In this document: in pieces, positions 1 to 32,000 of the stretch
How the letters are laid out: every line of letters begins with the position of its first letter
Numbering within the stretch: position 1 is the stretch's first letter
Assembly (NCBI RefSeq): GCF_003945235.1
Contig: NZ_RSDW01000001.1
Span: 960,001-992,000 of the forward strand
Direction of reading: 5' to 3'
Length of the DNA: 32,000 bases
Source: Edaphobacter aggregans
GTDB lineage: Bacteria; Acidobacteriota; Terriglobia; Terriglobales; Acidobacteriaceae
Notes under the pieces: generated by a model
What the model was told of the DNA's origin: nothing
The model's input: only the letters and a program-made list of their open reading frames with translations
Database searches by the model: none
Program-made: the position numbers and the translations under genes

Positions 1-252
1 ATCGGGCGAGATATCGTATGCCGGGCCGTACTTCCATTTCGCCGGATCGAATGGGCCCTGGTTGATGGCGGCTGGGGGGGCTGTGGTGATGGCGCCGGAG
101 TCCTTACCGGCGAGTGCGGCGAGGGGGAATTGTGTTTTGCCCGCGTCGGCGTTATTCGAATAGGGATCGGCACTGGCGGTGGTTTGCGCGTAGGCCTGTA
201 AGGTGATGCACGTGAGTACCACTGTGAGTGCCGCAGCTGAAAATCGACTCAT
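1..252 (-). CDS. secreted protein of unknown function; only the 5' part lies in the window
   Basis: ATG at 252-250 with AGGGAG 6 nt upstream. It reads MSRFSAAALTVVLTCITLQAYA/QTTASADPYSNN..., a classical signal peptide with an AYA-Q cleavage site. The frame stays open to position 1. It is absent from the ORF track because the window edge truncates it. Confidence 0.55.
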   Translation of the reverse strand, partial: MSRFSAAALTVVLTCITLQAYAQTTASADPYSNNADAGKTQFPLAALAGKDSGAITTAPPAAINQGPFDPAKWKYGPAYDISPD

Positions 253-494
253 TGCAAACTCCCTTTCTTTGCGAGATGACGATACACGAGGAGGTTGCAG
301 GCAGAATAGACGGGAGACCCAGGGTATCAATCGAGGGTGAGTCGGTAGAACTATTGCAGAACGTTGTTCCGCGCGTCGTTGCCTTGGCGCAATTATTCCG
401 TTGTCCCTTGCGATTGTCGATTGTGGACGAATTACCGGCAGTTACACCGGCGATGAACTGGATTCCCGGATTGAGTTTCGTAACAATCTCAAAC

Positions 495-989
495 TCACAC
501 ACGCATCCCCACCACCACCTTCGCCGTAGTCACCAGCTGCCCAACATGCCGCTGCGTATGATCCGCGCAATGAACCAGCAACCCACCCACACTCGTAGGC
601 AAATTCTTCCTCCCCACCCCACGCCTATCACCAAAACTCTCAGGCGAGATCGCAATCACCCGCTTCACCGCCACCTCCACCCCTTCAGCAAACTCCATCA
701 ACGAAGCCTCTCTCCCAGCTGACTCCATCTCCGTCTTCAGAGCCTCCATCTGCCGCTCACTCAACTGCTGCCCCTCCGCATACGTCAGCAGCCGATCCAG
801 CGACCGAGCCATATGCCGCAAATGGAACCCCACCGAAGGCAGCCCCAGCGGCCTCGCCTCTAGCTCCTCATCACTCAACCCCTCACACCACTTCGCAACA
901 TCCTCCGACGCCAGTTCCAGCGCATGGATCACCCCACGCCGAACCGCATCCACCTCCAACCGAGTCCCTCGCAACCAAGGCTCAACCAT
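495..989 (-). CDS. DinB-family (DinB_2-like) four-helix metal-binding protein
   Basis: Spaced histidines typical of the DinB superfamily (HLRHMARSLDRLL ... HCADHTQRHVGQ). The ORF-track start at 1007 is a TTG. The ATG at 989 has GGAGG 7 nt upstream and is preferred. Confidence 0.75.
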   Translation of the reverse strand: MVEPWLRGTRLEVDAVRRGVIHALELASEDVAKWCEGLSDEELEARPLGLPSVGFHLRHMARSLDRLLTYAEGQQLSERQMEALKTEMESAGREASLMEFAEGVEVAVKRVIAISPESFGDRRGVGRKNLPTSVGGLLVHCADHTQRHVGQLVTTAKVVVGMRV

Positions 990-1076
990 CAACACACCTC
1001 CCTCCAATCAACTCTTATTAGCCTTTATCTTTCTTATCACCGTTACGCCGTTAATCCGCGCAAATCCGCCGTCACT

Positions 1077-2018
1077 TCAAAGCCCCTTCCCTTTCCGAAA
1101 TTCCCGCACCACATCCCCCACATCCCGATGCTGCCCATCCACCGCATCATTCATTCCCTGCACCTCCTCAGCGCTGACCCTGCCCGCCAACCGATCCATA
1201 GCCACCTGAATCCCCGGATGCCGCTGCAACGAATCCGCCCTCACCAACGGCACCGCCTCATACGGAGGAAAGTAGTGCTTATCATCCTCCAGCGCCACAA
1301 ACCCCAGCGCCCGAATCGGCCCATCGGTCGAGTTCCCCGCCACCATATCCACCTGTTCGTTCTGCAGCGCCCGATAAAGCAGCCCCAGATCCATCGTCCG
1401 AGGAGCATCCTTGAACCGCAGCCCATACGTCGCCTCCAGCCCCCGCAACCCATCCGGCCGCTGCTCAAACTCATACCCCACCCCCAGCCGCCAATCCGGA
1501 GCATGCGCCACAGCATCCGATATCGTCCTCACCCCCAGCCGCCGAGCATCGTCCCCCCGAATCACCATCGCAAACGTATCCTCAAATCCAAGCCCCCGCC
1601 CCACCTTCACCCCATACCGCTGCCAGTACAGCCGTCGCACCGTCTGGAAGACCTGCGCCTCATCCCGCTGCCCCACCGGAGGCAACGGCTGCTTCAAAAT
1701 CGCCGTCAGCGCCGTCCCCGAATACTCCACATACCCATCAATCCGCCCACTCACCAGAGCCTGCTGACAGATGTAGCTCCCCGCCAGATAGAACCGCCGC
1801 TCCACCCTCTGCCCCGTCACCGCTTCAATCTCTTGAGCCAGCAACTCCCCCAGCACCACCTGCTCCGTAAAGTTCTTCGCCCCAATCGTCACCCGGCTCG
1901 ACCTCGGCGGAGCACACCCCAAAAAACAACCACCAAAAACCATCCCGCAAACCACACTTGCCAGACAAAAAACCGCTAAGTAACCACCGTTTTTCCCAGA
2001 AAATTGGCGAAATCTCAT
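1077..2018 (-). CDS. ABC transporter substrate-binding lipoprotein, glycine betaine/choline/osmoprotectant (OpuAC-fold) type
   Basis: Motifs match OpuAC/OsmX-like binders: IGAKNFTEQVVLGELLAQ, GRIDGYVEYSGTAL, YFPPYEAVPLVR. The lipobox FLGC follows a hydrophobic N-terminus. The ATG at 2018 overlaps the permease stop (ATGA at 2015-2018). The track start at 2051 is a GTG inside the permease gene. Confidence 0.85.
   Translation of the reverse strand: MRFRQFSGKNGGYLAVFCLASVVCGMVFGGCFLGCAPPRSSRVTIGAKNFTEQVVLGELLAQEIEAVTGQRVERRFYLAGSYICQQALVSGRIDGYVEYSGTALTAILKQPLPPVGQRDEAQVFQTVRRLYWQRYGVKVGRGLGFEDTFAMVIRGDDARRLGVRTISDAVAHAPDWRLGVGYEFEQRPDGLRGLEATYGLRFKDAPRTMDLGLLYRALQNEQVDMVAGNSTDGPIRALGFVALEDDKHYFPPYEAVPLVRADSLQRHPGIQVAMDRLAGRVSAEEVQGMNDAVDGQHRDVGDVVREFRKGKGL
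1921..2015 (-). repeat. partial copy (C) of the ~190-nt repeat family also found at 11590-11784 and 25287-25473
   Basis: Hand alignment to the reverse complement of copy B gives 29/40 identities for ccgcaaaccacacttgccagacaaaaaaccgctaagtaac versus ccgcaaaccacctttgccagactttttgccgcttattgac. This is followed by 12/13 for caccgtttttccc versus caccgtttttgcc. The copy overlaps the signal-peptide codons of the binding protein. Confidence 0.4.
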
Positions 2019-2647
2019 GCTCGCCGCACCGACATTTTTTTCTCCACCCACCCCAACCCAGCATCCGCCACCAAAGCCAGCAGAGCCGCAGGAATCGCCC
2101 CCGCCAGCACCAGCCCGTTATCCACACTGGCCACCCCCCGAAAGATCAATTCCCCCAACCCACCCGCTCCAATCGCCGCCGCAATCGTAGCCACCCCCAC
2201 ACAAGTCACCGTAGCCGTCCGCAAACCCGCCAAAATCACGCTGGCCGCAATCGGCAACTCTACCTTCACCAACCGCTGCCACCCCGTCATCCCCATGGCA
2301 TTCGCAACATCTACCAAAGCCTCATCGACACTCCCAATCCCCGCATACGTATTGCGCAAAATCGGCAACAACGCATACCCAGTCAGCGCCACAATCGCCA
2401 GCCGAGCCGCATTCTCCCCCAGCCAGGGCACCGGCAGCAGCAACCCAAACAGAGCCAGACTAGGCACCGTCTGCACCACATTCGCAAACCCGATCACGGG
2501 TCCAGCCCACCGCCGCTTCCGTGTCAGCAAAACCCCCAAAGGCAGCCCAATCGCCACCGCCAGCATCATCGCCGAAAGCGTCAGCCAAAGATGCTCAAAC
2601 GTCAGCCGAGCGATCCCCCACCCCTGAGCCCGCAGAAACGCCATCAT
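2015..2647 (-). CDS. ABC transporter permease (BPD_transp_1, OpuB/OpuC-type)
   Basis: 210 aa and polytopic. It has the EAA-like loop VDEALVDVANAMGMTGWQRLVKVELP typical of osmoprotectant ABC permeases. ATGA overlaps occur at both ends (2644-2647 and 2015-2018). Confidence 0.9.
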   Translation of the reverse strand: MMAFLRAQGWGIARLTFEHLWLTLSAMMLAVAIGLPLGVLLTRKRRWAGPVIGFANVVQTVPSLALFGLLLPVPWLGENAARLAIVALTGYALLPILRNTYAGIGSVDEALVDVANAMGMTGWQRLVKVELPIAASVILAGLRTATVTCVGVATIAAAIGAGGLGELIFRGVASVDNGLVLAGAIPAALLALVADAGLGWVEKKMSVRRA

Positions 2648-3393
2648 GCTGACACCACACGATGTACCGCCGAAACATAATCTTTTACATAAGGATTATT
2701 CGACCCCACAATCTCCTCCGGAGGCAGGTCCGCAGCCACACTCCCATCCGACAAAAAAATCACCCGACCAGCCAAATAGAGCGCCTCATCCAAATCATGC
2801 GTGACCAACACAACCGTCTTCCCCACCCGCTCCAACAAACCCCGCAACATGGTTTGCATCTCAGCCCTGGTGATTGGATCCAGCGCCCCAAACGGCTCAT
2901 CCATAAGCAGCACCTTAGGGTCCAGAGCAAGCGCCCGCGCGAGCCCGACCCGCTGCCTCTGCCCCCCAGAAAGCTGCCAAGGATACCGCCCCCGAAACTC
3001 CTCAAAATCCATCCCCACCAACTCCACCACCTCACGAGCCCGAGCCGCAATCTCCCCCTTTGACCGCCCAGCCAGCTCCAGCCCCATCCCCACATTCCGC
3101 TCTACCGTCATATGCGGAAACAGCCCCGTCTCCTGGATCACATACCCAATCCCCCGCCGCAGAGCCACCACATCGGACGCCCCTACATCCTCATTCCCCA
3201 CCAGCACCCTGCCCGACGAAGGCCGCACCAGCCCATTAATCATCCGCAACAGCGTTGTCTTACCCGACCCACTCCGCCCCAGCAAAGCCGTAGTCGTCCC
3301 CGCTTCCAGCCGCAGAGAAATATCGCGCAACAAAACACGCCCACCAGCCAACGTGTAGCTCACCTTCGCGAACTCGACGCCAACCGTGGGCAT
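2644..3393 (-). CDS. ABC transporter ATP-binding protein
   Basis: Walker A GRSGSGKTT, signature LSGGQRQRV, Walker B LLMDEPFGALD and H-loop VTHD. At 249 aa it has no C-terminal CBS pair. Confidence 0.92.
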   Translation of the reverse strand: MPTVGVEFAKVSYTLAGGRVLLRDISLRLEAGTTTALLGRSGSGKTTLLRMINGLVRPSSGRVLVGNEDVGASDVVALRRGIGYVIQETGLFPHMTVERNVGMGLELAGRSKGEIAARAREVVELVGMDFEEFRGRYPWQLSGGQRQRVGLARALALDPKVLLMDEPFGALDPITRAEMQTMLRGLLERVGKTVVLVTHDLDEALYLAGRVIFLSDGSVAADLPPEEIVGSNNPYVKDYVSAVHRVVSA

Positions 3394-3420
3394 GCCCTCT
3401 ACTCTAACTTGTCACTGAAC

Positions 3421-4368
3421 TTACTGTGCAGTCTCCGGGGCAGGCTCAACCGCAGCAGGCTCGCTACCCGGCTGCCCCTTCACTCTGACAACCGTAATCT
3501 TCTCGAAGCCTTCCTTGAACGTAGGCGGCTTCAGACGCTCAGCCATCTTCTGCATCACTTCATCTGTGACAGCCCGCTCGCGCTTCCGATTCCGCTCCAT
3601 GCAGACAGCCAACGGCACATCAAAAAATACCGCCTGCACCTCATACCCGAAGCTCTTCGCCATCTTGATCCACTGTCTCCGCTCATGCGGCGAAAGGTTC
3701 GTGGCATCCACGTAGTTCCAAGGCATCTTGGCAATCAGTCTCGCCCGCAGCAGACTCCGCAGCGTCGAAAACACCAGTCCCTGATACCGCTGCTCCGTAA
3801 TGTCATCGAACAGGAGCGTCCGCAGCAGATCGCTCGACAGCGGAGTAACCCCCCGCCGCTTATACCAGGTCGTCTTCCCCGACCCTGGCAACCCGATCGC
3901 CAACACCACATATCCCTTAGGAGATTTAGCCGCAATCTGTTCCGCCGGCGGTGTAGCCAACGACTCAGGCTGCGTCTCCACCACCATCCTCGGCTCGACC
4001 GGCACACTCTCAGCAGCCACCGGCACGTCAGCAGGCTCAACCGCAGCCGCAACAGTCTCCGCAGCGACCGCAGGCTCAGCGGCACGAACCGGCGCAGCAT
4101 CGGGGTACGATGGTCTTAGGGGAGCAGGCTGGTTAGCAGGCAGCTCTTGCCCGCTCTTGCCCGTGGACTCCGAGTCATTCGGTCCACGTCTAGGGCGTCG
4201 TCTCATTTTTTCGCGCATCCAATCGCGCAGTTCGCGCATATGTCGCTTGTAACACAGCGTCGAATCCCCCCGCAAATCCACTGCACCTCGGTCGATACCC
4301 CGCGCAACTTTCCGCCTGAAAATTTGCGCCACCCCTGCCCCAGTGTTAGCATCCCGTCCTGATGGCAT
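3421..4368 (-). CDS. P-loop kinase of the AAA_33 / polynucleotide-kinase-like family with a Pro/Ala/Glu/Val-rich N-terminal extension
   Basis: GLPGSGKTT P-loop, then LSSD..R, then VDATN, then CMERNRKRER and KEGF, which is the order seen in Pnkp-type kinase domains. The 485-aa track ORF runs antisense into gap and cannot all be real. Candidate starts are ATG 4368 (GAGGA 9 nt upstream), ATG 4377 and ATG 4239. Confidence 0.7.
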   Translation of the reverse strand: MPSGRDANTGAGVAQIFRRKVARGIDRGAVDLRGDSTLCYKRHMRELRDWMREKMRRRPRRGPNDSESTGKSGQELPANQPAPLRPSYPDAAPVRAAEPAVAAETVAAAVEPADVPVAAESVPVEPRMVVETQPESLATPPAEQIAAKSPKGYVVLAIGLPGSGKTTWYKRRGVTPLSSDLLRTLLFDDITEQRYQGLVFSTLRSLLRARLIAKMPWNYVDATNLSPHERRQWIKMAKSFGYEVQAVFFDVPLAVCMERNRKRERAVTDEVMQKMAERLKPPTFKEGFEKITVVRVKGQPGSEPAAVEPAPETAQ

Positions 4369-4446
4369 GCACGCCATTCCTCTGCGTTCTACAATAGATA
4401 AAACGCATAAATACTTCGCACCACCACGACAGGAGCAACCGAAATC

Positions 4447-5451
<1,005 letters not shown>

Positions 5452-5466
5452 TTTCTTTCCAAGATG

Positions 5467-5500
5467 AAAGGGCGAGACGTTAGTCTCGCCCTTTCTCTTT
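5467..5500 (+). terminator. rho-independent terminator after gap
   Basis: Perfect 9-bp stem GGGCGAGAC (5470-5478) / GTCTCGCCC (5483-5491), loop GTTA, followed by TTTCTCTTTT. Confidence 0.75.
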
Positions 5501-5539
5501 TAAGAGAAAAGAAGCCAACCCACAAATCACCGCGGTGAA

Positions 5540-6724
5540 CTAAATCGCCACCACAAATGAGGCTTCACCATCGACAGCAGGAGCACCCTCCCCTATCGTC
5601 CGTGGCTCAAGACGACGCTCCTGAAGCCAGCCATGAACACCCAGTCCAATCATCAGTAAGACGACAGCCGAAAGCTCCGAAAATATTCGCACCTCCCGCA
5701 GAATCCCCACCACAGTCATGGCAGCGCCCCACAAGACAAAGACGGCAATCGACGTGACCCTGACCCGCACCGGAACAAACCTCCAGAACAGAATCGCTGC
5801 GACATACGCGAAGCCGAACACCGCCGACTCGGAGAGCCAAAACAGCGGATTGAACATCTGATGAACGTTCTCTGAAAACTGATTCTGCGTCATTCCCCCA
5901 CAGGACGAGCAGAGGTGCTGAATATAAGCGCGTTCCGCCAGACGGATCGCAACCACCAGCGCCCCCATCCCCGCGCACAACGACATCAGCCGAAGCAGAG
6001 AGTACCGTCCATACTGCAAGCCTAGAAAGATGAAGATCGCCACTGCCGCGGTTTCTTTGTTCAAAAAAGCCGGAATGAGAACCAGAGTGAAAGCGACAGG
6101 TCGCCCCTGATAGGCCAGGTAGACCAGCAAGGTAAAGAAGAAAAGAGCAGCAACATCGTATGGGTAATAGAGATTACGGTTCAGCACCAGCATCGTATCG
6201 AAGTAGGCAGCGTACCCCATGCCGAGTGCCATCCATTCGAACCCGCGGTGTGAGTCGATACTTCGCAGCAGACGACGCGCAACCAGAAGCGTCCCAAGCA
6301 TTGCGGCGAAGGTAAGCAAAACGACAAACCAATCTTCCTGCGACGTAAAAGGACGATTCAGGTAAGGCATGTGCAGCCTGGGAAAGCGCAGGTAAAGAGG
6401 GTGCAGAAGGGCCGTAGCCGCCTTCCACAAAAGAGCGGGCAGCATACGATACGCAAACGGCCCACCATCTCCCTTCAGGTCCTTATAGGTATGAAAGGGA
6501 ACCATTGCTGATGTCAAAGTGTTATAGGCAATCGCAAAGTGCGCGGACAGCAATACACAAACAACCGTCAGCAAAGGCTGGCGGCGAACACCCTGGACCT
6601 CGGTCATGTGCCGTAGTATACATTTGCAAAAATCTGCTCCAAGAGCGACCCTACTTGCTCGCCGATAGCCATATCTCGCCCCGACCATGACCACCCAGCC
6701 AGCACCTGGATTGGTGAAACTCAA
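5540..6724 (-). CDS. polytopic integral membrane protein, function unknown
   Basis: About 9-10 hydrophobic spans and no motif I can assign. The start is uncertain: TTG 6724 (TTGA overlap with the upstream stop), ATG 6688 or ATG 6607 (MTEVQGVRRQPLL then TM1). Confidence 0.6.
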   Translation of the reverse strand: MSFTNPGAGWVVMVGARYGYRRASRVALGADFCKCILRHMTEVQGVRRQPLLTVVCVLLSAHFAIAYNTLTSAMVPFHTYKDLKGDGGPFAYRMLPALLWKAATALLHPLYLRFPRLHMPYLNRPFTSQEDWFVVLLTFAAMLGTLLVARRLLRSIDSHRGFEWMALGMGYAAYFDTMLVLNRNLYYPYDVAALFFFTLLVYLAYQGRPVAFTLVLIPAFLNKETAAVAIFIFLGLQYGRYSLLRLMSLCAGMGALVVAIRLAERAYIQHLCSSCGGMTQNQFSENVHQMFNPLFWLSESAVFGFAYVAAILFWRFVPVRVRVTSIAVFVLWGAAMTVVGILREVRIFSELSAVVLLMIGLGVHGWLQERRLEPRTIGEGAPAVDGEASFVVAI

Positions 6725-7128
6725 TCGATCTGAGGTGGTGCGGGTGGAGGAGGTGGAGCATTCACTGCTCCGCCGGCTATCACATTTGATCTTCTAGTAT
6801 CTGCCGTCGCCTGCTCGCTCTCAAAGCTCTTTTGGATTCCCTTCGATACCACGTAAGACCCACCACTGATGCCCATCAGCCCCAATACTCCCGGAGGGAT
6901 ATCGGGAAACTTGCCGTCTCCGTTATAGAAGAAGAGATAGACCCACATCAGCACAATCACAAAGGTGAAGACCAGAAATTGAAACCGCGACATACTGGCA
7001 TCGCCATTTGTCTCGCTGACAAGTTTCGTCAAATCGATCTTCCCGGTCAGTATCTTCCAAAGGATGATTCCAACAAGCAGCCCTACAAAAACCACCAAGC
7101 CCCATGCTGTGATTACCTTGAGAGCCAT
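6721..7128 (-). CDS. small membrane protein (about 3 TM, proline-rich C-terminal tail), paralog of 7167-7490
   Basis: ATG with GGGGGA 5 nt upstream. Hydrophobic spans are present. The segment ILTGKIDLTKLVSETNGDASMSRFQFLVFTFVIVLMWVY aligns to the neighbouring ORF. Confidence 0.6.
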   Translation of the reverse strand: MALKVITAWGLVVFVGLLVGIILWKILTGKIDLTKLVSETNGDASMSRFQFLVFTFVIVLMWVYLFFYNGDGKFPDIPPGVLGLMGISGGSYVVSKGIQKSFESEQATADTRRSNVIAGGAVNAPPPPPAPPQID

Positions 7129-7166
7129 CTGTTCCCCCTGCCAAGCTTGAATTTAATTTCGACCAG

Positions 7167-7490
7167 TTATCGGCCCGCTGACTCGTTTAGAAACTTGCGA
7201 ACGACATAGAACACATTGCTCCCACCGAGGGCCGCGCCAAGCTCTGGAGGCACAGGAGCAAAGCCCTTCAATTGGTAGCATCGGTACGCGTAGTAAATTG
7301 CAATCACCAGCGTGGACAGAAATAGTTGAAGTCTAGCTGGACTGTAACTACCGTCGGGCCCCTTGGTGCTAAGCAAATAATTCGTATTAATGACCCCGTT
7401 AAGCAGCCGATAAGTAATAATGATCGCCAGTCCCCCCACAAAAAACCACAGTTCATAGCGCAGGACGACAAGCACAGGCACGTGTCTCAT
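7167..7490 (-). CDS. small membrane protein, paralog of 6721-7128
   Basis: ATG with a GGGAGG RBS. LLNGVINTNYLLSTKGPDGSYSPARLQLFLSTLVIAIYYAY and FAPVPPELGAALGGSNVFYVVRKF align with the 135-aa neighbour. Confidence 0.55.
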   Translation of the reverse strand: MRHVPVLVVLRYELWFFVGGLAIIITYRLLNGVINTNYLLSTKGPDGSYSPARLQLFLSTLVIAIYYAYRCYQLKGFAPVPPELGAALGGSNVFYVVRKFLNESAGR

Positions 7491-7724
7491 TTGCCTCCCA
7501 TCTTTGAATTCACTCGGAGGATGATACTCAGAAGGATCTGTTCTTCCGCTCCAGGTCTTCAGATGAATTGGACTGAACCGGCAAAACTCATACTGGGGCC
7601 GAATGGCAACGAATGTATGTTCCGTTCAAGAGAAAAGCAAGAACTTTAAACGAGAGTTCCTCCCAAACAATGTCGCTTTCAGCCAAACTGAAGACCGCTC
7701 TCAGAAAATCGGTAAACTAGCACC

Positions 7725-8099
7725 ATGACGCGCACCAACATCCCCGGCACATCTCCGTACGAACCCATCATCGGCTTCTCCCGAGCCGTCCGCATCGGCA
7801 ACCACATCCACGTCTCCGGCACCGGACCAGTCGGCGCAGACGACGGCGACATCGCCCAGCAGACCGAGCAATGCCTCTCCCTCATCGTCACCGCTCTCAA
7901 AAATGCTGGCTCCTCCATCGAGCACGTTTACCGCACCCGCATGTACCTCACCCATACTCAAGACTGGGAAGCCGCCGGCCGCGTCCACGGAAAATTCTTC
8001 TCCATCATCCGCCCTGCCGCCACCATGGTCGTCATCAAGGAACTCCTCAACCCCACCTGGCGCATAGAAATTGAGGCGGATGCCTGGATTCCCTACTAA
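7725..8099 (+). CDS. RidA/YjgF/UK114-family protein
   Basis: 124 aa. GFSRAVRIGNHIHVSGTGPV, VYRTRMYLT and a C-terminal RIEIEADA are typical of the family. Confidence 0.85.
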   Translation: MTRTNIPGTSPYEPIIGFSRAVRIGNHIHVSGTGPVGADDGDIAQQTEQCLSLIVTALKNAGSSIEHVYRTRMYLTHTQDWEAAGRVHGKFFSIIRPAATMVVIKELLNPTWRIEIEADAWIPY

Positions 8100-8110
8100 A
8101 ATCGGAACCG

Positions 8111-8599
8111 ATGCCAACACCTGCTGATCGTCGCGCCAACGTTCTGCTGGTCATCGCCGGTGCAGGCCTTCTCATCGGCACCCTCGACCTCCTCGACGCC
8201 ATCATCTACTACGGCACTCTAGGCGTCCCCCCCATCAAGATTCCCCAGTCCGTCGCCAGCGGCGTCCTCGGCCGCATCGCCTACGGCGACGGCATGGTCA
8301 CAGCAGCATTCGGTGTCGCGCTCCACTTCTTTATCGCCTTCGTCATCGCCGCGGTCTACATCCTTGCCAGCCGCAGTCTCCCGCTCTCGCGGCGCCCCAT
8401 TCTCTCCGGCGCCGCCTACGGAATCTGCGTCTATTTCTTCATGAACTACATCGTCCTTCCGCTCTCCAACGTCTATCCTCGCCCGCACTTCGCGACTGGC
8501 CCTTTTCTCAACGGAATCATCGGTCACATCCTGCTCATCGGAATCCCCGTCGCCCTCATCGCCCGCCGCTGTGTCGACTGCAAAAAGCCGCTCCTATGA
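8111..8599 (+). CDS. integral membrane protein, function unknown
   Basis: 162 aa with four hydrophobic spans. Its C3-rich codon usage matches neighbouring real plus-strand genes. Confidence 0.65.
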   Translation: MPTPADRRANVLLVIAGAGLLIGTLDLLDAIIYYGTLGVPPIKIPQSVASGVLGRIAYGDGMVTAAFGVALHFFIAFVIAAVYILASRSLPLSRRPILSGAAYGICVYFFMNYIVLPLSNVYPRPHFATGPFLNGIIGHILLIGIPVALIARRCVDCKKPLL

Positions 8600-8700
8600 T
8601 CGACGTTTCTCAACCGCTTCAAAATCCCTACCCATGCCTGCCCTTAACATTCATGCAAACCAATTAGACTGTTGTCACACATAACCTCGAAGGAAATCGA

Positions 8701-9909
8701 ATGTCCAAGCTGTCCATCCGCGATCTAGACCTCACCGACAAGCGCGTTCTCATCCGAGTCGACTTCAACGTCCCCATCAAGGATGGTGAGATCACCGACG
8801 ACACCCGCATCCGTGAGACCCTCCCCACCATCGAGTACGCTCTCCGCCGCAACGCCAAAGTCATCCTCTGCTCGCACCTCGGCCGTCCCAAGGGCAAGCC
8901 CGTCGCGACCATGAGCCTCCGTCCCATCGTCGATCACCTCCGTCACCTCCTCGACCACATCCTCGACGAAGACGAAAACGTAGCCTTCTCCCCCGACTGC
9001 GTAGGCGAGATCGCCACCGAGATGGCCAACAACCTCGAGTCCCGCCAGACCCTCCTCCTCGAAAACCTCCGCTTCCACCCCGAAGAAGAAGCCAACGACC
9101 CCGCCTTCGCCAAACAGCTCGCCTCGCTCTGCGATATCTACATCAACGATGCCTTTGGCAGCGCCCACCGCGCCCACGCCTCCACCGAAGGCATCACCCA
9201 CTTCGTCAAAGTCTCCGCCGCCGGCCTCCTCATGGAGAAAGAGCTCACCTACCTCGGCAAAGCTCTCAGCGAACCCGACAAGCCCTTCGTCGCCATCATC
9301 GGAGGAGCCAAAGTCTCCGACAAGATTCAGGTCATCGACAACCTCCTCGACAAAGCCGACGCCATCATCATTGGTGGAGGCATGGCTTACACCTTCCTCA
9401 ACGCACAGGGCCAGCACACTGGCAAATCTCTCGTCGAAACCGACAAGATCGACATAGCCAAAGCAGCCCTCGCCAAGGCCAAAGCCAAAGGCGTCCGCTT
9501 CCTTCTCCCCATCGACCACGTCCTCGCCGACGAGTTCGCCCCCGACGCGAACACTAAGATCTTCTCCGGTCACGGCGCATTCCCCGCAGAACTCATGGCC
9601 CTCGATATCGGCCCCAAATCCATCGCCCTCTTCGAAGACGAGATCGCCGACGCCCGCACCATCATCTGGAACGGCCCCATGGGCGTCTTCGAAATGCCCG
9701 CCTTCGCCTACGGCACCAACGCCATCGCCCACGCAGTAGCTCGCAACCGCGACGCCACCACCATCGTAGGCGGCGGAGACTCAGTTGCCGCAGTCCAGCA
9801 ATCCGGCGTAGCCGACCGCATCACCCACATCTCCACCGGAGGAGGAGCCAGCCTGGAATTCCTCGAAGGCAAAACCCTCCCCGGCGTAGCCGCATTAACA
9901 GACAAGTAG
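8701..9909 (+). CDS. pgk: phosphoglycerate kinase
   Basis: KRVLIRVDFNVP N-terminus, SHLGRPKG, and GGGDS..TGGGASLEFLEGK at the C-terminus. Confidence 0.97.
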   Translation: MSKLSIRDLDLTDKRVLIRVDFNVPIKDGEITDDTRIRETLPTIEYALRRNAKVILCSHLGRPKGKPVATMSLRPIVDHLRHLLDHILDEDENVAFSPDCVGEIATEMANNLESRQTLLLENLRFHPEEEANDPAFAKQLASLCDIYINDAFGSAHRAHASTEGITHFVKVSAAGLLMEKELTYLGKALSEPDKPFVAIIGGAKVSDKIQVIDNLLDKADAIIIGGGMAYTFLNAQGQHTGKSLVETDKIDIAKAALAKAKAKGVRFLLPIDHVLADEFAPDANTKIFSGHGAFPAELMALDIGPKSIALFEDEIADARTIIWNGPMGVFEMPAFAYGTNAIAHAVARNRDATTIVGGGDSVAAVQQSGVADRITHISTGGGASLEFLEGKTLPGVAALTDK

Positions 9910-9916
9910 AACAAGC

Positions 9917-9986
9917 CCGAGACCCGAGACCTGATACCCAATACCTAATACCCGATACCTGATACCTGATACCTGATACCCAAAAT
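9917..9986. repeat. heptanucleotide tandem array, 10 units, consensus CYGATAC
   Basis: Read directly: ccgagac ccgagac ctgatac ccaatac ctaatac ccgatac ctgatac ctgatac ctgatac ccaaaat. Confidence 0.9.
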
Positions 9987-10011
9987 CCGCCGGACACTCA
10001 AATCCGGCGGA
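9986..10011. terminator. hairpin between convergent pgk and the four-helix-bundle gene (possible bidirectional terminator)
   Basis: Perfect 9-bp stem TCCGCCGGA (9986-9994) / TCCGGCGGA (10003-10011) with an 8-nt loop. There is no clear U-tract, and it overlaps the last codons of the minus-strand ORF. Confidence 0.45.
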
Positions 10012-10345
10012 CAAACCCACTAAGCATCTTCTTCACAACAATCACGTCCTCACTCAATCTTGTAAATTCGGCCTCTGGCAGATATTCAAGGTCTCGCGCA
10101 AGCAAGAGTAGATACTCCAGTTCAGAAGCCGCAGCCTTCGATCGCTGAAGATACCCGCCGAACTCCACATCGCTGTCGACCCCGCAACCCTCTGCAATCC
10201 TCGTCGCTACAGCAGTCCCAGCTCTTCGAAGTTGGACCGTTAATCCAAATATCTCTTCCTTCGGCAATCGCTTTGTAGCACGATACACAGCCTGAACCAA
10301 CTCATGCGCTCTGCGCCAAACATCAAGCTCACGAAAATTCCTCAC
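9998..10345 (-). CDS. four-helix-bundle protein (23S rRNA intervening-sequence protein / Avd-like family)
   Basis: The N-terminus RNFRELDVWRRAHELVQAVYRATKRLPKEE..FGLTVQLRRAGTAVATRIAEG is the hallmark of this family. GTG start with AAGGAG 5 nt upstream. Confidence 0.85.
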   Translation of the reverse strand: MRNFRELDVWRRAHELVQAVYRATKRLPKEEIFGLTVQLRRAGTAVATRIAEGCGVDSDVEFGGYLQRSKAAASELEYLLLLARDLEYLPEAEFTRLSEDVIVVKKMLSGFVRRI

Positions 10346-10455
10346 TCGTACTCCTTCTCCGCAGTTATCTCTGATCGAGAAAATTCCTTACCGGCCACAA
10401 GAAGACTAATCCACTGGTAGAGCATCTCTTCGAAAGAGGAATACTGGTCCCTATC

Positions 10456-10698
10456 ATGCGCAAACCCCTTATCGCCGCAGTCGCCTTCATCGTGTCCGCC
10501 ATCTTCGCTCCGGTCTTGCTGTTGATTATTGTCATGTTGATCGGCTACGTATGGATGGCTCTTGCTCAACACAACCAGTCAGGGCTCGGTGCCGTAGCCG
10601 GTGGCATCTCGGAGGCTGCCGTACTTCTTGTGCCTATCCTCTGCGGCATCATCGGCACGCTCATCGTGCTCCACCGACTCGACCGTCGAGAGCCGTAG
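10456..10698 (+). CDS. small 2-TM membrane protein whose RBS and first 8 codons duplicate the tpiA start
   Basis: MRKPLIAA is followed by two clear hydrophobic helices. C3-rich codons resemble neighbouring plus-strand genes. No homolog recognised. Confidence 0.5.
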   Translation: MRKPLIAAVAFIVSAIFAPVLLLIIVMLIGYVWMALAQHNQSGLGAVAGGISEAAVLLVPILCGIIGTLIVLHRLDRREP

Positions 10699-10750
10699 CC
10701 CCAGGCGGTCTCTTCACAGCCCCGTTCGAAAATGGAATACTGATCCCCAC

Positions 10751-11509
10751 ATGCGCAAACCACTAATCGCCGCCAACTGGAAGATGTACAAGAACCCCAC
10801 CGAGTCCACCGCCTTCCTCACCCACTTCGCCCCGCTCATCAAGCATCACGACAAAGCCGAGATCGTCCTGTGCCCTTCGATGACCTCCCTCCCCGCGCTC
10901 GTAGATGCGGCCCGCGGTAAATCCATCTTCGTCGGCGCTCAGACCATGCACTGGCTCAACGAAGGCGCCTACACCGGCGAAACCTCCCCCACCATGCTCA
11001 CCGCCATCGGAGCCACCCACGTCCTCATCGGCCACTCCGAACGCCGCCAGTACTTCAACGAGACCGACACCACCGTCAACCTCAAACTCAAAGCCGCCCT
11101 CGCCCACGGCCTCATTCCCATCGTCTGCGTAGGTGAGCATCTCACCGAGCGCGAAGCCGGCCTCACCGCCAACGTCCTGGAACTACAGACCTCCCTGGCT
11201 CTCGAAGGAGTCGACCCCGCCGCGGCAGCACCTATCGTCTTTGCCTACGAGCCCGTCTGGGCAATCGGCACCGGCCGCACCGCCACCCCCGAGATCGCCG
11301 CAGACGCCCACAAGATCATCCGCGCCCAGATCGCCAAATCTCTCACACCTGAGCTGGCCGCTTCCATCCGAATCCTCTACGGCGGCTCCGTCAAACCCGA
11401 CAACGCACAGAGCCTCTGCTGCCTCGAAGACATCGACGGTGCACTCGTAGGAGGAGCCAGCCTCGACCCCACCTCCTTCGCCCAGATCGTCACCAACGCC
11501 ACCAACTAA
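10751..11509 (+). CDS. tpiA: triose-phosphate isomerase
   Basis: MRKPLIAANWKMYK, IGHSERRQYF, VCVGE, AYEPVWAIGTG. The track ORF starting at 10601 is an upstream extension overlapping the small ORF and is rejected. Confidence 0.95.
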   Translation: MRKPLIAANWKMYKNPTESTAFLTHFAPLIKHHDKAEIVLCPSMTSLPALVDAARGKSIFVGAQTMHWLNEGAYTGETSPTMLTAIGATHVLIGHSERRQYFNETDTTVNLKLKAALAHGLIPIVCVGEHLTEREAGLTANVLELQTSLALEGVDPAAAAPIVFAYEPVWAIGTGRTATPEIAADAHKIIRAQIAKSLTPELAASIRILYGGSVKPDNAQSLCCLEDIDGALVGGASLDPTSFAQIVTNATN

Positions 11510-11524
11510 ACCTCTGCCACAAAG

Positions 11525-11554
11525 GAAGGCCCGCCATCTTCAAGGCGGGCCTTC
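11525..11554 (+). terminator. stem-loop after tpiA
   Basis: Perfect 11-bp stem GAAGGCCCGCC / GGCGGGCCTTC with an 8-nt loop. The U-tract is weak. Confidence 0.55.
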
Positions 11555-11589
11555 AGTACGGCGCTCCGGAGTCATCCGCGTTCTCTATT

Positions 11590-11784
11590 CCGCAGCCAGA
11601 ATTTTCCACAGAAAAATTTTAAAAAGTGGCATTTTTCGAGTGCTAAAAAAGCGACCTCCAAAAAACCACGTTTCACCACCAATCCACCGCTAATTCACCA
11701 CCAAAAACCATCAGCAAGACACAGTTTTTCGCGAAAACACCCCAAAAAACACCTATTCACAACACCAAAAAACTGCGGGAAAAC
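11590..11784 (-). repeat. copy A of a ~190-nt intergenic repeat family (inverted relative to copy B)
   Basis: The reverse complement aligns along its length with 25287-25473. Shared blocks are ttctgtggaaa, cgaaaaa(c)t(t)gccac, ggtSaatWagcgg, gttttSgc(g)aaaaac and cggtaRKtttt. I counted about 58/90 identities in the central part by hand. Stop codons occur in all frames. Confidence 0.6.
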
Positions 11785-12363
11785 CTACCGCACCACCCCA
11801 ACCTGCTCCATCGGCCAATAAACAAAAGCCGCCTTCCCATAGATCAAATCCTGATCTACCGGCCCGAAATCACGACTATCACTCGAAATCGAACGATGGT
11901 CTCCCATCACAAAATACTCATGATCCGGCACCATCATCTCCGTTTGCGAGCGATCATCCTCAAACCGCGCCGGAACATATTTCTCCTCAATCGCCTTGCC
12001 ATTCACATAAACCTGCCCGCGATCGATCCGAAGATTATCCCCCGGCAACGCAATCACCCGCTTGATATAGCTCTTCGTGTGGTCATGCGGATAAAGAAAC
12101 ACCACCACATCCCCACGATGAATGTCCCCTACCTTGTAAGCCATCTTGTTGATGAACAGTCGGTCCTGATCCTCCAGCATCGGCAGCATACTCGTGCCTT
12201 CCACCCGCACTGGTTGGTAGAGAAAAACGATGATAAACGCCGACACCACCACCGAAACTACAAGATCCCGAAGCCACGAACGCACACCACCCTTATCCGC
12301 AGCCACCGGCTTCTTCTCAGACTCTGATACCGGCTCCTGCGTCTTCTGCTCGTCCATCTCCAC
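11785..12363 (-). CDS. lepB: signal peptidase I
   Basis: GTSMLPML (catalytic Ser box), YIKRVIALPGD (Lys box) and GDHRSISSDSRDFGPV. The start is GTG 12363 or ATG 12357. Confidence 0.92.
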   Translation of the reverse strand: MEMDEQKTQEPVSESEKKPVAADKGGVRSWLRDLVVSVVVSAFIIVFLYQPVRVEGTSMLPMLEDQDRLFINKMAYKVGDIHRGDVVVFLYPHDHTKSYIKRVIALPGDNLRIDRGQVYVNGKAIEEKYVPARFEDDRSQTEMMVPDHEYFVMGDHRSISSDSRDFGPVDQDLIYGKAAFVYWPMEQVGVVR

Positions 12364-12380
12364 GTCCTATTCCTCACCCA

Positions 12381-13424
12381 TTATTTAGACGCACCAGCCG
12401 CCTCACTGGCAACCGGCCCCGCCAAACCCAACCCAGGAATTAGTGTCTTCCCATCCAGCCCCGCCGGCGACCACGCCTCAACAATCGTCTTCGCCAGCCG
12501 CCCAATCAACACTTCTCCTTCATTATCAACCGTCCAGCTCTTATCCTCATTATCAAAAGTAAAAATCGACAGCACCATTGGCCCCGTCTTTCCCGCGACA
12601 ATCGCCACATCGGCTCGTACCGCGTTCAAACTACCCGTCTTACTGGCTATTCCCGATCCCGTCTCGCTAGAATCCAGCTTCTCCAAATACCGCGGAATCG
12701 TCTCCCGATAGAACTGATTCCGGAGCATCTTCAGCGCGACCTCACAGATTGCCGCATCCCCCGCAAGCATCGGCTCTCCCCGCTCCGCCAGTTGACACCG
12801 CCCAATCCGCTCCATCACCATCGCCATCTCTCGAGCAGTCGTCTTACCCAACCCAAACTTTGGCTGATCCGCAGGCATCGGTCCCGTAGCTGGCTTGCCG
12901 ATCTTCTTATACAGATGAGTATCCTTCAACCCCATCCACGCGATTCGCGCATTCACGGCATCCACCCCAAACCGGTCGATCGCCAAATTCGTAGCCGTGT
13001 TGTCGCTCACAATGACCATCATGGTCAGCACATCCTTCAGCGTCAACATCAGCGGAGTATCAAAAAACGTCAGCACCCCCGACCCGCTCACACCATCACC
13101 CTTGACCAGCGTAAGCTTCTCGTCCCACCGAGCTTTACCCGCCCGCACCTGCTCCATCGCTTCAAACAGAATCGTCAGCTTGATCACCGAAGCCGTCTGC
13201 ACCGGCCTGTCCGCATCGATCGCCACACTCTTGCCCGTGTTCAACTGTGTCGCATAAAGAGCCACTTTGCCATGGTGCTTCTCAACCAACGCAGCCAATT
13301 CCTGCTGTAATCCGGCATCGGCCACACCCGTCTGCTGAGCCCACGCTCCCCCAACGATCAACCCGAACAAGACGACACCCGCCGTCATAGCCCACCCAAC
13401 AAACCTGAATCTCATGTCATGCAT
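12381..13424 (-). CDS. class A beta-lactamase-related serine hydrolase, secreted
   Basis: Signal peptide, then the SxxK motif TASVIK, the SDN motif (VSDNTA) and the KTG motif (SKTGSL). Confidence 0.85.
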   Translation of the reverse strand: MHDMRFRFVGWAMTAGVVLFGLIVGGAWAQQTGVADAGLQQELAALVEKHHGKVALYATQLNTGKSVAIDADRPVQTASVIKLTILFEAMEQVRAGKARWDEKLTLVKGDGVSGSGVLTFFDTPLMLTLKDVLTMMVIVSDNTATNLAIDRFGVDAVNARIAWMGLKDTHLYKKIGKPATGPMPADQPKFGLGKTTAREMAMVMERIGRCQLAERGEPMLAGDAAICEVALKMLRNQFYRETIPRYLEKLDSSETGSGIASKTGSLNAVRADVAIVAGKTGPMVLSIFTFDNEDKSWTVDNEGEVLIGRLAKTIVEAWSPAGLDGKTLIPGLGLAGPVASEAAGASK

Positions 13425-13626
13425 CTTACAGGCGCTCTTCTATCGACGGTCAGTCAAACATTGAACCTCATCCGGCGTACAAAATCGACCTGCCTTAAAT
13501 TCGTATCGACAAGTATTTCAAAGTGAGGTATCCACTCCAATTCTGCTCAGTCAACATCAATGTTTTCTTTCCGCATCTAACAGCGATAGGACTAGAATTG
13601 CACATGTAGTGCAGCAGGATCTTCAT

Positions 13627-14598
13627 ATGGCAACCCTCACAATGATCGAGCAGGTCTCAACACCAAAACACGTCAGCAATCGAGGTCTGTCCGACCTCCA
13701 GGAACTCACCACCGAGACGGCAAACGCCGCCTCCGAAGGCCTCGATACCAAGTCTGCCATCGAGATCGCCCGCATCATCAGCCACGAAGACGCCAAGGTC
13801 GCCGCCGCCGTTAAGAAGGCGCTCCCCGAAATAGCCATCGTTATCGACACCGTCGCCCGATCCCTCCGTGATGGTGGCCGTCTCATCTACGTGGGCGCCG
13901 GCTCCAGCGGGCGCATCGCATCCCTCGACGCCTCCGAGTGTCCCCCGACCTTCTCCACCGCCCCCGCACAGGTTCAATACATCATGGCCGGCGGCCCCAA
14001 GGCACTTGCCTCCGCATCTGACGTCAACGAAGACTCCCCCGAACTCGGCCAGCGCGACATCGCACGACGGCGCCCCACCCGCAAAGACATCGTCATCGGC
14101 GTCTCCGCCAGCGGTCGCACCCCTTACGTCGTCGGCGCAGTCGAGTACGCACGCGCCCGTGGAGCCAAAACCGCCGCCGTCACCTGCAACCTCAACACCC
14201 CACTCGCTGACGTCTCCGACACAACCATCATCGCCGAGGTCGGCCCCGAGGTCATCTCCGGCAGCACACGCATGAAGTCCGCCAGCGCACAGAAGATGAT
14301 CCTCAACATGATCACCACCGGCGCCATGACTCGTCTCGGCTACGTTTACGACAACCTCATGGTCAACGTGCACATGAAGAACGCGAAGCTCGTCGAGCGC
14401 GGCATCCGTGTCCTCATGAAGGTCTGCGACATCGACCGCGACACCGCCATTCGCACCATCAAGTCCGCGGGCAAATCCATTCCCATCGCTGTTGTCATGC
14501 TCAAGGCCAACGTAGACAAGATGGAAGCCGTCCGCCGTCTCGCCAAGTCCGACGGCAACGTCCGCCTCGCCATTGACGACTCCAGGTTAGAGCTGTAG
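13627..14598 (+). CDS. murQ: N-acetylmuramic acid 6-phosphate etherase
   Basis: SIS-domain protein with TETANAASEGLD, YVGAGSSGRIA, GVSASGRTPYV and SGSTRMKSASAQKMILNMITT. The alternative GTG start at 13609 would add 6 aa. Confidence 0.92.
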   Translation: MATLTMIEQVSTPKHVSNRGLSDLQELTTETANAASEGLDTKSAIEIARIISHEDAKVAAAVKKALPEIAIVIDTVARSLRDGGRLIYVGAGSSGRIASLDASECPPTFSTAPAQVQYIMAGGPKALASASDVNEDSPELGQRDIARRRPTRKDIVIGVSASGRTPYVVGAVEYARARGAKTAAVTCNLNTPLADVSDTTIIAEVGPEVISGSTRMKSASAQKMILNMITTGAMTRLGYVYDNLMVNVHMKNAKLVERGIRVLMKVCDIDRDTAIRTIKSAGKSIPIAVVMLKANVDKMEAVRRLAKSDGNVRLAIDDSRLEL

Positions 14599-14980
14599 TC
14601 AGTATCTACCCATTTTTGCTGAAGCCCGCACCTCTTTTGCCAGATTCGACCGTCTATAGGTAAGTACGACCGAGTCGCCCATGAAAATTCGTAACATCAC
14701 ATATCACGATCTCCGGACAATGTTCTCCGCTTGCGCCGCCTTGGCCGCAGTGCTCTTTTGCGACGAACGAAGACACTTCACTATCGTCCCTATGCATCCT
14801 TCATCCTGGCTCGTTGCGACACAGCATCGCTGTGGCCTGCTCGCGATCGCAATGTTAATGTGGTTCGTTTGTGAATCAACAGTCAACATCTGCCTCGGCA
14901 TCACTGCGCTAGGACCTCATCGCAGCTAATGAGCCACGCTTTCGGCTGAGAATCATCCGCGAATATAGAAGCAACACCAT

Positions 14981-16062
14981 TCATCCTGCACTCAGACGAA
15001 CTCGCAGAGACTCCGGCGACCGAAAACCCGCGCCGCCGCGCCATTCTACAGGCTCCACCAACGCCGCCCCGGCAAACCGCTTCAACAACGATAGGTAATC
15101 GTAACGGCCGCCATACGAATCAGACTCGCGCCTACGCACGAGTGTGAACCAGCGCCTAAGGCAAAGTGCCCTGTGCTCCTACGCGTGACGTAGATCTCAT
15201 TCGCGTCAAAAAAATAGTTCGGGTCACGCTTCGCCGCAATAATCCTTAAAATGACGCGGTCTCCCTTGCGAATAAGAGTCCCGTTGAGGGTCACATCCTC
15301 TGTCGCTCTTCGGAACAGGACCCGCACCAGTCCGGCATACCGTAGCAACTCCTCGACCGCCTGTTCCATCAGTTCAGGATGCCGGTGCAGCAAGAGCCAC
15401 TCTTTCGGACGTTGCATGAGCGCAAACCACGCGTTTCCCAGGATGCAGGACATAGTCTGCGACAAAGCGACGAACCCTGAATCACGCAAGGCCGCAGGTC
15501 CCGAATGAAAGCACTTCTGAAGCGCTGCATTGGCAGCCTTCGCACAAGGCTGTAAAGCCCTATCGTACGGATCGGCCGAAGCCACCGATATCCGCTGGGC
15601 TTTTTCCTGAAGACGTTCAGCATCCTGCAGAGAAATGCCTGTTACCGTCGCCGCGAACGAAAGACAAAGCGGTCGCGCATAATCTCCTATCAGATCTACC
15701 GTCTCTTTATTCCAAGACAATCAGCCAGAGCATGTACCTCCAGTGTTAGTCTCTCGCGCCACACACGCAGATGAGTTGGAGTAAACGCCTCCCAACGTGT
15801 CCACCCGCACCTTCAAGCGGACGCTTTCGTCGGACGGCTCAGAAGCCTCGTTATGAGGCCCGCATGGAGAAAGAACAGCAGACCGAAAAGCCGCCAGGAC
15901 ATCCGCATGCCTACTTAGCACACATGCTCCGAGGCCGCCATCAAAGTAAGGAGCCTCGATCTCCGGAGGACAAGCAGAGTCAAATTGATCGCTGCTCCAG
16001 GCAGGTATCGAAGCTTCCTCTCGTCTCGCCAGCACACGCCTCCCGACAAAGGTGAGGCTCAC
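14981..16062 (-). pseudogene. cytochrome P450, disrupted by an in-frame TGA and a frameshift
   Basis: ExxR (EELLRY) and the heme loop FALGAGSHSCVGASL are present. An in-frame TGA at 15721-15723 splits the two track ORFs. After ...AAVTITYRC* the expected C-terminus LSLLKRFAGAALVEPVEWRGGAGFRSPESLRVRLSAG* continues in another frame to 14981, placing the frameshift near 15085-15100. At about 360 codons the gene is short for a P450. Confidence 0.7.
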
Positions 16063-16655
16063 AGCATAGCCAATCGTTCAGCGCGGATTGTCAGCAACTT
16101 GTAACGTTCTGGTCATCCGCCGCCACTATCCGCCTTCCTGTCGTTGGCGACGACAAAAGGTCGTTCTTCATTCACATGACACACATTCTGAACGGCAGCT
16201 ATCGATGTGACTTCTTCAAACTCGCGAACCAGACGAACTACTCGATTCTTTCCCGCACGTCATCCCCGCTTGGAAAGGTCTGTGTGAGCCGATAGTTTCG
16301 GCTCACGTAAGCCTGAATGGGGGAATTGACGAGGGGCCCAAGTCTAAACCCAGCCATCACCTTCAATTCCCATCGTGGGCGGCTTCATCATCGGGCGGGA
16401 GTCCGGATTTCAATCCACCGACAAGACCGACGCAACATCTTCGACGCCGTTTCATCGCGACTAAGATGGGCTAATCGCGCCACCGCTTAGCGACGGCTAC
16501 TGCTAAGGTGAAATCCTCCGAAGTACCCTCCGCTCTTGTACCGGTGAATTGCAAAAATCTGCACATATCGCCCAACTGCAACATTCTCCAGGAAACCGCG
16601 TCTATTCCCTCAGAAAGCGGCGACGCAAACCGAGCCGCGACAAGGAGCAGCACTC

Positions 16656-17069
16656 ATGAAGCGAATTCTCCTCTCAGCATCTCTCGCTCTCGCCCTCTCT
16701 GGCGGCCTCGCCTTCGCCCAATCGGCCACAACCCCTGCCCCTGAGGGAAAGCACTTCCACCATCACCGTCCTAACGCCCAGCAAGAGGCCGCCTGGCTCA
16801 GCACAAAACTCAATCTCTCTTCCGACCAAACTGCAAAGCTCGAACCCATACTCGCCGACCGCGACCAAAAGATGAGCGCATTGTGGAGCAACACCTCACT
16901 CAGCCCGGACGAAAAGAAACAGCAGATGCGCACCCTTCATCAGGATCTCAAGCAGCAACTCTCCACAGTCCTCACACCCGACCAAATTGAACAGATGAAG
17001 TCCCTGCATCACGGCCGTCGCGGTCCGCACCATCCTCAATCCCAGACCGCCCCGCCTTCGGGCCTCTAA
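16656..17069 (+). CDS. periplasmic Spy/CpxP-family (LTXXQ-motif) protein
   Basis: Signal peptide MKRILLSASLALALSGGLAFA. LTXXQ-like repeats LSSDQTAKL and LTPDQIEQM. His-rich ends. AAGGAG RBS. Confidence 0.75.
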   Translation: MKRILLSASLALALSGGLAFAQSATTPAPEGKHFHHHRPNAQQEAAWLSTKLNLSSDQTAKLEPILADRDQKMSALWSNTSLSPDEKKQQMRTLHQDLKQQLSTVLTPDQIEQMKSLHHGRRGPHHPQSQTAPPSGL

Positions 17070-17190
17070 CGAAACAGGGCAACAGAAGAAGCTGTCAAGC
17101 CCCAAACCCCGTAAGCCTATGCTAATAAACGGGATCGACATGGCATATGAATTACCTCCAATTCAGTAGAATAGAAACAGAAGAAATAAA

Positions 17191-17219
17191 GAAAGCCCCG
17201 GCCATCCGGGGTTTTCTTT
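17191..17219 (+). terminator. rho-independent terminator
   Basis: GAAAGCCCCGG / CCGGGGTTTTC stem (one G-U pair), loop CCAT, followed by TTTTCTTT. The A-tract upstream means it could act in both directions. Confidence 0.65.
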
Positions 17220-17237
17220 ATGGTCGTATAACTCGTT

Positions 17238-17326
17238 TGAATAGAATACTTTACATGTAAAATATCTATAATGAATACTTTACGGAAAAGTTATTCCATA
17301 AACTATTGAAAATGGATACTTTATGG
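17238..17326 (+). promoter_or_regulatory. AT-rich region with three direct repeats RGAATACTTTAY upstream of murA
   Basis: GAATACTTTAC at 17244-17254 and 17273-17283, and GGATACTTTAT at 17314-17324. Spacings are 29 and 41 bp. Confidence 0.5.
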
Positions 17327-17412
17327 GAACAGTACAGGGAAGGGGTACCAGTACAAAATTCAGAACCAGCCAAGCCACTCATTTCCACGCCAAATCCCCG
17401 TAAACTCTCATA

Positions 17413-18699
17413 ATGGATAAGTTTGTAGTACGCGGCGGTAATCCCCTTCTAGGCACCATCAAAGTCTCCGGAGCCAAAAACTCCGCGCTCCCCTGCATGG
17501 CCGCCGCCATCCTCACCGAGGACGAAGTCATCCTCGAAAACATCCCTCAAGTTAGGGATATTGAGACCGAACGCAAGCTCTTGGCCAGCATGGGAGCCGA
17601 GGTCGAATTAGGCTACGGCCGCGCCCAGCACCGCACCCGCATCCGCTGCGCCGTCCTCTCCGATCCGGTCGCCAAGTACGAGATCGTCAAGACCATGCGT
17701 GCCAGTTCCCTCGTCCTCGGGCCGCTCGTCGCCCGCACCGGCATCGCCCGAGTCGCCATGCCCGGCGGCTGCGCCATAGGAGGCCGCCCCATCGACCTCC
17801 ACATTAAGGGCCTCGAAGCCATGGGTGCCACTATCACCCAGGAGCACGGCTACCTTGAAGCCCGCACCGACCGCCTGAAGGGGGCCCACATCGTCTTCGA
17901 CAAAATCACCGTCACTGGCACCGAAGACCTCCTGATGGCCGCCACCCTGGCCGAAGGCGAAACCGTCTTCGAAAACTGCGCCCGCGAACCTGAGGTCACC
18001 GACCTCGCTGCTCTCCTCACCGCCATGGGAGCAAAGATTGAAGGCGCGGGCACGGGTACAATCCACGTTCAGGGCGTGAGCAAGCTGCACGGTGCTCGCC
18101 ACCGCATAAACCCCGACCGCATCGAAGCCGGCACCTTCCTCATCGCCGGAGCCATCACCGGCGGCGACCTCAACGTCGACTGCTGCGAGCCAAAGCACCT
18201 CGGTGCCGTCATCTCCAAACTGGAGCAGTGTGGCGTCAAGCTCGACGTCGGCACCGACAACATCCGTGTCCGCTCCGGCGACGCAGCAGGTCTCAAGGCC
18301 TCCGACATCTCCACCGAAGAGTACCCCGGCTTCCCCACTGACATGCAGGCCCAGTTCATGGCTCTGGCCACCCAGGCCGAAGGCACCACCACCGTCACCG
18401 AAAACATCTTCGAAAATCGCTTCATGCACGTCCAGGAACTTATCCGCATGGGCGCAAACATCACCGTTGCAGGCCGCACCGCCACCGTCCGCGGCAAGAC
18501 ACCCCTCCAGTCGGCGGCGGTCATGTGCTCTGACCTCCGCGCCTCTGCTTCCCTCGTCCTCGCCGCCCTAGTGGCTGACGGAGAGACCATTCTCGATCGT
18601 GTCTACCACCTCGATCGAGGCTACGAACACTTCGAAGAGAAGCTCCGAGGGGTAGGCGCCCAGATCCGCCGCATGGGAGACGTCTTCGGCAAGAAGTAA
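17413..18699 (+). CDS. murA: UDP-N-acetylglucosamine 1-carboxyvinyltransferase
   Basis: [27 protein letters not shown], the active-site Cys loop [14 protein letters not shown], and a C-terminal [17 protein letters not shown]. Confidence 0.97.
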
Positions 18700-18709
18700 T
18701 TTATTTCCG

Positions 18710-19190
18710 TTAAAACGCTGCAAGCTCTTTGCGATATAAGAACGCATCCAGTCCCGCGACACGATAGAATCGGCGCCGCACCCCATGCCGGCTATACCCC
18801 AGACGCTCGTAAAAGCGGATCGCACCCTCATTCCCCGTAAATACGTGCAGCGCCATTTGCTGCACACCCATCGCCCCCGCGCGACTCTCTGCTTCCAGCA
18901 TCAACCTCGACGCAACACCTTCCCGTCGATACGTCTCCGCGACATCCAGAGTCACCACATATCCTTGCAACCCGGTCGTCCCGAAATCGAGATGGACGAT
19001 TACAAATCCAGTGATGCCGCCGCCACCTCTCTCGGCGATCAGACAGATTGCATTTCGCGCCTCCGCGAACTCCTGCATCGACTTCCGACCAAAATCGAAA
19101 TGCCGCCGCAAAACAATCCTCGTCCAGCCGGTAGATGGCCTCCAGGTCAGTCCGGCGATACTCCCGAAGAACAGTCTCCCCTAGGCTCAT
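18710..19190 (-). pseudogene. GNAT-family N-acetyltransferase interrupted by a 1-nt frameshift (pseudogene or homopolymer sequencing error)
   Basis: The N-terminal part MSLGETVLREYRRTDLEAIYRLDEDCFAAAFRF is in the frame of track ORF 18828-19298. The rest, GRKSMQEFAEARNAICLIAE...RREGVASRL...FYERLGY, is in the frame of ORF 18710-19111. The switch maps to one of two A4 runs, 19091-19094 or 19110-19113. Confidence 0.7.
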
Positions 19191-19440
19191 CCTCACCAGC
19201 ATAGTCTGCCTGATAAAGGGTCCCTCGCCCAGCCTTGCGGAGCGGGTTTGCATCGGTATGGGTGCCCCACGTGGTACCGTTTTGTGCAAAGTATTCAATA
19301 GAAATGGCTTATGGGTGGACTTCTATGTTTTGTGAGAAGGAAAGTCTCTCGATACAAGGGTCCAGCGGGAATAGTGCCTGTAAAGTATTGATCTAAAATA
19401 CCTTGACGGATACCACCCTGACCAAGTTTTGGACTTAAAA

Positions 19441-19476
19441 GAAAAAGCCCCGCTTCTGGCCAAGGCTTTTCTTTTT
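19441..19476 (-). terminator. possible terminator after the TonB-dependent receptor gene
   Basis: AAAAGCC (19443-19449) pairs with GGCTTTT (19464-19470) around a 14-nt loop, with flanking A/T runs. Confidence 0.4.
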
Positions 19477-19500
19477 ATCTCTGTATTGTTGTTCGTGGAT

Positions 19501-22500
19501 CTAGAAGTTGATCTTCGCGGCAAACTGAAGCTGACGGGAAGATCCAGCGTCGCCAATCGCTCCGCGGGTCGCCGTAATATTGCCGAAGCTCGTGCTTCCT
19601 GGTGTCGCCGTCAGGTTCGGATTACCGAAGTTCGACTGGTTGAAGACGTCGAAAGCGTCCATCCGCAGTACGAAGGCTACATTTTCAGTAATCCGTGTGG
19701 TCTTCTGCAACGACATATCGGTGTCCGAGAAGCCCGGTCCGGTCAAGGAGTTTCGCTGCATCGTTCCAAAGCCAAGCGTAGGAGCATAGAACACACAGCC
19801 CGCGGTTGGCGTCGAGCATGCCGATCCGACTATATAAGGAATACTGAAGTTGGCTAGTGCAGTATGGAAGCCAACGCTCGGCGTGCCCAATAGCGAAGGT
19901 CGGATGTTACCCGAAGCTCCCGTATAGGTAGAACTCGTAACGACATTCAAAGGATTGCCACCCTGGATCTGCGTCACGTTCGCCACCAGCCAGCCGTCCT
20001 TCAGGCGATTGCCCTGAAACGGCAGGTTCCATATAGCGCTCAATACGAAGTGATGACGAACATCGAAGTCCGACAGACCATAGCTTCCGGCCGGATTGAA
20101 ATTATCCTGCACGCCATTGCCCGACTGTGAATTCTGGTCCATTGATTTCGAGTAGGTGTAAGTCGTGTTGAACTCAAGCCCTCGGCGCAACGTCTGACGG
20201 AATGTAAGCCACATAGCGTTATAGCTCGACATACCCGAGTAGTCGTTATAGGTAATGTTCCCTAGCGAAGTCCCTGCAGGAACACCTGGACTTGTCCCAA
20301 ATCCAGGCCCCGCAACCAATGTCTTCGGATACGGACGGACACCCGTTGTAGCACCGGGCGCGTAGGTGAGCTGGTTGATATTCCTGTTCAGGCGAAGGTG
20401 CCGTCCCCCTGATCCGATGTAGCCAACCTGCAGCGCAGCTCCGTGCCCGAGATCCTGCTGCACATTCAGGTTGTAGGACAAGACGTATCCGTTCTTAAAG
20501 TTCGGATTTACGGAGCTGGGATTGAGTCCAGAGGCCGCAGCGCTTGCAAACGCCGTCGCGACGGAAACCGAAGTCGTCTGCACTGGCTGTGAAAGCGGCG
20601 GATTTGTTGTCAAACCCGTCACATTACTGATGATCGGCTGGTCAACCATATATCCGAAGCCGGCGCGAACGATAGTCTTAGTCTTGCCCATCACGTCGTA
20701 GGTAAAACCCAGCCGCGGTTCATAGTTATTGTTCTGTTTATAGGGCTGGTTCACCTGCTTGAATCCAACGATCGTTGGATCAAAGGTGATGAAACGATGA
20801 CCGCCTTCAGCCGGCGTTCCGTTCCATTCGTAGCGGAGACCGTACTCCAAAATCAGGTCAGGCCTGACCCTGTAGGTGTCCTGAACAAAAGCGCCTACAG
20901 CGCTAATGAAGATTCGGCTGCTTACAGGATTCACGCCATTGGCGGCGAAGGAATTTGCGAGGCCGTTGATGAAATTCTGGGTTGTACTGAAGCTGATAAC
21001 GCCGGCGGTATTCGAGAAATTGCTGCCTATGAACCGGCGGAACTCGCCTCCAGTTTTAATGGTGTGCTTGCCCTTGACAATGGTCAGTGTGTTGGAGAGA
21101 ACGCCCGTCGTTACAAAGCGTCCCTGGGGAAAGCCGGAGGGCCCGCCGAAGTTGAGGCCCAGGTCGCTCACTGTTATCTGAGGCAAACCGATCGGGATGG
21201 TTACACCATTCGGGATTCCGTAGTCGCTTGAGAGTGCCGTGAAATTAGGTGAGAAATTGATGGCGATGCGATTGAAGCCGAGACGGGCCTCGTTCACAAC
21301 GTTCGGAGAGAAGATGTGAACATCGTTGATAGTGCCGATCTGTCGGTGAGCTGTGCGATGGTCGCCGAATCCTGCGATTGTATTGCCCTGAAGGTTCGGT
21401 TCGGTGCGCGCGTCCTGCTGCCATGCATAGTACAGATGCAGCGAATTTGCCTTCGTGAGAGTCGCCAGCAGATCACCACTGTACTGATCGGTCTTCACCG
21501 GTCCAGGCGATGAGCCAGTGGCCACTGCTGTGGTAACGCCATTAGTCGTTGATTGGACACCAACTGGAATGAGATTGATGAGCTTTGCATAATTTGCGCC
21601 AATTGGGCTTGCCGCAAAGGCTGTACGTTGCGCGGCGTTCGGCACCTGGCTGGTGAGCAAAAGCGCCTGCGTCTGACGCAGCCCTTCGTAGCTGACGAAG
21701 AAGAAGAGCCGGTCCTTCATAATAAAGGGCACGGGCCCGCTGAATGCTCCGCCAAAATTATTGCGGATGAACTGATTCTGTCGCGATCCTCGGCGGTTAA
21801 AGTAGTTGCGCGCATCGAAATAGTTGTTGCGCAGATAGTTAAATGCTTCACCGTGATACGTGCTCGCACCCGAGCGCGTCGCCACATTAACCACCGAGCC
21901 CGAACTGCGGCCATACTCCGCACTGAAGGTTGAGTTAATGAGCTTAAACTCAGAAGTGGTGTTGATAGAGGGCTGGAAGGTGATCTGGTTCTGAGTCATG
22001 TCGTTCAGGTTGATGCCGTTGATCTGGAAGTTATTTGCGTCTTCCCGAGCACCAGCAGTATTGAACGAGTTTGCGCCGAGGCCACGGCTTGTGCCGGTGA
22101 GAAAGCCGTTCGCCGGCGCAACGACAGCGCCTGGAGTCAGGTTGGTAAGGTCAAGGAAGTGTCGCCCGTTCAGTGGTATATTTTGCACCGTGTTCCGGTC
22201 GATAACCTGCCCCATCGTCATGGTTTGCGATTCAATCTGACTCGAAGCAGCTTCCACCTGAACCGTCTCGCCGGCTGAACTGACTGCGAGGGCCATATTG
22301 ACCGTCACTTGCTGGTCGACGCCCAGAGTCACTTTCTTCACTGTAAACAGGCTGAAGCCCGACGCTGCGGCCTGTACTTGATAATCGCCAGGCTCAAGGG
22401 AAGGAACAACGTAGACGCCTGCATTGTCAGTTACGATGACACGCTCAATTCCAGTCGCGAGAGAGTGCACTGTTATACGCGCGTTCGGCACTACAGCCCC

Positions 22501-22623
22501 ACTTGGATCAGTCACAGTTCCAGCCAACGTCGCTGTCGATTGCGCCAACCCCGAACCCACACTTACCAGCACCAGAACAACAAGAGCAAACAGACCCTTT
22601 AGGAACTTTACTGAGTACTTCAT
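19501..22623 (-). CDS. TonB-dependent outer-membrane receptor with an N-terminal carboxypeptidase-regulatory-like domain
   Basis: Signal peptide, then TATLAGTVTDPSGAVVPNARITV (CarboxypepD_reg-like), then a plug and a long beta-barrel ending in the aromatic AAKINF. AGGAGG RBS. At 1040 aa the architecture is typical of Acidobacteriota. Confidence 0.92.
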   Translation of the reverse strand: MKYSVKFLKGLFALVVLVLVSVGSGLAQSTATLAGTVTDPSGAVVPNARITVHSLATGIERVIVTDNAGVYVVPSLEPGDYQVQAAASGFSLFTVKKVTLGVDQQVTVNMALAVSSAGETVQVEAASSQIESQTMTMGQVIDRNTVQNIPLNGRHFLDLTNLTPGAVVAPANGFLTGTSRGLGANSFNTAGAREDANNFQINGINLNDMTQNQITFQPSINTTSEFKLINSTFSAEYGRSSGSVVNVATRSGASTYHGEAFNYLRNNYFDARNYFNRRGSRQNQFIRNNFGGAFSGPVPFIMKDRLFFFVSYEGLRQTQALLLTSQVPNAAQRTAFAASPIGANYAKLINLIPVGVQSTTNGVTTAVATGSSPGPVKTDQYSGDLLATLTKANSLHLYYAWQQDARTEPNLQGNTIAGFGDHRTAHRQIGTINDVHIFSPNVVNEARLGFNRIAINFSPNFTALSSDYGIPNGVTIPIGLPQITVSDLGLNFGGPSGFPQGRFVTTGVLSNTLTIVKGKHTIKTGGEFRRFIGSNFSNTAGVISFSTTQNFINGLANSFAANGVNPVSSRIFISAVGAFVQDTYRVRPDLILEYGLRYEWNGTPAEGGHRFITFDPTIVGFKQVNQPYKQNNNYEPRLGFTYDVMGKTKTIVRAGFGYMVDQPIISNVTGLTTNPPLSQPVQTTSVSVATAFASAAASGLNPSSVNPNFKNGYVLSYNLNVQQDLGHGAALQVGYIGSGGRHLRLNRNINQLTYAPGATTGVRPYPKTLVAGPGFGTSPGVPAGTSLGNITYNDYSGMSSYNAMWLTFRQTLRRGLEFNTTYTYSKSMDQNSQSGNGVQDNFNPAGSYGLSDFDVRHHFVLSAIWNLPFQGNRLKDGWLVANVTQIQGGNPLNVVTSSTYTGASGNIRPSLLGTPSVGFHTALANFSIPYIVGSACSTPTAGCVFYAPTLGFGTMQRNSLTGPGFSDTDMSLQKTTRITENVAFVLRMDAFDVFNQSNFGNPNLTATPGSTSFGNITATRGAIGDAGSSRQLQFAAKINF

Positions 22624-22840
22624 TTACGCCTCCTAGAAAGATGAATCTCCGCGGCTTTCTCCTGCCGTCGGCCAAGCTGGTAAAACTGTTTTTTTCTCAT
22701 TTGGCGTACAGATGCGCCTCATTGACGCTGGGTATCTCGGTCGTACAAATGCTCGCCCCTTTAACGAAAGGGCGAACACAACCAATGCCACAGTAAGACT
22801 TGTATCAATGTGCTGTAAGGTTTTCATGGTCTGACCACGG

Positions 22841-22920
22841 TGTCAATGGAGTCTGTCACTTCCGTTGTCATCATTCAGTCGTAGAATTGTCACTTCTTTG
22901 TAACTACGAAGAAATTGACG
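22841..22920. promoter_or_regulatory. cluster of TGTCA-containing repeats in the divergent receptor/LacI promoter region (candidate operator)
   Basis: TGTCACTTC occurs at 22854-22862 and 22888-22896, within a 17-nt repeat matching 14/17. Further TGTCA motifs lie at 22841 and 22866, with an inverted TTGACG at 22915-22920. Confidence 0.3.
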
Positions 22921-23008
22921 ATGACTCGAGCATTTTCGCCCGTATCGCTCTCATTTTCTGCATACTTAGACGAGGGCTAACATTTGCACGTGTTCTCAGT
23001 GGAGAAAA

Positions 23009-24070
23009 ATGACAGCAAAGACGACTATCCCTGGCACAGCCAAGCCAACGACCCTGAAGATCCTTGCCGAGTATCTCGATCTTTCTCCCGCTACGGTCTC
23101 GATTGTTCTTAACGACTCCCCCGTAGCCAAGTCAATTTCGCCTGCCACCCGCCAACGTGTCCTCGCCGCTGCCAAGAAGTTTGCCTATCGGCCGAACATG
23201 CACGCACGGATGCTCCGGACCCGCCTCACCAATACTGTTGGCGTCATCGTGCCGGAGCTCAGTGAAGGGTACTTTACCAACGTCATGCTCGGTGTCGAGC
23301 AGTTGCTGCTGCAGGAGGGCTATCTTTACTTCACCGTTAGCCATCTCTGCCGTCCGGACCTCATCGAAGAATATCCCGAACTGCTCATGAATCGCGCCGT
23401 GGACGGTTTTCTCCTCGTCAATACCGAGTTACGCAACAAAGTCTCTCTGCCTGTTGTCGGAATCTCATCGCACAGCAAGACCCCAGGCGTCACCAACGTC
23501 GAACTCGATCATAATCGCGCCACCAAGATGGCTCTACGCCACCTCTACGAGCTCGGCCACCGGCGCATCGCCTTCATGAAAGGTCAAAGCTACTCCCTCG
23601 ATTCGGAGGTCCGCTGGCACACTATTGCCAGCATCGCTCAAGAGATTGGAATCACCATCCGTCCTGAACTCTGCATCTACCTCGAAAAAAACTCCTGGTC
23701 ACCCGAGCTCGGCTATCCTCCGGTTCGCGACCTGCTCCAGCGGACACGTGATTTCACCGCCATGTTCTGCTTCAACGACACCGCTGCAATAGGCGCCATC
23801 CGCGCCATCGAAGACGCCGGTCTCAACTGTCCTCGCGACATCTCCGTTATCGGCTTCGACGACATTATCGTGGCCGAGTACTTCAACCCTCGTCTCACCA
23901 CCGTTCGTCAACCGCTTCACAAGATGGGATGGACCGCCGCGCAACTATTGATCAAGCGCATCCAAGCGCCCGAGGCCCCTTACCCCGAGACCGTCTCCTT
24001 CGAACCAGAGCTTGTCGTCCGCGAGTCGACCGCCGGTGTCCCCAAAAAATCAGCGCGCAGCAAACACTAG
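23009..24070 (+). CDS. LacI-family transcriptional regulator
   Basis: N-terminal HTH TLKILAEYLDLSPATVSIVLND ... ATRQRVLAAAKKFAYRPN, then a periplasmic-binding-protein-like sugar-binding core. Confidence 0.92.
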   Translation: MTAKTTIPGTAKPTTLKILAEYLDLSPATVSIVLNDSPVAKSISPATRQRVLAAAKKFAYRPNMHARMLRTRLTNTVGVIVPELSEGYFTNVMLGVEQLLLQEGYLYFTVSHLCRPDLIEEYPELLMNRAVDGFLLVNTELRNKVSLPVVGISSHSKTPGVTNVELDHNRATKMALRHLYELGHRRIAFMKGQSYSLDSEVRWHTIASIAQEIGITIRPELCIYLEKNSWSPELGYPPVRDLLQRTRDFTAMFCFNDTAAIGAIRAIEDAGLNCPRDISVIGFDDIIVAEYFNPRLTTVRQPLHKMGWTAAQLLIKRIQAPEAPYPETVSFEPELVVRESTAGVPKKSARSKH

Positions 24071-24079
24071 CAGGCCGTT

Positions 24080-25285
24080 TTGCACCGACTTCAACAATCC
24101 GACCGATCTCCAGAACTAGAGCCGGCGTTGGGCAGCAGCGATCCTGTCGCCATCTGGGCTTTCGCTCCTATTTTTCTTTATTTTGTCGTGGCTGGTATCG
24201 CTACGGTCATGCTTGGACCTCTGCTGCCCGGCCTTATCTCTCGCTGGAATATTCAGGATGCCCAGGCTGGAACACTCTTCACCGCTAGCTTCGCGGGGCA
24301 GTTTATAGGCGCATGGTTTGCTGCGCGGAGCCTTCGTGCAAGCGTCGTGTGTGGTGCCGCTCTTAGCGCAGTTGGGTGCGTCGCTATGGCATGGGCTAAC
24401 TTCGATGTTGCCCACCTCGCACTCTTTTGTGTCGGTCTTGGTCTTGGCGCAGGACTCACTGCGGGAAATATTATCGTCGGAACTGCTCGTTCTATAAGCC
24501 GCGCGCGGCTTTTGTTGATGCTCAATGTTTCCTGGAGCATCGGAGCCATTTCCTGCCCACTGCTGGTGCGTGCATGCCTCTCGGCTGGTATGAGTCTCTT
24601 CTTTCTCATACTCTCATCGGCACTGGCGGCGGCAACCTGCTTGTTGCTCGTAATTCCGCGTCATGCGTTCGCATCCCCGCGCAGCATCTCGATTCCTGAA
24701 CAACGTGAATTCCGGCGCGCACCTTTACCTTTCGTTCCTCTCGTTGTTTTTGCTGGTGTTCTTCTGCTGTATGTCGGGGTCGAGAATGCGTTGGGAGGCT
24801 GGCTGCCTAGCTATGCCGCGCGGGTGCATTATTCGCTTCAGCCGTCTGCGATTGCGTTCTCCTTCTGGATCGCGGAGCTTGCAGGGCGTCTTATGGGCAC
24901 TGCGCTTCTCATGCAATTGAGTGAGCGTGTGCTTTATTTGCTTTGTTTATCGGCTCTTATCTTTGCTGGGGTCGTGCTGTGTGTGGCGGGGAATCTGTCG
25001 GCGGGTGGGATTGTGGGGCTTACGCTTCTGAGTGGGATGGCTATCGGGCCTGTTTATCCGCTGCTTGTTTCGTTCATGCTGGCGCGGACGGGACAGCATC
25101 CTCGGCTTGGCTCTCTGTTTGCTTCGGCTAGCCTGGGCGGGGCTAGTTTGCCCTGGCTTACAGGGGTGGTTTCGACGCATTTCGATAGTCTGCGGGCGGG
25201 GCTTATTGTGCCGGCTGGCGGGACGGTTCTGATGCTTCTGCTCTCGCCTGTCGTCACTCAGGTTTTCGCGAAGGACGAGGTCTAA
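24080..25285 (+). CDS. MFS transporter (likely sugar-type; 12 TM)
   Basis: Twelve hydrophobic spans with a central loop, starting 9 nt after the LacI stop. The start is uncertain: TTG 24080 or TTG 24128, with no early ATG. Confidence 0.85.
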   Translation: MHRLQQSDRSPELEPALGSSDPVAIWAFAPIFLYFVVAGIATVMLGPLLPGLISRWNIQDAQAGTLFTASFAGQFIGAWFAARSLRASVVCGAALSAVGCVAMAWANFDVAHLALFCVGLGLGAGLTAGNIIVGTARSISRARLLLMLNVSWSIGAISCPLLVRACLSAGMSLFFLILSSALAAATCLLLVIPRHAFASPRSISIPEQREFRRAPLPFVPLVVFAGVLLLYVGVENALGGWLPSYAARVHYSLQPSAIAFSFWIAELAGRLMGTALLMQLSERVLYLLCLSALIFAGVVLCVAGNLSAGGIVGLTLLSGMAIGPVYPLLVSFMLARTGQHPRLGSLFASASLGGASLPWLTGVVSTHFDSLRAGLIVPAGGTVLMLLLSPVVTQVFAKDEV

Positions 25286-25286
25286 G

Positions 25287-25473
25287 GCGGTAATTTTTGC
25301 GCGTTTTTTTCTGTGTGGTGTTTCTTCGTTTTTGCTGGGGGTTTTGGCAAAAACGGTGACAGAATGTGGTGGTTTTGTGGTCAATAAGCGGCAAAAAGTC
25401 TGGCAAAGGTGGTTTGCGGACGGTCACTTTCCGGCGACGAAAAACTTGCCACCTGTTCTGTGGAAATCTGAAA
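25287..25473 (+). repeat. copy B of the ~190-nt intergenic repeat family
   Basis: It fills the entire gap between the MFS stop and the nadK stop. It aligns to the reverse complement of 11590-11784 and partly to 1943-2000. Confidence 0.6.
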
Positions 25474-26328
25474 TTATTGTTCGCCCCAGCTTAGCTTGTT
25501 TCGGAGGACGTTGAAGAGGCCGTTGGGGCGAGGTCGGAGGAGATGCACACTGTGCTTGGAACGGCAGCAGTTGATCTCGTCGCCGACGTGGAGTTCCACG
25601 GCTTCCTGGCCATCGACGGTGAGAAAAGTGTTGGGGACGCCGTCCATGTGGATGGTGATGGTGGAGTCGCCGGGGACGACGATGGGCCGGATCGTCAGCA
25701 GGTGGGGACAGAGGGGCGTCACGACGAGGGCGTTGACCGTGGGCATGACGATGGGGCCGCCAGCGGACAGATTGTAGGCAGTCGAGCCGGTGGGGGTCGA
25801 GACGATGATGCCGTCGGCGCGCATGGCGGCTACGAACTGGCCGTCGATCTCGACGGAGAAGTCGGCCATACGGGCGATGGAGCCCTTGGAGACGGCGATG
25901 TCGTTGAGAGCGTCCCAGCGGCGGAGAACCTCGCCGTTGCGGCGCAGCTCGGTGTGCATCATATCGCGCACTTCGATGCCAGCGCAGTTGGCGCACCATG
26001 CCTCAAGGGTGGTGTAGAGGTCGGAGAGAGGGATCTCGGTGAGGAAGCCGAGGGAGCCGAGGTTGATGCCGAGGATGGGCGTGGGAGAGTGCGCAAAGGC
26101 GCGGGCTGCGGCGAGAAGCGTGCCGTCGCCACCGAGGACGATGACGAGGTTGGGTCTGTGCCGCGGGAGCTCGGAACGCTCGATGGGGTTCGGGTCGTTG
26201 ATGTAGGCGGCGCTATCGGGGTCGAGGAGACAGCGATAGGCGTGGCCTTCGAGCCATGTGATGAGTTCGCGCAGGATGACGGCGAGCTCGGGCTTCTGCG
26301 GCTTGGAGATGATGGCGGCCTGGAGCAT
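25474..26328 (-). CDS. nadK: NAD(+) kinase
   Basis: VLGGDGTLLAAAR, NDIAVSKG and ADGIIVSTPTGSTAYNLSAGGPIV. Confidence 0.95.
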   Translation of the reverse strand: MLQAAIISKPQKPELAVILRELITWLEGHAYRCLLDPDSAAYINDPNPIERSELPRHRPNLVIVLGGDGTLLAAARAFAHSPTPILGINLGSLGFLTEIPLSDLYTTLEAWCANCAGIEVRDMMHTELRRNGEVLRRWDALNDIAVSKGSIARMADFSVEIDGQFVAAMRADGIIVSTPTGSTAYNLSAGGPIVMPTVNALVVTPLCPHLLTIRPIVVPGDSTITIHMDGVPNTFLTVDGQEAVELHVGDEINCCRSKHSVHLLRPRPNGLFNVLRNKLSWGEQ

Positions 26329-26385
26329 TGATGTCTAGTGTAACGGCTGGGATGGGAAGATCGGTGACGCCAGCTCGCTGCTTTC

Positions 26386-27840
26386 TCAATTTGGGCTAGT
26401 GTTCTCTGGCTGCTGTCCGGGTCCTTGACCGCCGAGCCTGAAGTTGACGGTGATTTGCGTTTCCACTTCGATCGGTTCCCCCTTGAACGAATAGGGAGGA
26501 TATTGCCAGGTCTTAGCTGCGTCTAGCGCTGCCTGCCGCAGGAGCTGCGGTCCTGAGAGAACCCTGAGGTTTTCGATGGCGCCTTGCCTGGAAATCGTAG
26601 CCTGAAGAACGACCGCGCCCTCAATATGGGCTGCCCGAGCGACTGTGGGATACTCGGGAGTCATTCCGCTAATCCGGTTACCAATCATGTCAAACGGCAC
26701 GCTCAATTTGCCATCGACGAGCGTTGGGTTGATGGAGGACGTATGTGCCCTTCCTTTTGCAACCATATGGGCCGTCATTGCCATGGCATAACCGTTCTCA
26801 ACGCTGCAGGGTTTATCTGGCACAATTGGCTTGCCCATGAAATCGCGAGACGGACCTGGAGGGGCTGCATTTATTTGGATTGCCTTTTGATCGATTGCTC
26901 CTTTTGTCTCTCGAGCAACATCCATTTTTTTGGCGGCTTCTGACCAATCCGGGATCAATGCTCCACTGTCCTGCAGCTTGGATGTGCAGATTCCTGCTTT
27001 GAGCCCCCGCAATGCCTCCGACGTGAGGGTGCAGAACGCTGAGCAGGCCGGAGGGTCGCCGCAATCAGCAGAGGAACTCCCGCTTTTGCATGCCTGGTAC
27101 TTCGCGTAATTCCGCACACACGACTTGGCCGGCTCCGCGCAAAGTTCCGCGAACCGCTGATTCAAATCGCTGAAGAGCGCCATCGCTTCCGGTGGATCTG
27201 ACACTGTAGGCTGGTTCTTCGGAGTAACTCCGACTCTTATCCGTGCTGCGATGTCGTTGATATGCCTGGAAACCGCGTCGAACTGAGTCAAGCTCTCTTT
27301 AAAGTCGCGATACTCGCCTTCTAATTGCGTTGACTTCTTTGTATCTATCGGGGAAGTGCCCGGCGTGCATCCGAGACAGATCGACTGAAAGGCAAATCCG
27401 TAAGTTCCTTCCTTCGTGCGAAGCGCTGCCACCGCATGTGGGGCGTCGTATTGAAAGACGGTTTCCTTTGAGGGTGCGTCCGGCATAAGACTGGTGTTTT
27501 TGGAATCGTTCGGGATAAATCGGACGAGCGAGGCCGACACCATAAATACGCCGGCTACCGGAACTGTACTCTTGGCACTACCACTCACCATCTGTGCTTG
27601 CGCCATTAATGCTGGCCAACATAACGCAGGAGTCGTATCTGTTGGTGATGGGGCGCTACCGGCATGGGGAGCGTTCCCAAGAGGCATTTTGCAAGGAAAC
27701 ACATAATGGAAGTATCCCGGAGCTTCTTCATAGCGTGCCGCCACGCCTCCCGAAAAGAAGGCCGGCTCCTGGGCCATAACGGTGTCGATCTCGAAGAGAA
27801 CGAAGAACAGCAAGAACGATACCGCCGTACTCCATTTCAT
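26386..27840 (-). CDS. secreted protein with a C-terminal TonB_C domain and a large Cys-rich N-terminal region of unknown function
   Basis: The C-terminus PEYPTVARAAHIEGAVVLQATISRQGAIENLRVLSG..LRQAALDAAKTWQYPPYSFKGEPIEV matches the TonB C-terminal fold. The ATG at 27840 (GGAG 7 nt upstream) gives the signal peptide MKWSTAVSFLLFFVLF...VMA. The protein has 12 cysteines. Confidence 0.75.
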   Translation of the reverse strand: MKWSTAVSFLLFFVLFEIDTVMAQEPAFFSGGVAARYEEAPGYFHYVFPCKMPLGNAPHAGSAPSPTDTTPALCWPALMAQAQMVSGSAKSTVPVAGVFMVSASLVRFIPNDSKNTSLMPDAPSKETVFQYDAPHAVAALRTKEGTYGFAFQSICLGCTPGTSPIDTKKSTQLEGEYRDFKESLTQFDAVSRHINDIAARIRVGVTPKNQPTVSDPPEAMALFSDLNQRFAELCAEPAKSCVRNYAKYQACKSGSSSADCGDPPACSAFCTLTSEALRGLKAGICTSKLQDSGALIPDWSEAAKKMDVARETKGAIDQKAIQINAAPPGPSRDFMGKPIVPDKPCSVENGYAMAMTAHMVAKGRAHTSSINPTLVDGKLSVPFDMIGNRISGMTPEYPTVARAAHIEGAVVLQATISRQGAIENLRVLSGPQLLRQAALDAAKTWQYPPYSFKGEPIEVETQITVNFRLGGQGPGQQPENTSPN

Positions 27841-28142
27841 ACGCCCGCTCCGGAACAGCTGATACCACCACACGATTGACGCCAATGCTTAGTTGAAAGT
27901 GCGATTAGCATTTCACTCGATCCGAGGATGGTCAAGGTATTTCCAAAGCTCTCTGGAGAAATCGAGTGTGACGGCAGAGGCTGCGTCCTCGGGAATCGAA
28001 TGCGAGGATAGATGGTGACCGCTTCGGGCCTGTGGGTCTTAAGCTGTGCTTAAGTTTTCGCGCTGATTCGTAAACTAAAATTGACCTGCCATACATGCGA
28101 TCCCTCCGGAGATTCAATTAGTTATTGAGGCCGGAGGTAATA

Positions 28143-29852
28143 ATGAAAAATGTAATTGCTCTCCTTGCCCTCGCAACTGTCTGCTCTGCAGGCACCGCAG
28201 TCGCTCTGGACGACCACCATGACGACCACGGCAACCATGGCCGCATCAAGCGCGTTCTTTTGATCAGCATCGACGGTATGCACGCCGTAGATTTCGCGAA
28301 CTGCGCGAAAGGCATCAGTACAGTGAACAGCGGTGCTCCCTACTGCCCGGCGCTTGCTGCGCTCGGCAAGACCGGGGTGAACTATGTTGCAGCGAGTACC
28401 TCAAAGCCCTCCGATTCGTTCCCCGGTTTGACAGCGATCATTACTGGCGGCAGCCCTGCGCTCACAGGGGTTTATTATGACGTCGCTTACTCGCGGAACT
28501 ATAACGCTCCGGCGAAGACCACCGGCAACGGCGTCGCGGCTGGCTCGTGCACTCCCAACACGGCCCCGACCGGCACGACCACCGAGTACGAGGAAGGCAT
28601 CGATATCGACCAGACCAAGTTGAACGGTGGCGCTCCCGGCGCATCGCTTACCGATGGCGGTATCAATTCGATCGATTCCACGAGACTGGTGCGCGACCCG
28701 AAGAATGGCTGCAATCCTGTCTTCCCCTGGCAGTTCGTCCGGGCCAACAGTATCTTCAGCGTGATCCACAAGAATGGCGGATACGCGGCGTGGTCTGATA
28801 AACATCCGGCTTACTCGTCGGTTGCGAGCGGCATCGGCCCCTCTGCCCTCGATGACTTCTACGCGCCTGAGATCAATTCGAATGTGATTGCTCTGCCTGC
28901 CGTGCAGACGCCTACGGGCCTTTCGTGCAGCACGATTCCTGATCCCGGCTCGGACCTGACGGCCTGGACCAATAGCTTCCTGAACATCGAGTGCTATGAC
29001 ACGCTGAAGGTCAACGCGATCCTGAATGAGATTGATGGCAAGGATCACCTCGGTCAAAAGAAGACCCGGGTGCCGACCATCTTCGGTATGAATTTCCAGG
29101 CTGTCAGCGTCGGTCAAAAGCTTATTGAGAAGAGCAACAACACTAAGGGCGGTTATCTCGATGCAGCTGGAACTCCGTCGGAGGCGTTGCTGGGTGACAT
29201 CAAGTTTGTCGATGCTTCGATCGCCAAGTTTGTCGACGAACTCAAGGATAAGGGTCTCTATGATTCGACACTGATCGTGATTACGGCCAAGCACGGGCAG
29301 TCGCCGATTGATCCGAACCGCTATGTCTCTAATCTCATCAATGGCTCTTCGCCTGCGACGCTGCTCTCGAATGCGGGCTTCATTCCAGACTCTGAATCGA
29401 CCATCGGTTCCGGCATCGGGCCTACGGAAGATGATGTCTCGCTGCTGTGGTTGAAGAGCTCTTCAGATACGCTTGCCAGCGTTAAGATTCTTGAAGACAA
29501 CGCAGCCTCGATCGGGCTTGGGCAGATCTATTATGGCCCGACGGTCACGGTGAACTACAACGACCCAACTGTGGACCCGCGTACTCCGGATATTATCGTG
29601 ACCCCGAATGTTGGAGTCACTTACTCCGGCAGCACCGCGAAGCAGGAGGAGCACGGCGGGTTTGCCCATGACGACACCAATGTGATGCTGCTGGTGGTCA
29701 ACGCCGAAAGCCAACCCCAGACGATCTATGCTGAGGTTGGGACTGCCCAGGTTGCGCCTACTATCCTCAAAGCGCTCGACATCGATCCCTCGGAACTCGA
29801 TGCAGTTCGTGCTGAGGGGACCGGTGTTCTTCCGGATCTCAACCTCTGGTAG
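28143..29852 (+). CDS. alkaline-phosphatase-superfamily phosphodiesterase / nucleotide pyrophosphatase-like protein, secreted
   Basis: GGAGG RBS and signal peptide MKNVIALLALATVCSAGTAVA. LLISIDGMHAVD and PSDSFPGLTAIITGG resemble the type I phosphodiesterase metal and nucleophile motifs. HGGFAHDD lies near the C-terminus. Confidence 0.8.
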   Translation: MKNVIALLALATVCSAGTAVALDDHHDDHGNHGRIKRVLLISIDGMHAVDFANCAKGISTVNSGAPYCPALAALGKTGVNYVAASTSKPSDSFPGLTAIITGGSPALTGVYYDVAYSRNYNAPAKTTGNGVAAGSCTPNTAPTGTTTEYEEGIDIDQTKLNGGAPGASLTDGGINSIDSTRLVRDPKNGCNPVFPWQFVRANSIFSVIHKNGGYAAWSDKHPAYSSVASGIGPSALDDFYAPEINSNVIALPAVQTPTGLSCSTIPDPGSDLTAWTNSFLNIECYDTLKVNAILNEIDGKDHLGQKKTRVPTIFGMNFQAVSVGQKLIEKSNNTKGGYLDAAGTPSEALLGDIKFVDASIAKFVDELKDKGLYDSTLIVITAKHGQSPIDPNRYVSNLINGSSPATLLSNAGFIPDSESTIGSGIGPTEDDVSLLWLKSSSDTLASVKILEDNAASIGLGQIYYGPTVTVNYNDPTVDPRTPDIIVTPNVGVTYSGSTAKQEEHGGFAHDDTNVMLLVVNAESQPQTIYAEVGTAQVAPTILKALDIDPSELDAVRAEGTGVLPDLNLW

Positions 29853-29878
29853 ACAGCTCACAAGAACCATGACAGTTG

Positions 29879-29911
29879 ACGGACGCTCTTTCACGGAGCG
29901 TCCGTTATTTT
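29879..29911 (+). terminator. rho-independent terminator between convergent genes
   Basis: 10-bp stem ACGGACGCTC / GAGCGTCCGT, 7-nt loop, then TATTTT. Confidence 0.7.
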
Positions 29912-29941
29912 GTTGCGGTGGATTTCGCTGACTCGTTGCTA

Positions 29942-31537
29942 CTAGGTGATCTTTAGTTCCATAGCCACGATCGCGCGTTGTGGAATTGAAATTTCTACTC
30001 TGTTGTTGCGAACAACGACCGGGAGAGCGGACAGCTTGATTTCATTCGGCCTGTCCAATGTGTTGCCCGCGGTCATTTCTGTATGCGTCAGAATAGTTCC
30101 CTTCCCTTCGGTGATGCTGCCGCTCGTGAGTCGAATTTGCGCGGCGACGGGTGCGTCTAACGATGGGTTGGTGAGCGTCACGGTCAACGTTTTTTCTCTC
30201 ACGGATGCGGAGCCCGACAGTCCGGGAATGGTTGCACTGCCACTTCGCGATGGGACCTTCAATTCGTCAGCGCGGATGTTCATTGCGGCGAGCTTCGATT
30301 GCATGTGGTTGCGATACATCTCGAAGACGTAATAGACCGGGGTGCGCGCGAAACGATCGCCCTGCGCGAGGAAAAGAGAGTGGATGCAGTTGATCGTCTG
30401 GGCCACATTTGCCATTGCGATTTTGTCTGCGTGCCGATTGAAGACATCGAATGTGACGGCTGTGTGCAGCGCGTCGCGGAGCGTCAGCGGCTGGCTGAGT
30501 ATGTACGCCGGGGTGATCTCTTCACCGGGGCGATACCAGACGCCCCACTCGTCCACGATAAGTTTGGTGTGGCGATCGGGATCGAACTTGCCCATTGCGG
30601 CCCAATGCTGCTCGATGACGGTTTCTGTGCGCAGGCCCTCGCGAATGACGTCGTACCAGCCTCGTGCGTCGAAGGTCGATACCTTTTCCGGGCTGTTTCT
30701 GAAGTCGGTGTAGTAGTGGATGGAGAGGCCGTCTACGCGTGTTCTGTGTCCCTGCATGGCTTCAAAGAAACCGTTTGTCCACCCGAGGTCGAGGTCTTTG
30801 GAATGTCCGCGCGGACCCACGGCGATGAGAAATGGTTTGGGAGGAAATGCCGGGAATTGTGTCACGAAGCGGCGGTACAGGGAGGCATATTCCTGTGGCG
30901 TCATGTCTCCGCCGCAGCCCCAGGATTCATTCCCGACTCCCCAGAAACGCACGCCGAAGGGTTCTTTGGAGCCGTTCATGGCTCGTTCGTTTGCAAGGGA
31001 GACGGTGCCGACGGGAGCGTTGGTGTAGGACACCCAGTCGTGGAACTCCTGCGGAGAGCCCGAGCCCATGTTTGCTGCGAGGTACGGTTCGGCTCCGCTT
31101 AGCCGGCAGAGATTCATGAATTCGTGAATGCCGAAATGGTTGGGCTCGGTGTCGTCCAATCCTTGCGGCATGCTGGCTTGCCAGTAGTTGTAGGTTCGTG
31201 GCCGCCTGGATGGATCGCCGATTCCATCGCGCCAGTGATAGCCGTCCGCAAAACAGCCGCCGGGCCAGCGAAAGTTGGGAACTGCGATGCGCTTCAGGTC
31301 GTCGACGAACTGCTTGCGAATGCCGTCGATGTTGGGGATTTTTGAGTTGCGGCCTACCCAGATGCCGTCGTAGATGACGCCGCCTAAGTGCTCGATGAAT
31401 TGCCCGTAGATGTGGGGGTTTATTTCAGGGCCGGTGTCTTGAGGGGTTATTTCGATTTCGGCTGGGGCTGACGAGGCACCGGTCATCAGCCCTACGGAGG
31501 CGAAGGCGCTGGCGCGAAGAAAGTCTCGGCGATCCAT
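29942..31537 (-). CDS. abfA: GH51 alpha-L-arabinofuranosidase with a Tat signal
   Basis: Twin-arginine signal MDRRDFLRASAF. NFRWPGGCFADGYHWRDGIG and FWGVGNESWGCGG (catalytic acid/base Glu region) are typical of GH51. Confidence 0.9.
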   Translation of the reverse strand: MDRRDFLRASAFASVGLMTGASSAPAEIEITPQDTGPEINPHIYGQFIEHLGGVIYDGIWVGRNSKIPNIDGIRKQFVDDLKRIAVPNFRWPGGCFADGYHWRDGIGDPSRRPRTYNYWQASMPQGLDDTEPNHFGIHEFMNLCRLSGAEPYLAANMGSGSPQEFHDWVSYTNAPVGTVSLANERAMNGSKEPFGVRFWGVGNESWGCGGDMTPQEYASLYRRFVTQFPAFPPKPFLIAVGPRGHSKDLDLGWTNGFFEAMQGHRTRVDGLSIHYYTDFRNSPEKVSTFDARGWYDVIREGLRTETVIEQHWAAMGKFDPDRHTKLIVDEWGVWYRPGEEITPAYILSQPLTLRDALHTAVTFDVFNRHADKIAMANVAQTINCIHSLFLAQGDRFARTPVYYVFEMYRNHMQSKLAAMNIRADELKVPSRSGSATIPGLSGSASVREKTLTVTLTNPSLDAPVAAQIRLTSGSITEGKGTILTHTEMTAGNTLDRPNEIKLSALPVVVRNNRVEISIPQRAIVAMELKIT

Positions 31538-31587
31538 TCCGTAAACTTATATACCATCGCGCCAGCTTTAGGTTGTTGTCCCTGTAC

Positions 31588-32000
31588 CTACCAGTCTTTG
31601 TTCCAGACTGCCAGTACGGGGTAGCGATTTGCCGCGGAAGGCTGATAGTTTGAGCGCGCAACCCACCAGTCGACTCTTGCCTGCGCATCGGCGGCAAACT
31701 TGGGGTCGCTCTCGACTTTCTTCTTGAATTCCGCCATTAGCTCGGGCTTTTCTTCGGCCACTTTGTTCGCGATTGGCACCGTTAAATACTGGGCTGCGCC
31801 GATCCGGCCCATCGGCTGAAAGATGGAGCTGGCGAATCCCCAGCGGATAAGCGCGTCGGGAGCGGCGGGATGGAGGAGCTCCATGATGAGACGCGCGCGT
31901 TGCTGGTTTAGCGGCACCCAGTAGGATCCTGCGGGGACGAGGATGCGCTCACGGACTGGATGCAGGGTGTAATCGGGCATGATGCCACCTTCAAATGCGG
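31588..32000 (-). CDS. C-terminal part of a probable M14-family metallocarboxypeptidase-like protein (gene continues past the window end)
   Basis: The frame is open through 32000 (..AFEGGIMPDY..). The C-terminal pattern YWVPLNQQRARLIMELLHPAAPDALIRWGF...YPVLAV resembles the tails of M14-like peptidases from memory. No catalytic motif lies inside the window. Confidence 0.45.
   Translation of the reverse strand, partial: AFEGGIMPDYTLHPVRERILVPAGSYWVPLNQQRARLIMELLHPAAPDALIRWGFASSIFQPMGRIGAAQYLTVPIANKVAEEKPELMAEFKKKVESDPKFAADAQARVDWWVARSNYQPSAANRYPVLAVWNKDW

Follow-up and report, generated by a model that had tools for sequence, protein, structure and literature searches.

A dispersed, strand-asymmetric repeat family at gene 3′ ends in Edaphobacter-like Acidobacteriaceae

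The described systems closest to the element considered here are the BIME/RIP sequences of E. coli, dispersed non-coding modules of 100–200 bp that lie at the 3′ ends of transcription units and are bound by IHF and gyrase. Close to it as well are the MITEs and ERIC/IRU-type repeats, intergenic sequences of 100–200 bp that hold no open reading frame and show presence/absence polymorphism and truncated copies. Rickettsia palindromic elements (RPE) and mycobacterial MIRU are translated where a copy comes to lie inside a frame or at a stop/start junction. Gyrase sites in E. coli carry a phased 10-bp variation in G/C over about 130 bp, and BIME-2 elements, which are intergenic and downstream of transcription units, are strong gyrase sites (PMC6379681). 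Hardly any non-coding elements have been characterised in Acidobacteria, a phylum of bacteria abundant in soil, and the family that we describe from a 32-kb stretch of DNA (the window, by which we mean the whole stretch that was analysed) is a new one within this known theme of dispersed intergenic repeats, in a poorly studied phylum; we found no description of such an element in the literature searched on Acidobacteria.

The element resembles BIME/RIP and the MITEs and ERIC/IRU-type repeats in the respects just listed. It differs from BIME/RIP in its phylum, its low copy number (eight loci from all sources), its strand asymmetry (one strand rich in C and A, the other in G and T) and a 39-bp core made of direct CCRC boxes, and it lacks the REP palindrome, a GC-rich imperfect palindrome of 20–40 nt; no hairpin is conserved across the family, and the short hairpins present differ by subfamily. 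In contrast to MITEs and ERIC/IRU-type repeats it has neither terminal inverted repeats nor a long imperfect palindrome, shows no clear target-site duplication, and has no relative with a transposase in view here. The lack of palindrome and terminal repeats, together with strong strand asymmetry, direct boxes at helical spacing and a predicted bend, sets it apart from the classic dispersed repeats.

Three copies lie in the window (Table 1), and an nhmmer profile of the family finds no fourth in its 32 kb. Copies A and B had been read from the letters alone as inverted, alignable end to end and 60–65 percent identical by hand estimate. Blastn aligns A (plus strand) with reverse-complemented B at 63.7% identity over 182 nt (E=1.3e-7), nhmmer gives E=3e-8, and all five of the conserved islands listed in that sequence-only reading are present in both copies. 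Another explanation for such likeness, chance resemblance between two G/T-rich low-complexity spacers, draws on the biased composition of A and B and the strong skew of the left half of the window, but is already refuted: the A/B local alignment scores 35 against 12.5 ± 2.1 (maximum 24) for 2000 dinucleotide shuffles of B (z=11), the controls in wrong orientation (same strand, and reversed) reach 9 and 15, family profile E-values reach 1e-45, and a pattern of 21 specified bases recurs in unrelated contigs.

Table 1. Coordinates of the element and its parts in the window, followed by the eight independent loci of the family
Feature	Position	Strand	Context or remark
Copy A, full length	11590..11784	C/A-rich strand = +	Between tpiA terminator and lepB stop codon (11785-11787)
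Copy B, full length	25286..25473	C/A-rich strand = -	Between MFS stop (25283-25285) and nadK stop (25474-25476)
Copy C, partial (core + G/T-rich flank)	~1915..2018	C/A-rich strand = +	
Core of A	11663..11701	+	Four CCRC boxes on the same strand, spaced by one helical turn
Core of B	25377..25415	-	39 bp
Core of C	1949..1987	+	39 bp
Island TTTTCCACAGAA	11602..11613	+	Copy A
Island TTTCCACAGAA	25456..25466	-	Copy B
Island GTGGCA + TTTTTCG	11626..11638	+	Likeness to sigma-54 -24 element; -12 GC missing from most copies
T5/A5 palindrome GTTTTTCGCGAAAAC	11724..11738	+	Centre of the window's highest predicted curvature (peak 11734)
T5/A5 palindrome CGTTTTTGC-N11-GCAAAAACG	25327..25355	-	Second-highest predicted curvature peak (25339)
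Locus tpiA/lepB			Representative A
Locus nadK/MFS			Representative B
Locus opu permease/OpuAC			Representative C
Locus GH35/MFS			Representative L021
Locus MFS/tyrosine recombinase			Representative L022 group
Locus queA/polA			Representatives L006, L044
Locus at 3′ end of DHQase-shikimate dehydrogenase gene			Representative L020a
Locus gltB/Hpt			Representative L057

By Pfam, A lies between a triosephosphate isomerase domain (TIM, tpiA), which runs to 11509, and a signal peptidase I gene on the minus strand (lepB), and B between an MFS transporter and an NAD kinase gene on the minus strand. The copies had been said to fill their gaps almost exactly. This holds exactly for B, which is the entire gap between the two stop codons. 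At A, tpiA is followed by a GC-rich terminator hairpin (11528-11553), some 40 nt downstream of this hairpin lie outside the repeat family, and family sequence begins at about 11597 and reaches the lepB stop. One of the islands in copy A, CGGTAR, consists of the last Arg codon and the stop codon of lepB, and is also present in relatives that lack the element.

Further copies came from two pattern scans and the nhmmer profile. The exact core pattern (the 21 specified bases) recurs at three loci of the genome collection; its scan over one genome per species hit two Acidobacteriaceae/Edaphobacter MAGs and gave one chance match. A looser pattern of 19 bases, scanned in soil metagenome contigs, gave about 14 true copies, and against the profile all real copies score between E=1e-31 and 1e-45. 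In all, there are about 20 copies beyond A–C, at eight independent loci when orthologs are counted once, and all are in Edaphobacter-like Acidobacteriaceae; plasmid and phage collections gave no match to the element. Orthologs of B were found at L010, L014, L036 and L001-3 (we number related loci with an L) and one of C at L005. Metagenome Ga0209060 holds a contig that shares about 98% identity with the window and carries both A and B (L032, L010), as well as four further contigs with other copies. The repeats of the family measure 130–195 bp, and truncated copies (the L022 group, C and L057) keep the core; paralogs are 58–73% identical, with one pair at 80%, and orthologs about 81% or more. 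By the Pfam matches of the flanking genes, the gap is convergent at five of the eight loci. The window copies thus belong, almost certainly, to a real, lineage-restricted family dispersed through a sub-clade of Edaphobacter-like Acidobacteriaceae, and the earlier proposal of a genuine, uncharacterised repeat found mostly in 3′-3′ gaps, with further copies to be sought in related genomes, is borne out. One candidate was dropped as spurious: L020b (L020 2472-2538) matches the profile weakly (E=1.7e-5) with about 31 of 40 positions identical to the core, and lies inside a PgeF/YfiH-like (Cu-oxidase_4) ORF.

The 39-bp core has the consensus CAAACCAC..CCAsAC..CCGCT.A.T.ACCAC on the C/A strand, its boxes being AAACCAC, CCAsAC, CCGCT and ACCAC, with five or six boxes in some copies; A, B and C have in common the pattern AAACCAC-N2-TT-N13-CCGCTnAnTnACCAC. 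Among 14 aligned copies the invariant columns are concentrated in the core, in TTTCCACAGAA and in GTGGCA. Core positions are invariant even among paralogs that are only 58–70% identical overall, and TTTCCACAGAA is unchanged in seven of eight full-length copies, L044 having one substitution (TTTCCACAAAA). Between the window and L032 the core of A is 100% identical and all ten differences are peripheral, outside an 88-nt core block, the periphery of A evolving at about the neutral rate. From the invariant islands and the confinement of these differences it follows that the periphery drifts roughly neutrally while the islands are held. Copy B is 81% identical to its orthologs L014 and L036, and in the same comparison the adjacent MFS gene shows 87/92/63% identity at codon positions 1/2/3. 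We infer that the selected part of the element is the 39-bp core, the conservation of which could serve the element's own mobility and not the host.

Several properties of the sequence follow the helical repeat. CCRC boxes in the core are about 10.7 bp apart (range 9–12 bp), with spacings of 9, 12, 11, 11 and 10 nt when neighbouring boxes are included and multiples further out; at such a spacing the boxes lie on one face of the helix. On the G/T strand the autocorrelation of GG peaks at lags 11, 21, 32 and 43, A/T tracts are phased across the whole unit, and the two indels that separate subfamilies are of 10 nt each. The best G+C period is 10.5–11.25 bp in 10 of the 10 copies examined, which are homologous and so do not count as ten independent observations. 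The periodicity could be a relic of an origin from 11-nt tandem repeats; TRF shows just a weak 11-nt x3 array in the core of A (11672-11704), and we do not retain a tandem-repeat origin.

Predicted curvature, computed with a wedge model, ranks A, B and C first, second and third in the 32-kb window, with peaks of 61, 58 and 52 degrees per 31 bp (that of C at ~1990), where the background averages 15 and has its 99th percentile at 40. These values are model predictions whose absolute angles are approximate; what counts are the ranks, and they do not change when an AA/TT-only wedge is used at 10.5, 10.75 or 11.0 bp/turn. At six other loci, too, no curvature peak is higher than that of the element. 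The observed peaks exceed 94–100% of dinucleotide shuffles. AT content does not explain the ranking: C stands at only the 67th AT percentile, and the spot with the highest AT content in the window is not among the top peaks.

We tentatively favour, at somewhat less than even odds, a dispersed and formerly mobile DNA module that would sit at gene 3′ ends and act there as bent double-stranded DNA to which a protein binds. The core would lie within some 190 bp in which G+C content and A/T tracts keep phase with the helical repeat, the resulting DNA would be strongly bent or anisotropically bendable, and such DNA would be an expected substrate for a protein that binds cooperatively or wraps DNA. 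The protein in question might be a nucleoid-associated protein, gyrase, or the recombinase by which the element was once moved. Between convergent genes the element might serve as a topological or architectural buffer, by analogy with BIME/RIP of E. coli. Its phased G/C variation, with a period of roughly 10 bp, is of the kind described for strong gyrase sites, gyrase action on it being proposed by analogy. Helically phased boxes and predicted curvature agree with the protein-binding or architectural role that had been among the candidates at the outset. Should a protein indeed bind, the family would offer a handle on nucleoid and topological organisation at converging transcription units in Acidobacteria.

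How the copies came to their places is best seen from the same gaps in relatives. The distance from lepB to tpiA is 3 nt in Edaphobacter bradus and 1 nt in L050, and in L052, whose LepB is 93% identical, the gap is 65 nt with only a bidirectional terminator inside; other relatives hold unrelated inserts there, and over nine related lepB/tpiA loci (about 100 kb in total) the family profile finds no copy. At nadK, L057 keeps the synteny of the window (MFS 78% identical) with REP-like hairpins in place of B, and L059 has a 22-nt gap without B, while L057 carries a core-only copy immediately 3′ of the gltB stop codon. The opu junction of close relatives is empty of the element. Elements at L021 and L006 are 80% identical in unrelated flanks. 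Empty gaps in relatives and copies elsewhere mean that copies were gained at different places in different lineages, and these comparisons of gene order and gap content show the copies to be insertions and not ancient conserved spacers. The element is also dispensable, since close relatives do without it at the same gaps, and this counts against the bent-DNA reading. Filled and empty sites provide a natural experiment on the effect of a 190-bp spacer where stop codons are otherwise 1–3 nt apart. Copies lie directly after stop codons, mostly between convergent genes, which is where an insertion does least harm.

Insertion of this kind raises the strongest of the alternatives, a purely selfish, non-autonomous mobile element with a MITE- or REP-like lifestyle and no host function, in which the core and the TTTCCACAGAA island would be the sites needed by a recombinase or transposase acting in trans, and copies would pile up in 3′-3′ gaps only because insertions are tolerated there. 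The polymorphism between related genomes is what is expected of MITEs, and a decayed MITE-like insertion, one of the candidates of the sequence-only reading, fits the empty sites; similar copies at unrelated loci, truncated copies, the narrow distribution, the near-neutral periphery of A and the prevalence of convergent gaps all speak for it too. Against this, the ends are unlike those of a MITE: the best end-to-end match of the termini is 7/11 (AATTTCCACAG vs AATTTGCGCGC), with 10/12 in copy A only, which agrees with the earlier impression that there are no convincing terminal inverted repeats. The single filled/empty pair, A against the L052 site, shows no clear target duplication, the left junction being blurred by a GCGGTA microhomology common to the element end and the lepB end. 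None of the loci examined has a transposase, and no near-identical paralogs were seen, the closest pair being 80% identical. Mobility alone also leaves unexplained why orthologs are kept well above the identity of third codon positions. As a complete account we regard the selfish element as somewhat unlikely; it is in any case compatible with the bent-DNA reading, the two not being exclusive.

At the opposite end is a device retained by the host, in which phased CCAC boxes in bent DNA would nucleate an oligomerising or wrapping protein at the gene 3′ ends of Acidobacteria, the unit spreading to new 3′ ends and being open to recruitment as coding sequence, as in copy C. Candidates for such a device would be a dedicated topoisomerase or nucleoid-protein loading site, or a titration cluster of the DnaA type. 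We consider this stronger variant unlikely. A DnaA-box cluster resembling datA or DARS was rejected, each element having one box (TTTTCCACA/ATTTCCACA) within 1 mismatch of TTATCCACA and its other CCACA boxes being 3–4 mismatches away; over the whole window there are 8 matches with at most 1 mismatch where 4.2 are expected, a number reached by 5 of 100 shuffles. A parS/NBS-like site was also set aside, the TTTC-N4-GAAA arms occurring in one subfamily only.

The element has a consistent polarity. At all eight loci its G/T-rich strand starts 0–26 nt past the stop codon of a gene read in sense from this strand, in most cases with a run of T6–7, so that a stop codon is abutted in every case, an extragenic 3′-end position like that of REP/BIME. 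At four loci (A, L057 and the two co-directional ones) the element's other end is far from gene ends. Gap-filling as such is expected of any tolerated insertion, given how tiny the convergent gaps of relatives are. A pure function of double-stranded DNA needs neither strand asymmetry nor stop-codon polarity, and the asymmetry with the fixed T6–7 end beside the stop codon hints at a polarity set at the RNA level or by the mechanism of insertion.

A 3′-end module acting in RNA would explain asymmetry and polarity better than the DNA model does. Here the C/A strand would be an idealised Rho-loading (rut) site, poor in G, rich in C and unstructured, that keeps one of the two convergent transcripts from extending antisense into the neighbouring gene, and the G/T strand would be a 3′ UTR beginning at the stop codon of lepB, MFS, queA and others. 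The C/A strand has a C/G ratio of 1.9–5.5, a CC about every 11 nt and little predicted structure; by composition, and as a prediction only, it provides the roughly 80-nt unstructured stretch with C in excess of G and spaced C residues, downstream of a gene, by which rut sites are recognised. In both co-directional contexts (queA->polA, and opu permease->OpuAC) the sense strand is the non-rut strand. However, a rut site needs a composition and not an invariant 39-nt sequence, and rut sites, unlike this element, are neither sequence families with invariant cores nor inserted as units. The tpiA gene has its own hairpin terminator upstream of A, and the 10-nt indels, the strand-independent G+C periodicity and the curvature all point to DNA. 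On balance the RNA-level module appears quite unlikely.

Orientation had also been thought to follow the local strand skew. This is true of A and C, but B is neutral (flanks -0.07/+0.01), and L021 and L020a go against the rule: there the C/A-rich side of the element belongs to a strand with uniform excess of G across 9–13 kb. The same two loci count against an IS200/IS605-derived PATE, in which orientation would be tied to replication direction and similar subterminal hairpins would lie at both ends; here the end hairpins are unlike each other. In the window the GC skew is -0.2 to -0.45 over 1-19000 regardless of gene strand and about 0 or positive over 24000-32000; neither dnaA, dnaN nor parAB is present in the window, so that the switch is not obviously an origin, and we rejected a replication origin there. 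Related loci have equally strong skew, L022 for instance being at -0.3 to -0.45 throughout.

Small RNAs were likewise among the initial candidates, and this proposal fared poorly. Rfam gives no match at gathering threshold in the window or in four related loci, and at E<=10 over A and B only noise (E>0.1, under 20 bits); no tRNA or tmRNA was found. No sigma-70-like promoter and no terminator lies inside A or B on either strand. The RNAalifold consensus is -0.09 kcal/mol for the C/A strand and -2.8 kcal/mol for the G/T strand, single-sequence folding z-scores are -1.0 to -1.8, and the best G/T-strand structure has a covariation score of 0.188 against 0.173 ± 0.019 for shuffles, 100 of 500 of which reach it. 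Folding this weak, with covariation no better than in shuffles, shows that the element is no structured RNA.

A more specific version would have sibling small RNAs made from the C/A-rich strand under a sigma-54-type -24/-12 promoter (TGGCAYG-N4-TnGn), with the core as seed, as in Qrr. The family is like Qrr-type RNAs in having several paralogous copies, an invariant internal block and a TGGCA motif upstream: TGGCA(Y)G stands at a fixed distance from the core in 8 of 8 full-length copies, and the GG-N10-G spacing is retained, with GG-N10-GC in L036 and L020a. It is unlike them in that the -12 element is not conserved and there is neither a terminator nor a conserved stem-loop. The essential -12 GC is present in those two of the eight copies only, the spacing in A is altered, and the L022 group, C and L057 keep the core without any TGGCA motif. 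With no sigma-70 promoter, Rfam family or conserved structure either, sigma-54 RNAs are a very improbable explanation.

That neither full-length copy has an open frame had been noted at the outset, and no conserved ORF was found in A or B. A C/A-strand frame ('KPHLPHFLPL') and a hydrophobic frame on the G/T strand look open or similar between copies as an effect of composition. A protein-coding gene was rejected, copy C excepted, on three grounds: stop positions differ between copies, ortholog spacers of 64/65/66 nt break the frame, and the variable positions of the core are not third positions.

Copy C is the case where the family does appear to be translated. On the minus strand at this copy the permease gene ends and that for OpuAC begins within a shared ATGA, and the next ~100 nt, which include the family core, encode MRFRQFSGKNGGYLAVFCLASVVCGMVFGGCFLGC, after which comes APPRSSRV, the conserved N-terminus of the mature protein; the region is the signal peptide/lipobox region of an OpuAC-type binding protein. 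L005, the ortholog of copy C, keeps the reading frame; in E. bradus the DNA at the OpuAC start is unrelated and the signal peptide is another one. Because translation of G/T-rich DNA naturally yields F, V, L, G, C and W, a copy that lands at a stop/start junction is able to act as a signal peptide. Judging from these reading frames, copy C is co-opted as the OpuAC lipoprotein signal peptide, the only coding case of the eight loci and an example of repeat exaptation. Its place at the ATGA overlap recalls RPE and MIRU, with the difference that RPEs are palindromic and MIRUs tandem units of 46–101 bp, and that here one locus of eight is coding.

Several other features were seen in the window and at related loci. 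A separate REP-like family consists of GC-rich hairpins with the loop CT(A/G)AAG (e.g. GGGGCTTTAGCCCC); it occurs 12 times in 20 kb of L057 (3940-4080, 10880-11100 and elsewhere), at L004 7790-7860, and beside the element in L006, L012, L027, L030 and L036, often abutting it. These hairpins are absent from the window and have no Rfam match. The lepB/tpiA gap has been filled repeatedly by different inserts among relatives; at L053 2412-2552 (also L054-L056) it holds a called 46-aa ORF, with runs rich in CAC/CAT on the strand shown. In the window a 7/14/28-nt tandem repeat of the ACCTGAT type (9916-9992) lies between pgk and tpiA, and within 2-14.5 kb only the roughly 500 nt around it fail to align to the 98%-identical L032. 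AT-rich inverted repeats at 17228-17289 and 19280-19312 flank an EPSP-synthase-family (murA-like) gene and a 139-aa ORF, and adjoin the most AT-rich spot of the window (~17145, 68% AT). Finally, an ORF on the minus strand at 15082-15720 has a match to the cytochrome P450 profile that is confined to the C-terminal third of this profile (322-419 of 462), and may be a gene fragment or pseudogene.

Follow-up and report, generated by a model that had tools for sequence, protein, structure and literature searches.

Genes and features of the locus

The stretch of DNA analysed here, referred to as the window, comprises 32,000 nt of the Edaphobacter aggregans genome (GCF_003945235.1 NZ_RSDW01000001.1:960001-992000); positions are counted from its first letter, and genes were identified by Pfam. 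Edaphobacter is a soil acidobacterium. The features that matter for what follows are:

1–19000, no strand: left arm, top strand C/A-rich whatever the gene direction; genes include an opuAC-permease-ABC ATPase operon, an AAA_33 kinase gene, gap, pgk, tpiA, lepB, a beta-lactamase-like gene, murQ and murA
11594–11773, minus strand: second, diverged copy of a ~180-bp element, immediately past the stop of lepB, in the opposite orientation to the 25.3-kb copy
19501–22623, minus strand: TonB-dependent receptor gene (TBDR; CarboxypepD_reg and OMP beta-barrel), compositionally neutral
23009–24070, plus strand: LacI-family regulator gene, the last gene with clear left-arm composition
24080–25285, plus strand: MFS gene (Pfam MFS_1), FHS-type sugar:H+ symporter, carrying the skew switch
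24742–24820, no strand: skew switch (support interval of the change-point), located where the coding of the MFS protein's C-terminal six-helix half begins
25300–25480, plus strand: conserved non-coding element of ~180 bp, between the MFS and nadK stop codons
25474–26328, minus strand: nadK, NAD kinase (NAD_kinase, NAD_kinase_C), the first right-arm gene
26351–28026, minus strand: strain-variable insertion with a TonB_C-domain protein, neutral (GC3 skew -0.02)
28125–31537: phosphodiesterase gene (plus strand, neutral) and alpha-L-arabinofuranosidase gene (minus strand, right-arm type)

Core genes of the left arm, in both orientations, have top-strand GC3 skews of -0.56 to -0.84, and lacI has -0.40 (fourfold skew -0.59); the values are weaker, -0.19 to -0.30, for an AAA_33 ORF, a 394-aa membrane protein and a P450 fragment. 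To the right of the MFS gene, nadK has +0.58 and the arabinofuranosidase gene +0.37. The initial annotation described the TBDR gene as compositionally neutral, and we agree: its GC3 skew is +0.10 and its fourfold composition is flat (A106 C155 G170 T123). Its fourfold identity is 0.83 to locus L099 and 0.79 to L098 (memory 0.77 and 0.72), whereas lacI, directly beside it, retains only 0.19–0.38 in the same comparison. The TBDR gene is a recent import. The phosphodiesterase gene, which had been called G/T-coded, is not; its GC3 skew is -0.14, its composition is flat and its memory is 0.53.

The insertion at 26351–28026 is replaced by 170 bp in L075, a metagenome contig that is 98% identical to the window and runs 9.5 kb past its end, and by an unrelated 2 kb in L001. 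The phosphodiesterase and arabinofuranosidase genes are inserted between nadK and a conserved tlyA-to-spoU block; in L075, this nadK-upstream block starts only past the window end, with both genes lying between it and nadK. The neighbourhood of the switch is unusually plastic: it contains recent imports, and the inserted cargo differs by lineage.

Top-strand skew changes sign within a single gene

Top-strand GC skew is -0.256 over positions 1–19000 and +0.250 over positions 24800–26400. Four short counts made by hand in the initial annotation were exact (C30/G6 for 661–720, C24/G12 for 23941–24000, G30/C9 for 24961–25020 and G27/C10 for 25621–25680), and its placement of the flip inside the MFS gene was confirmed: cumulative G-C reaches its minimum at 24742, and the maximum-likelihood change-point is at 24766 (2-lnL support interval 24742–24820; lnL gain 74), 519 bp inside the MFS coding sequence. 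The support interval thus spans only ~80 bp, and the accompanying gradient ~0.5 kb. Third-position preference does change within this one coding sequence, as had been proposed: codon bins shift from C equal to or above G to G far above C, with G31/C51/A23/T55 for codons 1–160 and G75/C23/A5/T57 for codons 241–400 (Fisher p=1.7e-7). Homologues of the MFS protein are annotated as FHS glucose/mannose symporters, and synonymous turnover in the gene is ordinary (memory 0.29–0.38).

The MFS coding sequence has a GC content of 0.55–0.58 at the switch, where there is neither an AT-rich unwinding element nor non-coding DNA; non-coding DNA is reached only at a distance of 0.5 kb, and it is rich in G/T, not in AT. 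We considered whether the middle of the MFS gene conceals a functional DNA element and rejected the idea. The switch point has no added nucleotide conservation, and the loop-coding region there is the least conserved part of the gene.

The reversal on the right-hand side had been described as general. It stands for nadK and the arabinofuranosidase gene, both of right-arm type, but not for the window as a whole, which is patchy: skew is ~0 over 26.4–29.5 kb and only +0.1 over 30–32 kb. In contig L075, top-strand skew of +0.25 continues for the 9.5 kb past the window end. The two sides keep opposite signs over at least 17 kb on the right and, on the left, at least 24 kb in the window and no less than 35 kb for the sister species; over this range, the flip withstands the skew check that had been proposed to refute it.

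The bias follows the strand, not the class of gene

If the flip were a mosaic artefact, replication direction would be unchanged across the locus, and the apparent change would reflect only gene orientation, horizontally acquired neutral genes and gene class, with housekeeping genes preferring codons that end in C. The right-hand signal in the window does rest on only two minus-strand genes, nadK and the arabinofuranosidase gene, and the TBDR, TonB_C-domain protein and phosphodiesterase genes are neutral imports; moreover, the right-side genes matched by Pfam all lie on a single strand in L005 and L012. However, counts at fourfold-degenerate sites are C840/G98 for plus-strand and G511/C47 for minus-strand genes of the left arm, so that the top strand there is C-rich in whichever direction the genes point, as had been noted. 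On the right arm, the counts are C983/G291 for minus-strand genes and, from contig L075, G402/C84 for plus-strand genes. Because the counts reverse with the arm for both gene orientations, strand rather than gene class governs the bias, which is the outcome of the codon-resolved check that had been suggested. Both gene orientations are also present on each side of the switch in L098, and the same orthologous blocks have opposite skew in L009 and L010. We consider the artefact explanation refuted, with next to no probability left to it.

The G:C ratio at fourfold sites is ~10:1. Whole-strand skew typical of bacteria is ~2.5%, and the phylum Acidobacteria has been described as having little or no strand bias. 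We conclude that replication-strand mutation bias is extraordinarily strong in this Edaphobacter lineage, far beyond that of usual bacteria, and it is because of this strength that a leading/lagging switch is visible within one resident gene.

Vertebrate mitochondria offer a likeness. The fourfold GC skew here, 0.8–0.9, is comparable in magnitude to mitochondrial strand asymmetry as generally known, and in both cases one strand is G/T-rich and the other C/A-rich (heavy versus light strand in mitochondria), a pattern that would fit one template being exposed for long periods as single-stranded DNA. The difference is that we are dealing with a two-armed bacterial chromosome of ~6 Mb, for which strand-displacement replication would be purely hypothetical.

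The switch is conserved beside nadK and is at equilibrium

The switch beside nadK is shared by six related Edaphobacter lineages of a single clade (L098, L101, L099, L012, L005 and E. paludis); no other strong flips occur in ~690 kb of related loci. In the window and in L098, L101, L099, L012 and L005, the switch lies at most ~1 kb downstream of the nadK stop codon. L005 lends weak support only, having a weak switch, the one-stranded right-side genes mentioned above and a left arm that fades after 3.4 kb. Across species, nadK is the switch's conserved anchor. The change-point lies 669, 378 and 690 bp within the MFS gene in L098, L101 and L099, respectively, and 162 bp into lolD in L012. The chromosome record of E. 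paludis begins at dnaA and has the homologous locus 65% of the way along (~35% from dnaA in the shorter direction); in this species, the switch is a monotonic gradient from -0.52 to +0.35 over ~9 kb, displaced to the other side of nadK. The left-arm block has the same skew sign in L102–L106.

The initial annotation had raised the alternative of an inversion or recombination breakpoint, in which the MFS gene would be a chimera of inverted paralogues and one flank would still carry the composition of its former orientation. The 5′ part of the MFS gene indeed has left-arm composition and the 3′ part right-arm composition, and the gene on the far side of the switch varies by lineage (MFS-lacI here, lolD in L012, macB in L005), so rearrangements have ended at this place. 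Against this, the junction and its intragenic gradient are common to four species whose fourfold sites keep only ~20–58% shared identity, and skew is extreme, at full strength, on both flanks despite ~40–80% loss of fourfold memory; the skew of a misoriented flank should by now have decayed to about -0.2 or further. For example, fourfold-site memory is 0.22–0.58 when the window is compared with the L098 species, and both keep GC4 skews of 0.56–0.93. In L012, the switch falls at the nadK–lolD junction with no break in synteny, both flanks being syntenic with genomes that have no switch, so that the difference is one of replication direction and not of gene order. The full-length matches between the MFS protein and its homologues, at 75–81% identity, show no sign of two sources, and the window contains no second MFS copy or long inverted repeat. 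Lastly, L106 has a homologous lacI-MFS pair away from any switch, and its MFS gene is uniform in composition, with C3 above G3 over the whole length. The breakpoint explanation is largely refuted, and we regard it as very improbable.

The bias is strand-based, its switch is sharp (~0.5 kb) and conserved, and composition on both flanks is at equilibrium. We conclude that the flip is genuine and that it has stably separated two chromosome arms of opposite replication direction over evolutionary time.

A conserved element lies next to the switch

The non-coding element at 25300–25480 is G/T-rich on its plus strand and contains 4–6 TGTGG (that is, CCACA) motifs in the same orientation. It is highly conserved: several long runs are identical in every row of our two alignments (A1 and A2), between species in which only 50–65% of synonymous sites are identical. 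Purifying selection acts on the element. It accompanies the switch in L075, L001–L003, L098, L099/L100, L101 and L012, but not in L005 or E. paludis, and occurs nowhere else in ~1 Mb of related loci save for the copy at 11.6 kb. Across lineages the switch lies 0.2–0.7 kb from the element, ~0.5 kb in the window.

The copy at 11.6 kb was detected by nhmmer with a first model at E=2.5e-7, and with a second model at E=1.1e-32, a value that is not independent given that the second model included this copy. It is kept 3′ of lepB in L105/L106 and missing in L103, and there is no skew switch at this copy.

Two further identities for the element were rejected. For a structured RNA, there was no Rfam match at gathering or permissive thresholds, the consensus folds of the two strands had -2.7 and -0.4 kcal/mol, and covariation was unfavourable; for a small ORF, interspecies indels are not multiples of three. 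The element likewise has no promoter or terminator consensus and no plasmid-origin match. It is a candidate for either a weak DnaA-box array or a Ter-like site, and it is the only candidate for a cis-acting site near the switch, 0.5 kb off.

A proposed origin unlinked to dnaA, or a possible terminus of inverted polarity

As a universal rule, the strand with G>C is the leading strand. The top strand here passes from C-rich to G-rich with a minimum in cumulative skew, and the initial annotation reasoned correctly that such a minus-to-plus flip has origin polarity under this rule. Left of the switch it is the bottom strand that is G/T-rich, and right of it the top strand; by the rule, forks would then diverge from ~24.7 kb. 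We lean, with a confidence that stops somewhat short of an even chance, towards the site being a chromosomal replication origin region that is unlinked to dnaA. The G/T-rich strand would then be the leading strand here as elsewhere, replication would initiate at the switch site, and the CCACA-repeat element may take part, possibly as a weak DnaA-box array.

Origins away from dnaA are known, such as E. coli oriC, between gidA and mioC, and Caulobacter Cori. The likeness to these consists of the origin-polarity switch with its cumulative-skew minimum, the lack of an adjacent dnaA and a short conserved element with CCACA cores nearby. In contrast to them, the locus has no canonical DnaA-box cluster, AT-rich unwinding element or typical neighbour genes, the switch is off the element and within coding sequence, and essential genes face the site from both sides. 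Pfam searches found no dnaA, dnaN or other origin-flanking gene in the window, L075, L012 or L005, and tblastn with a DnaA sequence had no match in any of the related loci, so the earlier statement that dnaA, dnaN and a DnaA-box cluster are lacking holds for the window and for 9.5 kb beyond. There is no DnaA box (TTATCCACA, at most one mismatch) within 19–28 kb; matches with two mismatches over 22–27 kb number 7 against 13 expected, which is below chance. Within the element, degenerate CCACA cores are repeated 4–6 times, and at most 2–3 DnaA boxes are present, each with two mismatches.

Other observations also count against an origin, and several of these properties resemble those of a terminus: the switch lies in unrelated coding sequences (MFS, lolD), the element is missing in L005 and E. 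paludis, its second copy has no switch, and the surroundings are plastic. In E. paludis, moreover, the switch is graded and displaced, and the locus is far from dnaA, at ~35% of the chromosome rather than the few percent of the known unlinked origins. Gene orientation is a further such point. The C-rich strand carries the essential units gap, pgk-tpiA, murA, nadK and tsaC, to which L012 adds lolCDE and folE, and L108 prfB and lnt; those of them that flank a switch point towards it. If the site is an origin, these genes would be head-on to replication, with only lepB co-directional.

We therefore weighed the opposite reading, that the site is a replication terminus with inverted skew polarity, with a C/A-rich leading strand and with forks that meet at the nadK locus. 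The inverted element copies at 11.6 and 25.3 kb would act as polar fork barriers that sharpen the switch, leaving it diffuse in E. paludis, which has no element. We hold this set of proposals to be possible but doubtful. It would account for three syntenic blocks that are each oriented with essential genes on the C-rich strand pointing at the switch, for a switch within coding sequences of unrelated genes whose position varies by lineage, for the recently imported, lineage-specific cargo beside it, and for the lack of dnaA and a DnaA-box cluster. The two inverted element copies do flank the switch, element-less E. paludis does show the ~9-kb gradient, and the E. paludis locus, at 65%, is nearer the expected terminus than the expected origin. 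Moreover, a terminus can shift to the other side of a block without rearrangement, and this would account for gene order in L012 and E. paludis remaining syntenic with that of uniformly skewed genomes.

Several findings argue against a terminus. The skew change expected there, from a G-rich to a C-rich top strand, is reversed in the window, L098, L012 and E. paludis, and no bacterium is known in which the leading strand has G<C. In addition to G, the G-rich strand is enriched in T, and its GC3 is lower, as deamination of the lagging-strand template while single-stranded should cause. The window and the related loci contain no dif-like site: position-weight-matrix scores reach 9.6 bits at best, equal to the maximum in shuffled sequence, against 36–39 bits for real dif sites, and a search for the dif palindrome pattern gave matches at chance level, with no dif-like site within ±10–20 kb. 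Acidobacterial dif sites have been reported to be recognisable with a Firmicutes profile. A 0.5-kb switch is too sharp for free fork collision, and the barrier role of the element is purely supposed; the switch is 0.5 kb from the element and not at it. A terminus would also imply a 65:35 replichore imbalance in E. paludis. Finally, the related loci offer no independent marker of fork direction: tRNA genes are too few and inconsistent, there is no gene for EF-Tu, GroEL, RecA, S12, FtsZ or DnaK, and the sole IS200/IS605-like match is in a weak-skew contig.

The closest known parallel to such a terminus would be one with dif and a fork trap of the Ter/Tus or RTP type. The likeness lies in convergent genes, a plastic, import-rich neighbourhood, a position far from dnaA as seen in E. 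paludis, a switch not bound to one gene and inverted copies of a conserved element on its flanks. However, the sign of the skew change is opposite to that of every described terminus, we identified no dif-like site and no terminator-protein gene, and the switch is at neither of the two inverted element copies, of which the sister species lacks the one at 11.6 kb. A clade of inverted polarity, with a nadK-adjacent terminus kept sharp by the 180-bp element as a new kind of polar fork barrier, is a combination that we rate as rather unlikely.

Implications

GC skew is the standard means of placing origins and termini in bacterial genomes and metagenome-assembled genomes, and it underlies growth-rate estimates from read depth. 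In this lineage, the bias resolves an arm boundary to a few hundred bases within one gene, allows imported genes to be dated from their incomplete adaptation and misleads gene callers into antisense ORFs. As cultured relatives with complete genomes exist, E. paludis among them, the choice between origin and terminus is directly testable. A rule is broken on either reading. An origin here would be far from dnaA, without a recognisable DnaA-box cluster, and with essential genes facing the forks. A terminus would mean that it is the skew rule that does not hold for this clade; inverted polarity, if true, would be the first exception to the rule that the leading strand has G>C, in a lineage whose strand bias is as strong as that of animal mitochondria.

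Position of the switch

Pfam assignments agree with the gene list of the initial annotation, as follows:

Left of the switch: opuAC/permease/ABC ATPase operon, gap, pgk, tpiA, lepB, beta-lactamase-like gene, murQ, murA
Around the switch: CarboxypepD_reg-type TonB-dependent receptor (TBDR), lacI, MFS transporter, nadK
Right of nadK: TonB_C-domain protein, phosphodiesterase, arabinofuranosidase

The relatives of the window's nadK are in Edaphobacter and other Acidobacteriaceae, and its TpiA protein matches RSL15331.1, from a record of Edaphobacter aggregans, at 100% identity. Positions 6725-8700 form a 2-kb stretch of lower GC content (0.51-0.53) with short ORFs only; its counterpart in the related loci L102/L103 holds small hypothetical genes together with RidA and DUF1440 genes, and these loci also carry a barstar-domain gene between pgk and tpiA. 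The cytochrome P450 sequence at 14984-16062 (-) is a pseudogene: a single in-frame stop interrupts it and its reading frame shifts close to the 3′ end. It is 83% identical to an intact 361-aa orthologue in L103.

Measured in 1-kb windows, top-strand GC skew lies between -0.13 and -0.48 from 0.5 to 19 kb, is about 0 in the TBDR gene and -0.2 in lacI, and crosses zero within the MFS gene. It is +0.2 to +0.34 at 24.8-26.4 kb, about 0 at 26.4-29.5 kb and +0.1 at 30-32 kb, and cumulative G-C reaches its minimum at 24742. Four hand counts of C and G in the initial annotation were reproduced exactly, and its placement of the flip inside the MFS gene was upheld by third codon positions, at which G and C usage differs between the two ends of the gene (Fisher p=1.7e-7). 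Scanning lacI, MFS and nadK at their third positions with a two-state likelihood model put the change-point at 24766 (support interval 24742-24820), 519 bp before the MFS stop codon.

Third codon positions of the MFS gene
Codons 1-160: G 31, C 51, A 23, T 55
Codons 241-400: G 75, C 23, A 5, T 57

The bias follows strand

We counted C and G at fourfold-degenerate sites by arm and gene orientation. Plus-strand genes of the right arm were counted on L075, from the 107-kb JGI metagenome contig Ga0209060_10000292. It matches the window at 98% identity and continues for 9.5 kb to the right of it; skew in that extension is +0.254 in window orientation.

Fourfold-degenerate sites by arm and gene strand
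Left arm, + genes: C 840, G 98
Left arm, - genes: C 47, G 511
Right arm, - genes: C 983, G 291
Right arm, + genes: C 84, G 402

Because C and G swap in these counts, like-oriented genes have opposite compositions on the two sides. The bias thus tracks strand and not gene class, contrary to one of the refuting outcomes named in the initial annotation; the phosphodiesterase that it described as G/T-coded is not. That the flip is a mosaic artefact is scarcely credible. We conclude that it is very probably real and marks a replication-linked boundary between chromosome arms.

The switch in related genomes

The same switch is found in L098/L103, which come from the 292-kb contig_18776 of another species, with both gene orientations present on each side and a left arm that stays negative over at least 35 kb. 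Protein identity to the window is 96% for nadK, 95% for lacI and 75% for MFS, and the gene order is murA, acetyltransferase, TBDR, lacI, MFS, switch, nadK and, further on, tlyA. L101 and L099/L100 share this arrangement, and the gradient within the MFS gene is present in all four species. A switch of like polarity also lies at the nadK locus of L012, of E. paludis (L107) and, weakly, of L005. The genomes that carry the switch all group in a single clade when TlyA, NadK and an ECF sigma factor are used for a rough neighbour-joining tree, and no other strong flip was found across about 690 kb of related loci.

In most relatives, nadK and lolD are separated by an ORF of roughly 1 kb that has no annotation (about 10860-12100 in L008, L009-L011 and L013-L016). 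The gap is only about 57 bp in L004, L006, L007 and E. paludis; in L012 and L018 (10859 onwards) it is 340-590 bp long and non-coding, with REP-like repeats in L018.

These comparisons bear on the proposal in the initial annotation that an inversion, or recombination yielding a chimeric MFS gene, produced the flip. When the window is compared with the L098 species, only 22-58% of excess identity is left at fourfold sites, yet each lineage still shows skews of 0.56-0.93 in orthologues from both arms. Had one flank been replicated against the composition it inherited, its skew should by now have decayed to about -0.2 or beyond. Gene blocks on either side of the L012 switch keep the order and orientation seen in relatives whose skew is positive throughout (L004, L006, L010, L013) or negative throughout (L009, L018), indicating that replication direction differs, not gene order. 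Furthermore, L106 has a homologous lacI-MFS pair at a distance from any switch, with C3>G3 along the whole MFS gene. An inversion is therefore very unlikely.

Neutral genes near the switch

The neighbourhood of the switch is plastic. The TBDR gene (19501-22623) is 0.79-0.83 identical to its orthologues at fourfold sites and retains 0.72-0.77 of excess identity ("memory") with flat base composition; for the adjacent lacI, memory is only 0.19-0.38. This combination indicates that the TBDR gene was imported recently and still lacks the local bias. The phosphodiesterase gene (28125-29852) is intermediate (memory 0.53). Synonymous conservation between species is 2-4 times that of neighbouring genes for TBDR and, less clearly, for the phosphodiesterase, and composition is flat. 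This points to recent interlineage exchange by recombination through conserved flanking genes, again less clearly for the phosphodiesterase. The TonB_C-domain gene (26351-28026) is missing from L075, which has 170 bp at that spot, and L001 has an unrelated 2-kb gene (591 aa) in its place; it is a presence/absence polymorphism within the species. The cargo of the tlyA-nadK interval differs lineage by lineage.

A conserved non-coding element beside the switch

An element of about 180 bp lies between the MFS and nadK stop codons and is strongly conserved even among species that share only 50-65% identity at synonymous sites. Copies are located as follows:

25300-25480, window: directly after the MFS stop, abutting the nadK stop
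11594-11773, window: second copy, diverged and inverted, directly after the lepB stop
11020-11200, L012: between nadK and lolD
12894-13071, L105

The lepB-side copy is kept in L105/L106 and missing from L103, and the element was not found in L005 and E. paludis. The switch is always displaced from the element on the side away from nadK, by 0.4-0.7 kb where it falls in MFS and by 0.16 kb where it falls in lolD. The element carries four to six TGTGG (= CCACA) motifs, all in one orientation; it has no Rfam match, conserved RNA fold, promoter or terminator consensus, or plasmid match. Copies begin at most about 20 bp from where the preceding gene (MFS, lepB or lolD) stops, and their G/T-rich strand is the locally G-rich strand. 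The window's densest run of DnaA-box-like 9-mers, five with at most two mismatches in 300 bp, is at 11600-12600, in and beside lepB and next to the second copy; it includes TTTTCCACA at 11602. Skew is steady there, with no switch.

Origin or terminus

An origin is the reading that we favour tentatively, at somewhat less than even odds. The sign and the sharpness of the switch would both support it. The G-rich strand is also T-rich and lower in GC3, as expected if the exposed template of the lagging strand is deaminated. This favours an origin, as does our failure to find a dif-like site in the window or the related loci. However, as the initial annotation had noted for dnaA and DnaA-box clusters, we found neither dnaA nor an unwinding element nor a canonical cluster of DnaA boxes, and the closest DnaA-box matches in the element have two mismatches each.

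That absence would fit a terminus whose skew polarity is inverted in this clade, as would the plasticity of the neighbourhood and the location of the switch within coding sequences of unrelated genes (MFS, lolD). Essential transcription units lie on the C-rich strand in 9 of the 10 cases in the loci examined, and those beside a switch are oriented towards it. The chromosome of E. paludis JP55 is "adjusted to dnaA"; its syntenic locus is at 2.80 of 4.32 Mb, where top-strand GC3 skew climbs steadily over about 9 kb, from -0.52 (lolCE) through -0.2 (nadK, tlyA) to +0.35 (spoU). All of these points count against an origin, and they fit a terminus only if skew polarity is inverted, for which we know of no precedent; we rate a terminus as less likely than an origin. 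No independent fork-direction marker was found in the sequences examined. The remaining probability falls to identities other than origin, terminus, inversion or artefact.

Size of the bias and its effect on annotation

The strand bias is extreme for a bacterium. Per-gene skew at fourfold sites is 0.74-0.93 in magnitude, reaching -0.93 in pgk, and whole-sequence skew is 0.25-0.47 (window 1-19000 and 24800-26400; L075 1-9537; L010, L012, L098, L102-L106). Published surveys put bacterial whole-strand skew typically at about 2.5%. For Acidobacteria, one survey gives a mean strand-bias score of 0.009, the lowest among the phyla in the extract of its table, and another describes "no identifiable pattern" and a gene-strand bias between 0.50 and 0.53. 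Since close relatives span about 0.03 (L007, L011) to about 0.3 (L010, L012), the strength of the bias is a trait that varies within this genus-level group.

The skew also gives rise to long stop-free ORFs opposite real genes, whose translations are rich in proline/histidine or in glycine/aspartate/valine:

924-1979 (+), antisense ORF
3112-4119 (+), antisense ORF
8725-9732 (-), antisense ORF
17608-18429 (-), antisense ORF
7352-8239 in L099, antisense ORF

At the nadK locus of L099/L100, the public gene call is an antisense ORF of 295 aa with no Pfam domain, and nadK lies on the opposite strand (97% identity by tblastn). Antisense ORFs in strongly skewed genomes are thus a hazard for automatic annotation.
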